A DNA stretch of 64,000 bases from Macrostomum lignano (Eukaryota). The notes below the pieces were generated by a model that saw nothing but the letters and a program-made list of their open reading frames with translations, had not been told where the DNA came from and did no database searches. The stretch is taken from positions 118,912 through 182,911 of the forward strand of contig NIVC01000641.1 in the NCBI GenBank assembly GCA_002269645.1. The letters are read 5' to 3'. Below are positions 1-64,000 of this stretch, piece by piece. Every line of letters starts with the position of its first letter. The first letter of the stretch is position 1. The position numbers and the translations under genes were made by a program.

Positions 1-79
1 TAGTAAATAAAATACTGGAATTGGGGTTCTGGAAAAATGTGCCTATCGCACAGTTCTCTAACGTCACAAACCGCTGCAG

Positions 80-1394
80 CTTCTGAAGAAGGTCGTCACC
101 GAACGGTTAGGCTACGGCCCGCGCGATGTTGACGCAGTGAAGTCGCACTCGTTCTTCGCCTCAGTAAACTGGGAGCACGTCATCAATAGGCGAACTGAAC
201 CGCCTTTTAGGCCGGACTCACTACTGGTAAGCAAGCTGTTCTACCGCATGAGTAGTTGATAAGATTATTATGCTATTTTTTATTTAACTTTCTAAAAAGA
301 CTCCCCAAATCTCCCCGAACGGCCTGCGCAGACCAGCGAGACCGATGTGAGCCTGTTTGATCCGAAATTCACTCGCGAAAATCCAGTTGAATCCCCGGCC
401 GAAGATTCCGTGCTGTCGGCCTCGCTGTCTGATGCTTTCCAGGTGAGTGTGAAAGATAATTGCTGTTTTTATTGCCAATTTGTAGGCTTTTGGAATTTTT
501 CAGGCCGTTTTTGCTTAGAAATTCCTTCATGTAAACATTTTTTCGATACATATCGGCTCTAGAACTTGCCAATCTACTCAACGCAAAGTTAATTTTCGAT
601 ACATATCGGCTCAAAAAATTTTTGCTAATCTACTCAATGCAAAGTTAATTTTCGATACATATCGGCTTAAAAACTGTCAATCTACTCAATGCAAAGTTTA
701 TTTTCGATACATATCGGCTCAAAAACTTTGCCAATCTACTCAACGCAAAGTTAATTATCGATATATATCGGCTAAAAAACTTTGCTAATCTACTCAATGC
801 AAAGTTAATTTTCGATACATATCGGCTCAAAAACTTTGTTAATCTACTCAACGCAGTTTATGTTCGATATATATCGGCAAAAAACTTTGCCAATCTACTC
901 AACGCAAAGTTAATTATCGATACATATCGGGTCAAAAAACTTGCCAATCTACTTAATGCAATTTTTTTTACATATCAGATTAAAAAAACTTTGCCTGTCT
1001 ACTTAATACAAAGTTTGTTTTCGATACATATCGGTATATAAAACCACTTTGAGTGAGCAAGAATTTTGAGAAGAAATTGATTTTCGATACATATCGTCTT
1101 GTTCAACATCGCCAGGGCTTTACCTACGTGGCGCCAGCCGTGCTAGACTCGGTCTACCGGGACACCGATTCAGCAGCAGGCGCCTCGGCGTCGGCGCGGC
1201 GTGCCCGTCGATTCTCCGGCGGCGGCGCAGGCGCCAGCGGCTGGGCAGGCCGACGCCAGGCCACGCTGGACAGCTGCGGTGGCGGCGCCGACGATCAGCA
1301 GTTCGTCTTGGAGGACGACTTCGAAGACATGGACACCGACGAGCCCGCGCCCGCCGCCGCATCGGCAGCCGCCGCCGCGATTGGACCGGCGTGA
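80..1394 (+). CDS. RPS6KB: p70 ribosomal S6 kinase, last three coding exons (80-226, 332-442, 1116-1394); 5' part outside window
   Basis: GT-AG phase-0 joins give LLKKVVTERLGYGPRDVDAVKSHSFFASVNWEHVINRRTEPPFRP...DVSLFDPKFTRENPVESP...AFQ|GFTYVAPAVLDS. This is the AGC-kinase C-tail with turn motif and the S6K hydrophobic motif FxGFTYVAP. Confidence 0.9.
530..1096. repeat. Intronic minisatellite, ~52-56 bp unit (AATCTACTCAACGCAAAGTTAATTTTCGATACATATCGGC core)
   Basis: About 10 degenerate tandem copies filling the S6K intron up to the acceptor. Confidence 0.9.
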
Positions 1395-2589
1395 GTTCGA
1401 ATCCCCGGCCAGGCAACCCTCACCCTCCTCAACTAGTGTGCCATTATTGACTTTGTGCGTGCCCGCTTCCTGTTGTTCAATGCTGAGTTCAATACTAACT
1501 TAAATTATCAGTAGCGCTGCTAAGCCCGTTGAAAATGGTACTGATGACTTTGGAGCGACTCTCTTGACGGAGAGGCGACTGTTGAGTCGCGAGTTTCAGG
1601 ATCGTAAAAAAGTCGTCCAAGAGCTGTTCTAGCGCTGAACTCTGTACTAACTCAAGTAGACTAAATAGAGTTGTTATAAATGCACTTTAGATGCAACTCT
1701 GTGATTCTACAGCGACTCCAGCATGCCTCAGATACGACTCTTTGACAATTTTTTAGCGACTTGTACCGCGACATCTAGTCGTTTTTGAGTCACAGAGTCA
1801 ACTTCTTTCTCTACTTCAAATGTGTAGAGAAGGCTTCTGTTTCGATTTCCTCTCTCTAAGCTGTCGAAATAAGTGACTTGGCTTATCCTGTGCGGCTCAT
1901 TTCTATCAGTCAGGTGCTTCCGCTATCTACCTGTGTGTGTGTACCAGCGTCTCCCGCTGTTCTCCTCCTATCCAGCAGCTCCTAACAATAATTAGGAGCC
2001 GATCTGTAGTCAGTTGATTTTCGAGACCACTTTGAGTTCAAAGCCGGCCTCTTGTTGTCTCCCCATTTTCCCCCAACTTTGATCCCGATGATATCGATAT
2101 ATTACGGTAATAGTTTTCTTATGAAATAATTGTCATTAGGATTTAAAATTAATATTTTTAGCCGCACTGAACTACTCATGCTACTATTTTTTATGAGTAG
2201 CGTGCTGCGTAATGATTTTTTGAATGAAGAATTTGATTTTTCCATCCGCGCTGAAGTCGGTGACGGGAGCTCTGCTAACTGCCGATTCTAATACCAATGA
2301 TTCTAATACTCATCTAGTATATTTATTGAACAATATCATCTCGCTTTTATGCTGTGTTTTGCTTATCTCTCTCTCTTGTCTGTCTGCTCATTCTGGTTTA
2401 TTGTTAGCCTCAGTTTGACATTGCAAATTTGTCTGCGGAAGCTTTTAGCAAGCATATTCTAACTGCCATTTGATGCCCCTATGACAGATGCTTTGTTTTT
2501 CAACTACAGCTTTGCTGCTTCTGATTGGTTTAACTCTTCTGCGAGTTGAAGTCTAAGGCTGTTGAGTGTTTACTGGCTCTTAGATGGGA

Positions 2590-3566
2590 TTGCAGTAGCC
2601 TGTGAGATAGAGGGAGGGTGAGAGGAAGGGAGATGGAGGGTGAGAGACGAAAGGAGATAGAGGGTGAGAGATGGAGGGTGAGAGAGAAAGAGAGATGGAG
2701 GGTGAAAGATGGAGGGTGAAAGATGGAGGGTGAGAGACGGAGGGTGAGAGACGGATGGAGGGAGGGAGATGGAGGGTGAGAGATGAAGGGAGGGAGATGG
2801 AGGGTGAGAGATGAAGGGAGATAGAGGGTGAGAGAGGGAGGAAGATGGAGGAAGATGGAGGGTGAGAGAGGGTGAGAGATGAAGGGAGGGAGATGGAGGG
2901 AGATAGAGGGTGAGAGACGGAGGGTGGGAGATTGAGGATGAGAGATGGAGGGAGGGTGAGAGATGGAGGGAGTGGGAGATATGGAGGGAGATGGAGGATG
3001 AGAGAGGGAGGAAGATGGAGGGTGAGAGAGGGTGAGAGATGAAGGGAGGGAGATGGAGGGAGATAGAGGGTGAGAGACGGAGGGTGCGAGATTGAGGATG
3101 AGAGATGGAGGGAGGGTGAGAGATGGAGGGAGTGGGAGATATGGAGGGAGATGGAGGATGAGAGAGGGAGGAAGATGGAGGGTGAGAGAGGGTGAGAGAT
3201 GAAGGGAGGGAGATGGAGGGAGATAGAGGGTGAGAGACGGAGGGTGGGAGATTGAGGATGAGAGATGGAGGGAGTGGGAGATATGGAGGGAGATAAAGGG
3301 TGAGAGAGGAAGGGAGATGGAGGGTGAGAGATGGAGGGTGAGAGACGGAGGGTGAGAGACGGAGGGTGGGAGATTGAGGATGAGAGATGGAGGGAGTGGG
3401 AGATATGGAGGGAGATGGAGGGTGAGAGACGGAGGGAGGGTGAGAGATGGAGGAAGATGGAGGGTGAGAGAGGGAGGAAGATGGAGGGTGAGAGAGGGAG
3501 GAAGATGGAGGGTGAGAGATGGAGGAAGATGGAGGGTGAGAGATGGAGGAAGATGGAGGGAGGGAA
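2590..3566. repeat. Near-homopurine GA-rich satellite (GAGATGGAGGGT-based higher-order units)
   Basis: About 1 kb of almost only G/A with scattered T on the + strand; the ORFs over it are low-complexity artefacts. Confidence 0.9.
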
Positions 3567-4217
3567 TATGCGGATGCGCTGCCAACCCGAGTCGGGAGAT
3601 GCGTCAGAGATGTTCTCAGTGGATTGGTTGATGCAGCACAGTCGAGTTTTTATCGCAGCTCAAAGAATTCCCCGATATAAATTATCAGCTCTCAGCTTTT
3701 ACTGTTGCTACCCATCGCGTTTTCTATGAGGATTTTTTGTCCCAGCGTTGCCTCGGGAGAGCAATGAGATGAGCTGCAATAACAAATGATCCGAACTGCT
3801 TGCTTGGATTGACAATATTGCCAGCCCAGCCGCCTTGTCAGACTTCATAGGCGTTCTTTTGCTGCGTGTTTTTGCCTGCCAGCCCCTGTACACGCGCCTC
3901 CGATACAATAACTGGCCTGGGCGGTAACAATTTGTTGGCTCTGTTATCTTTTCCACACTTTCTCGTGTACCGGCCTGTCCTGTTGTACTTTCATTTCTAT
4001 TTGTAGTTCATTCGCATTGAATTTGAACGCGTGTCAATATTGGCGAGAATTTATTATTAATAAACTGGCAACTGAACGCGTGGCGCCTCCAAGCTGAGAG
4101 CTCATTTTTGGATAGCTAAAATTGAAGGATTTCTTTCCTAGAAAACTTAACAAATTTGCCGCATCCTTTGTTGGCTTCTTGTCAGCATTTCTGCTCATTT
4201 TCTGATCAAATTCGTAG

Positions 4218-4640
4218 CCAAGGAGACCTAGCTGTCATGGAATCTGGAGTGGCAACTCCTCTCCCCGAGCGCTCATAGCTAAGGAGATCTAGCTGTCATG
4301 CAATCTGGAGTGGCAACTGCTCTCCCCGAGCGCTCATAGCTAAGGAGATCTAGCTGTCATGCAATCTGGAGTGGCAACTCCTCTCCCCGAGCGCTCATAG
4401 CTAAGGAGATCTAGCTGTCATGCAATCTGGAGTGGCAACTCCTCTCCCCGAGCGCTCATAGCTAAGGAGATCTAGCTGTCATGCAATCTGGAGTGGCAAC
4501 TCCTCCTCGATCACTCTTGGCCAAAAAGATCTAGCTGCCATGGAATCTGGAGAGGCAACTCCCCCAGTTTTCATAGACAAGGAGATCTAACTGTCATGCA
4601 ATCTGGAGTGACAACTTCTCTCCTCGAGCTCTCGTAAACA
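4218..4640. repeat. 61-bp tandem repeat (~7 copies)
   Basis: Unit GCTAAGGAGATCTAGCTGTCATGCAATCTGGAGTGGCAACTCCTCTCCCCGAGCGCTCATA; copies start 61 bp apart (4261, 4322). Confidence 0.9.
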
Positions 4641-4875
4641 AGCATACTTGCTCATTATATCGGAGATTGGCGACAGAGAACTTAGTTGCTCGCCGAAGAT
4701 GTTTGCTCAGGTGGATATTTTTCAAGCGGGAAAAAATTCCTCAAAGCTGTTTGAACAGCTGTATGCAGCAAATGAAGGTTAGGTGCTGCTGCATTTCGCT
4801 ACTTGTTGATTTGAATATAAAATTCAGGCACTTCCAATTAGCAAGGAACTATGGGGTAGGCATTGGATTCTTAAA

Positions 4876-6201
4876 ATGTTCACTGTTAGCGTGGTTGCAT
4901 TGCTGCTCCTGCTATGGTCTCCATGGCAACTAGCTGACTCCGGTGGCTGCTCGGGCTTCGAACGAGTCGCCGCCGGAGGCGCGAGCGCCTGCGGTATTCG
5001 GCCTGAGTTCCAGCGCCTGCTGCCAGGCGTCTGCGGCGGCGCTGAGTCTTGCGCCCTGCGCTGCGCCGCCACCGACCGCTGCCAGGCCTTCCAAGCCCTG
5101 CCCGCCTGCCGGTGCCGCCTGTTTGTCTTCGACGCTTGCAGCCACGCCGTCCGCGACCCGACGGCGGCTGCCTGTGGCTCTGATGACCGAGCCGAGATCT
5201 TTGTACGACGGTTGCCTGGAGCGGCGCACGGCAGTCTTTGTCCTGTGGGATACTCTCACTCTCGGTAGGCGACTATTGGGTAGTCTTTGTCCGGTTTAGT
5301 ACTGACTCTTGATTGGCAGTTTTTGTTAAAGGCAGAGGGCTGTGTGCACGACATTGTCACACAACCAGCGAGAGGCATTACTGCCCACTCCGCCGACTCC
5401 CCTGAGCAGGCACACAAGCGCGCGGATACGTACGCAGTCATGCGCACAGGCACACACTCACACAGGAGTGCACAGTAGCCCTAACTTTATTTATCGTTCG
5501 GCATGTACACTTCAGTGTGACTTGAGGGGTTGGCCCTCAATGGCGTTGATTGCACGAGCAGAGCCAAGCCTAGACTCCAATTTAACTCCAAATTAATGTG
5601 ACTGCACTTGGAATCGAGCCTGGGCCGCTGGCACAATACAGCGTCGCGTAAGACCACTGGGCTACAGCCCCCCATCTCTCAGTTGGCAGTCTTTGTATAT
5701 TACATGTAGGACAGAGGCACAATCATTTATAGAGAAAGACCAACCAATCAGTGAGTCTTTGTTTTGTTCGGAAAAATGCCTTAAAAACTGCCTATACACT
5801 CCCCAAACCCCAGCAACGGCAGCTCATACAAGGTGGTGAGCTCCCACACTGCCACCTGGTCCACCGCCAAGGTCGCCTGCGCCGCGGATGGCGGCCTCGG
5901 CAGGCTGGCAGTCATCGGGGACCTCGCCGAGCTGCACTGGCTGATGTCGCTGAGGAAGCCAGGGGTCAATTACCAGCTGGGCGGCTACCAGCTGGCTGCC
6001 AGCGCTGACAAGAAGGCCAACTGGGTCTGGGACGGCTGCGGCGTCTCCATCGACCGTGGCATCTGGGAGCCCAGGCAGCCGGACTCGGGCACCCCCTTCC
6101 AGGGCTGCGCTGCACTGTACAATTACTTTAACAATGGCCTCGACGATTTCTCCTGTGCCAGCAGCACCGGCTACATCTGCGAGTGCCCGACCGTCTTCTA
6201 G
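4876..6201 (+). CDS. Secreted PAN/Apple + C-type lectin protein, 258 aa (exons 4876-5264, 5814-6201)
   Basis: Signal peptide MFTVSVVALLLLLWSP, then a Cys-rich PAN-like domain (CALRCAATDRCQAF). A phase-2 GT-AG join gives CPVGYSHSRNGSSYKVV...TWSTAKVAC...WEPRQPD...CAALY...LDDFSC...YICE (CTL fold with QPD motif). Confidence 0.8.
5480..5673 (-). mobile_element. tRNA-derived SINE in the lectin intron
   Basis: Minus strand reads GGGGGCTGTAGCCCAGTGG (A box) ...GGCTCGATTCC (B box variant); the body motif TGAGGGCCAAC recurs at 27946 and 45460. Confidence 0.6.
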
Positions 6202-6243
6202 CTGCGTCTGCGCCTCCTGCCAGGATCTCCCTACATGCATATT

Positions 6244-6900
6244 CCCATCCCTAGCACCCCTAGATCCCCATCCCTTGCACCCCTAGATCCCCATCCCTAG
6301 CACCCCTATGCTCCCATCCCTAGCACCTCTAGATCCCCATCCCTAGCACCCCTGGCTCCCATCCCTAGCACCTCTAGATCCCCATCCCTAGCACCCCTAG
6401 ATTCCCATCCCTAGCACCCCTAGATCCCCATCCCTAGCACCCCTATATTCCCTTCCCTAGCACCCCTAGATCCCAATCCCTAGCACCCCTAGATCCCCAC
6501 CCCTAGCACCCCTAGATCCCCATCCCTAGCACCCCTAGATCCCCATCCCTAGCACCCCTAGATCCCCATCCCTAGCACCCCTAGACACCCATCCCTAGCA
6601 CCCCTAGATACCCATCCCTAGCACCCCTAGATCCCAATCCCTAGCACCCCTAGATACCCATCCCTAGCACCCCTAGATCCCCATCCCTGGCACCTCTAGA
6701 TCCCCATTCCGAGATCTCTAGATCCCCATTCCTAAGATCTCTAGATCCCCATTCCTAAGATCTCTAGATCCCCATTCCTATGATCTCTAGTTCCTATTCC
6801 TAAGATCTCTAGTTCCCATTCCTAAGATCTTTAGATCCGGCCATTCCTAACACCTATAGATCCCATTCCTAGGACACCTAGATCCCATCATCCCTAGCAC
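6244..6900. repeat. 23-bp minisatellite (CCCTAGCACCCCTAGATCCCCAT) grading into a shorter related unit
   Basis: Tandem copies directly after the lectin stop codon. Confidence 0.9.
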
Positions 6901-7631
6901 CCTGAAATTCCCCATTCGTAGTCCTATTACTTTCTATAAAAATATTTTTTGCAGTTACGAGTTCTCGTATTTACTATTTACATTGACTGAAGCTGTGATT
7001 ATAAACTATATTTTGAAGCCAAAGGCCTGATCACTCTACTGGAATTCTAATGAGTAGCATTAACTGCGTGGCAATGTCAAAATATAATAAGATTTACAAA
7101 AAAGATTTTCCCTGGGAAAAACGACAAAGTCAACCGCAGCTACTTGGTTTTTTCTTCCTTTGTCTCAGAATTTGCAAGGCGGCTCATAATATATTATCAT
7201 TTTCCTGTCAGAGTAGGGGCAGATAAAAACAGAGGCAAACTTTCACTGCAGAGAGCTTTTATGTTTCACATTTGATTTCGGAGGTCCCGCCTCCTGGGCT
7301 TGGAAACACAATGAAGGCTGCTTGTGACTAAGAATGGCGGCCTGATGGAGAGACAGAAAAGTACAAAACAGATGTAAAAATATCCAAATTACAATGCATG
7401 TGTAGAAGGGCACGAGTGATGGCATAGGGATGTGTAATCATATTTATGTAGTGCATTTAATCACTAAAACAGTGTCTTTTCTAAAACATCCAGTAATTTA
7501 AAAATTTATTAGTCTTATTAAGGAACTAATGAGTAATGGTTTTATAACTCAGGTAGATCACATAGAAAGCGGGTGTACTTGTAATTATTTGATTAGATAT
7601 GCTTTGTCTTTGGATTAAGTCTCGAGTTACT

Positions 7632-9425
7632 CAAATCTCACTCTTATCTACTCAAATCCCATTCCTATCTACTCAAATCCCATTCTTATCTACTCAAATC
7701 CCATTCCTATCTACTCAAATCCCATTCTTATCTACTCAAATCCCAATCTTATCTACTCAAATCCCAATTCTTATCTACTCAAATCCCATTCTTATCTACT
7801 CAAATCCCATTCTTATCTACTCAAATCCCACTCTTATCTCCTCAAATCCCAATCTTATCTACTCAAATCCCATTCTTATCTACTCAAATCCCACTCTTAT
7901 CTCCTCAAATCCCAATCTTATCTACTCAAATCCCAATCTTATCTACTCAAATCCCACTCTTATCTCCTCAAATCCCAATCTTATCTACTCAAATCCCAAT
8001 CTTATCTACTCAAATCCCACTCTTATCTCCTCAAATCCCAATCTTATCTACTCAAATCCCAATCTTATCTACTCAAATCCCAATTCTTATCTACTCAAAT
8101 CCCAATCTTATCTACTCAAATCCCAATCTTATCTACTCAAATCCCACTCTTATCTCCTCAAATCCCAATCTTATCTACTCAAATCCCAATCTTATCTACT
8201 CAAATCCCACTCTTATCTCCTCAAATCCCAATCTTATCTACTCAAATCCCATTCTTATCTACTCAAATCCCACTCTTATCTCCTCAAATCCCAATCTTAT
8301 CTACTCAAATCCCAATCTTATCTACTCAAATCCCAATTCTTATCTACTCAAATCCCAATCTTATCTACTCAAATCCCAATCTTATCTACTCAAATCCCAC
8401 TCTTATCTCCTCAAATCCCAATCTTATCTACTCAAATCCCAATCTTATCTACTCAAATCCCACTCTTATCTCCTCAAATCCCAATCTTATCTACTCAAAT
8501 CCCAATCTTATCTACTCAAATCCCACTCTTATCTCCTCAAATCCCAATCTTATCTACTCAAATCCCATTCTTATCTACTCAAATCCCAATCTTATCTACT
8601 CAAATCCCATTCTTATCTACTCAAATCCCATTCTTATCTACTCAAATCCCACTCTTATCTCCTCAAATCCCAATCTTATCTACTCAAATCCCATTCTTAT
8701 CTACTCAAATCCCATTCTTATCTCCTCAAATCCCAATCTTATCTACTCAAATCCCATTCTTATCTACTCAAATCCCAATCTTATCTACTCAAATTCCATT
8801 CTTATCTACTCAAATCCCACTCTTATCTCCTCAAATCCCAATCTTATCTCCTCAAATCCCATTCTTATCTACTCAAATCCCAATCTTATCTACTCAAATC
8901 CCATTCTTATCTACTCAAATCCCAATCTTATCTCCTCAAATCCCAATCTTATCTACTCAAATCCCATTCTTATCTACTCAAATCCCACTCTTATCTCCTC
9001 AAATCCCAATCTTATCTACTCAAATCCCATTCTTATCTACTCAAATCCCAATCTTATCTACTCAAATCCCAATCTTATCTACTCAAATCCCATTCCTATC
9101 TACTCAAATCCCATTCTTATCTACTCAAATCCCAATCTTATCTACTCAAATCCCAATTCTTATCTACTCAAATCCCAATCTTATCTACTCAAATCCCATT
9201 CTTATCTACTCAAATCCCATTCTTATCTACTCAAATCCCAATTCTTATCTACTCAAATCCCATTCTTATCTACTCAAATCCCATTCCTATCTACTCAAAT
9301 CCCATTCCTATCTACTCAAATCCCAATTCTTATCTAGTTAAATCCCAATCTTATCCACTCAAGTATCGATCTTATCTACTCAAATACCGATTTTATCTAC
9401 TCAGATATCGATCTTACTAGCTATC
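7632..9425. repeat. 21-bp minisatellite (CTACTCAAATCCCATTCTTAT), ~1.8 kb
   Basis: Tandem array; the 580-aa ORF (STQIPFL heptads) is a by-product of the repeat. Confidence 0.95.
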
Positions 9426-9463
9426 TACTCGTCAACTCAGCTCTGAGTTCGCTGACTCAGGCC

Positions 9464-12249
9464 TCACACATTACAGGGTATGTCAGTCGGGTAGCCCATG
9501 TAGAAGATGTTCCACAGCACGGCAAAGATCATGTAGACAACCAGCAGGCCGATGGCCACCCAGAACAGCACCATCTCCCATGGCTTCTTGTCCAGGTTGC
9601 GCAGGCAGGGGATGCCAACCAGGATGCCGCACAGCAGGCCGGCCGCGTGGGCGGTGAGGGACACCGAGTTCTCCAGGCTGGCCAGCGTGTACCGTCTGGA
9701 TGGGAGTCATAGGTATACTCATACCCTTCAGTCATATCATGCAGTCATGAGGGTCATAGATTCTCAGTCTGCTATCAGTCAGTCATACAGGTCATAGATT
9801 CTCAGTCTACAATCAGTCATACAGGTCATAGATTCTCAGTCTCCAATCAGTCATGCAGGTCATAGATTCTCAGTCTACAATCAGTCATACAGGTCATAGA
9901 TTCTCAGTCTACAATCAGTCATACAGGTCATAGATCTCAGTCTACAATCAGTCATACAGGTCATAGATTCTCAGTCTCCAATCAGTCATGCAGGTCATAG
10001 ATTCTCAGTCTACAATCAGTCATGCAGGTCATAGATTCTCAGTCTACAATCAGTCATACAGGTCATAGATTCTCAGTCTACAATCAGTCATACAGGTCAT
10101 AGATCTCAGTCTACAATCAGTCATGCAGGTCTTAGATTCTCAGTCTCCAATCAGTCATACAGGTCATAGATTCTCAGTCTACAATCAGTCATGCAGGTCA
10201 TAGATTCTCAGTCTCCAATCAGTCATACAGGTCATAGATTCTCAATCTCTAATCGGTCAAGCAGGTCATAGATTCTCAGTCTACAATCAGTCATACAGGT
10301 CATAGATTCTCAGTCTACAATCAGTCATACAGGTCATAGATTCTCAGTCTACAATCAGTCATACAGGTCATAAATTCTCAGTCTCCAATCAGTCATGCAG
10401 GTCATAGATTCTCAGTCTACAATCAGTCATGCAGGTCATATATTCTCAGTCTCCAATCAGTCATACAGGTCATAGATTCTCAGTCTACAATCAGTCATAC
10501 AGGTCATAGATTCTCAGTCTCCAATCAGTCATGCAGGTTATAGATTCTCAGTCTCCAATCAGTCATACAGGTCATAGATTCTCAATCTCTAATCGGTCAA
10601 GCAGGTCATAGATTCTCAGTCTACAATCAGTCATGCAGGTCATAGATTCTCAGTCTACAATCAGTCATGCAGGTCATAGATTCTCAATCTACAATCAGTC
10701 ATGCAGGTCATAGATTCTCAATCTACAATCAGTCATACAGGTCATAGATTCTCAGTCTACAATCAATCATACAGGTCATAGATTCTCAGTCTACAATCAG
10801 TCATACAGGTCATAGATTCTCAATCTACAATCAGTCATACAGGTCATAGATTCTCAATCTACAATCAGTCATACAGGTCATAGATTCTCAGTCTACAATC
10901 AGTCATACAGGTCATAGATTCTCAATCTACAATCAGTCATACAGGTCATAGATTCTCAATCTACAATCAGTCATACAGGTCATACAAAACTCAGTAATCA
11001 AGCGCAGGTGCCCCGCAGCTGACCTGTACAGCGCGACTCCAAAGTCCAGAGCAACAAGCAGCGTGAGCAGCAGCAGGCGGAACAGCCCGCTAGAGAAGAT
11101 CTTCAGTGGATTCTTGCGCCAGCTCTGCCAGCCCTCCTGCAGCTCCTCCCAGTTCATGATGACCAGGCCGTAGTGGGCTCCGATCAGCGCGTAGACACCA
11201 CCGGAGGCGCCCAGCAGGGTGACGGCAGGTTCGGCCACAGACGAAAGCAGAGAGCCGGCCAGGACGCCCGCCAAGAAGATGGGCGCCACCCGCCAGGCCT
11301 TGTGAACCAGCTCGAGTGGAATGCCGAGCAGCAGGGTCAGCGCCGAGTTGAACACGATGTGGTGCCAGCCAACGTGCAGCAGCATGTAGGTGAGGAATCG
11401 CCACACCTGGAAGATCCCGGAGTTTTCATGCTTCTACAGACTACTTACAGTAGAGAGTATAAAATATCACCTGTCCGCTCAGGATCTAGGATCTTGATCT
11501 TAAACTTCCGGTTTATGAAGCAACACCCTGTCCTATTTTTTCGGACACTCTCGGACGTAAAAAAATCGGACAAACCTCCTGCCGCCTGGCCGGACAGAAG
11601 CACAGCGGGCTGTAGTAGGGCACCCGCCAGTCCAGGTGACGCGGTTCCACTCGGGCCCGCGGTTCAGCTCGGCCAGGTACACCAGGAAAGTCACCCAGAT
11701 GCCAACCAGGACGAGAGGCACAAAGACTGGCGGCGGCCGGCAGTCGTAGAACTCCAGGTAGGCCTCGCCCGGCACCGGCTCCCCGGCCGCCTGGTTGTCC
11801 TCGCGCACCTGGCGCTCTTTGCGCGCCGCTGCCGGCGCTGCGCGGCGAACCAGGCCGTTGAGAAAGCGCCGACCCTGAGACACCTCGCGCCGCTGCCGGT
11901 AAGTCATGAAGCTGAAGAACTCCGACCAGGAGACCCGTCCGTCCTTGTTGGCGTCGATCCTCGACATCAGGTCGGCCAGCTTCCGGTTGCGCAGCAGGTC
12001 CTGCCGGGCGAACAGCTCCAGGAAAGTCCGGTTGGGCATCCCGCCTGCGGCAGAGTAGGGCGCGAACACCGCCTGGTAGGTGGCCGTCAGCCAGGCCCTG
12101 TACTCGTCCTCGTTGGCCAGAGTTGTCGGGGGAGGCTGCGCCTGCGGCGTCTGGTGCAGCCGGCTCGGGTGCCGCTCCGCGCCCGACGACGGTTCGGCGA
12201 AGTAGCCGGCGTTGACGTAAGCAGCTTGCCTGGGGCCGGAGCTGTGCAT
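9464..12249 (-). CDS. RHBDL: EF-hand secretase-type rhomboid protease (RHBDL2/3-like); exons 12249-11576, 11406-11024, 9695-9464; 1-nt frameshift near 11623
   Basis: EF-hand DANKDGRVSWSEF; YDCRPPP; RRQE|VWRFLTYMLLHVGWHHIVFN; catalytic GASGG Ser and AHAAG His. Splice phases are consistent only after restoring one G in GGCGGG[G]TGCCC. Confidence 0.85.
9725..10985. repeat. 34-bp intronic minisatellite (CAGGTCATAGATTCTCAGTCTACAATCAGTCATA)
   Basis: Fills almost all of rhomboid intron 2. Confidence 0.95.
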
Positions 12250-13127
12250 GGCTGTCGGGTTCCGCAGATCCGGGCTGAGGTGAAGAGGCAGCTCCCTGGT
12301 TCTATAGGAGCGGCTCTGGCTGGGAACAGGGAGAGAGGGGTGTGAGGGGTGGGCAGGGCGCCCAACCTGCACAGATTGGTTTTCGCCCGCGGGTGACCCG
12401 GTGCAGTTTCTGTCCTTGCTCCCCTCCTGGACTTCCCTTTCCCCTCCAATTCTCAGTTCTCGACTGCGACCTCCCCCCTCCTCAGTTTGTGTCTCCTCTT
12501 TTTATTTTTTGTTCACCTTGCGTGACTCAGGAATAAGTAGAGGGCGCGGTGGCGCTAGGGCTGGGGCAGGCGCGCCAGACTTGAAGACAGTGAATGAGCT
12601 GCATTAAGGCTGCAGGCTTGTGGAAGTGTCGGCATCAGCTAAGTGTACACCTCGGCTCATTCAGACCCCCCACAGTACAGCCATTTTCCACAGTACACTT
12701 GGTTGCAATGCCTCTGCAGTACGGTAGCTGGGGAGGAGAGACGGGCGAGAAGGGATTTGATTTTGCTCAGGGACTTCATTCCGCTTCCACTCTGAGCCAG
12801 TGGCTTTTGTTTATTTGAGCTCAAACACAGTTAAAATGAATTCCAGACAGGTATCTTGTGTCTTAGTTGCCGTCGTCCGACACAACTATTGAAATGCTTG
12901 CAATTATAAACGCGAATTGTGGTCGCTAGGTGTTTGACGTGCAGTCAATCATGCAGGTAATTAAGGATTAAATATGCAAAAATTTCTCTCTCAGCCTCGC
13001 TACTTTTAGTAGGGACCAGAGTAAATTATATTTCAATAGAATGGAATTTTTACAAGACACTCGAAGGTCGAAGCAAAAGTGTGCAAGAATGAAATACTTT
13101 GCGTGGCATATTCAGAAACTTGGCTTG

Positions 13128-13945
13128 GTTCCATAGATCCTCCTTACTGGATTCCCCATAGATTCTCACTGGATTCCCCATAGATCCTCCTTACTGGATT
13201 CCCCATAGATTCTCACTGGATTCCCCATAGATCCTCCTTACTGGATTCCCGATAGATTCTCACTGGATTCCCCATAGATCCTCCTTACTGGATTCCCCAT
13301 AGATTCTCACTGGATTCCCCATAGATCCTCCTTACTGGATTCCCGATAGATTCTCATTGGATTCCCCATAGATTCTCACTGGATTCCCCATAGATTCTCA
13401 CTGGATTCCCCATAGATTCTCACTGGATTCCCCATAGATCCTCCTTACTGGATTCCCCATAGATTCTCATTGGATTCCCCATAGATTCTCACTGGATTCC
13501 CCATAGATTCTCACTGGATTCCCCACAGATCCTCCTTACTGGATTCCCCATAGATTCTCATTGGATTCCCCATAGATTCTCACTGGATTCCCCATAGATC
13601 TTCCTTACTGGATTACCCATAGATTCTCACTGGATTCTCCATAGATTCTCATTGGATTCCCCATAGATTCTCATTTTACCCCATAGATCCTCCCTACAGG
13701 ATTCCCCATAGATTCTAATTGCATTCCCCATAGATTCTCATTGCATTCCCCATAGATTCTCATTGGATTCCCCATAGATCCTCATTGGATTCCCCATAGA
13801 TTCTCATTGGATTCCCCATAGATCCTCCTTACTGGATTCCCCATAGATTTTCACTGGATTTCCCATAGATTCTCATTGGATTCCCCATAGCTTCTCGTTG
13901 GATTCCCCATAGATCCTCATTGGATTCCCCATAGATTCCCACTGA
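13128..13945. repeat. Minisatellite of alternating 22- and 25-bp GGATTCCCCATAGAT units
   Basis: Tandem array between the rhomboid 5' region and the BOK 3' end. Confidence 0.9.
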
Positions 13946-14069
13946 ACTCTACATGGGATTTCGATTGAAAAATATTTAGTGTACAGATTCTTAGTGAGAT
14001 ATTCAGTAGAGTCTTAGTTGGGGAATTCCCTCATCGCATGCCAGGAAGTTGCCATGGCTCCTAAGCCGA

Positions 14070-15338
14070 TCACAGAGAGGCAGATATGAGCAGCGTTGAC
14101 ACAAACAGCACCAGGGCGCCCACGGACAGCATCAGCCAGAACCAGGTCCGGTCGCTCTCGCGCTTCGCGTCTCGGGTCACTTCTGGCTGCAAGAGAAGGG
14201 TTCAGGTTGCTGTCACAATGAGACTGTGCGCATTCACAACCACCCATCTTCACTCACAATCACCCATCTTCACTCACAATCACCCATCTTCACTCAAAAT
14301 CACACATCTTCACTCACAATCACCCAGCCTTATTCACAATCACCCAGCCTCATTCACAATCACCCAGCCTTACTCACAATCACCCAGCCTCATTCACAAT
14401 CATCCAGCCGCACTCACAATCACCCAACCTCATTCACAATCACCCAGCCTCATTCACAATCATCCAGCCGCACTCACAATAACCCTGCGGCACTCATAAT
14501 CACCCATATTCACTCACAATCATCCTGCGGCACTCCCAATAACCCATCTTCATTCACAATCACTCAGCCTCACTCACAATCACCCAGCCTCACTCACAAT
14601 CACCCAGCCTCACTCACAATCACCCAGCCTCACTCACAATCACCCAGCCTCACTCACAATCACCCAGCCTCACTCACAATCACCCAGCCTCACTCACAAT
14701 CACCCAGCCTCACTCACAATCACCCAGCCTCACTCACAATCACCCAGCCTCACTCACAATCACCCAGCCTCACTCACAATCACCCAGCCGCCCTGCTTTC
14801 TCAGCCAGTCCGTCAGCCGGGCAGCCACAAAGGCGCCGAAGCAGTCGACGATCCGGCTGACGAACTCCTGGCGGCCCTGCTGGACGCAGTCAACAGCGAA
14901 GGCGCCGGCCATGGCGAAAAGCGCAACAATTTTGCCCCAGTGGACGCCGCCGCTGCACAGCTGCTCGGCGAACATGGCGAAGGTGCGCCGGACAACATCC
15001 TCGGAGTGCATGGTGATGTTGAGCTGCTTGTGCACGTTTTTGTACAGGTCGGGGTACATCGCTTCCAGCTGCTCGCCAACCAGCCGCAGCTCCTGGCTAG
15101 CCGGGCCGCCATCCGTGACAGCGGCGGCTGACAGAAGCGAGTCTGCCAGCTTCTGGGTGAGCAGGCCGCTGCGCTGCAGCCGGTGGCAGATGTACGCCCG
15201 GCATAGGCGGCGGCCCTCTTCGGCCAGCTCCTCCTGGCTGGGGCCGTCCTCCGCGTCTCCGGCGTGGGTCGCTGCGCCGTCTGCAGCACCGCCCGAGCTG
15301 CCTGGGAAGTGGCGACCCAGCGCGGAGCGGCGAAGCAT
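14070..15338 (-). CDS. BOK: Bcl-2 family protein BOK (exons 15338-14784, 14186-14070)
   Basis: N-terminal MLRRS as in BOK; BH4 [18 protein letters not shown]; BH3 LRLVGEQLE followed by [16 protein letters not shown]; BH1 [13 protein letters not shown]; BH2 WLRKQGGW. A phase-0 join adds the tail anchor [24 protein letters not shown]. Confidence 0.9.
14230..14783. repeat. 20-bp minisatellite in the BOK intron derived from the splice donor
   Basis: Minus-strand unit GGCTGG|GTGATTGTGAGTGA copies the last 6 exon bases plus the GT donor. Confidence 0.9.
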
Positions 15339-16060
<722 letters not shown>

Positions 16061-16573
16061 ACCTAATCCAAAGTCCTCGCTCGTCCTCGCAAAACTGACC
16101 AGCAGATTAAAAAAATTCTTTTCTTCAAGTACTCTAAATTGCTATTTAAGGCCTTCTACAGGGGGGGGGGGGCAGGAAGCCGCCGTCCCGGTGAGGGCTG
16201 AGCCGGGGTGATGAAGGCAGAGCGCACTCAGTGGCCAGCTGATTGGCTGAGCAGCCCGCCCCCTCCCCCCAGATTTCTCCGTCTTCATTGAATCTCCGAC
16301 TCCGAGTGCCAGTCAGTTTTACCGTACTCTCAGTGTACCCACAATCTGAGCTCAAAACACAATGACTGCCTGTCCGACTCAACGCCTTTCCGTCTTTTTC
16401 CAGCTATAGACTGAATTCTGTCTGTGGCCTTTCTGCTCTCATTTTCATTGAGCAATTTCACTGCCCTCCTGTGCAGTCTGCGGAGAAGACCTGAGTGAGT
16501 GCTCGAATATCAGCAGGACTCCGCTTTACTCAGCTCGAAATGTTCATATTTCTTTTTGTGCTGTTCTGTGTAC

Positions 16574-16975
<402 letters not shown>

Positions 16976-16988
16976 CTAAGAGACTCAC

Positions 16989-17221
16989 CCAGACGCCTCC
17001 CCGCCAGCCGCGCGGCCACGGAGTCCTGCAGCCTCCGGGAGCAGCTCCTGGCGCAGGCCCAGTAGCGGTCCATGAAGGTGCGGTTGGACTCCAGCAGTTT
17101 CCGCCGCTCGCTCTCCCTGATGATCTCCATGTAGGCCGGCAGGCGGGAGATTTTCCTGCCCGTGTCCGGGTTGTAGGCTCCGGTGGGGGCCGCCTGCGGC
17201 TGCGTGGGTTTGGGTCTTCAT
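16989..17221 (-). CDS. Putative coding exon of unknown product
   Basis: GC-rich, codon-biased frame (PTGAYNPDTGRKISRLPAYMEIIRESERRKLLESNRTFMDRYWACARSC...RRL) ending in a strong G|GTGAGT donor; no family recognised. Confidence 0.4.
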
Positions 17222-17725
17222 TGCCTTGGACTTGTGTCACTGGGTTTACAACCTGTAACTTTGACTCACCATCAACATTCAGAATGACGCCAACTATAGG
17301 GTCCAATCAAGAGAACTTGATTTCAATTCGTTGCTATGGAGACGATTTTTTGTCGAAACTGGCGATCGGTTTCGGAGTCCCAAGCCGAGCTGAGGCGGCT
17401 ATTTATGCGGAATATTTATGGCAGACATGCGCTCCAGTCAACTGGATACACAAAAGTCAAAAGAGATCTCATAAGCCAACTGCTGGCCTGCGTTGGAGCG
17501 CATGGCTCGCCTGTGTCTTACAGCGCTGCAGGAGAGACAGAGGGAGGGGTGAGGGCCGGTCAGGGCGATAAGATAGGCGGTGAGCCGGTTGCGACAAGGG
17601 CGTGGGCATGAAGCCAAGGGATCTGTCAGTTGCGTGAGCCACAGCCGAGCGTGAGAGCAGATAGAGAAGAGCGGAGGGAAGACCTTTGCCGGGGGGTCTA
17701 GCGCACTGAACTAAAGGGATAAAAT

Positions 17726-18291
<566 letters not shown>

Positions 18292-18690
18292 CTTGCGTTC
18301 CTAGTAACTAGCTTTTCCTAGAATTATGAAAATAGCGACGCCATCTCTGGGGCTAATGAAGTGCGAATGTTTGGGAAGGAAGACGGCAGACATTTCACCC
18401 ACGGCAAGGGACAGAAGCAGCCAGCCGGTAATGTACATCCCTGGGTGCCTGTGGAAGTACGTCGGCCACAGTGCGAAGCTGCTGCTTGACTTTCAGCAAA
18501 AAATGAAGCCCGGGCAACAGCGGACTAAATTCCAAACACGGAACCGTCCCGCTCTCCCCGCCTCCTCTTCCCAAACTGCGCACTTCATCCCCAACCCGCT
18601 CCAATTTCCCCCCTCTCTCCCTCCCCTTTCAACGGTCAATAAATGCTGCAATTGTCCGCCGGCTCGTTGGTCCGCAGCAGCACAGCCGCC

Positions 18691-20311
18691 ATGAAAGCCG
18701 CCAGCAGCTCCGGAGCCACCGTCTCTCTGGCCGTGAAACACCTGGCCAGTCTGCGCGGTCTGACGGTCCTGCTGCTGCTGTACACCTGCCTGGGAGCTGG
18801 CGTTATGATGCAGCTGGAGAACAGTCAGCTTCCGCATAAACGGCGTGGCCTACAGGTCGAAGATGTGGACAGGAACTTCCTGTACAAGCTGTATGAGATC
18901 CGCACCAGCAAGCTGGTGTCCAGGGAGGACTTCGTTGCCGCGTCAAAGAAGCAGATCGCCAAGTGGCAGGAGATTCGGTCGGCGCTGGAGTGGAGCTTCA
19001 ACAGCGCTTTTCTGTACTGCTTCACTCTGTACACCACTATTGGTGAGAGGCTTGACTTTCTGTACTGCTTCACTCTGTACACCACTATTGGTGAGAGGCT
19101 TGACTTTCTGTACTGCTTCACTCTGTACACCACTATTGGTGAGATGCTTGACTTTCTGTACTGCTTCACTCTGTACACCACTATTGGTGAGAGGCTTGAC
19201 TTTCTGTACTGCTTCACTCTGTACACCACTATTGGTGAGAATCTGGGAAACTTGGCATCCTTGATGAGGATCTGGGAAACTTGGCATCCTTGATGAGGAT
19301 CTGGGAAACTTGACATCCTTGATGAGGATCTGGAAAACTTGACATCCTTGATGCGGATCTGGGAAACTTGACATCCTTGATCAGGATCTGGGAAACTTGA
19401 CATCCTTGATGAGGATCTGGGAAACTTGACATCTTTGATGAGGATCTGGGAAACTTGGCATCCTTGATGCGGATCTGGGAAACTTGGCATCCTTGATGAG
19501 GATCTGGGAAACTTGACATCCTTGATGAGGATCTGGGAAACTTGGCATCCTTGATGCGGATCTGGGAAACTTGACATCCTTGATGAGGATCTGGGAATCT
19601 TGACATCCTTGATGAGGATCTGGGAAACTTGACATCCTTGATGAGGATCTTGGAAACTTGACATCCTTGATGAGGATCTGGGAAACTTGGCATCCTTGAT
19701 GAGGAACTGGGAAACTTGACATCCTTGATGAGGAACTGAGAGATTTTTGGCTAGATCGATAAGTGAGGATCTGGGAAAAGAACCAGGCTCATCGCCCCGA
19801 ACCCCATGTACCCGCAGGCTACGGCCACGCGCACCCAGTCAGCGCCGCGGGCAAGCTGTTCAGCCTGCTGTACTCCGTGCTGGGCATCCCGCTGTTTCTG
19901 GTGTTCGCCGGCCGGCTCAGCGCCCGCCTGCAGCGCTGGCTGAGCTCCAAGCTGCCCTCGGCTCTGCTGGCCGGCAAGAGGACCAGCGAGGGTGGCGGCG
20001 ACTCGCTGCCGTTGTGGACCTCAGCGGTCCTGCTGACGGCGCACAGCCTGGCTGGCGGGGTGCTGTACGCCGCCACGGAAGACTGGCCGGTGGGTGACGG
20101 CGCCTACTTCTCGCTGGTGTCCGTCAGCAGCGTCGGACTCGGCGACCTGACGCCGGGGCTGGACAGCCGGGCGAAGCTGGGCGCCTGCCTGCTGCACCTC
20201 ACGCTGGGCATCGGGCTATGCGGCCTGCTGATGGACAGGCTGAACTCCTGGCTGGACTCGGCGCTGCAGGAGGCGGCTGCGACGGAAGACCATAAAGGCA
20301 AAGCCGAGTAG
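18691..20311 (+). CDS. Two-pore-domain K+ channel (K2P/TWK), ~281 aa (exons 18691-19042, 19818-20311)
   Basis: GCCGCCATG Kozak; TM1 and cap; P1 WSFNSAFLYCFTLYTTIG|YGH across a phase-1 intron; TM2 GKLFSLLYSVLGIPLF; P2 YFSLVSVSSVGLGDLTP; TM4. Confidence 0.9.
19009..19240 (+). repeat. Five tandem 48-bp copies of the P1 exon end plus GTGAG donor
   Basis: Unit TTTCTGTACTGCTTCACTCTGTACACCACTATTG|GTGAGAGGCTTGAC; GT at 19043, 19091, 19139, 19187, 19235. Confidence 0.95.
19241..19775. repeat. 29-bp intronic minisatellite (GATGAGGATCTGGGAAACTTGACATCCTT)
   Basis: Tandem array; the 29-aa periodicity in the ORF track equals 3 x 29 nt. Confidence 0.95.
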
Positions 20312-21044
20312 CCGTGCAGCCACAGTGCGGCGTGACTTGGGTTGACTCCGCAACTGGGGGCTGGTGGGATTCGAGATAAGCATGATGGCCCCTCCCGATA
20401 TGACAATCAATTAAAGTACATCGGTGCAGGGTCCAATTGCGTTGTTCTAGTAGAGAGTCAGAAAGTCCAGGTGGAGTGTACGGTTTGGGCCAGTTTGGTG
20501 TCAGGAAGGTCAATTAGGGAGTCTGGAAGGTCAGTTTGGGGTCAGGAAAGAAGTTATGCTGTCAGATGTCAGTTAGGGAGTCGAGAATATTTATGGTTAG
20601 GCTGTCAGATGTCAGTTAAGGTGTCAGGAAGGTCAGTTAGGGTGTAAGGATCCATTTTTGGTGTCAGGAAGGCAGGGAGTTGAAATCAGGTGTCAGTGAC
20701 GGAAGTGCGCGCGACTGTAGGAAGCCCTGTACAATTGCTCTTTTGTAGCAATCACAGCATAGTTTTCACTGAGTCATACTACATGTAGTTCTGTTATAAC
20801 ATCGCTCTAAATTGCATGTGTTGATATATATTTATATTACTACTAATCCTCATTTGATTTATTCTTAAGCCCTACTCATTAATAATTAGCATAACTCATT
20901 GACTGTATTGACGCTGACAGTAGTAATATGCGTAAATTTTGCAATAATACTATTTTTACGATTGAATAAACGATTGAACCCCGCTTCATGTTAATATCAC
21001 ATACCAAAGTATGAATTATTCAATGCTGCAGATGCATACGACTA

Positions 21045-21046
<2 letters not shown>

Positions 21047-21088
<42 letters not shown>
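21047..21088. repeat. (AAT)n microsatellite
   Basis: Direct reading. Confidence 0.9.
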
Positions 21089-23129
21089 TGATGGGTTTCG
21101 GCCATTTCGGCATTTGAAAGCCTCCGGGCCTCAGGTCTCAGAAATGAATCAATTAGAGTTCTGGCCCCTCACTCCTGTCAGATGGTCAGCCCAAGGTAGT
21201 TTGATCTGTGGCGAGCAGTCTAGGTCCTATAGCTAAGAGAGGGACAGCGAGAGACAAGCAGGGAGAATTTTGAAGGTAGAGATTAGCTAATCCGCAGATT
21301 AACTAACCCGCTGCCACCAGCCCGTGCGCTCTGGCTTACCAAACCGGAACTTTCGAAATCGAGCTTCCGACTAGAAGGGGCTTAGCACTTACCTGCCAAC
21401 TTGTGTCTTTTTGCTGTCAATCTCGAAGTCATAGCCGATGAAAAGGGACACTGCTGGGACTCGATCGCATTGGCCATGCAGGGACAGAGGGGACTTGTGC
21501 AGGGGATTCTTGCGGTGGCGATCCTATGGGGTACTACATGTACTATTACATTGCTAAATGCGAGGGATTGTACTTTTGGCCTTCAACGTGCTAGCCAGCC
21601 TCTCGTAGCGCTGATGATAGGCTAACTCGAACTTTAGAGATCGCATGATTCACTACCCGAACCGCTGGGCGAATTTAGAGTGCACGGAAGTACATCTCTA
21701 GCGCCGATCTTGCACTATTGGCAATTTCGCTCCCTGATTTGATAAATAGGTCGACTGAGTACTACCTTGCCATTGGTCCACTGTAACCGGCGCCACTAGC
21801 TCAGCTCCTCATATGAGCCATCGGCAAACAAAGAAATAAAACCGATAAAAATAACTTCCAGATTTAACCTTCTCACTGAATCACTTCACACTTAAGATTG
21901 AATCGGAGTGATTTGACTACTAACAGTATTATTGAATGATTTCTGAGTCAATAACAGTGGACAAAATGAGCAAAAGTGTGCGCCTAATCCAGCTACTGAA
22001 ACAGGGGACAGATAAGGAATCATCCTATCAAGCAAGTCTAGGCAGCCTCTCACCCAACCAATCAGAAACTCAACAGCCGGAGACCCAGGTAATCCACAGT
22101 GACCGAATCGGCTTAGTGCTTCGCAGCTGTAGGCCCGGGATGATGTCGTCACAGTTTTTGCAAATAACTAGTAGGTGATGATCTTAGCCTCGATGATTGA
22201 TGCAGTCGACCGGGGGAGACGTCCTTGATGATGAGGGGGGATATCGCGATCCGGGGATCAAAAGACGGCGAAACCCCAAACCCGAGTGGGCCAAAAACAA
22301 CGGTTTAAATAGCCACCAACTGGACCGAAAATTGTTAAAATGGAACACTTCAACGCTGATTGGCTGAGCCGATTTGTTATAACTGACGTCAAATTTTCTG
22401 ATTGGATGAGCTTGCTGCCACCTAAACTCGCGTGACCAAAAGATCCTACCGGTTCCCTCGGGGCCATAAAAATACGCCAGATGTCATCATAAATCACTCA
22501 ACATCGCTACATTATGATTTATGGCTTTTCGCGTAGGAATTACAAAAATTATTAAAAAAGATGCACTAGAAAGGTCTCATTAAGTAGAAAGTAAAGATGG
22601 TGAAGAGAAATCGATAATCGCTAATCCCAAAGTACTTTTAGGGGTAAAACGCGTAGCTGTCAAAGGCCTGAGTGAACAAGAACAATAGGCCCTGACCTCA
22701 TAAATCTGATGGCCTGTCAAAAATGATGAGAAAAAAGCCAACCGCCAGCATCCTCTCAGACCATCTGGCGCCAGCTTCAACACTGAGTGAGGCGCAGGTG
22801 GCTGTCAGACACGCCTAGGAGCTATGATTTATGACCCCAGAAGTAGCAAAAACCGCGCCTATGCTATAATGACTACAAGTATGGCAAAATCATATAGCTA
22901 CACAAATCCTACTAGTATGAGTTCTAGGAAAATTGCAAAGAAAGAAAAATGCCCATAGCCTGCTGTCAGTAGGCTAACAAGTTTGGAAAAATTTGGAAGA
23001 GATTTGGTGAGAGATTTGGAAAAAAAGTGCGTCCTCATCAAATAACTGATTACACCTGCCCTAATGGGCAGATATGCAACCGACAGCTCAGCCGCAGCTA
23101 TTGCGCGGCGCATCTGAAGGCTGCGTACG

Positions 23130-26100
23130 TGTTACGTCTTTGCACAAATCACGTAGTCACTAAGTAAAGCAACTTAGAAGTTTAGTCAGCTCAAGGCTCT
23201 GGCTTTTACGCCGTGTGTATTTCTCGCGCGTTAGCGTCTAACTTAGCGAACTGTCTCTCTTTTAATCCAGCTCAACTTCAGCTCGCAGGCTTGCCCATAG
23301 ACATAGTTCGTACTAAAAGGCATACATATCATTCCTCCTTTTCTTTAAAAAAAATTGTTCAGTCAAAACAGTTCAGTTCAGTTAATTCGCAACAAAAAAA
23401 TCCGGTTTCTTCAGTTTTGACCGGTCACGCAAAACACGTTGGTTTGGATGCTGTTTCACATCTTGGCCGTCCTTTGGCTTGATATCGAAGCTTGATGACG
23501 CGGCTAACTTTCGAGTTTTGTCTATGGCCCGCGAAGACTTGCCAGTCTGACCATGATGCTCTAGATTTGGTCCCGTCGATTCAGCTTCCTCTTTTGCATC
23601 CTTTTTCAACTTGTAGCTATTCTTGGCATTGTGTGCTTGCGTTAGTTCTGTGTCGAAATCACACTGTGGCTGGGGCACAACTTCGGTTTCAGATTTGATC
23701 AGATGATCCACGTGTCGTTTCCAGATTTGTCCGTTGACTTCCACGTGGTAGGACAGCGGCCCAGTCTGTTTCAACACTTTGGCTTGAGCCCACTTGTTTT
23801 CTTTTTCCCTCCTGAAATCAAGAGCTAGCACTATATCTCCAGCCTGAAACTCTCGGTGAGGAATATGTTCCCGGCGCATCATCTGCTTACTTTGCGAATC
23901 CAGGACTCTCCCGTATGTGTCTGGCTTCAGGAAGTCCAGCTTTGTCCGTCTTGCATACGCAAGCATCATCTCGGCAGGTGACTTGCCCGTTGTGCTATGA
24001 GGCGTGCTTCTATAGCGGAATAGGAAATTGTGCAGGCTCAGCATGGCATCACCGTGGCTCTTCATGCCTGCTCTGATCGCATTCTTGGCTGTTTGAACCA
24101 TTCGCTCACTGAGCCCGTTGGTTCTTGGATGTCCTACAGCACTGAAGATGTGATGGATGTTATTTCGCTTGGTGAATTCAGCAAACTCCTGTGATGCAAA
24201 CTGGCTTCCATTGTCGGTCAGTATCTGTCGAGGTATTCCAAACCGAGCAAATGTCTCTCGAAAGCGTTGAATGGTGTTCGCGGCACTGGCAACTTTCATT
24301 GGAAAAACCTCTACCCATTTTGATGTGGCATCCACGATTACCAACCAATTGAATCCGAAACACGGTCCGAAAAAATCTGCCTGAAGTCTCGTCCATGGCT
24401 TTTCTGGCCAACTCAACGGGTGAACAGCAGATTCTGGTGGTTTGCTTCGCTGCAGTTCGCATCCCTTGCATTGTTTCACAGCTCTTTCAATCTGTTGGTC
24501 GATTCCCGGAAACCAAACGTGCAGGCGAGCGATCGATTTCATCGATACAATCCCAGGGTGTCCTTCGTGCAGCAGGTCCAAAACTTGGTGTTGGAGGCTA
24601 GATGGAATGATGGCGCGTATACCCCAGAAGATGACTCCCTGCTCAAGACAGAGTTCGTTTCCTTTCTGACGGTATATCTCAAGCTCAAATTCACATTTCT
24701 CCGGCCAACCGTTCTGGCAGAACCTGATTACCTTGCTCAGGATAGGATCCCTGGCTGTCTCTCGACGAATCTCGACAGCGGTGATAGGCAGTTCTTGAAG
24801 TCGACGTTCCATGACTTTGTCCACTCGGGACGTCGAACTTGGCAATGGCAACCTGGATAACGCATCAGCGTTGCCGTGGTCCTCTGTCTTTCGAAATCTT
24901 ATCTCGTACTGATGAGCAGAGAGCAAGACTGCCCAACGTTGCAATCTGCTAGCTGCGATGCTCGGGATGTCCTTCTTTTCTCCGAAAATAGTAGTTAGAG
25001 GCTTATGGTCTGTTACCAAAATAAACTTGTTCCCGAATAGATACTGATGGAACTTCTTGATCCCGAATATGATTGATAGCGCTTCTTTTTCCAGCTGAGA
25101 ATAATTCTGCTCCGCTGGTGACAGTGTCCTTGATGCGTAACTGATAGGCAGCTCGGCACCACCTGGCATTGTGTGGGACAGAACACATCCGAGCCCATAC
25201 TTCGAAGCATCAGTGTGTAGGATGATCGGCTTCTTTGGGTCGAAATGCACCAGCAGCCGGTCCGATGTCAGAATTGACTTCACAGAGTCCAAAGCAGCTT
25301 GGCACTGACTGCTCCAGCTGAATGTCACATCGTTTCTCAGGAGTCGGTTGAGTGGCGCCAGAACAGTTGATGAGTTGGGTATGAATTTCCCATAGTAGTT
25401 AATAAGTCCAACCAAGGATCGAACCTCGGACACACTGGTAGGATTCGGTGCGTTTCTCACAGCAATTACCTTGTCAGGAGATGGGTGCAGTCCGTCATTA
25501 TTGATAATATGACCCATGAATTCTACTTTTTGCAGCCGAAACTTGCACTTGTCCTTGTTGAGTCTGACACCCCTGTATTGCAGTGTCTTCAACACTTTAT
25601 GCAGTTTCTGATCGTGTTCCTCGAGTGACCTTCCCGATATTAGAATATCATCGATGTAAGCAACAACTTCCAGTCCACAGAGAATTTTCTCAATCGCTTC
25701 TTGGAACTGAGCAGGAGCAGAAGCCAAGCCCATTGTTAGTCGATTGTACTGATACAATCCCAAGTGTGTATTCATGGTCGTAAATTTTCTGCTGCTTTCT
25801 TCCAACTCCAGCTGCAGAAAAGCTTGAGAAATGTCCAGCTTGGAAAAGTACTTCCCACCATTCAAAGTAGCAAACATTTCCTCCTGTCGAGGCAGTGGAT
25901 ACTTGTCCACTTCCAGCTGTGGATTAATAGTCCTCTTGAAGTCCGCGCAGATCCTGATTGATTTCCCATCTTTCTTCAGCACTGGCACAATGGGAGAAGC
26001 ACAATCTGATGAACTCAGCTTTGATATGATCCCTTCGTTGACAAGGTTATTGAGTTCGTCCTCAATAAGCTTCTTCATTGCAAACGGTACAGGTCTGCTC

Positions 26101-27649
26101 TTGTGAAACTTCGGACAGTAATCCTCACGAACAATGATCCTTGCTTTCGCGTTGTTGATGAGTCCGAGTCCAGACGAAAACACCTCCGGGTAAGCCTCAA
26201 AGATGGATTTTGGTGAAAAGGTGCTTCCAATTTCAGCCACGTGGACAACCTTCTGCCAATCCAGCTTAAGGATATTCAGCCAGTCCCTTCCTAGCAAATT
26301 CGATCCGTTGCCCTTAACCACCAAAACTTTCAGCTTATGCTGCAGTCCTCCATGAGTGACTTCGACTAGAGCTTCACCGAGCGTCGGAATTGCATGGTTC
26401 GAGTAACTAAACAGTCGCGTTGACGTCTTGCTCAGCTCCAACCCAATATCCTTGTAGCAATGCTCGTTGATTAGCGTTCTGTCGGCTCCTGTATCGATGT
26501 TGAACTCAACATTTGTACCTTGCAGCTTGATCACACACCTGTATGGAGAGCTGACAGTTGAAATGTCGCAGTCGCACCAACGAACAGTTTGTATTTCGCC
26601 ACTTGATCCTTCACTATCAGATTCAGAGTCTTCAGCCATTACTGCTCTTGTCTTCTTGCAGAATCCAGGTTTATTTCGTATATGCCTATGTCTGCTGGCA
26701 CTTCCGTTTGAGGTCTTCGTTCGGCATGCGCGTTCGTGATGTCCCTGCTTGGAACACTTTGAGCAAACCTTTTCTCGAAATGGACAACTCTTGGCCCAAT
26801 GGTCAGTTCCATGGCAACGATAGCATCCACTCTTGGCACTGCGTCCGGCTTTGTCAAACTTTGTACTTTGACTAAGCTTAGGTCGGCTACCTTTGGACAA
26901 GTTGATGGTATGTACAGACGACCCAGCTATAGCAGCGACCCCTCGATCAGCAGTCTCCATAGCTGTTGCTAGAGTCAGAGCTGTATCCAGTGTGAGCTTG
27001 TCCTCTTGGAGCAGCCGCTGTTGAATTAGTTTGTTTCGAATGCCGCAGACGAGTCGATCTCTCAATGCATCATCTAGGAACTTATCGAATTCGCAGGTTG
27101 ATGCCAGCTTCCTCAGACCCACTAAGTAATCGCTTACAGTCTCACCTTCATTCTGGTTGCGATGGTAGAAGTTGTATCTCTCCACAATGAGTTTCTTCTT
27201 TGGAGCAAAGTAATCCCGCAGCGCTTTCTGAAGAGTTGCGTACGTTTCGTCCTTGGGCTTCTTAGGAGACACCAGATCTCGAAGCAGCGCGTAGCAGTCA
27301 TCACCGATTGCTGTGATCAGTGTAGCCCGCTTTTTGGCATCGTCTTCAATCTTCTCCAGGATGAACAACTGCTCCAGTCGCTCCTCGTAGGCTTCCCATT
27401 TGTCTGGCTGGTCTGTGGAGAATTCGCTGATTTTCATCCTCGTCGCCATTGTTACGTCTTTGCACAAATCACGTAGTCACTAAGTAAAGCAACTTAGAAG
27501 TTTAGTCAGCTCAAGGCTCTGGCTTTTACGCCGTGTATTTCTCGCGCGTTAGCGTCTAACTTAGCGAACTGTCTCTCTTTTAATCCAGCTCAACTTCAGC
27601 TCGCAGGCTTGCCCATAGACATAGTTCGTACTAAAAGGCATACATATCA
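23130..27649 (-). mobile_element. Intact Ty3/Gypsy (Mag-like) LTR retrotransposon, 4520 bp
   Basis: LTRs 23130-23331 and 27450-27649 are identical except for one TG indel and have TG...CA ends. 5-bp TSD GTACG (23125-23129, 27650-27654). PBS TGGCGACGAGGATG (27435-27448) matches the 3' end of tRNA-Ser(GCU). PPT at 23332-23346. Confidence 0.97.
23382..27449 (-). CDS. gag-pol: Single-ORF Gag-Pol polyprotein (1355 aa)
   Basis: Two CCHC knuckles (CYRCHGTDHWAKSC, CSKCSKQGHHERAC), protease IDTGA, RT YIDD, RNase H DASKYG, integrase HHCC + D,D,E (DFFGP, TDNG, SERMV); no stops or frameshifts. Confidence 0.97.
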   Translation of the reverse strand: MATRMKISEFSTDQPDKWEAYEERLEQLFILEKIEDDAKKRATLITAIGDDCYALLRDLVSPKKPKDETYATLQKALRDYFAPKKKLIVERYNFYHRNQNEGETVSDYLVGLRKLASTCEFDKFLDDALRDRLVCGIRNKLIQQRLLQEDKLTLDTALTLATAMETADRGVAAIAGSSVHTINLSKGSRPKLSQSTKFDKAGRSAKSGCYRCHGTDHWAKSCPFREKVCSKCSKQGHHERACRTKTSNGSASRHRHIRNKPGFCKKTRAVMAEDSESDSEGSSGEIQTVRWCDCDISTVSSPYRCVIKLQGTNVEFNIDTGADRTLINEHCYKDIGLELSKTSTRLFSYSNHAIPTLGEALVEVTHGGLQHKLKVLVVKGNGSNLLGRDWLNILKLDWQKVVHVAEIGSTFSPKSIFEAYPEVFSSGLGLINNAKARIIVREDYCPKFHKSRPVPFAMKKLIEDELNNLVNEGIISKLSSSDCASPIVPVLKKDGKSIRICADFKRTINPQLEVDKYPLPRQEEMFATLNGGKYFSKLDISQAFLQLELEESSRKFTTMNTHLGLYQYNRLTMGLASAPAQFQEAIEKILCGLEVVAYIDDILISGRSLEEHDQKLHKVLKTLQYRGVRLNKDKCKFRLQKVEFMGHIINNDGLHPSPDKVIAVRNAPNPTSVSEVRSLVGLINYYGKFIPNSSTVLAPLNRLLRNDVTFSWSSQCQAALDSVKSILTSDRLLVHFDPKKPIILHTDASKYGLGCVLSHTMPGGAELPISYASRTLSPAEQNYSQLEKEALSIIFGIKKFHQYLFGNKFILVTDHKPLTTIFGEKKDIPSIAASRLQRWAVLLSAHQYEIRFRKTEDHGNADALSRLPLPSSTSRVDKVMERRLQELPITAVEIRRETARDPILSKVIRFCQNGWPEKCEFELEIYRQKGNELCLEQGVIFWGIRAIIPSSLQHQVLDLLHEGHPGIVSMKSIARLHVWFPGIDQQIERAVKQCKGCELQRSKPPESAVHPLSWPEKPWTRLQADFFGPCFGFNWLVIVDATSKWVEVFPMKVASAANTIQRFRETFARFGIPRQILTDNGSQFASQEFAEFTKRNNIHHIFSAVGHPRTNGLSERMVQTAKNAIRAGMKSHGDAMLSLHNFLFRYRSTPHSTTGKSPAEMMLAYARRTKLDFLKPDTYGRVLDSQSKQMMRREHIPHREFQAGDIVLALDFRREKENKWAQAKVLKQTGPLSYHVEVNGQIWKRHVDHLIKSETEVVPQPQCDFDTELTQAHNAKNSYKLKKDAKEEAESTGPNLEHHGQTGKSSRAIDKTRKLAASSSFDIKPKDGQDVKQHPNQRVLRDRSKLKKPDFFVAN

Positions 27650-27654
27650 GTACG

Positions 27655-27856
27655 GCTGTTCAGTCCAAGGACTGGGGGGGTCGCCACACGCACCCTCAAT
27701 TACCCCAGCTAATGCTGGCACCCATTTTACAGCTGGGTGAACTGATGCAATGTAGAGTTAAGTGCCTTGCTCAAGGACACAAATTGTTCCGAGTGGGTCG
27801 GAGAATCGAACCACCGACCTTTCAGTTGTGAGTCCGACGCTCTAACCACTAGACTT
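27655..27856 (-). mobile_element. tRNA-headed CORE-SINE (5' part; remainder at ~23020-23129, split by the Gypsy)
   Basis: Minus strand has A box TAGTGGTTAG and B box GGTTCGATTC, then TGTGTCCTTGAGCAAGGCACTTAAC...CTGTAAAATGGG, which resembles the MIR CORE domain. Confidence 0.75.
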
Positions 27857-28274
27857 AGTACTGAAGAAGACTAAGATTAAGCTAGTACTGAATACACGAC
27901 TCTTGCACAGCTGCAGTCAGGGTTCCTGGGTTCAACTCCCGCTTCTGAGGGCCAACCTCCAAGGCCGAAAGTTTTTACTGCCTAAGAGACACAAAAGTCA
28001 AGGCAGACGTTCAAAAATCCGAATGCGAATGTGCCTGTCTAATGTACTCGTATGTCACTGTAAGTTGCGTCAGACCCCTGCAAGACACAGAGTTACAAAT
28101 AAAACGAAATAGAATACCGAGGAAAAAATGACTGAATTTATAGAGATTAAAAAGCAACTATAATGCGCATTGCTTCTACTATAAGTAAGACAAATGCATT
28201 GGAGCAATTTTATAAACTCGTGTATTTGGCAAAATAGAAATTGATCTATGAAGCATGACTGCCACCGCCTCAGC

Positions 28275-31200
28275 TCAGGCCAGAAAGTCAATCTGAATGT
28301 CCTCCTCCTCCTCCTCCTCTGACGGCCCCGCGGTGCCCGAAGCTCCCGGCGCCGCCTCCGACCCGCCGCCGCTTGCCGCGGTGTACTTCTCGTGCACAGA
28401 CTGGATCTTGGCGTATTCGAAATCCGCCCCGACTGCGCAGGACAACAGGGCGGCGATGCTGCGCTCCTCGGCGTCGCCGAAGACGTAGCCGTTGGCCTGG
28501 TCGACGCTGCGCAGCAGCCGCAGCACCGACTCGCGGTCCTGAATGTCCAGCAGGCTGAAGCTCACCAGAGAGTGGCTCTCAACTAGTTCGGCCAGTGCGC
28601 TCGTGAATCTGAGGGTTGGCAATGCACAGATCCTGTGGCTGAGGGGATGGCACTGGCAAATCCTGTGGCTGAGGGGATGGTACTGTCACATCCTGGGGCT
28701 GAGGGGATGGTACTGTCACATCCTGTGGCTGAGGGGATGGTACCGGCACACATCCTGTGGCTGAGGTGATGGTACTGTCACATCCTGGGGCTGAGGGGAT
28801 GGTACTGTCACATCCTGGGGCTGAGGGGATGGTACTGTCACATCCTGTGGCTGAGGGGATGGTACCGGCACACATCCTGTGGCTGAGGTGATGGTACCGG
28901 CACACATCCTGTGGCTGAGGGGATGGTACTGTCACATCCTGTGGCTGAGGGGATGGTACTGTCACATCCTGTGGCTGAGGGGATGGTACTGTCACATCCT
29001 GTGGCTGAGGGGATGGTACTGTCACATCCTGTGGCTGAGGGGATGGTACTGTCACATCCTGTGGCTGAGGGGATGGCACTGTCACATCATGTCGCTGAGG
29101 GGATGACACTGTCACACATCCTGTGGCTAAGGGGATGGCACTGTCACATCATGTCGCTGAGGGGATGACACTGTCACATCATGTCGCTGAGGGGATGACA
29201 CTGTCACATCCTGTGGCTGAGGGGATGGCACTGTCACATCCTGTGGCTGAGGGGATGACACTGTCACACATCCTGTGGCTAAGGGGATGGCACTGTCACA
29301 CATCCTGTGGCTAAGGGGATGGCACTGTCACATCATGTCGCTGAGGGGATGACACTGTCACACATCCTGTGGCTAAGGGGATGGCACTGTCACACATCCT
29401 GTGGCTAAGGGGATGGCACTGTCACACATTCTGTGGCAAGGGGATAGTACTGTCACATTCTGTGGCAAAGGGATGGTACTGTTACATTCTGTGGCAAGGG
29501 GATGGTACTGTTGCATTCTGTGGCAAGGGGATGGTACTGTTACATTCTGTGGCAAGGGGATGGTACTGTTGCATTCTGTGGCAAGGGGATGGTACTGTTA
29601 CACATCATGTGGCTGATGGGTGGTAACAAGGTGGTAATTCATAATAATTAAACAATTAGAAGTCATAACTAACTTGTGATACTTCTGCAGCACTGGATCG
29701 CCTTCCAGACTCTGCACCAGGTAGGACAGGTCGAGCACATCCGTGAAATAGTCTATGTGAAATGGCAGCTGGCCATACTGCTCAATAAGATCGGCTTTAG
29801 ACAGCACGTTAACATGAGGCAGCTGCAGGTTGAGCATAGCGCTCAGGCTGGTGAGCAGTACGGCAACGAATTTACCAGCATCAGTGCAGTAATGCGAATC
29901 AACCAGGTGCACGCAGGCCAGTCTGTAGTCGCACTTGTTGGTCAGGTGATCCAGCAGCTGCTGCACTGACTGGTCGTTGGTGTACAGTTCTACCTGGCCT
30001 GCGAAGCCGACAATTAGATAAATTATAATAACTCGACTAGAAAAATAGCGGTAATTCCCTTTTCAGTCTATTGCCTTGAGAGTCCGAGTTCGTAACTTTT
30101 AAAGCTCAGGATTCATGACCTTAGGGGCTAGGATTTTTAACAATATATTGACGAAGGCTTGTTTAAACGAAAAGACAGGGTTTTGTAACCTTCGAGGCGA
30201 TGGTTGGTGACCTGAGACGAGGTTCTTGAATTGTGACCTTAGAGCTGAGGGTATGTGACCTTAGTCGGGAGGTTCATGACCTTAGAGTTGAGGGTGCGTG
30301 ACCTTAGTCGAGAGGTTCGTGATCTTTGAGTTGGGGGTACGTGACTAGTAGAGAGGTTCGTGATCTTTGAGTTGGGGGTACGTGACTAGTAGAGAGGTTC
30401 GTGATCTTTGAGTTGGGGGTACGTGACTAGTAGAGAGGTTCGTGACCTTAGAGTTGAGGTTACGTGACCTTAGTAGGGAGGTTCGTGACCTTAGAGTTGA
30501 GGTTACGTGACCTTAGTAGAGAGGTTCGTGACCTTAGAGTTGAGAGTACGTGACCTTAGTAGAGAGGTTCGTAATCTTTGAGTTGGGGGTACGTGATCTT
30601 AGTAGAGAGGTTCGTGACCTTAGAGTTGAGGTTGCGTGACCTTAGTAGAGAGGTTACGTGACCTTAGTAGAGAGGTTCGTGACCTTAGTAGAGAGGTTCG
30701 TGACCTTAGAGTTGAGGTTGCGTGACCTTAGTAGAGAGGTTCGTAATCTTTGAGTTGGGGGTACGTGACCTTAGTAGAGAGGTTCGTGACCTTAGTAGAG
30801 AGGTTCGTGACCTTAGTAGAGAGGTTCGTGACCTTAGTAGAGAGGTTCGTGACCTTAGTAGAGAGGTTCGTGACCTTAGTAGAGAGGTTCGTGACCTTAG
30901 TAGAGAGGTTACGTGACCTTAGTAGAGAGGTTCGTGACCTTAGTAGAGGTTCGTGACCTTAGTGGAGAGGTTCATGATCTAGTAGAGCACAAGAGTTCAT
31001 GACCTGGCGATATTTATGGCAATATTTTAATGATAAAAACTGAGCACTAACCTGGCATGTCGAACAAGAAATAGGCATTGGAAAACTGTTTGAGCCGGCC
31101 AACCAGCCAATCAGCATTCTTCAACAGGAAGTCCATGCAGAAAAGCAGACCGCCATTCGGGCCGAGGTCCAGCCTCTCCATGGCCTCATCTAGCCTGACC

Positions 31201-31367
31201 AGCTCAGTGAGATCAATATCTGGCTTGTATGGCAGCTGGTCATTGGCCGGGTCCAGGTTAACCAACACAACTTGGCGCTTCAAGTGACGCTGGAGCAGTT
31301 CGGCCATGCCAGCACAATAGGTTGACTTGCCAGAGCCTGGCGGGCCAATTACAACTTGACCAAACAT
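28275..31367 (-). CDS. GPN2: GPN-loop GTPase 2 (exons 31367-31052, 29998-29674, 28608-28275)
   Basis: [29 protein letters not shown] loop, DMPG|[22 protein letters not shown]; phase-1 and phase-2 GT-AG joins are consistent. Confidence 0.95.
28620..29605. repeat. ~30-bp intronic minisatellite (GTCACATCCTGTGGCTGAGGGGATGGTACT)
   Basis: Fills GPN2 intron 2; the minus-strand unit contains CCCTCAG, like the true acceptor. Confidence 0.95.
30230..30985. repeat. 21/39-bp intronic minisatellite (GACCTTAGTAGAGAGGTTCGT)
   Basis: Tandem array in GPN2 intron 1. Confidence 0.95.
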
Positions 31368-32809
31368 GGCGCCGATGTCTATTTCTAGCTGAGATGCTTC
31401 TGTTTCGATTGCTGAATAGTCAGTTTAAGAAAGGAAATTCCCAGGTTGAAAAATAATAGACCTCTCAAGACTGGGTCAAAGAATATACTACAGTGACCTT
31501 TGCAAACTTTCTTTACCATATGCAGTAATAAGTTCTAGAAGTTCTGTGCTTTTTCAGAAACTTCTATTCTACTTTTTTATAATGTGCAGAGCATTCTAGA
31601 AAATTCTAGCAAGCTCATTTATAAGGTATAAATAAGCAGTACATAATACCTATCTTGACTTTTCTCTCTCAAATGAGACTCAACTCAATAATAAAGAAAA
31701 CTAAAACCACTGCTTTGCTCTATCATTCTTTTTAGTTGAGTGCTACAAATACTAGGAATATACTCCAGCTATATAGTATATAATAATTATTTTACCCTAT
31801 ACACGCCTAATTCTACTCTTTGATATACTATTTCAAAATGTCAACTTTTAGCTTTTTATATAATCCTTTAAATAAATCTAATATATTCCTTATTGATATC
31901 TAATATTTTGTGTCTATTTCGTTTTGCTTATATTAGGATTATGCCTAGAAAGGAATAGTGTAATAAAATATTGGCATAGTATAATAAAACCTAGTCTATG
32001 AAAGTAGTGTATTTTACTTGTACATTGACATAAAATACATTTAATATCTCTTGAAGGTACCTGTACATTGAATTGCTAAATAACAAATTTCTGATTCAAA
32101 TTGCATTCCAATTTGGGGATTTTGTGTGGGTTCATTAATATCCACCAAACTAACATATATTTTGTTATAAATTTATTACTTATGTTTTCAAAAGCAAATG
32201 GAACTACAAGCCTTTCTATGTAAATACAAGTCATTTCTTTAAACCTTAATTGGATAAGAAAAAAATGTTGATTTGCTGCATTTTTTCTAAACTTGGGCGA
32301 TAATCTTTATAGAATATATTATGCTGTATTTTTTCTTAGTGAACAACGAAGAATATTATACAATATATAAAGCATCACATATAGATAAATAAGATAGGGA
32401 TGGATAGATAGATGATTAATTGCAATCAAGAAAGAAAAATAAGTAAACAACAAATTAGTGCCATGTGGAATGTTCTTTAATCTCAGAGAAGTGAAGAATC
32501 TAAAAATACACTTTCTACTACTGATAATAATGCATAAAGGAGAAGGAAAATCGATGGTTTAATTTGTAACTGTAGCAAAATGGCTATCCTTATATATGTA
32601 CAGGTGTACAAGTATATTGTCAATATACTTTCTTCACTGTTTTTGGAAACAGTGCTTTTGGAAAGCAATTTTCTGCAACTAGTTGGAAACTGGCGCAGCT
32701 CAACAAGTATGTGGGGTAATGCCTGCTGCCTGTTGTGTATTGCAAACATTGAAAAAATAGGCACAGGTTTCATCTGAAATACTTAAAAGAATATAAAAAG
32801 AAAGAGACT

Positions 32810-34900
32810 GCTTTGCCATCTGAGTCCACCTCAGCTGATGGAGACTCTTTGCCATCTAAGTCTGCCTCAGCTGATGGAGACTCTTTGTCATCTGAGTCCA
32901 CCTCAGCTGATGGAGACTCTTTGCCATCTGAGTCCGCCTTAGCTGATGGAGACTCTTTGCCATCTGAGTCCACCTTAGCTCATGGAGACTCTTTGCCATC
33001 TGAGTCCGCCTCAGCTCATGGAGACTCTTTGTCATCTGATTCCACCTCAGCTCATGGAGACTCTTTGCCATCTGAGTCTAAGTCGTTACTGTTGGAAGTA
33101 GAGACAGCTGGTGCAGCACACTTATCAACAGAGAAGTCCACGTCAGCCACATCAGATTCTGCTGCTGATCCAAGGATAGCCAGTCTCACTGATATGCATC
33201 ATTGTTTTGCTATTCAGATAAATGGCCAGTTTTGACAGCAAGTCATTCAGCAGTGCTCAGATGAAAAACAACTGGATGAAGAAACAGCAACTATATGGCA
33301 CTCTAGCATGCTAAGCCACCTTGAGAGCCACACTTGCTGTGTAGTTGTATTTTAAAAAAGGACAGTTTTTGTGCTAGGTGGCAGATCAGAGATATTGCTA
33401 AAACAGGAGCTGATCTGTAGGCACAAAACATGTGCAAATAATTTTGTAATTGTTATTCTGAAGTCTGCTCTAAACAATCAGGTTAGTGGAATCGCGCACA
33501 TCTATTCTAAAGGAATTGAGCAACATGAAAAATGAATTTAAGGAGAAGCTCTTCCAAAGAAATAAATGTGGCTGTCAAAAAGCTTGTCACTAATGCCTGC
33601 AATAACTGTCCTCTTCCCTTGGCAGAAAACATGTTTTATAAAAAGTTCAATTCTGCTGATGCAGACAAACTTGAGCACAAAAACTTCAATCAAATAGGTA
33701 GTATTCCTCGGTTCAAGAACATTTGTCGATTAGCCACCAATAATGACAAAACCAGCCAGGACCTACTAGTTCAGCTTGATGACCAACAATCAAAATTTTG
33801 CCGTGTTACACCAAATGCAACCATCAAAGGTTATTTGCAGTCAATTACCATGAGACCATTTCAGCTGCATTTATTCCCAGAAGAGCAGCTGCAGCTGTAG
33901 CCTGCAGCTACTTCTATTTAAAAATCAAAGTCACATGCTGCATTTGGATATGACAGGAAATGTAATAAAGAAACTCAAGTTTATGCGCCAAAAAGTATTT
34001 CTTTATTCAGTGATGATACAATAGAAAGCGCCATTGGGACTCTCCCTTAAAATATTGGCAATGCTCTTCTTGACTACCACAATGTCGATTGTATTGTGGC
34101 CTTCCTCTTTTCCTTTGCTCAATAATTGAGTTGACTGCATTCTAGAAAAATGGACCTATTGGAATGGTTGTAACAGACTTTTTGTGGGCTCTTTTGCACA
34201 GTGTCTGCATAGTTTTTAGCCAAAAGACACTTTAAAAAGTTATTCTACAACACTTCAAGTTTTTTTAGCAGCTACAAAAGGGTAAAACGATTGGAATGAA
34301 AGTGACTCCATTTGTCTGCACCAATCTTTTTATTGCTACAATTTGTCAAACCTTAAAAAAAACCACCATTCAGCCAAATTTTGCCACAAAAAAAGAGATT
34401 TTTTATTTATGGCATTGTACTCCTAATTTATTCCAAGGACTACAACATGTTTGTTTCAAATGTGTTGCTCATTTTGAGGGTTTTTGGATTGCCAACTGCA
34501 GTTTGTCATTCAGTTCTCACTCTATGTCAACGAGTTTTGTCTTGGAAGACCAATTTGCCAGATGCTAACTGAGAACTGGAATGCACTGAGAACTGGAATG
34601 CACTGAACAGTCCCAACCTGCTGCTTCAACGACGCACAAGGATAATGACCATTTTTTTATACTACAAAGAACATTGCCATTTTATAATAAATTCTTGGTG
34701 ATGTTAGAAAAATTTGACAAAGATGAAACCATTGTCACTAAAGAATACTTTTGCTATGACATTGTTGAGCTCATGGTAGAGAAATGGCCGCCTCTTGCAC
34801 CATTGTGAAGACATTTTGTTGTAAAGGCCTTGCGAGACTTGAAGCTAGTTAAGTCCTGGTATTTGAATGTGACAGCCAAGAATCACTTTCAACATTTTAT
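32810..34900 (+). pseudogene. Decayed Mutator-like (MULE) transposase
   Basis: Stop- and frameshift-broken frames read a Cys/His segment (ICRHKTC...H), KGYLQSITMRPFQLHLF, LHLDMTGNVIKK...VFLYSVM and VTDFLWALLHSV. These resemble the MULE DDE motifs hhhDxTG and VTDFxxAL. Confidence 0.55.
32815..33078. repeat. 39-bp tandem repeat (13-aa PSESTSADGDSL unit) inside the transposase remnant
   Basis: About 7 copies, in frame on the + strand. Confidence 0.85.
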
Positions 34901-37131
34901 TTATTTGAAAATTTTGTCTATTGATGTTTTGCCTGCTAAATAGACAAAGTAGTTCTCATTTTTAAACTGTCAATTAGAAAGTAGGTTAGCAATTAGGATG
35001 AGGAGTGGGATAGACTACCCTATATGTAAAAAGTGAATATTGTGTATTATTCATAATTTGGTAATATTTCAGTGTTAATAATGTCTGTTTTGTAGGTTCT
35101 TAGTTTAGCTTACAGGGATTATTCTTATTGTTTATTATATAAGTATATATTATAAAATAGTTTATTAAAATGATACAAGACTCGCATTGCAATGTTTTAC
35201 TAATAATAGAGATTATTAAGTAGCTCTTTACATCATTATCTATCCTTATCCCTATTTTTCAAGAGAAAAAAGTTTTAAAAAAAGCTTTGACTATTTAGCA
35301 AACAAACTAATAATAGCTAAATATATTAAAAACCATTCTACTTGTCTATTTTTATAATAAACTTATAAGTATTATAAAGACTTATTGTGCTAGAAAACTT
35401 TTAATTAACTATTTGCAATAAATGTTTTAAAATAAAATTACAGTTTAACATTTTATACTAGAATAAAAGTGGATATCAAGTAGATAGATAAGGGTCCATA
35501 GAACAGAGTAATAAATATATTTAATCAAGACAATTCTATTCTTTATATTTACTCTTTCTTTCTCTCTCTCTCTTCTCTGACCCATCCCACTGGTCCTTCC
35601 TTTTCATCCATCTACAGTCTGGCCCCTATTGCAGCCAATGGCCATTTTCGTGGACGGCGTCCGGCGCGGATTGGACTGGTGGCGGCGCGGCGCGCGGCGG
35701 CGGCGCGGCGCGTGGCGGCGGCGCGCGGTGGCGTGGTGTGTGGCGGCGGCGCGCAGCGCGCGGCGAGCCATTGACTGACTAATTGAACCAAATCACTGAT
35801 CCTGGGGACTGGCCCTGGCGCAGTACGGGTAGATGTCTGGCGCGGGAAAGGGGGGCGTCCGGCGCGGTTCAGACCTTGGCTGCAATAGGGAGTCTGGCTT
35901 GCCAACAAGATTGCTAAAAACTTTGATAAACTACAAAATAAACCAGGCTCCCACATACTGCCTGCATTTATATGGCAACATAATTTACAAAGCCTCCTAG
36001 CTCCCAATAAGTTTAAGTCTCGGTCAGGAAACCATTGAAACATTTTAACCAATGTGCTCATTTTACCCTATTGAAGTACAATATTTATTCACTTTGTCAT
36101 TTAATTTATATAAACTACTTATTGTACCTACAAATATAGATTTTTATGCTCTTACCTCCAATACCAACATTTTATCTAATTGTATAGTGCTTCAAAAAAA
36201 ACAATTTTTATATACACTGTTGATTGAAATGAATGGTGGAAAGCCTCTAGGACAAGTTAGAGCTAGACAAAACAGGGTTTTAAATGTACGTCCCTCATAT
36301 TTACAACTTACAACTACTCATCAGTTTTATCAAACTAAAAAAATTATTACTTAAAAGACAAACTTGCATTGTATTACATACAGATTTTTGGCCTAATGAA
36401 GAGCCCAGAGGCTTGAAACCAGTAGCCTACTTTCAATTAAATAATTTAACACGCTGTGACCTCTCTTTTCTTTCTTTCTCTTAGAAGACCTTTATTGGCT
36501 TCAAGTTTATATTCTTTAAGTTTATGTTAATAATATTTCCAATTCTCCATTTTTGAAAACTTTCATTAGACACTTAGGGGATGCCCAAAATGATTAAAAA
36601 AAGCAAAAAGCTGCAAAAAAACTACCTTCAATGGTAATGCAACCTTGATTTGTTAATCTTCCTATGGTGTCAATGAGAATTCAATAAAATTATTTTGATG
36701 AATATTGTATTTAAAAATAATCATTTTTTAGAAACAAAAAGACTAAGTTAACATGTTTTATAAATGTAAAATTAAGAATTAAGAAATTACTAGTTAAAAT
36801 TATTTTTTTTAATTATAGGCCTAATATACAATAAATAAAATGACTTTATTAGTAATTACCTTTAATATTGACTTTTGTTAAAATATAAAAAATGCCACAT
36901 CAGATTTTTCTCCTTTTAAAATTTGCCACATCCACAATGCACTGCATTGCTCATCTCTTGAATTCTGATTTGTTGCTACCTTTGCCATTTGTTTGCATAG
37001 GCCTAGGCCTCAAAGCTTATTTTAACTGCTTAAGAATATAGGCTATTAAATAGCTAAAAGCAAACTGAATTAAACTAAAATTTATAATTTTATAAATAGT
37101 TTAGGGGGCCTATAGGCCAGCCTAAGAAAAT

Positions 37132-37245
37132 TCGGCTATCTTCTCGAATCGTTCGTTTAATTCTAACCCCCACCCCCACCACCCTTGAATAGAGGGCGAA
37201 ATAATTCTGGAAATAATTAAACGAACGATTCGAGAAGATTGCCGA
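37132..37245. mobile_element. Small inverted-repeat element (MITE-like), 31-bp arms
   Basis: TCGGCTATCTTCTCGAATCGTTCGTTTAATT (37132-37162) versus AATTAAACGAACGATTCGAGAAGATTGCCGA (37215-37245), one mismatch; no clear TSD. Confidence 0.55.
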
Positions 37246-40200
37246 CTAGGGGCCTAAGTAAATTTGTTTTAAAAGCATAGACCTAGGTCTAAATGAATTT
37301 TCGGCAATCTTCTCGTTTTTATGTTCGAAGCAAAAACATAAAAAATGTGGTAAAAATAATTTAAAGTATACCAACAATATACTTTAGTCTAATATTGCCC
37401 TGTGCCTCTGGCATTAAGCCTCGAAATTTCAGTAAAAAGTAGTCTAAATGAGTCAACTGACTAAGAACTAACGACTAATGATGTTGTCATGTCATGTCTA
37501 GGTACGAGAAAACTGCGTTAGTTTTTTTTCAAAAACGTTCACTTTCAATGCAAATGACCACGTAAACTAGATAACATCACTCACTTATAACAGTCCCTAC
37601 ATATTTTTGTTAGCTAATTTGTTCGTTTATTACTAAATATTTCTTTTTCACAAATAGATTTAGCTACAATTTGTTATATCGGTATGCTTTTGCAGAACAG
37701 ATTTACAGACTTACATCATTTAGAGAGGAGATGCCCGACAGTTTACACAGTTTACAGAGTCCATTAGATCAACAGTCTACTGTGGACTCGTACAATCTAT
37801 ATCAGACCCAAATCCGGAATCCCATCCAATCAGACTACTATTTTGCATAAACCCCTTCAGAAAAAATAGAAAGTAAACTTATGGAATAAGAATAATATAT
37901 GTATGCGAACTAAGTCAAATGAAGACAGAGAACAATTATAAAGGCAGGCAGAACACTGTTTATATGCAACATTACACGTTCGGTTATTTGCAAATCAAGT
38001 ACGTGACCGAAAGCTGCTAGGCAAGTTGAAGTTTTGCAAGCCTTGATGCAACGATGATTAAATTTCCACCGTTGGAATCGGTGGAATTCCATTTCGAGTG
38101 GAAATCATCGGATTTCCTGTAACAGCCCGATAATGAGTCGGGCTGTTAATAACATGCAGATTAATCATTTAATCCGATGATTAAAAACTCACAGCATTCA
38201 ACAACACAGCCCGACTCATTTTAAGAATGGATAACAGTGGTTGCATGGTAGCGATCATGACAAAGTATGGACAGCGCGATAAGAAACATGTGCGCATCAA
38301 GCACCATCTGTATATAGTGGTCCTTCGTGCGCATGCAAGCGTACATGTAGCTCTGCTGTAAACAGAAGACGGAAGAAATCAATTTTAACTTTAAAGTTTC
38401 CAAGCTAATTAATTAAGTAACACGAGCAATTAGACTTAAAAGCTTATACGATGTATAGCTGTGGACTCGATCATCGATCTGCATCCACCGCATTCACCGC
38501 AGAGTATGGTATGCTTTGTTTTGGTTGTGATTTACTGTTATTTGACCACGACCTCGATTGATGGCGCCAATCACAATCTCAGCACAAGAGTGCAGCACGC
38601 GACGACGGCGATGTCTAGAGGAAAAGAGCGCGTGTGATGGTACATGTATCGCACAGCTAGCTTCCGATCTATAATTAGGAGAAATTCTAAACATAACAAA
38701 AAGAAAGTAGAGAAAGAATTATCGAATTACCGAAATGTCTCGATGAATATTGTGATAGAGCTATAAGAAAGGAAAGTCATATCAAAATATGAACACTTCA
38801 TGGGTCTGCCTGCTATCAAAATAAAAAACAAGCCATTCTTCGTAATGTATTTTTCGTTAGCTCGTCAACCTGTCTCCTAAGTATTTTCCATGAAAGGGAG
38901 TTTTCGTCCTACTTGAGTAGTCCTTGAAGAGTAGTATATAAATGTACGCACTTGCGAGCTTGAGGCTGTATAATACAACAACAAACTATTACAGCAATAT
39001 TTATCCCAGAGAATCAGTCTTAATATATGGGCAAGATATGCCCCTGAAGCCACCCCCGCCACACTCACTCACAGCACTGCGACGACAGTCCCCAATTTGC
39101 ATCAATTATCCTCGCTGACTTGGTGTGATTGGCGTGCCAAATTATTGCTGCCAAGCAACTTTTTTACGCTGCAGAATTGCCGTCAGAGTTTGCGCCACCA
39201 ACTATAACTGGTCAGAATGTCTTAGCTTCTTAATCATGCAGATCGGGACCCGAATCGATTCAGCAGCAGAATATTCGCAAGCAAGCAGACGTGATGACGC
39301 TGCTACTAATCATATAGCTAGCTAAACATGGCAATAAGTCCGCTGTCTGCATCATTTTGAAAGCATTCTTTCTCTACTTTTTGCTTTGTTCAGAATTTCT
39401 CCTACATTTACGAGCACAGACAGATCGGAGTGGTACAATGCGAAGGAGACACAAAAAATACATCACAAAAGTACTACACAGCTGGAGAGCCAAAAATACA
39501 TGTATATAGGATTGGCTCCGGGAACCAGTCGTCACACTTTTATTCAATGAGGCAACATGCATTCCTTTGTGCATTCCTTGAGCATGGGTCAAGTTTAGCG
39601 TGTATTGAGCAAGACGAAATCTTGCAGTACATCTCAATGTAGCAAATAACATTGCTACAATTTTAATAAGTAAATTTTAAGTGCATACGTACCTCTAGAG
39701 TCCGGCCCAGACGGTAATTGATTGTTACTTCTTGACCTGTCGTACTTTTGATAAATTATGCTACACTCATTTACTCTTAACCGGTGCCTGTCTAGCAAAG
39801 GTCGCGCGAATTTACATTACATGCCATAATTTACAATGCATGAGCGGCCTGCACTGCAATCGTTGATGGATAATTTGTTGCGAGCTTCGAAGATGGCAGA
39901 TGCGCGTGCGTGTGTGTGTGTGTCGGTTTGTTTATAATATTCCTGATGGCGTGTGCACCAATTGCTTGCGAGCACTCTCGAGATCACAATTTTACAACTA
40001 TCGAGACCGATATAGCTTATAAACTGTTAAATGACTACCAAGTGGCATAACTGCAGTGCTGCATCCGATGGGTTATTGCATAAAGATGCCACTACAATAT
40101 GCACTCTTGTCTGTCAGTTGGCTGCACAGACTGTCAAGTGCCGTCACCGTGAATCAGCAGTTGCCTCAATAATTCTAATTGATTATTTGCAATCGCACAA

Positions 40201-40928
40201 GAGTCTAGAGGGTCAGAAGCACAGTTCGTGTTGGAAAAATCCTACTGTATTCTAAATCAGATTAGGAGTGCTTGAGCAGTTTATCCACAGCTCTGGAGCT
40301 GTTTTTTCCGGCATATGATGTGTGAGGGATGTTTCTTTCGATTGCCCAATCACATTGATGTACTCAATGGGAGGTTATCAAGTATTTGTCACTGGTTGCT
40401 TTCGACAGCTGGCAAAAAACGCGGAGAAAGCCATAATGATAATACTAGCTATCAAGGAATGATAAATATATTAATCCAGTATCTATTCTTTGCCAACTTG
40501 CAGAAATGTCAGATCTGTGATAAACAGTGCGCATGAAGATTGAACAGCACGAGTGGTGAGCATAAAAATTTAGCATCAGCATTAAATTTAAGGAAAGAGC
40601 AGTTGACTCTCATCCGATCTCACTCAGCTCGTAAGACGTGATAACTCTGGCGGCAGTGAATCGTATCGAGAACGGAATATCAGAGGGGCACTTCCTAACA
40701 AAAATACACACACCTTTGACCCATACAAAAGGAGCCCTATATTAAAATTCAAATTTTCCTGCAAAAATGTCACAATTAAGAAGAAAATGATTTTCTCTAG
40801 TTAAAAAGTGACTCAAGTACTTCTAGTGTCATTTTCTTTTTCCTGAAATGATCCTGGTTGCACTGGGATAATTCCTTGTAACGGATGCGCTCACGAAAAA
40901 TTTGCTTTCCAAGATTTTAAAAAGTCTC

Positions 40929-43900
40929 CTAACGTGACGCCGCCGCTTTGGCTTTTTCGCGCCGCTTCTGTCGCTTCTTTCGTCGTTTTCTACGGGCCCG
41001 ACGCGACGCCTTCGAGCGGCGCGCTTTTGGTAGCGGCTGCGGCGGCGGCTCTCGTCGAGCTATGATGCCCAGCCGGCGGCCGAGGCGGCGCATCTTCTCG
41101 ATGACCTCCTCCTGCATCAGCTTGAAGCACATGGCAAACACGGACAGGCCGACGGCCACGTACAGTGTGGTGGCGATCAGCTTCTCCTTCGGGTTCCGGG
41201 AGTCCACCTCCGTGCCTGGTTTATGAGGCATCACATAGATAACGTCATTTTGATCGATTTAGTCGCGTCTGCATGTTTATCATACTTGCGAGCAAAGTCA
41301 ATTTAACTGTATTTTTATGTTTGACGACGTTGCATTTTGAGGACAGGAAAGCCACACTTAAGATGAGCTCTGTCAGGTACTCTATTTGCCATATTTTTGT
41401 CCTCAAAGCCTATTCAAGCCTATGCTGCTTTTATTTTCTTGGCGAAGCACGTGCTCCAATTGACGGACCGGGGTTGCCACGGGGTGAAGCTGCAAAGTCA
41501 TTCAAGCTTGTTGCCCTTAAGACAATTAGAAGGCATCTTGGGTTGACTGACTGCTTCATACTTGGCTCAGAGAGAGGGGGATCCTGAGCAAGCCTGATGA
41601 GGCAGGCGACTGCGGAAGCTGGCGCAAAAAATCGCAGCGGGGGGTTGAGGAGAGGGCGATGCAGTTCAGGTCGGCGCCATCATCTTGGGATGCAGACCGG
41701 TCCCCACGCACCCACTAAGCCTTATGAGAAAAAGGAAAATGCGAGTGTGAAAAGATGGAGAGTTATATGGATAGTGACTAAAAACTGGAAAAGGGAAAGT
41801 CCAGCCAAGCTAAAAACTGTAGCCTCGCCTGTTCCACGTTGAGAGCCCAATTTGAGTCTAGAATTTCTATTTGCCATCTCGCTACGTCGCCCGCTCTTCC
41901 TTAGTCCGTCCGGGCGTCCCAAAGGCCGGCTCCAAAGGCGGAAAGCGGAAAGACGCCGGCCTCATCTTGACTGTTGGATGGCTCATTATTAACCCCGCAT
42001 ATATTTTTGGCAAACACCAAAATAGCGAGACGGAATTACCCGGCACAATGTCACCAAAGCCAATGGTGCTCAGAGTGATGAAGCAGAAATAGGACCACTT
42101 GATGTAGTCAGTTTGCTCCCAGATGGTAAACAGAAATGAGCCGAAGATCACATAGCCCAGCATGACGGTTAGGGACAGGCTGAGGGGCACAGTGACCTGG
42201 CTCAACTTCTTGTCGTGCGGACCTCGGCGCCTGCGCTTGCGGCCGCTGCCGGGGCCGGCGCCGTAGTCGTAGTAGCCTAGATTGCCCAGCTGGTCCCCAG
42301 TTTCGAAAGACGAAAGTGAGGAGCTTGAAGAGGACGACGATGAGTACAAGTCGGAGTCCTCATCGCCGGACGAACCAGAAGGGCTGGGTAGGGAGACGTA
42401 GCTGATTGTCCGAGTCAGTGCCTCCTGATCGTGCGGTGGAGCCTCGGACTCGGCCTCGTCGAGCGGTTCGACCTCTTCTGTCAGCGCCTGGTCGATGTTT
42501 GCCCAGTCAACAACGGGCGCTCTGCCAAGTCCAAGCAGCGACTCCGGCTCTGTAGACGATGTGGCGAGTGTGCGGCGGCTGCGCAACGGCGACGGCGTCG
42601 ACTGGCTGCGGGCTAGCCGGCGCTGCCACGGCAAGTCGCTCCTCAGGGTGTCGCGGGTCCCCCCGAAATTCGACATGCTGGTGTATCGCCTGGATTGAGT
42701 TAAGTTGTGAGGAGTTGAACGGCTTTTTAGTCAGACTGTCAGACTTAGTCAGTGAGAGAGAGAGCATCATGTACACCATCAACATCAGCTTAAAAGTAGC
42801 TTCTAACCGTCGTCGGTAATTGCAAGCTTCAGGACTAATTGATAGTAATAATGCGACAACCGATGACAATCATCCCTAAATATTATCAGACAGAATTCCG
42901 AGCGAGAAAAGTCACCGAATCACCTCGCCGGCGACCCCTCCTGGTCCCTTTGTCGGTGCCGCGTTGCTGGCAGGAGTCTGGCCACGGCCAAAGCTCGCCT
43001 CGCGCCTCCGCGAGCTTTGCAATTCGTCGTCGCAGCTGCCCCCGACATGGCATTTGTGCCGGGAAAATCGTCGACAAACAGCACCCGTCCTGTGCCGGCC
43101 GGCGTGGACCAGGCGGCCATCAGCGGTCGGGCGAAGTCGGTCTTCACTCGGATGATGTCCAGCTCCTCGCTGCGCTGCTGCCGACCGCTGACTGGGACGA
43201 GCGCCCCGTTGGCGCTCGCTGTAGCTGACGTTGCTGTCGCCGCCGTTGCGGCCGCTGCGGCCACCTCAGCCGGTCCTCGCGGCTTGGCGGAGCAAATCCG
43301 GAACTGCTTGAAGTACGGCCTGCACATGGTGCTATAGAGCAGGCGGAAACCGTCAGCCAGGTAATCACCGATGTTGTTCAGATAGAGGAACATCAGCGGG
43401 ATGCCCAGGAAGGCGCAAAACATCGTGGCAACCATGCCGAGCCAGGTCTTGGGAGCGGCGTGACCGTACCCTGCAATGACAGGTGTTGGTGATGACACAA
43501 CGTTCAAAGAATGGTATTTAAACGGACTTTTTACCTTGCCTAACTAGAGAACAACAAATCTGCTGAAGACCTTGTGTGCAACAGGCGCAGACAGACTGCA
43601 ATTCCTTGAACAAGACGCATCCCTTGATGAGGTCTGCACACCCGAGAACATTTCGTTACCTCGGGGCTGCTGGAGAGCCTTCACCCCCCAGTGAAGATCA
43701 GGCTAGAGGCAGAACTTCCCTGAGCGTCCCAGGCAATGGTTACTAGCGGGTCTCGCGGGGATTGTCAGAATTGGCGATGCTCGCCGCCCCGCAGCGCCTT
43801 CACGTGCTTCTTTAGCTATGCCAAGTGCGTCAAGATTTCCCTTCTAGTTGCTTTAAAAACAGAAGACTGCAGTGCGGTCTGCATGACTCTATTTTAAAGG

Positions 43901-46900
43901 CTAGATCACATGACGAGGTATCTACATGTAAGCGCTGTGGCCCCTGTCATTCTAGTTAGCATGGATGGTCCTTGCAAAATTAGAGGATGCTAAAGCACAC
44001 CCAGGGTCAAAGTTCAGAATGTGATTAACAAAATATGCAAACGCACCAAAGTCTCTACTCTGCACTCGAATGAATTCTTCTCAAAAGCCAAAGCGTCATG
44101 TGAATTGCCAAGAGAACAGGAGCTAAGTGGGACTTCAGCAGAGTTAAAAACGCCGAAAGTAGCAATTGTCTGATTTGGACTAAACGCACCGGCCTCAATG
44201 CATTACGAGCTACTCTTCATTCAATCTAATTTTGAAGTCTGTGTCCAATCAGCAGGAAATTTGATTGATGTGCTCCACGGTGGCCCTATATGTTCATTTT
44301 GTGACGCATAAAATCAGGCTAAACTCAGGGAAAGTTTGAGTGCAGAAATGCGCACTTTGATTGGAGAATATACCCACCCCTTACTGATCCCACTCCGCAG
44401 CTGCACAATCAGTTAACAACCCGGAAGTTTTGCTCTCAATTAAACCCATTTAAGATTGAAATCATTTCAGTGAACCGTGTCTCCCTCTCTCTCAAACTTA
44501 ATCAGCTCAATAATGGCAAAGTGATCAGACTCAGAGGGCAGACCTTGCTATAGGACAGGGCTTTGACAAACTTAGCGGCTTACTAATCTACTATTTAGCA
44601 TTACTTGGTTAGGTGCTCAGTTCTGTGCAGGGAGAAACCTGAAGCTACAGACTTGCTGAGACCGTGAGTACCGTTTATTGACATTCAGCCACTGCCCAAT
44701 TTAGACTTTAACTAAGCTTTCAACTCGCAGCTAAATGCGTTAGAAGTCTGTCCGTGGATTTAGTAGGCTACAGTGCCCCCCCCCCACCCAGAGGCCTCCA
44801 GTCCGGTACACACCGCTGTTTCAGTGATCAATGTGGAGCGAGAAGGCGAGAGTGTTGCAACGAAAGAAAGAGAGGGAGCGAGTGAGCGAAAGACGCCAGA
44901 TATTGATTTCCATATCCGACTGATACAGAAATTTTGTCCGAAGAAAAATGTCTTTAAGTGACATGCGACTCCAGGGTCAGCAGAGAGACGGAACTGCGAT
45001 AGTCGTTGGCGGTTAGTAAAGAATTTCGGTCTGATTTGGGGGACTGTGATGGCCAGAGGCTCCGATTAGGGCTGTCAATCCGATTGGGGATTAGGCAATG
45101 CTAACGACCTTAATTGATCACCCCCGTTAGTAGGAAAAGGATTTTGGGATAAAGGGGACTGGGATAATGCTGGTAAAGGGTGGGTTAGGGGAGAGGGACA
45201 CTGACAGCTGTGAGGGAAATGGTGAAGGAGTAGCAGAGACAAGAGAGAAAAAGAAGCATACGGCAGAGAGCCCTGAAGCAATAGAAACAAAATTTGAGAA
45301 GCCGGACAGACAGGAGAGCGATATGGATGTGGGGGCAGAGTAGCTGGAAAAGTCTCTGGTTCGATACCGTTTGCGGTCACAATACTTAGACGAAAATTAA
45401 CCTCGGGGGGGGGGCTTTTCATACGGTTACCAGTCTCTAGTGGTCTCAGTTACCACTCATGAGGGCCAACTCCTCTGTCACAGAGTTGTGTACATGCTGG
45501 ATAATTAGAACTTCTGGGTCACTGTACACCTCGTGAGACCGTGCACCTTTCTATATTAGTGGCAGTGCTCAAAGCCCCCTGCGAGCTGACTTACTATAAG
45601 AAGCCATGGAGGATACCAAAGAGATGTTGCAGAGACTTCTTTGAGAAACAGAACGAGATATTCCCCAAATTCTCTACCGGTCGCTCTGTCAACTTCTGTT
45701 CCTATCTGCTCAAATTCAAATCGATTGAGTGGAAAGAGTTAAAAAAGTTTGCGAAACTGACGGTGAGGCAACGAAGTCCACAGCCTCCTCAAGCCGCAGG
45801 TCCATCTCTTCCAGTCACAGCGTCCAACTTAGCAGTTAGTCTGCAACTACTGGAGACAGCTGTTCCGCTTACATTGGATTCACTCGGTACGGACCAGTAG
45901 TAGGTAAAGCTGGGGGGATAGGGCAAGAGAGGAGTAAAGAAAAAGCTGAGGAACGCGAAGCGGCGGAACGGCGACACTCGAAATTAGCTGGGCGGCGTCT
46001 CAGCGCACGGCCGAGTCCGCCCCCAGCCCACCGCCCATTCGCACAATGGCTTTTTTATTATCCGCGATATTTCTCTGCGAATGTTCGCCCGCCTGGGTGC
46101 GCAGGAATTGATTGACAGCAGAGCCCCATCGCTCGACTCAGAAATCTCATCGGTTGCACTGATGAAGGCCGGGTCTTGGGGCGCGTGTTTTCTGTATGAC
46201 GCGAGACTGGAAAGAGTCTGGGATGGCGGCTAAGGCCCATAGGGGGGGGGGGGCTGTTTGTCCTCCGTGCGGCTGCGGAACAACTGAGCAAACAGGCCGC
46301 GATGGGGCAGAAATAGAGAAGGAATGAATAATGCTGTTGTTGCACTTTCTGTACAAGAGAAGCCTTTAGCAGTGAGCTGCTGTTGAATCGCGATTCAATT
46401 AGAAGCTGCGGCTGGCAGCTTGCGGATAATACGAAAATTGATCTTCATCTCAATAACAGCTCGGGGTCTCCAACAGCAACAACTGTCATCTCAATAGCAG
46501 ATCGGGGTCTCCAACAGCATCAACTGTCATCTCAATAACAGCTCGGGGTCTCCAACAGCAACAACTGTCATCTCAATAGCAGATCGGGGTCTCCAACAGC
46601 ATCAACTGTCATCTCAATAACAGCTCGGGGTCTCCAACAGCATCAACTGTCATCTCAATAACAGCTCGGGGTCTCCAACAGCAACAACTGTCATCTCAAT
46701 AACAGCTCGGGGTCTCCAACAGCAACAACTGTCATCTCAATAGCAGATCGGGGTCTCCAACAGCATCAACTGTCATCTCAATAACAGCTCGGGGTCTCCA
46801 ACAGCAACAACTGTCATCTCAATAACAGTTCGGGGTCTCCAACAGCAACAACTGTCATATTTTCAACACTAAATACCTACTCTTCTAAACGATTACTAAC

Positions 46901-48223
46901 ATTCTAGTATGCGTAGAATGCATAAAATAGAATTCCAATATGCATATTGGTAAGAGTTGGCCTTTAATGGAGTCTAATGTACAAGTTTTTCAAAGTAAAT
47001 TATCACAAAGTTCTACTAGAGTATTGGGGACCAGAAAAGTGACAATAATTTTTTTGCGCTCTTAGACAAATAAATCAGTGAGATGAAAGCTGTCTGGTTC
47101 TTGATTTTCGTTTGTCAGTCTCAAGTACCATTGTTTTCCTAAATCACAACCTATGAGACCAAATGCATAGAAGCTTCATTTGGTCTCCTAAAGACAGTGA
47201 GCGATTTTCAATTTTGGTACTAAACAAGGAAACATCCTATTGCACTGGTGCATTCTGAAACGAAATTGGGATTCTCCTTTTATTGTCAGTGGTCCTTGAG
47301 TACAGTTGGGCTCTCCAATCGGAATGATGACTGCCACCTCACAAAATGCTAAGGATCCCACCAATGAGGCAACTCACCAATGGTGGTGATGACTGCCACC
47401 TCACAGAATGCTAAGGATCCCACCAATTAGGCAACTCACCAATGGTGGTGATGACTGTCACCACAAACAGCAGCGCCCCGGCAAAGTTCCAAGTGTAATC
47501 CCGCTCAGACAAGCTCCCATTCCAGCCGTCGTCCTTCACGAACACGGTTACGTTGGCAACTATGCGGTTTACAGTGTCATTGAGCACGCGCAGCAGCAGC
47601 TGTTGACTGGTCTCGGTCGCAGTGGCCGCCTCTGCCAGTGCTGCCGCCACCGGGATTCGCCCTTCACCGCTGCTGATGTTCAGCAGACCAACTGCAGTTG
47701 CGCTTGTTGTCGCTGTGTCGCCCACTGTGGTAGTCGGCGCTTGCGTAGCGACCTTCGGCTCGGAGCAGACAAGCCGCAGCTCCTTGAGCCAGGCTTCCTG
47801 ATAGCTGCGCACCCGCTCCTTCAGCTGTCTCTCGTGCGGCATCTCGATGGCCTGGAAGATCAAGCCGCCAACGAATGTGTAAGCAACAATAAGACCGGAC
47901 AGGCCAATGTGGCTGAACACGAAGGCCAGGAAGCGCTTGCAGAAGGTTTTCGTCTGACGGATCCGACGTCGGCGACGTTCACGTCGTTTCAACTCTCGGC
48001 GCTCCTGCCGCGACAGCTTCTGGCGTCGGGATGCTTGAGGCTGCAGTTGCTGCTCCTGCTGCTCTTGCTGCTCCTGCAGTTGCTCAGGATCTCCAGCGTC
48101 ATCAGCCGCTGCTTGCTCCACGTCTGTCTGGTGCGGCTGCTGCTGAACTGCGACACTGGGCTCCCGGACAGCATAATGCTGCAGGTCCACGATGGAGATC
48201 TGAGTCTCCGATGCTGGAAGCAT
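40929..48223 (-). CDS. Large K2P/TWK channel, ~755 aa (exons 48223-47440, 43470-42924, 42689-42040, 41215-40929)
   Basis: FVFSHIGLSGLIVAYTFVGGLIFQAIE (TM1); WNFAGALLFVVTVITTIG|YGH (P1); LGIPLMFLYL (TM2); long cytosolic loop; TVPLSLSL (TM3); YFCFITLSTIGFGDIVP (P2); TM4. Exon lengths 784+547+650+287 keep frame. Confidence 0.9.
46445..46858. repeat. 41-bp intronic minisatellite (~10 copies)
   Basis: Unit CAACTGTCATCTCAATAACAGCTCGGGGTCTCCAACAGCA(A/T). Confidence 0.95.
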
Positions 48224-48918
48224 TTGTTTTTCTAATTCATTTTCGCCAATAATAATGAAATCCTGAACTCTCTGCACCTGAGACAGATGACATGCTTAAA
48301 ATTTAGCCAACCGTACAGTGTATTCGATTGGATTTAATTTCCTGTCACATTAACAATGCAAAGTCAGGTTGGTTGGCTGAATTATGTTTATCATGTTTTG
48401 GTTCAATTTCAGTGTATTTTACTTGACTCTCTGTGCAACAGGATTTGACGTCCCGCTCGCAGCCAATCAGAATTCTGCTGCTCTGCACTGGCTGGGCCTG
48501 CAAATCTCGGGGCGCAAAACGGACCTACATTGACTTGTTGCGTTAGAGCTGCTGACACAGGGCTAGAGCTGTAGTTTTTAACTGAATGGAGTCGATCCGC
48601 CCGGTAGTGCACCGCAGCCTACATTACTAGCTGACTTTTCCACCGAGGATTCGGAAAAGCCGACAGGAGAAGGGAAAACAGCAAATGAACGCAATTGACA
48701 CAGTCAACGCTGCGTTTGATCTTTGCCGCCGTGAAATCTCTAGCTAGTATCGGAACTAACACTCACTCTGTCCCGGTGTTCGATGTTCAACAGGCGATGC
48801 CGGAGGCTGTTTAGAGAGGCGGTGAGACGCGGAAACTGATGGATGGAAAACAAGCGCAAAATGGGCTTGGATTGAATAAACAGCAGCCAGAGTTTGAAAG
48901 CGCGCAAAAAGGACGGAG

Positions 48919-48920
<2 letters not shown>

Positions 48921-49011
<91 letters not shown>
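48921..49011. repeat. (GA)n microsatellite in the K2P 5' region
   Basis: Direct reading. Confidence 0.95.
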
Positions 49012-49013
<2 letters not shown>

Positions 49014-50418
49014 AGGGAGTTGGCGAGAGGCCGAGGGCGAGGTGAGGGTTTTATGACCCACACCGGACCTGACCTTGTTGGCTCAACAACTTGCCGACAG
49101 CTGGTTATTGGAGAAATCGGAGAGCTGGAGATGAAGGAAGAGAGACAGGAGACCGGGCGCAGGGGAGTGAAAGCAGATGATGCATTGGAAATGCGACTGC
49201 CGATTCTCTAGCGACGGTGTTGCGAGAATTTCCTGCCAGTGTTTTTCTACGTTTCTACTTCTTAACCAGCGGGCAAGAGGCTACAGTCAGGCTGCCTTTA
49301 AACCAGGCATTGTCTTCTTCTTTAACTAACTTGTCTCAGCAGTGAAAGCTTTGACTAGCTCTATTTGTTAAGTGGAGCCAAGAGAAAATCCATTGTGGTC
49401 TATTGCTTCATTTTCCCATTTTTTCTTTTTATTCCCTATGTTTAAAAGTAAGAATTATTGATTTCCTTATTGAAATAGTTGACTCATAATTCTAGAAATA
49501 TTGCCATTGCTAGCTAATGTCCCTCAAAAACTACTGAACAGTAGTATGCGCATCTCTTCTGGGTCTTATCATGGCCTCATCCCTGCGTTCTGCTTACAAG
49601 GACTACTGTGGTATAACAGGACGTGAAATTCAAAGATCGTTTATTTTTTAAAGTCCAATTTCCTGAAAAAATTCAGTGATTGAGTTTGATTTGGGACAGT
49701 GAAGATTGTCCATTCTCTGTGAAGAATGTTGCATTTTATATAGCTGAGTAGTGACGTTTTTGTTTCTTCATAAAAGAAATATATATGTAATAAAGATGTT
49801 GCGTGCAGGTATTATTATTAAAGACCTTATTGTAGGTATAATTCTATTTTTCAATGCATATTAGTTTCGACATAAATACATACACAGTCAGTGAATACAA
49901 ATTTTGGCTTATGAAACAAAAAAGAAGAATCTTCACTGCCCCGATCAAATGCAGTGGTTAGTTTTACGTCCTGTTATACTACACAGTGGTCCTTGTCTGC
50001 CTACAGCTTTGTTTGAAGCCAGCACCCAAGTTTTTGTTTGTTTTGCAGTTTTTTAATTCTTTGTACAAACAAGAAAGGTTCATAAATTACTTTAAGAGTT
50101 AGTTCTGATTGCTCTGTGAGTGTTATCTCAATATTCACTGAGCTGCGGTGTGCGCTGTTTTGTGGGGCCGAGGGTGGGTGGGAGTGATAATCGGTGACAC
50201 CAGCTAGCAATTTGTTACTTTCGAATATCTAGCGTCGATTAGAGAGATACGAAACAGGTGAGCTGACAGGTGTGCCTCGGTGCCTCGGTTCTTATCTGGC
50301 AGGCACTCGAAATTGCTTCAGCTGTTCCAGCGCGAAATTACTTACTCGCTGCCGGCGCCTACAGCTTAGAAGGCTTTGAGTCCTGTGGTCTCAACTCTGC
50401 TTGGAGCAGCTCTCCGAC

Positions 50419-51728
50419 ATGACGGTCAGAAGCGGTGCAGGAAAATTCCTGAGGGAAAATCTGCTTCTCATTGCCACTCTGCTCGGCGTTGTGCTTGGAA
50501 TTGGGCTCGGCATTGGATTATACTTTGCTAAGCCTGGCGACACCTTGCTGCTGTGGATCGGTGAGGGATTCCAGGGGCTTAAGCACCAGGGGCTTTAGCA
50601 CCAGGGGCTTTAGCACCAGGGGCTTTAGCACCAGGGGCTTTAGCACCAGGGGCTTTAGCACCAGGGGCTTTAGCACCAGGGGCTTTAGCACCAGGGGCTT
50701 TAGCACCAGGGGCTTTAGCACCAGGGGCTTTAGCACCAGGGGCTTTAGCACCAGGGGCTTTAGCACCAGGGGCTTTAGCACCAGGGGCTTTAGCACCAGG
50801 GGCTTTAGCACCAGGGGCTTTAGCACCAGGGGCTTTAGCACCAGGGGCTTTAGCACCAGGGGCTTTAGCACCAGGGGCTTTAGCACCAGGGGCTTTAGCA
50901 CCAGGGGCTTTAGCACCAGGGGCTTTAGCACCAGGGGCTTTAGCACCAGGGGCTTTAGCACCAGGGGCTTTAGCACCAGGGGCTTTAGCACCAGGAGCTT
51001 TAGCACCAGGGGCTTTAGCACCAGGGGCTTTAGCACCAGGGGCTTTAGCACCAGGGGCTTTAGCACCAGGGGCTTTAGCACCAGGGGCTTTAGCACCAGG
51101 GGCTTTAGCACCAGGGGCTTTAGCACCAGGGGCTTTAGCACCAGGTGGCCCATACCCCCCCTCACTATGCCCTTGGACTCCTGATCAGGTGATGAGGAGT
51201 CAAAAGCGATTAGGTTGAGTTAGATTGAGATACGGAGGTAAGATTAGATTTGATGCGACAAAATGAAATAGAGGTATATGGGACTGAATAAGAGAGGATG
51301 GGATGCAACAGCCCCAGAAATTTATCGATAATATGATAGAACAATCTACTTCTGAACTCAGGTTTCCCCGGCGAGCTGGTGCTCCGAGCCTTCAAGCTGC
51401 TCATCCTGCCCCTGGTGGTGTCCTGTGTGATCAACATCACCGCCAGTAGCAGCATCAAGGCCAACGGCACCATGGGCGGGCTCGCCATGCTGTACATTGT
51501 CACCACGAACTTGATCGGCGCTCTGCTTGGACTGCTGTTCGTTGTACTCATTCAGCCAGGTGAAAACTGGATGCACCAGATAGAGGTGAAAGCGGGGGGG
51601 GGATCAGGCTTGTCAAATACGGGCTAAAATTGCCAACCCCATTCAACCCCGTCGCACAAAGGCTCTTCGGATCAAGAAGGAGGCGGTAGCGGCGGCGGCG
51701 GCGGCGGCGAACCTCCCGTTAGCAGACT
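50419..51728 (+). CDS. SLC1A: SLC1A/EAAT glutamate-neutral amino acid transporter, 5' exons (50419-50560, 51362-51559, putative exon 3 from 51662)
   Basis: FLRENLLLIATLLGVVLGIGLG...WI|GFPGELVLRAFKLLILPLVVSCVI...LLFVVLIQP|G matches EAAT TM1-TM3, with phase-1 introns. Confidence 0.88.
50571..51146. repeat. Near-perfect 15-bp repeat (GGGGCTTTAGCACCA), ~38 copies
   Basis: SLC1A intron 1, starting just after the donor; one G>A variant near 50997. Confidence 0.97.
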
Positions 51729-52066
51729 AGTAGTATACGTTTTTTTGACACAAAGCCGATTTCCTTATGGCGAAATACATAGTAAGTACAGGCCCAAAAA
51801 AATGGCAGAGTCTGAAATTTGCCGTGCACGCAAACTAGCTTTTACGCAATGAATTAACCAATTAGCTGAATCACTTTTACGCAAACACCTGTCTATCCAC
51901 CTAAATTCTATCCGCAATGAATGCAGCTAATTACAAGCCCAACCAAAATTCAATTTGACACAAAGCTTATTTCGCGTATAACTTAACGCATTTAAATTCT
52001 TCTTTTCAAGCAGTATTGTATATTTCAACTAGATACAAACACAATTTGACGCACAAATTAGCGAGT

Positions 52067-52629
52067 TTACAAATATTGAGGCAGCACTCGTAAAACAAAA
52101 TTGCGTAATTTAGCATACAAGTATCGAAACGAACCAGTGCGAATTATATTCCGTTTAAAAACGCTTCGAATAAAACACTCTAGGTTTCCTCTGGTAGTCA
52201 ACTTATGAAAAATATAAAAAATTACCCAAAATCCACAACTTCCACTCTGTGGGTCTTGGATAGCAAAGCGACTATAACACCAATTTTTCGAATTTCCACA
52301 TTCTTTTCCTAGCCATTTTGCTATTCTTGGCAATGGTACTAGACCAAGAGAATCAAAATATTCACCAAGTCGTTTGCTACCGCGACCTGCTCGATGACCA
52401 TAAACCCAAACGCATACCCAATGTTTTCCGGGCAGGTTGGAGACGTCAGTATTAACGATAAAAAAAAGTCTTTACCGTCTAAAGGTAAGCGTCTAAGTCC
52501 ACCAACAAAGTTTTGAGGAAAAACACCAAGAAATACAACATTTAAAAAATGTGCGCACAATTTCGATACAACATTGCGAAGGAAGCGATCTGTTACACCA
52601 CGATCTAGGATAGAATCAATTACTTCCAT
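52067..52629 (-). CDS. PRO: Adenain-like cysteine protease, split by a 1-nt frameshift in a T8 run (52460-52467)
   Basis: FLGVFPQ in frame 0, then IVNTDVSNLPGKHWV...EYFDSLG...IQDPQSGSCGFW in the -1 frame: His-Asp-Cys triad plus oxyanion Gln. Confidence 0.88.
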
Positions 52630-53948
52630 ACTGTGCCAGGAACAATGTCGCGAAGTTCAGTCAGTTGCAGTTGCTTGTCAAATATACCTCCAAATATGAC
52701 GTTGTACACGGTACTAGTTGCAGCATTGAAGCGTAACTCTAGTTTTACATTTCCTTCCTTATACAGTTGCACTCCCCGTCCGACACCAGGTTCACTTCCA
52801 AGACTGAATGCAAAAATTGAGTAACCATTGGCGTAATCCAGCATATTAAATCCAATATCTCGTCCCTGTAGATAGATTCCAAGCTGTTGTAGCAAAAAAT
52901 TATACTCTGTCACACAATCATCTCCAAAGTTTGTCTGCAGCGGACGCGATGGTACCGAGTCTCCATTCACAAACACACCAATGCTGCTCACATTTGCATG
53001 CTCAAAGTTGAACGGATTTGTGTCCATGCTTCCATTGAATGCCTTGTTGCTTACGATTGCCATCAATAAAAGCCGTGGTACCCCACTAGGAAACAAATTT
53101 TCATGCGTATGGCTAGACGATCCTCGGGGTATAGTAAACGTACCAAGGCTTAGACTTCGGTGCGGATATAATGCATTGTGACTTTTAAGTCCATGAGCAT
53201 GTGCACTGATAACACTCGGCGAGGGTTGAACAAACCGCAATCGTAGTTCTGCACGCAAAAACTTGATCTCATAGTCTTTTAAAACCGCACCAGCTTCTAA
53301 TGTTGACCCGCTCAGGACAAATTTACTTTTTGCCGGTATGAGCTTGATCCGTAGTGGTGTCTTTGATAGTACATGTAGATACCGAGGCTGACGAAACAAA
53401 TCCAAGAATAACGGCCCCGATACAGTGCACCGCCTATTGTTAGCAATGAGCGCCTGCCTCTTTGTTCGTCCATCGTTTTCACTTGTTGCATTCATTTTAC
53501 CAGCTGTATCCTTGTAAAACCCCCACGGCAGTAAACCAGCCTTCTGAGCTGTATGTCCATATTCCAGTAATGTAAGAAGCATAGCCTTGTATGGATACAT
53601 AAAACTACCACCTTCAACTACAGTATCGCCAATAGTAAATTGAACGTCCTCAAACAATGTTCCAATAACCAAATTATTCAAACAAACAAAATTTTTCGTT
53701 GCATCTATAGGTTCACCTTCACTATCACTAACGCTGAAGCATACCGTGAGCACAGTTTCTTGTAGATCCAAATACAAATCGCCTGCAGGCACAACTTCAA
53801 ATTCGATAGGTGATCCTTTTGTAATACCATGTTGCGGTTGAATGTTAGTATATCGATTATCCAAAACACTAAACTGAACAGGACTTTGATCAAATAGCGA
53901 CAATTCACTTTTAAGAGCAGCAATATCAGGTCCAAGCAAATGGTTCAT
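52620..53948 (-). CDS. MCP: Double-jelly-roll major capsid protein
   Basis: MNHLL...KSELSLFDQSPVQFSV, LDLQETVL, TLFEDVQF, YPYKAMLLTLL, GPLFLDLFRQPRYL, NPFNFEH, GYSIFAFSL; typical Polinton capsid motifs, intact ORF. Confidence 0.92.
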   Translation of the reverse strand: MNHLLGPDIAALKSELSLFDQSPVQFSVLDNRYTNIQPQHGITKGSPIEFEVVPAGDLYLDLQETVLTVCFSVSDSEGEPIDATKNFVCLNNLVIGTLFEDVQFTIGDTVVEGGSFMYPYKAMLLTLLEYGHTAQKAGLLPWGFYKDTAGKMNATSENDGRTKRQALIANNRRCTVSGPLFLDLFRQPRYLHVLSKTPLRIKLIPAKSKFVLSGSTLEAGAVLKDYEIKFLRAELRLRFVQPSPSVISAHAHGLKSHNALYPHRSLSLGTFTIPRGSSSHTHENLFPSGVPRLLLMAIVSNKAFNGSMDTNPFNFEHANVSSIGVFVNGDSVPSRPLQTNFGDDCVTEYNFLLQQLGIYLQGRDIGFNMLDYANGYSIFAFSLGSEPGVGRGVQLYKEGNVKLELRFNAATSTVYNVIFGGIFDKQLQLTELRDIVPGTVWK

Positions 53949-53949
53949 G

Positions 53950-54408
53950 CTACTTTTCAAACAGACTAAAAAGTTTCTTGCTTGCAGTAGCAGTTCGACG
54001 TTTTCCTATACCACCGGTCTTCTTGCGTTTTCTTTTGTTCACGCGTCCCTTTCCACACTGTCTTGTTCGTCGTTTCTTTTGCCGTTTCTTCTTTCCTAAG
54101 CTTATAGCCACTCCACTGGTTCTTTTCCTTCGCTTTGGTCTCGAAACTGCAGTTGTATTAAACATCTCTTCGCTCGATTCTGTGTCCAAGTGACGCTTCC
54201 GACCCATACCAATTTTTGCTGTCGCACTTTTCAAATACTCCAGACCACGATCCAAGAAATCTTTCTTTGCGTTGCGTAGTACAGGATACACCAATCTGTC
54301 CGCCAAATTTGACAAAAAACCGTAACCTTCGTAAACAGGAATGCCATATCCACCTCCACCTTCAGCAGATCTATTCGGACCAGAATAAAAAGCAAAAATA
54401 GGATCCAT
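53950..54408 (-). CDS. pVI/core-like virion protein (amphipathic N-part, very basic C-part)
   Basis: MDPIFAFYSG...VYEGYG|FLSNLADRLVYPVLRNAKK then a K/R-rich tail; syntenic upstream of MCP as in Polintons. Confidence 0.65.
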   Translation of the reverse strand: MDPIFAFYSGPNRSAEGGGGYGIPVYEGYGFLSNLADRLVYPVLRNAKKDFLDRGLEYLKSATAKIGMGRKRHLDTESSEEMFNTTAVSRPKRRKRTSGVAISLGKKKRQKKRRTRQCGKGRVNKRKRKKTGGIGKRRTATASKKLFSLFEK

Positions 54409-54449
54409 TTCAACAGTCTTCTCTTCGTCATGCAATCCCAATTCATGTG

Positions 54450-55610
54450 TTACTTATACACTTTAGAAAATAGTTTAGCAGTCTTTGCGTCAAGATCATT
54501 TTCGTTTAACCACTGACTTCTTGAGATTGGCATACCTTTCCATTTTACTAGATACAGACGACTTCCATTTTTCGCTCGATCAGTTTCAATAACTTTTTCA
54601 ATTTCATTAGGTGTTTCATCTGTCTCGTTTACCAACATTAGTTCCGCTTGGTTAAACCTTCCTTTCAGCACTTCAAATCCATCTTCAGGGTCCACTAATT
54701 CGTACATTGGCGGGTCTGTCAAGTGTACACGATGAATGCGATATTTTGAATTACTCCAAGTCGTAGTGTATCCTTTTTCAAATGTTCCTCGACGTCGTGT
54801 AATTCTAACCCAATCACCAACTTTAAATTTATTCTCATTCTTTTTAGTGTACGACTTCGCAAACATTTTGTCCCACAAAATTCCTTGTAAATGCGGGTCT
54901 GTCTCTACCCGTTTTGGTGTTTCTCCACTCAAGGATCGATGAGGACTAGAGTTGAAATTATCTTCCAATTGCGGTAAAATGTCAAACCATCGAGGTAAAT
55001 TTTTTGCTCGAAAGTATCGTAATAGACGTTCCTTTAACGAGCGGATAAATCGTTCAGCCATGCTTGCCTTGTAATTGCTTTGGCTAACAAAAAATCGAAC
55101 TCCTTCCTGTTTCAGCATTTGACGTGTAGCTCTTCCGAGAAACTCCATACCAGCATCACCTTGTAAATAAACAGGCTTAAAACCACTTCGAAAAATCTCT
55201 AGTAATACTTGACTAACTTCTGAAGGCTTCTTTGTACGCAATGGTCTTAGTCGTACAACTCTAGTAAAACAGTCGATAAGAACAAGTATGTAACGATAAC
55301 CTCGATTTTCCGTCTTGTATTGAGGTAAATCTGCCAAATCGATTTGAAACTGAAACTTTGCAACTGGTGGCACACTAATTTTTGGAGTTGGAAATTTTCG
55401 TCGTGTTTTTCGAAATAAATGATGCTCATTTGTTGATCGCACCCAATTATCAACTTCGCGCTTTGCAACTTTGTTCGTAATCTGTGGAAACTTTTTACGT
55501 ACTTCACGAACAAGTATAGTCTTGTTACCACTAAATGAAGTAGGCCTGTTCAAGTTAAAAAAAGCATCCGTCAAAAATTCTTCAATTTCCTTACGCACTC
55601 GCTTCATCAT
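54450..55610 (-). CDS. INT: Retroviral-like (c-)integrase with C-terminal SH3-like and chromodomain
   Basis: QIDLAD, VLIDCFTR, LQGDAGMEF, ASMAERFIRSLK (D,D,E); FKVGDWVRI...FEKGY; IEKVI...YLVKWKG...SQW chromodomain. Confidence 0.95.
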   Translation of the reverse strand: MMKRVRKEIEEFLTDAFFNLNRPTSFSGNKTILVREVRKKFPQITNKVAKREVDNWVRSTNEHHLFRKTRRKFPTPKISVPPVAKFQFQIDLADLPQYKTENRGYRYILVLIDCFTRVVRLRPLRTKKPSEVSQVLLEIFRSGFKPVYLQGDAGMEFLGRATRQMLKQEGVRFFVSQSNYKASMAERFIRSLKERLLRYFRAKNLPRWFDILPQLEDNFNSSPHRSLSGETPKRVETDPHLQGILWDKMFAKSYTKKNENKFKVGDWVRITRRRGTFEKGYTTTWSNSKYRIHRVHLTDPPMYELVDPEDGFEVLKGRFNQAELMLVNETDETPNEIEKVIETDRAKNGSRLYLVKWKGMPISRSQWLNENDLDAKTAKLFSKVYK

Positions 55611-55779
55611 CAGTTAGATTGATGCTAGTCGTTTGACAGTTGCAACAAAAGAACGAAGCCTCGATCGAATCTCCGTCAGTATCCTCGTTGTGCTCCTTTC
55701 CCAGAAACGGCACACATTCAGATTTTATGCAAAAAAACTCACAGAGACGAATCAAAAGTTTTTGGAAGATAGATGACAT
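55591..55779 (-). CDS. Small Cys-rich hypothetical protein (62 aa)
   Basis: ATG 57 nt downstream of a TATAAGC motif; CEFFC...C...CCNC; fills the gap between ORFs. Confidence 0.4.
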   Translation of the reverse strand: MSSIFQKLLIRLCEFFCIKSECVPFLGKEHNEDTDGDSIEASFFCCNCQTTSINLTDDEASA

Positions 55780-55891
55780 GGTTTGTCTTATTAAACTATA
55801 TATTTTTCATAAACAAAAAATTAACCTTTTTAAAAAGCTTATAGTGCTCGAATCAATTTTGTTAAAACGTAATCTGTAATTTTAAAACAAC

Positions 55892-56581
55892 TTAATTCAG
55901 TGTTTGATAATTTTCAAACAGACTAAGATCCTCCTTTGCAACAGTTTTTGGAGCAGACATTAGCTCGTTTCGTACATGACGCCCGATTTGGTTTGCTGCG
56001 ATTCCACGTTTTCGAAGAAAGTCTAAAAATGTTTTTAGTCCACTAGGCGGTTGAGTCTCGTGTCGCTTAAGCGGTCTGTCTCGAACAACATATTCCATGA
56101 GATCTTGTATCTCGGCATCAGTCAAATTAGCCAGCATTGGTTCTGCATTCTTGTCCATGTCCGAAAATAGGTTTTGAGCGAGAGCTTCGAAACGTGGTAA
56201 AAAAACTTTAGGAATTTCCCTTGATTCGCTGGCATATGAACTTCTTACAGTAGTCCCTTTGCGAACAAGTGACAGATTGTCCTCGTCTCCAGTGCGATAG
56301 ACTTTGCGCAATTTTAAAAGTTTGTCTTCCAATCTGCTTCGTTTCAATTGAGCTGTGTAATTTGGCTCCTTTTCCATTTCCTTGTCCAAGTTATCCATTT
56401 GGTCTCTCATTTCCACCATATTTTTTGCCAGAGCATCTTGCGGTGCGTCTAAAACTTCAGTTTTTCGAGGTGTCTCAGCAGTTGGTGACGATCCTTGCTC
56501 TGCACCTTGACATGCAGATTGATACACAGATTCAGGTACTAGATACATTCGTTGAAAACTACTACTCTCGTTAGTTCGCAT
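55892..56581 (-). CDS. Hypothetical Polinton protein (229 aa)
   Basis: Intact ORF with N-terminal RMYLVP motif, of the (R/K)MxLVP type seen in Polinton proteins; co-oriented in the cassette. Confidence 0.7.
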   Translation of the reverse strand: MRTNESSSFQRMYLVPESVYQSACQGAEQGSSPTAETPRKTEVLDAPQDALAKNMVEMRDQMDNLDKEMEKEPNYTAQLKRSRLEDKLLKLRKVYRTGDEDNLSLVRKGTTVRSSYASESREIPKVFLPRFEALAQNLFSDMDKNAEPMLANLTDAEIQDLMEYVVRDRPLKRHETQPPSGLKTFLDFLRKRGIAANQIGRHVRNELMSAPKTVAKEDLSLFENYQTLN

Positions 56582-56591
56582 TATATTCCTA

Positions 56592-57020
56592 CTACTTTCG
56601 TTGAATTGATCGTATTAAATTCGCTGCTCCCGCGGCGGTACCAACTACTCCAGACGTTATCCCAAGCGCAGTGCTTATAGCAGGTAGAGCGGCAATAATT
56701 GGAGCCAAAAAAGGTAAAAATCCTCCGTGTTGGACAAGTATTTTCCTTTTTGCAGTAATTGGAGTCTTCTGTTCCAAAAGCTGGCGTATATATCTGCGAT
56801 GCTTCTCAAGTCGTCTTTTGTTACAGTTACTAATTTTAATACGTCCACTAATAATATTAAACAGAAAGTCTACTAGACATCGTATCTCCGACTCTGAAAG
56901 TGTTTGTAAAAAACTTTTTCTCTGCTTTGGATGCTTTAGCCGATAAACAATTTGTAGTAAAAAAGCACACTGACACAATGAGCGAGCATTTTGTTTTCCT
57001 TTTTCTGTTAGTTCGCTCAT
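56592..57020 (-). CDS. pX/Mu-like core protein
   Basis: Basic helical domain followed by QHGG|FLPFLAPIIAAL, closely resembling adenovirus pX (RGG|FLPALIPIIAAA). Confidence 0.75.
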   Translation of the reverse strand: MSELTEKGKQNARSLCQCAFLLQIVYRLKHPKQRKSFLQTLSESEIRCLVDFLFNIISGRIKISNCNKRRLEKHRRYIRQLLEQKTPITAKRKILVQHGGFLPFLAPIIAALPAISTALGITSGVVGTAAGAANLIRSIQRK

Positions 57021-57076
57021 TCTTACAAAACAAATTCACAAAATTTTCTATTACACAATTAATCTTTGCTTATAAA

Positions 57077-58066
57077 TTAGTCCGACCTATGTTTAAAATG
57101 CAGTACGACAACAACGTGTGCTCCCGGATGAAAATTAAACGGTTTTCCGCGCTGGTCCGATAGTCGAATCGAAATCTCGTGAATTTGTTGTCGATTTGTT
57201 TTCAAGTAGTAGGGTGTTTGCAATGCACTGCTATCGCGTATAAGTTCTCCGTTTTTCTTTTGTTGGAGTTCCACAACTCGAAGCAACGGTACTGATGTAC
57301 TTCCCACTGCTTGATACTCGATTATATCTGTGTAACAGTACATGTAAACCGTTTTACTAGGCATCGGAGAAGGTAGCACAGCATCCAAGTAGGTTTTGTT
57401 AATGCGCCAAACACGATTTCTCAACCAATATTGGTGTACTTTGATGTACACTTCTCCTTCCGTTTTTCGAAGATAGTCTCCATGCGAAACAAGTCGTATA
57501 GCTTCACCAGGCGATAGAACACAATAAAAAACATAATAGTTCTCAGGTACTAGCGCTAGAGTATTGTCGAGACTTTTTATCAAATCCAAGTATGAACCAT
57601 CCGGTGGTTGTACACTACCAGCGGCAGGTTTTGATAATTTTTCCGAGACAAGTCCAGAAAGTTTCTTCCAAGAGTCAAATTTGAAAGCGTCCATAAATGT
57701 AACTGGTAGTTCTAATCCAATAGTTTTTTCGCCTGAATTTCGTAAAAGCCAGGCAAATTTTTCATCTGTACCAGACGGTTGCCAGGAAACGTAAGCATCC
57801 AAGTCTGCCTCTGCCCAAACACGACCCCAATAGTTTTTCTTTAATCGTATTATTGAGTCAATGTCCGCAAAATATGGAACTTCAAATCGACGCTCACGAT
57901 GAGCATTTGGCGTCGTAATTGCTCCATGGCACAGTAATTCAACTAGTGCAACCTCGAAGAATCCGTTCAATAAATTTATTGGTTCAGTTAGTCGCACTCG
58001 AAATTCATTAGGCGAGTTGGTTTCGTAACTGATATCGTTTGACGGCAAAAAAACGTAAAAACTCAT
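57077..58066 (-). CDS. mCP: Minor capsid protein (penton)
   Basis: SFYVFLPSN...NEFRVRLTEPINL...FEVALVEL; YCYTDIIEYQAVG...PLLRVV; ISIRLSDQRGKPFNF...VVLHFK. Confidence 0.9.
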   Translation of the reverse strand: MSFYVFLPSNDISYETNSPNEFRVRLTEPINLLNGFFEVALVELLCHGAITTPNAHRERRFEVPYFADIDSIIRLKKNYWGRVWAEADLDAYVSWQPSGTDEKFAWLLRNSGEKTIGLELPVTFMDAFKFDSWKKLSGLVSEKLSKPAAGSVQPPDGSYLDLIKSLDNTLALVPENYYVFYCVLSPGEAIRLVSHGDYLRKTEGEVYIKVHQYWLRNRVWRINKTYLDAVLPSPMPSKTVYMYCYTDIIEYQAVGSTSVPLLRVVELQQKKNGELIRDSSALQTPYYLKTNRQQIHEISIRLSDQRGKPFNFHPGAHVVVVLHFKHRSD

Positions 58067-58123
58067 TTTGAAATAAAACACAAACTAATATTGACAACAG
58101 TTTATAATTTGCTTATAATAATA

Positions 58124-58813
58124 TTACACAAACTTTGCATCACATTCACGAGTATAGACAACTTGTTCATCACCAGAAAATATTCCTGTTCTCAATCGTA
58201 AAAAATCTGGTGTCACTTGCCGCAGGTCAATGAATAAATATGAAAAAGGTTTGTTATTTGTTGCGTCTTCATACACATTCACTAGAAACCTACTATTACG
58301 CGGATACATTTGTCGACCGAGATGTTCAACTGTGGTTCGATCGCGCACACTACGAGTTAGACAAATATAACTAGCTGATAAACTTCGCATGCGTGCTTCT
58401 GGATCAGACTTGTTAAAAAGACCTTGACAAAGGTACAGACAAGTCAAAGGGATATGATGCGCATGCTTTGTAAACATACTAGTAAATTCTGGCAACTTAG
58501 CAATCTCGCTTTGCAAGTCGTCAACAACAACCAAATCGTGTGGTAAAAAACGATTAATCATCTGTGGTGTGAATTCGGGTACAAAAACAATAGGGTCAAG
58601 ACCGCTTTTTTGCCAGCATGTTCTAATTCGTTGTTGATCGTCTGGTTTCAAACTTGATCCATGGCACCAAACAAGACGGCACGGTTTTTTATCAAATAAT
58701 TCTTTTCGTTCAGTCAACAAACGCAACGTCCATTCAGTTTTACCCGAGTTTGAAGGTCCAGCAATAATAAATGTAGAATCGTGAGCTAGTTGCATATTGT
58801 ATGGCTGCTGCAT
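58124..58813 (-). CDS. A32/FtsK-like genome-packaging ATPase
   Basis: Walker A GPSNSGKT, Walker B LVVVDD, FTKHAHH, CQGLF, PFSYLFIDL. Confidence 0.93.
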   Translation of the reverse strand: MQQPYNMQLAHDSTFIIAGPSNSGKTEWTLRLLTERKELFDKKPCRLVWCHGSSLKPDDQQRIRTCWQKSGLDPIVFVPEFTPQMINRFLPHDLVVVDDLQSEIAKLPEFTSMFTKHAHHIPLTCLYLCQGLFNKSDPEARMRSLSASYICLTRSVRDRTTVEHLGRQMYPRNSRFLVNVYEDATNNKPFSYLFIDLRQVTPDFLRLRTGIFSGDEQVVYTRECDAKFV

Positions 58814-58815
58814 TT

Positions 58816-59259
58816 TCAAGCACCAAAGCGTTGCTTAACTTGCATAACCTTGGTAACCAACTTCGCAGCTAGTTTTTCTTTCCAACCAGTAGACGGATCG
58901 TGGGCAATCTCTCGTGCACCAGATTCTAATAGCTTATCAGCTTTTAACCTCTCTTGCACGTCAGAATTTTTATCATAGGCCACGTCGTGAAGCATGCACA
59001 AATTGTCAAGCCGATTAATTCCTCGTTGTCCTTTTGCTAGCCTAGCTTGCAGTTGCGTACCTGGACCACAAAACTGATATCCGCCGGGTAAATGTGCTTC
59101 AAATGGTAAATGATTAATTAACCAATTTACGACACCATAACCTTGTTGCTTTTTATTAATCTTTCTAATAGATTTCTTCTTTTTACGAATGCTCTTCTTT
59201 TTCTTTTTAAAACCTCGATCTTTCGCTGGAGACATTTTTACAACATATATTTTAGGCAT
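58816..59259 (-). CDS. Parvovirus-VP1u-like phospholipase A2 domain protein
   Basis: YQFCGPGT Ca-loop and DNLCMLHDVAYD catalytic helix (HD...Y); basic N-terminus. Confidence 0.85.
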   Translation of the reverse strand: MPKIYVVKMSPAKDRGFKKKKKSIRKKKKSIRKINKKQQGYGVVNWLINHLPFEAHLPGGYQFCGPGTQLQARLAKGQRGINRLDNLCMLHDVAYDKNSDVQERLKADKLLESGAREIAHDPSTGWKEKLAAKLVTKVMQVKQRFGA

Positions 59260-59350
59260 AAATTTTTAAAATTGCTTATAGTATTTACAAAGCTCTCGCA
59301 TAGTGCACCAATCACCAAAGAAAAAAATCAGTTTATTATTATTATTATAC

Positions 59351-59833
59351 TTATTGGCCAGTGCTGCCAAAGCCGCCAAAGCCGCGCCGCTTGGTCGGCG
59401 GCTCAATCATCCGAATCGAATTGTCTGCTTCAGTCACATAGACTGAAGCAAGCACGGCCTGCTCCAGAACCAGTTGTGCAATACTGAGCCCGGCATAGTA
59501 CTCAAAGTCTTCCGGACTGTAATTAAACAAGACTATACAGATTTCACCAGTATAGTCGGGGTCGATTACGCCACCGCCAACAAATAAGCTGTGCAGAGCC
59601 ATGCTGGAACGTCCCGCTATCCTGCCATAGGTACCAGGCGGTAAGCGAATTTTGAGTCCGGTTCGCACACTCCGGGACTCGTAGGCCGGAATGGTACCAT
59701 CGACGCCAGCGCAAAGATCATACCCGATCGACCCGACAGTTTTTCGGGTCGGAATCGTTGCCGAATCGTATAGACGTTCAACTAAAAGCTTACGATCAGT
59801 TAGTTGTTGTTGCTGCTGCTGCTCGGGATTCAT
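59351..59833 (-). CDS. dut: dUTPase
   Basis: All five motifs: GSIGYDL, GRSSMA, GGVIDPDYTGEI, IAQL, RGFGGFGSTG. Confidence 0.95.
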   Translation of the reverse strand: MNPEQQQQQQLTDRKLLVERLYDSATIPTRKTVGSIGYDLCAGVDGTIPAYESRSVRTGLKIRLPPGTYGRIAGRSSMALHSLFVGGGVIDPDYTGEICIVLFNYSPEDFEYYAGLSIAQLVLEQAVLASVYVTEADNSIRMIEPPTKRRGFGGFGSTGQ

Positions 59834-60124
59834 GTCGATTCTTGTAGCTGAAAGTTTAAAAAAAGTTTTTTTTCTTGAAACATGAACGATAGCACTACAT
59901 TTACGTCTACTACAAACACAAGCTTAGTCTTGAGAATCTAACTATAAAAAATATACTTTTTCAAATAATTAAACACAAAAAAGTGCTAAAATTATAATTT
60001 AAACGAATGCCGGTATCATTTATTTATTGTAAATAATGATCAATGAAAAAATTAATGATGGGTTACAGTCTTCTATAGCATGCTATTACTTTGTACAACA
60101 AAAGAGATCAGAGCATATTGTTAA

Positions 60125-60455
60125 TTAATTAGCCAAGTGCCAGTGTCCAAAGGGTAGCGAATTAATTGAACTTGTCCAGGATCGCTTCGTATCGAAGAAG
60201 CTTAGTGCAAGTTTTCTTTGTTGCATCAAAAAAAACTTTCTGTTTTCGAGAACGAATGGACTGCATGCGCGAAAACACAAGTTGTCGCTTGTGTAAGACT
60301 CTTAAATAGTCTTGATGCTTTAAACTGCTCTGTGCGGCTTTAGAAGCAGTACTGCTCCAGCTTTGCGACCGATTGAGACTGGAACTTTAAACGATTGCTG
60401 CTTAACCAGACCGGACCGGACTGGACCGGACCGGACTGGACCGGACTCCCCGCGC

Positions 60456-60487
<32 letters not shown>

Positions 60488-61221
60488 ACCACCACCGCCG
60501 CCACCACCACCACCACCACGCCGCCACCACCACCACTGCCGCCGCCCGCCCCCACACCACCGTGGGACGTATTTGTTGACAGTGTGCTTGCATGGCTTTT
60601 GCGATAAACGCAGAGCATCAAGTCTAGCTGCTCGATTGCTCTATATTGCCAATTACTACCTCGAGATTGAAAATTGTCAATTTTTATTAACAACTGATTA
60701 ATAACGCGTGCGAACCAGTCATTGTAGGCCTCGGGAGATAACAGCATGTCACTGTTTGCAATCGTCTCATCAAATGATATTGTCGCAATGTTGGTATTAA
60801 AATAGACCGAAATGATCTCTTCGCTGCTCGAGCCATCGTTGTCGTCTGCTGCTGTTTTCGGTCGAAATAGTGTCACTTTCAAGTGAAAGCAGACTCTTAT
60901 TAATAAACTGGGTGAGCCAATTTTTTCCAATATTTTAAATATTGGTTCTCTTAAAGACGCAATCAACTCGCCAGGAAGTAACTCGCCAGAGCTGTTGCCT
61001 TGTTGTTCAAGAGTGGGAGTAAATTCGACAAAATTTACCCGACCACGATGAGCTGACTCGCGCAAAGCGATGGACCACCCATCTGGTGGGTTTTCGATCA
61101 GGTTTTGCAGCGATCCGGTCAGTAATCGTTGCGGTGAAAAACAAGCACCATGCGAGTGAGCATGCAGCTCGGCTTGATTACTGAACTTTTTTCTGCAGAT
61201 TTGGCATTGTGCACGCGGCAT
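60125..61221 (-). pseudogene. pPolB: Protein-primed PolB, internally deleted (N-terminal domain 61221-~60565 plus C-terminal ~70 aa ~60345-60125)
   Basis: N-part has a C2H2 finger and DNFQSRGSNWQYRAIEQLDL. The C-part reads LKHQDYLRVL...IRSRKQKVFLMQQRKLALSFFDTKRSW...SLPFGHW* after removing one T from a T8 run (60228-60235). No exonuclease or palm motifs lie between them. Confidence 0.8.
60405..60562. repeat. GC-rich junction: (GGACC/GGACT)n pentamers plus (GCC)n/(ACC)n
   Basis: Sits exactly at the pPolB deletion junction inside AT-rich viral DNA. Confidence 0.85.
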
Positions 61222-61441
61222 TGTGTGCACCTAGCTCGACAACGAGCGTATCGAGCATAATATTAATAGATGATCCGGTTTGTCATTTGCGGCTGTAAGA
61301 AAAATGATGATTTGGTTAGTTATAGGTATAGCTGACACGTTTACTATTAGAGAAAACAATTGGTAAATAAATAAAAAAAGACAAAATGTTTGTAAAAGAA
61401 TGCATCGCAACTGCGATTTGACAGCAATTGTTTATGTTAAG

Positions 61442-62035
61442 TTAGTTATTAACAGAGATTAAAAAATCCTTGACATGGTTAAGAATATTATTCAATTCAT
61501 GAGTGTTTTGAACGCCCATAATAACAAACTTTTTCGAAAAAAATATGTTACAAAAAAGCCTTGGTTTTGATGCTGATCTAACAGAAACTGCTTGTGGGAA
61601 ATTTTCTGCATCGTATCCAACCAGATAATTCGAATAGTAGCCTGCATATCTTTTTAGACTAGAGAAACCGAATTTTGGCCAAAGATGACCAATAAAGCCG
61701 ACATAGGTACTGCTCTGAATTTTTACTGAATCAAAATCTACACAATTAATAGTGTCGTTGATAAATCGTAAACTGAGACTATCTGAGAATTTGATTTACA
61801 GCCATATATAGTTAGTTTTCCTGCTGGATAAAGTTGGATTTTAGCATTTGAATAAATTGTCTTTAGCATTGTTGGTCGGCTTAGGAATAGTTTGCAAAAC
61901 CGGTTTCTGGTCTGTAGCTTCTGTTTGGTCTGCTTTAAATCAAATTTTTCAAACGGGTGCAGCTTCAGACTCGCAGTAACTATTAATAGGACAAGTCGCT
62001 AAAACGGAAAATAAATAATAAGAAAAGTTAAACAT
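61442..62035 (-). CDS. TBP-fold (TATA-binding-protein-like) protein; 1-nt frameshift at ~61764; start unresolved
   Basis: Repeat 1: IVTASL..FDLKQ...AKIQLYPAGKLTIYGCKS. Repeat 2: KIQSS...YDAENFPQAVSVRSASKPRLFCNIFFSKKFVIMGVQN...ILNHV*. The span 61998-61442 is ~185 codons, the size of the TBP core. Confidence 0.72.
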
Positions 62036-62207
62036 GACTATACTATCGTAAATTCTAATATTAAATTACAAAACCTGGTTAGCGTACAAGGAGTAGCAAA
62101 AAATGTTTTGAGCTTTTCCCTAAAAATAATATTTCCCTAGCCAAAAATTTGATAAATATAGTGGAATAAGTTAGTTAAAACTTGGATAAAATTAGTCAAA
62201 AATTTTG

Positions 62208-63403
62208 TTACTCATCATCAGAGCTGCTGTACGAGTCGTCCGATGAAGACACGCTAGCTGTAGTAGCGTCCGCAGCAGCACGCTTTAAAAATGCTGTCTC
62301 CTTGGACGCTACCCTGGTTCCAGAGGCAGGTGTACTCACCAAGATCTTTGCTGGTGGAGCCTCCACCCAGTCTGTGCCATCTGCACCAGCTTCGGCAGAA
62401 TTGTTTTGCTGTTTTGCACCGCTGCGTTTTCGAACTTGCTTTTTAGGCGGCGGGTTCAATAGAGGCTGGCGCTGCATTCGATGTAGTCGACTTCTTCGAT
62501 ACGGTGGTGGTAGACCGACGCTTTGCAGGTGACTTGGCAGGTGTCACCTGGCTTGAATTCTGCAGGCTTTGTTCATTTGCTTCTTCTTGCTCACAGGTAG
62601 ATGTTGGGGACGGACTCCTGCTTCTAATTGCTGACTTGGTCGCGGGTAGGTGTGCAAGCACTCCCTTGAACATGTCGAGGCGCTGCAACATGTTGTCGGA
62701 AGATTCTATGAGTGTCAGAGAGCGCACAGCGAATGTAATGCGCAGACGAGGCAGCCTTTTGGACAATACAAGCTCGTTGCTTGCACTGTCATTTGGTAGG
62801 TACCGCTGACACCTTTGAAATCGGAAATGGACACCTCCTTCCCGTGTGGATGATCGTTGCTGATCCTGATTGTGGCACAAGGGTAAGCAGGCTTTATAGC
62901 CAGCCATTGTTGAGGCACAAACTCGAGGACGTCGTTAGCATGCTGATGAGCTGGTTTTGTTAGTCGTGCCAAGGGTCGAGCATCTTGAATCTCGTTCAAC
63001 TTGACCGATAGACCTTTTTCGACTTGACTGCAAAACATTATATAAATTATGAATATAGTTTCCTAAAATTAATTGTATAAATTTAATATGGTGCTCACCG
63101 GAGAGAGTGGAAGAGTTCCTTATCGCAGCTGTCTGGATGAAATTGGACACTTACTGCGTCGCGAGAGTCGTGTCTGCAAGACGGATGATCGAGCTCTGGC
63201 CTTTCTGCGATTCCACAAAAAGCTCCATTGGAGCCTTGGTTTGCAATATAATTGGGTACCATTTTGTACACTCGATTGATGTTTCCACGCAATAGATCGA
63301 AACTGGCAGGACGAACCAGTCGTGTTGTAGACTGCTCTCCAACGTAAAAAATCGGACTCGAGTCGGAGCGTACAATTGACTCCGTCTTGATGCAAGCTGC
63401 CAT
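62208..63403 (-). CDS. Hypothetical spliced protein, possibly OB-fold ssDNA-binding with acidic tail; 71-nt intron 63098-63028; two apparent frameshifts
   Basis: ATG at 63403; CG|GTGAGC...TTTTGCAG|T phase-2 join restores frame; beta-rich segment GTYQMTVQATSLY...RITFAVRSLTL; ends SSDDSYSSSDDE*. Confidence 0.4.
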
Positions 63404-64000
63404 GTCTTACAAGCAATTGAAATATAGTATTTCTTTTGCTGTAATGATTGAGCTCATGAAAAATTGACCATTTCGGGTCTTGTATTTATAGCAAGCATTG
63501 CATGCTTTTGAACTAGTAAACAAATTTAATTGTTGCGTGCTGATTAAGACATTGTTGCGTGCCAAAGTGGCATAAGTTTCTAGGGTGGTTGCATGATTAG
63601 TCTAATTTTACGCAAATGTAGGTTGATATTTTATACAATAAAATTAATGAATCTTAGGCACACTAGTTTAAAATTTGCAAGAGTAACACGATGGCAAGCG
63701 TTTAATAAGAAGACTGCTGGTTGCTGCTTCATTAGATTGTTTTGTTCTCAAGTAGAATGTAATTAAAATATTTTGCGACTTGAAAAAATTAGCAATCTTG
63801 GATTTTAGAGTAAAATAAGCTGCACGCGTGCTATGAAATTAATTTATTGAAGTTTTGCTTGCATGTTGGAATTTTTAGCTCGCACGGTGACAAGAGATTG
63901 CTTGAGTAACCTATATATAGAGTGTTACTTTTCAAACAGAAAAAGGTATAGTTGTAACTCAGCTTTTGCAGTCCTATATTGAGCAGAAGCTATATAGAGT

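Follow-up and report, generated by a model that had tools for sequence, protein, structure and literature searches.

A TATAAG[C/T] box before capsid-module genes of a Macrostomum lignano Polinton: a candidate late promoter for the element's own TBP-like protein

The window, the whole 64,000-nt stretch of DNA analysed here, covers positions 118,912–182,911 (forward strand) of contig NIVC01000641.1 in the Macrostomum lignano assembly GCA_002269645.1. It contains a Polinton/Maverick copy of family A, with the following features, listed from high to low coordinates.

51729..64000, minus strand: Polinton/Maverick copy, family A, truncated at 64000 by the contig end; sister-copy identity stops at 51729
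63483..63490, minus strand: canonical TATA box, TATAAATA, 87 nt before ATG 63403 of the first, early gene
63028..63098, minus strand: 71-nt GT-AG intron joining early ORFs 1 and 2
61442..61998, minus strand: TBP-like coding exon, beginning at a conserved 3' splice acceptor; frameshift near 61771 in the window copy
60340..61221, minus strand: polymerase gene remnant, the zinc-finger N-terminal part; polymerase body deleted in the window copy
59351..59833, minus strand: dUTPase (PF00692, E 1e-29)
58816..59259, minus strand: PLA2-like gene (PF08398, E 3e-9)
58124..58813, minus strand: putative packaging ATPase (Walker A GPSNSGKT; provisional label)
57077..58066, minus strand: penton-like (minor capsid) gene, so labelled from its position; no Pfam match
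56592..57020, minus strand: pX-like core protein gene (PF05829, E 2.3e-6)
55892..56581, minus strand: conserved 229-aa ORF (ORF 56581), 10 nt behind pX, without a conserved box
55591..55779, minus strand: small ORF overlapping the start of the integrase
54450..55610, minus strand: retroviral-type integrase (PF00665, E 4.5e-8) with chromodomain (PF00385)
53950..54408, minus strand: basic 152-aa ORF (ORF 54408), putatively pVI-like according to the preliminary description; no Pfam match
52620..53948, minus strand: double-jelly-roll major capsid protein (MCP), from a predicted model
52070..52629, minus strand: adenain-like protease, overlapping the MCP stop; frameshift near 52462 in the window copy

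Terminal inverted repeats (TIRs) of 130–196 bp with AGTAGT at their start are present in four related copies from three subfamilies; four other comparisons gave no TIR, and the window copy is cut. A 6-bp target-site duplication (TSD) flanks two of the four copies having both ends. The protein-primed family B polymerase is recognised through PF03175 both in a sister copy belonging to family A (E 2e-6) and in Polinton family B (E 2e-12), and ~3.2 kb held by another copy is absent at about 60326 in the window copy. The MCP model matches the MCPs of Sputnik, iridovirus, PBCV-1 and mavirus (E 2e-15, TM 0.61), and the protease match to PF00770 is weak in family A (E 0.038) and reaches 4e-5 in its family B counterpart. 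The gene complement (pPolB, integrase, DJR MCP, pX and PLA2, with a putative ATPase and a putative protease) and the ends (AGTAGT termini, TIRs, 6-bp TSD) are shared with Polintons, Mavericks and adintoviruses as described in the consulted part of PMC8502044, where 'TBP' appears only in the legend to a figure on MELD viruses, labelling a gene, and 'promoter' does not occur. A term search of the text of other Polinton papers returned neither 'TBP' nor 'TATA'. The joint of the 63028..63098 intron was found in contigs from three of four runs (three studies). The early ORFs gave no Pfam match, the element showed no gene for a viral RNA polymerase, and a LEF-8 search of the genome gave no match, nor did its control.

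Between 52758 and 59280 the minus strand carries eight TATAAG words: six TATAAGC, with the first T at 59280, 58117, 57074, 56679, 55843 and 54106, together with TATAAGT at 54458 and TATAAGG at 52763. The plus strand of the same region has no TATAAGC and a single TATAAG (57239, TATAAGT). The recount reproduces the sites of the preliminary description and its spacings, which correspond to gaps of 38, 44, 47, 57, 91 and 151 nt after the 7-mer and 44 and 128 nt after the 6-mer. The individual sites are as follows.

59274..59280, minus strand: TATAAGC before PLA2, 45 nt to ATG 59235; exact in 4/5 subfamilies, TATATGCAA in the fifth
58111..58117, minus strand: TATAAGC before the penton-like gene, 51 nt; exact in 5/5 subfamilies, 46–54 nt to the start
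57068..57074, minus strand: TATAAGC before the pX-like gene, 54 nt; exact in 5/5 subfamilies
56673..56679, minus strand: TATAAGC within pX codons (Ala-Ile-Ser); in 1/5 subfamilies
55837..55843, minus strand: TATAAGC before the small ORF/integrase unit, 64 nt; exact in 4/5 subfamilies, TATATGCAA at 56 nt in the fifth
54452..54458, minus strand: TATAAGT before ORF 54408, 50 nt; exact in 4/5 subfamilies, TATTAGCAA at 52 nt in the fifth
54100..54106, minus strand: TATAAGC before MCP, 158 nt, within the ORF 54408 coding sequence; exact in 5/5 subfamilies
52758..52763, minus strand: TATAAG(G), the Tyr-Lys of the conserved MCP motif LYKEG; in 3/5 subfamilies

All eight had been proposed as promoter sites, and two of them fall away. 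The word at 56679 is confined to a near-identical subfamily, missing from L004 and from four diverged subfamilies, and is probably due to chance. That at 52763 is followed by G rather than C/T, and TAT AAG occurs there at a frequency near codon-usage expectation (0.54 × 0.59), so it is probably a coding coincidence. With 56679 and 52763 rejected, six of the eight sites stand. The TATAAG word seen at 52763 is also contained in the family C MCP.

The box before ORF 54408 overlaps the final integrase codons. At the MCP box, the flanking codons differ among the five subfamilies and the amino acids vary, while the box is unchanged; no ATG lies between this box and the MCP start in any of the five. 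ATG 59259, at +21 from the PLA2 box, is missing in the close copy L003.

Across the window as a whole, TATAAG shows no enrichment (21 observed, 31 expected). Within the 7.36-kb structural module, whose limits were set from gene positions after the sites were already known, six sense TATAAGC stand against a shuffle mean of 0.39, with 0/300 shuffles reaching six and none antisense. The five subfamily modules together hold 25 sense and 0 antisense TATAAGC, the top de novo 7-mer, and the observed count is reached by 0/300 shuffles in each.

Conservation was assessed in five TBP-bearing Polinton subfamilies of the same genome, giving 30 gene-by-subfamily slots; synonymous sites are saturated between these subfamilies (identity at four-fold sites only 23–37%). 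Exact TATAAG[C/T] occupies 27 of the 30 slots, and the remaining three have one mismatch, keep G6-C7 and lie at the expected distance. G6 and C/T7 are thus retained in 30/30 slots, one of which reads TATTAGC. The box does not match the consensus TATAWAWR, having G at position 6 and C/T at position 7 at all sites; a canonical TATAWAWR occurs 35–170 nt from the start at 0/27 sites, and TA precedes the box at 0/27. The conservation in related Polintons that had been proposed as a check is present in these TBP-bearing subfamilies, and the motif before six genes is real and, judged from its persistence across saturated lineages, under selection.

The position of the box relative to the downstream gene is also constrained. 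Over 28 sites the box-to-start distance is never below 41 nt, and it falls at 41–64 nt in 21. The 840 nt at +6 to +35 contain 18 non-start ATGs and the 933 nt beyond contain 1, where 13.5 are expected from module density and 7.9 from control-leader density (P 0.003). The cut at +36 was picked once several had been tried (P 0.18 at +25, 0.06 at +30 and +33, ≤1e-4 at +35 to +40). The same test is weaker in families B and C (0.025 and 0.076). Spacing of at least 41 nt and the upstream-ATG pattern together would place the RNA start ~30–35 nt downstream of the box. The preliminary description's reading as a variant TATA box near −30 agrees with conservation, spacing and upstream ATGs alike, and the structural-gene box is very probably a TATA-type core promoter. 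The accompanying suggestion of ATAAG as a baculovirus-type late initiator is not supported, since spacing and upstream ATGs give TATA-box geometry instead.

The early genes are marked differently. The canonical box noted before the 63403 gene is confirmed as TATAAATA, and the first-gene TATA is canonical in 6/6 loci examined (TATAAATA, TATAAAAG or TATATAAG). Non-canonical TATAAG[C/T] is absent from 38.8 kb of early halves. The proposed split between early-canonical and late-variant boxes is supported.

The TBP-like exon encodes ~185 aa, ends at a stop codon and is present in 5/5 subfamilies, at 39–46% identity to the window's subfamily. An open-frame copy matches PF00352 in two stretches (E 2.2e-7), and the best Foldseek matches of its model (pLDDT 88) are all TBP (E 9e-8), with a TM of only about 0.42: both lobes together fit the whole of TBP poorly (rmsd about 9 Å). 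Identity to host TBP is ~23%, on a long branch. By Pfam match and predicted fold, the gene is a genuine TBP-family member.

Invariant positions are concentrated on the DNA-facing surface (11/29 compared with 16/156 elsewhere, Fisher 5e-4), as defined by a position list mapped by eye onto an alignment already seen. Invariant polar residues Q, T, T and N occupy the equivalents of yeast L114, V122, V161 and L205. Among the intercalating phenylalanines of the family A protein, F190 and F207 are kept, F116 is replaced by Y and F99 is absent; among the central asparagines, N69 is absent and N159 is replaced by S/T. Equivalents of P191, R196 and K211 are likewise kept, and the acidic stirrup residues D and E are invariant in 6/6. 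The two-repeat fold, the stirrup and the F190, P191, R196, F207 and K211 equivalents are shared with cellular TBP and TRF (PF00352), which differ in having a hydrophobic DNA face.

The genome also contains two distant Polinton families, B and C, and each has a divergent TBP of its own, so that all three families are TBP-bearing. Searches for relatives elsewhere yielded no usable comparison, and none without a TBP gene was found. The family B box, TTAAGAA, occurs 8/9/8 times sense and never antisense, and the family C box, TATAAATA, 6/6 sense and never antisense; the latter is a canonical TATA identical to the word before the family A early gene. Cross-use of boxes among the three families is almost nil. 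This suggests that the late genes of each Polinton family are under a switch private to that family. We tentatively extend this to orthogonal TBP and box pairs (TATAAG[C/T]AA in A, CTTAAGAA in B, TATAAATA in C), each possibly switching on only its own capsid genes, those of defective copies in trans included. Such pairs, if real, would give eukaryotic viruses an address code comparable to that of sigma factors, and their TBPs would form a natural series with altered specificity in which the host TFIIB contact is retained.

We favour, at a probability of about 60%, a reading in which TATAAG[C/T]AA (more widely TATA[A/T]G[C/T]AA) is the late core promoter of family A, with the element's own divergent TBP as its reader. 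Granted a TATA-type core promoter, the element's TBP is its likely reader. This part of the preliminary description stands as a probable reading, favoured indirectly by the conserved, remodelled DNA face, by G6 fixed at 27 sites without canonical reversion, and by a separate TBP and a separate box in each of the three families. The early unit is transcribed and spliced and includes the TBP-like exon; its canonical TATA would be fired by host TBP. The resulting protein would bind the variant box through its polar-remodelled concave face and may recruit host TFIIB, because the acidic stirrup is kept. Host RNA polymerase II would then be recruited and RNA would start at the distance given above. 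The six boxes head six units, each presumably driven in this way. In four units the first gene is immediately followed or overlapped by another (PLA2-ATPase, pX-ORF 56581, small ORF-integrase and MCP-protease); the putative ATPase starts 2 nt behind PLA2 and has no box of its own in 4/5 subfamilies. The TBP-like gene is frameshifted in the window copy, so that, as assembled, the copy could be served only in trans; such copies would be activated by sister copies.

In its working, this late-promoter system is best read, by analogy, as resembling herpesvirus vTBP/TATT (KSHV ORF24, EBV BcRF1). As described in PMC12529657, PMC4893493 and PMC6541308, that system likewise combines a virus-encoded TBP fold with structural genes that have a variant word in place of the TATA box and early genes that have a canonical TATA, and ORF24 has polar residues at the same L114, V122, V161 and L205 positions (PMC12529657, Table 1). 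The herpesvirus protein differs in being large and multi-domain (Pol II-binding and C-terminal domains) and in acting in a six-member vPIC with five partner proteins, whereas the Polinton protein stands alone at ~185 aa in an integrating element of ~18–20 kb, with no vPIC partner identified. According to the same papers, ORF24 lacks the acidic TFIIB stirrup, keeps the F99 and N69 equivalents lost from the Polinton protein and requires all four phenylalanines (PMC12529657). The box varies at positions 6–7 in family A (TATAAGC) and at position 4 in herpesviruses (TATT).

The main rival reader is host TBP/TFIID, for which the box would be a weak TATA that needs template amplification or an activator to fire, with the TBP-like protein serving another purpose (as a decoy for host TFIIA, TFIIB, Mot1 or NC2, in host shut-off or in replication). 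TATAAGT and TATAAGA are active as minimal promoters in human cells in the accessible text of PMC13732139, 1QN5 is a crystal of wild-type TBP with a G(−26) variant box, the family C box is canonical, and family A has lost F99 and N69. A weak box could drift, yet G6 and C/T7 persist in every slot of saturated lineages without canonical reversion; early genes use several canonical words, as opposed to one fixed late word per family, and conservation of the TBP-like protein is concentrated at the DNA face. On this evidence we consider host TBP an unlikely reader.

The TBP-like protein might instead be a repressor that sits on the box and silences integrated capsid genes, which host TBP would transcribe in its absence. 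The same conservation and DNA-face data fit, and the loss of one intercalating phenylalanine could block a productive bend. The invariant stirrup is nevertheless consistent with TFIIB recruitment, the box lies exactly at the TATA position and no separate canonical box is nearby, which makes repression improbable.

It is highly improbable that TAAG serves as an initiator for the RNA polymerase of a helper virus of baculovirus or nudivirus type, as virophages borrow giant-virus promoters. ATAAG in family A and TTAAG in family B do include the TAAG core of the baculovirus late element (PMC4893493, as excerpted). Promoter sharing with a helper is known for PgVV, mavirus and Sputnik, and PgVV-14T and the two virophages also have a single short motif recurring ahead of many genes in their Polinton-like genomes (10.1101/2022.07.28.501842, in the part consulted). 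In those systems, however, the motif is that of the helper's polymerase, unlike the TATA-box geometry and own TBP of family A. Family A transcription does not appear to begin within the motif: a start at TAAG would put the 18 non-start ATGs ahead of genes, and no gene start lies closer than 41 nt. Constraint also includes TA before and [C/T]AA after TAAG, family C lacks TAAG, and the elements are spliced.

An RNA-level signal, whether for poly(A) or termination of the upstream gene, cis or trans splicing, or reinitiation, would account for the many boxes at or across an upstream stop codon and for a word that ends in AG, but it has very little probability. The distance to the upstream stop ranges from ~170 nt inside coding sequence to ~190 nt behind it, while that to the downstream start clusters as described; true acceptors have a pyrimidine-rich T-tract before (C/T)AG; and four runs gave no joints or loose ends at boxes (contigs, weak evidence), though the intron elsewhere was detected. 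Chance, or a by-product of AT-richness or codon use, holds for two of the eight sites and agrees with the flat whole-window count, but is refuted for the other six by the shuffles, the strand bias and a position conserved at saturated divergence.

The element is a Polinton/Maverick copy of family A, and families B and C are two distant Polinton families of the same genome.

51729–64000, minus strand, Polinton/Maverick copy of family A, cut by the contig end

Its gene order runs from two spliced early ORFs through the TBP-like gene, a polymerase remnant, dUTPase, PLA2, a putative ATPase and a penton-like gene to pX, a 229-aa ORF, a small ORF, an integrase-chromo gene, a basic 152-aa ORF, the double-jelly-roll MCP and a protease. 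Relatives found in the 764 Mb of genome searched have TIRs of 130–196 bp with AGTAGT ends, and two of the four with both ends carry a 6-bp TSD. In the window copy, frameshifts interrupt both the TBP-like gene and the protease, and the body of the polymerase gene is gone, ~3.2 kb being absent at ~60326 compared with another copy. The TBP piece has 71 genome matches, 26 of them near-identical with a 185-aa open frame. The short TBP-to-MCP distance recurs in many near-identical copies, which suggests the spread of a non-autonomous derivative in the genome. An MCP profile found no match among PDB sequences. Adjoining the element's end is a 15-bp tandem array (50571–51145), and host exons at 41882–48223 (minus) resemble a two-pore potassium channel by the sequence TIGFGD, with no Pfam match at 0.001 for two ORFs scanned.

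The eight minus-strand TATAAG words (first T at 59280, 58117, 57074, 56679, 55843, 54458, 54106 and 52763) and the spacings quoted for them in the preliminary description were reproduced on recounting. TATAAG is not enriched over the whole window (21 found versus 31 expected); in the structural module, sense TATAAGC occurs six times versus 0.39 expected, and antisense TATAAGC is absent. The enrichment by position and strand holds against shuffled controls, the TATAAGC count being unreached in 300 local shuffles of each of five modules, with no antisense copy. These modules, one from each of five family A subfamilies (MCP identity ~100, 80, 75, 70 and 66%), contain 6, 4, 5, 5 and 5 sense copies, and TATAAGC is their top de novo 7-mer. 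Four-fold-degenerate MCP sites are 23–37% identical across the five modules, so neutral sequence is saturated between subfamilies.

Exact TATAAG[C/T] occupies 27 of 30 slots, each slot being one gene (PLA2, penton-like, pX, small ORF, ORF 54408 or MCP) in one subfamily. The remaining three hold TATATGCAA (two) or TATTAGCAA (one), with start distances of 33 nt (68 in sister copies), 56 nt and 52 nt. Together with a single further box, upstream of one subfamily's ATPase, the exact slots give 28 sites with the consensus TATAAG[C>T]AA, the next two positions being A in 21/28 and 22/28. The MCP site is read as nnT-ATA-AGC inside coding sequence with five different flanking peptides, and the expectation from codon usage is ~0.02 per lineage. 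Six of the eight words proposed as promoter boxes are thus conserved across subfamilies and stand; the word at 56679 occurs in a single subfamily and that at 52763 encodes the Tyr-Lys of LYKEG, and both were discarded as probable coincidences. Across the five subfamilies, no conserved box, exact or with one mismatch, precedes the ATPase (exact copy in 1/5), ORF 56581 or the protease, and the integrase has none of its own. Four minus-strand gene pairs of the window (58816–58124, 57020–55892, 55779–54450 and 53948–52070) have a box before the first gene only, the second gene starting within 10 nt behind the first or overlapping it by 10–20 nt. One subfamily (fetched loci L010–L012 and L015, ~1370–1650) has tandem repeats of the region upstream of PLA2, with 4–6 consecutive TATAAG words.

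Counted from the first T, the box-to-start distance is 41–64 nt in 21 of the 28 sites, with a minimum of 41; for PLA2 it is counted from the second ATG because the first is missing in a close copy. Relative to the upstream stop, the box ranges from ~170 nt inside the gene to ~190 nt behind. Non-start ATGs number 18 in 840 nt at +6 to +35 and one in 933 nt beyond, versus 13.5 expected from module density and 7.9 from leaders of box-less genes (P 0.003), the +35 cut having been picked after trying +25 to +40, with cuts below +35 non-significant. Such a pattern is expected if the leader is scanned from an RNA start ~30–35 nt downstream of the first T, as we infer from sequence, and it fits the earlier suggestion of a variant TATA box at about −30. 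No initiator word stands out downstream of the boxes, apart from A being slightly in excess at +28/+29. Four runs guessed to be RNA, which are contigs of flat depth and cannot show starts, strand or level, have neither joints nor loose ends at any box.

The labels early and late follow gene type, not timing. A canonical box (TATAAATA, TATAAAAG or TATATAAG) precedes the first gene in 6/6 loci, representing four subfamilies; in the fifth, no homologue of this gene was located. No non-canonical TATAAG[C/T] occurs in the 38.8 kb that make up the early halves of six loci. The 27 late sites all lack a preceding TA, and no canonical TATAWAWR lies 35–170 nt before any of their starts. The postulated division between a canonical early and a variant late box is therefore borne out at the level of motif distribution. 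The dUTPase boxes are mixed: variant in two subfamilies' copies, canonical in another and absent from the window. A 71-nt GT-AG intron (63098–63028, minus) is seen in the early unit in 3/4 runs, and the early region carries, at ~62000, ~61293 and ~62338 (minus), the conserved splice acceptor preceding the TBP exon and other words that resemble acceptors and donors.

The TBP-like exon, opening at a conserved splice acceptor in 5/5 subfamilies, matches PF00352. Its predicted model is a two-repeat TBP (pLDDT 88; Foldseek E 9e-8) with a TM of only ~0.42 because the lobes are differently oriented. Invariant positions are enriched on what we take to be the DNA face, from a position list mapped by eye (11/29 versus 16/156 elsewhere, Fisher 5e-4). 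Invariant Q, T, T and N lie at the equivalents of yeast L114, V122, V161 and L205, with Y at that of F116; F190, P191, R196, F207 and K211 are retained, as is the acidic stirrup, and the F99 and N69 equivalents are lost. In PMC12529657, KSHV ORF24 is described as having polar residues at the L114, V122, V161 and L205 equivalents, needing all four phenylalanines and lacking the acidic stirrup. Among loci L028:3711–5117 and L029 (minus), L025 and L027, the TBP-like frame continues in frame into deoxynucleoside-kinase-like sequence in one subfamily and overlaps a dNK gene (PF01712) in another, and the window's subfamily has no dNK gene there. The searched genome (G000) yields 15 host TFIIB matches, which are matches rather than genes, and three matching places each for host TBP and a TRF-like paralogue (C70/C713/C1301; C350/C3090/C3513; L053, L052), both repeats lying within one open frame.

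We propose, with a probability of roughly 0.6, that host TBP first switches on the spliced early unit of the family A element, whose own TBP would then bind TATAAG[C/T]AA and bring host Pol II, possibly via TFIIB, to six late units. Sister copies would supply this function in trans to defective ones. The scheme extrapolates start position, binding, sign of effect and timing from the observed motif, its conservation and layout, the TBP fold and its constraint, and splicing. Host TBP might instead read the box as a weak TATA, an unlikely but serious alternative: a G(−26) complex exists, and TATAAGT is active in human cells according to PMC13732139. It is improbable that the element's TBP represses the late genes. 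A helper-virus initiator is more doubtful still; the box spacing and upstream-ATG pattern argue against initiation within TAAG, and the reading of ATAAG as a baculovirus-type late initiator is not supported. An RNA-level signal ranks equally low, the same two features speaking against polyadenylation or splicing signals, and chance can be practically dismissed.

Activation of late genes by the element's TBP would work like the beta/gamma-herpesvirus vTBP–TATT switch, as outlined in PMC4893493 and PMC6541308; in vitro, EBV BcRF1 does not discriminate between TATA and TATT (PMC4893493). Unlike that switch, the Polinton has a different word and a small stand-alone TBP, and no vPIC was found; it is not a member of that group. 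A map of MELD virus carries a TBP label without promoter analysis in the available portions of PMC8502044 and, likewise, of the preprint. Term look-up found neither 'TBP' nor 'TATA' in the searchable text of PMC11161782, PMC10748475, PMC8097293 and 10.64898/2026.10.13.758929, and the accessible part of PMC2396422 yielded no figure for TATAAGC. Within the literature collection searched, which takes in neither subscription journals nor Repbase entries or supplements, no study of promoters or of regulation through a TBP turned up for animal Polintons. The motif system is real and directly testable, and bears on how animal Polintons control capsid genes and on whether an integrated element can give rise to virions with no help from another virus. 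If the proposal is true, a self-encoded TBP and its cognate box form an autonomous early-to-late switch that arose independently of herpesviruses, with far fewer parts. Late-gene annotation in such elements could also use the TATAAG word as a simple marker.

Families B and C, with MCPs ~28–31% identical to that of A, have words of their own. The family B TBP-like protein matches PF00352 (E 9e-25), and its word TTAAGAA occurs 8, 9 and 8 times in sense and never in antisense. Family C had been considered as a TBP-less control with canonical TATA; a profile search revealed in it a highly diverged TBP-like gene (profile E 1e-6, Pfam 9.5e-5, hhalign 95%), also TBP by Atlas features with a weak recognition score. 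The comparison of A, B and C is thus between families that all encode a TBP. The family C word, TATAAATA (6 and 6 copies), should be readable by host TBP. Each family's top de novo 7-mer is its own word, and cross-use is rare: TTAAGAA occurs once in five A modules and once in C, TATAAGC once in B, and TATAAATA in neither A nor B. In B and C the box comes no closer to the start than 41 and 43 nt, and upstream ATGs follow a similar but weaker pattern (P 0.025 and 0.076), these comparisons being less independent because the copies are closer (~85–88% MCP identity). With three divergent TBPs and three boxes side by side in one genome, the sequence specificity of TBP becomes directly testable in a 3 × 3 design.

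In the TBP tree, A, B and C form one clade each, and because the A+C join is flagged as long-branch, the tree is compatible with one or several TBP captures. A profile search of 1.84 billion proteins placed about ten public clusters in these clades (P0001–P0008, P0010, P0011), two of them labelled Macrostomum lignano. Searches of viral contigs with the MCP, an MCP alignment and an ATPase alignment gave no outside relative with genomic context, nor did a word-index protein search using the TBP exon, and a metagenome search returned two 1.2-kb contigs, too short to judge. Family C (L017–L019, L064, L069, L071–L075) has TATAAATA before six structural-region genes and TATATAAG before early genes; one subfamily has a Fic-domain gene, and the copies fetched, from many in the genome, lack a polymerase match. 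The abundant family B (L041–L049, L055, L057–L063) also encodes a PC4-like coactivator (PF02229, E 8e-5), and near one element end carries a 24-nt tandem array with TTATAAGCC (L041:2217–2961, plus). Its box, (C)TTAAGAA, also lies 73–79 nt upstream of the family's TBP gene, an arrangement that might form a feedback loop.
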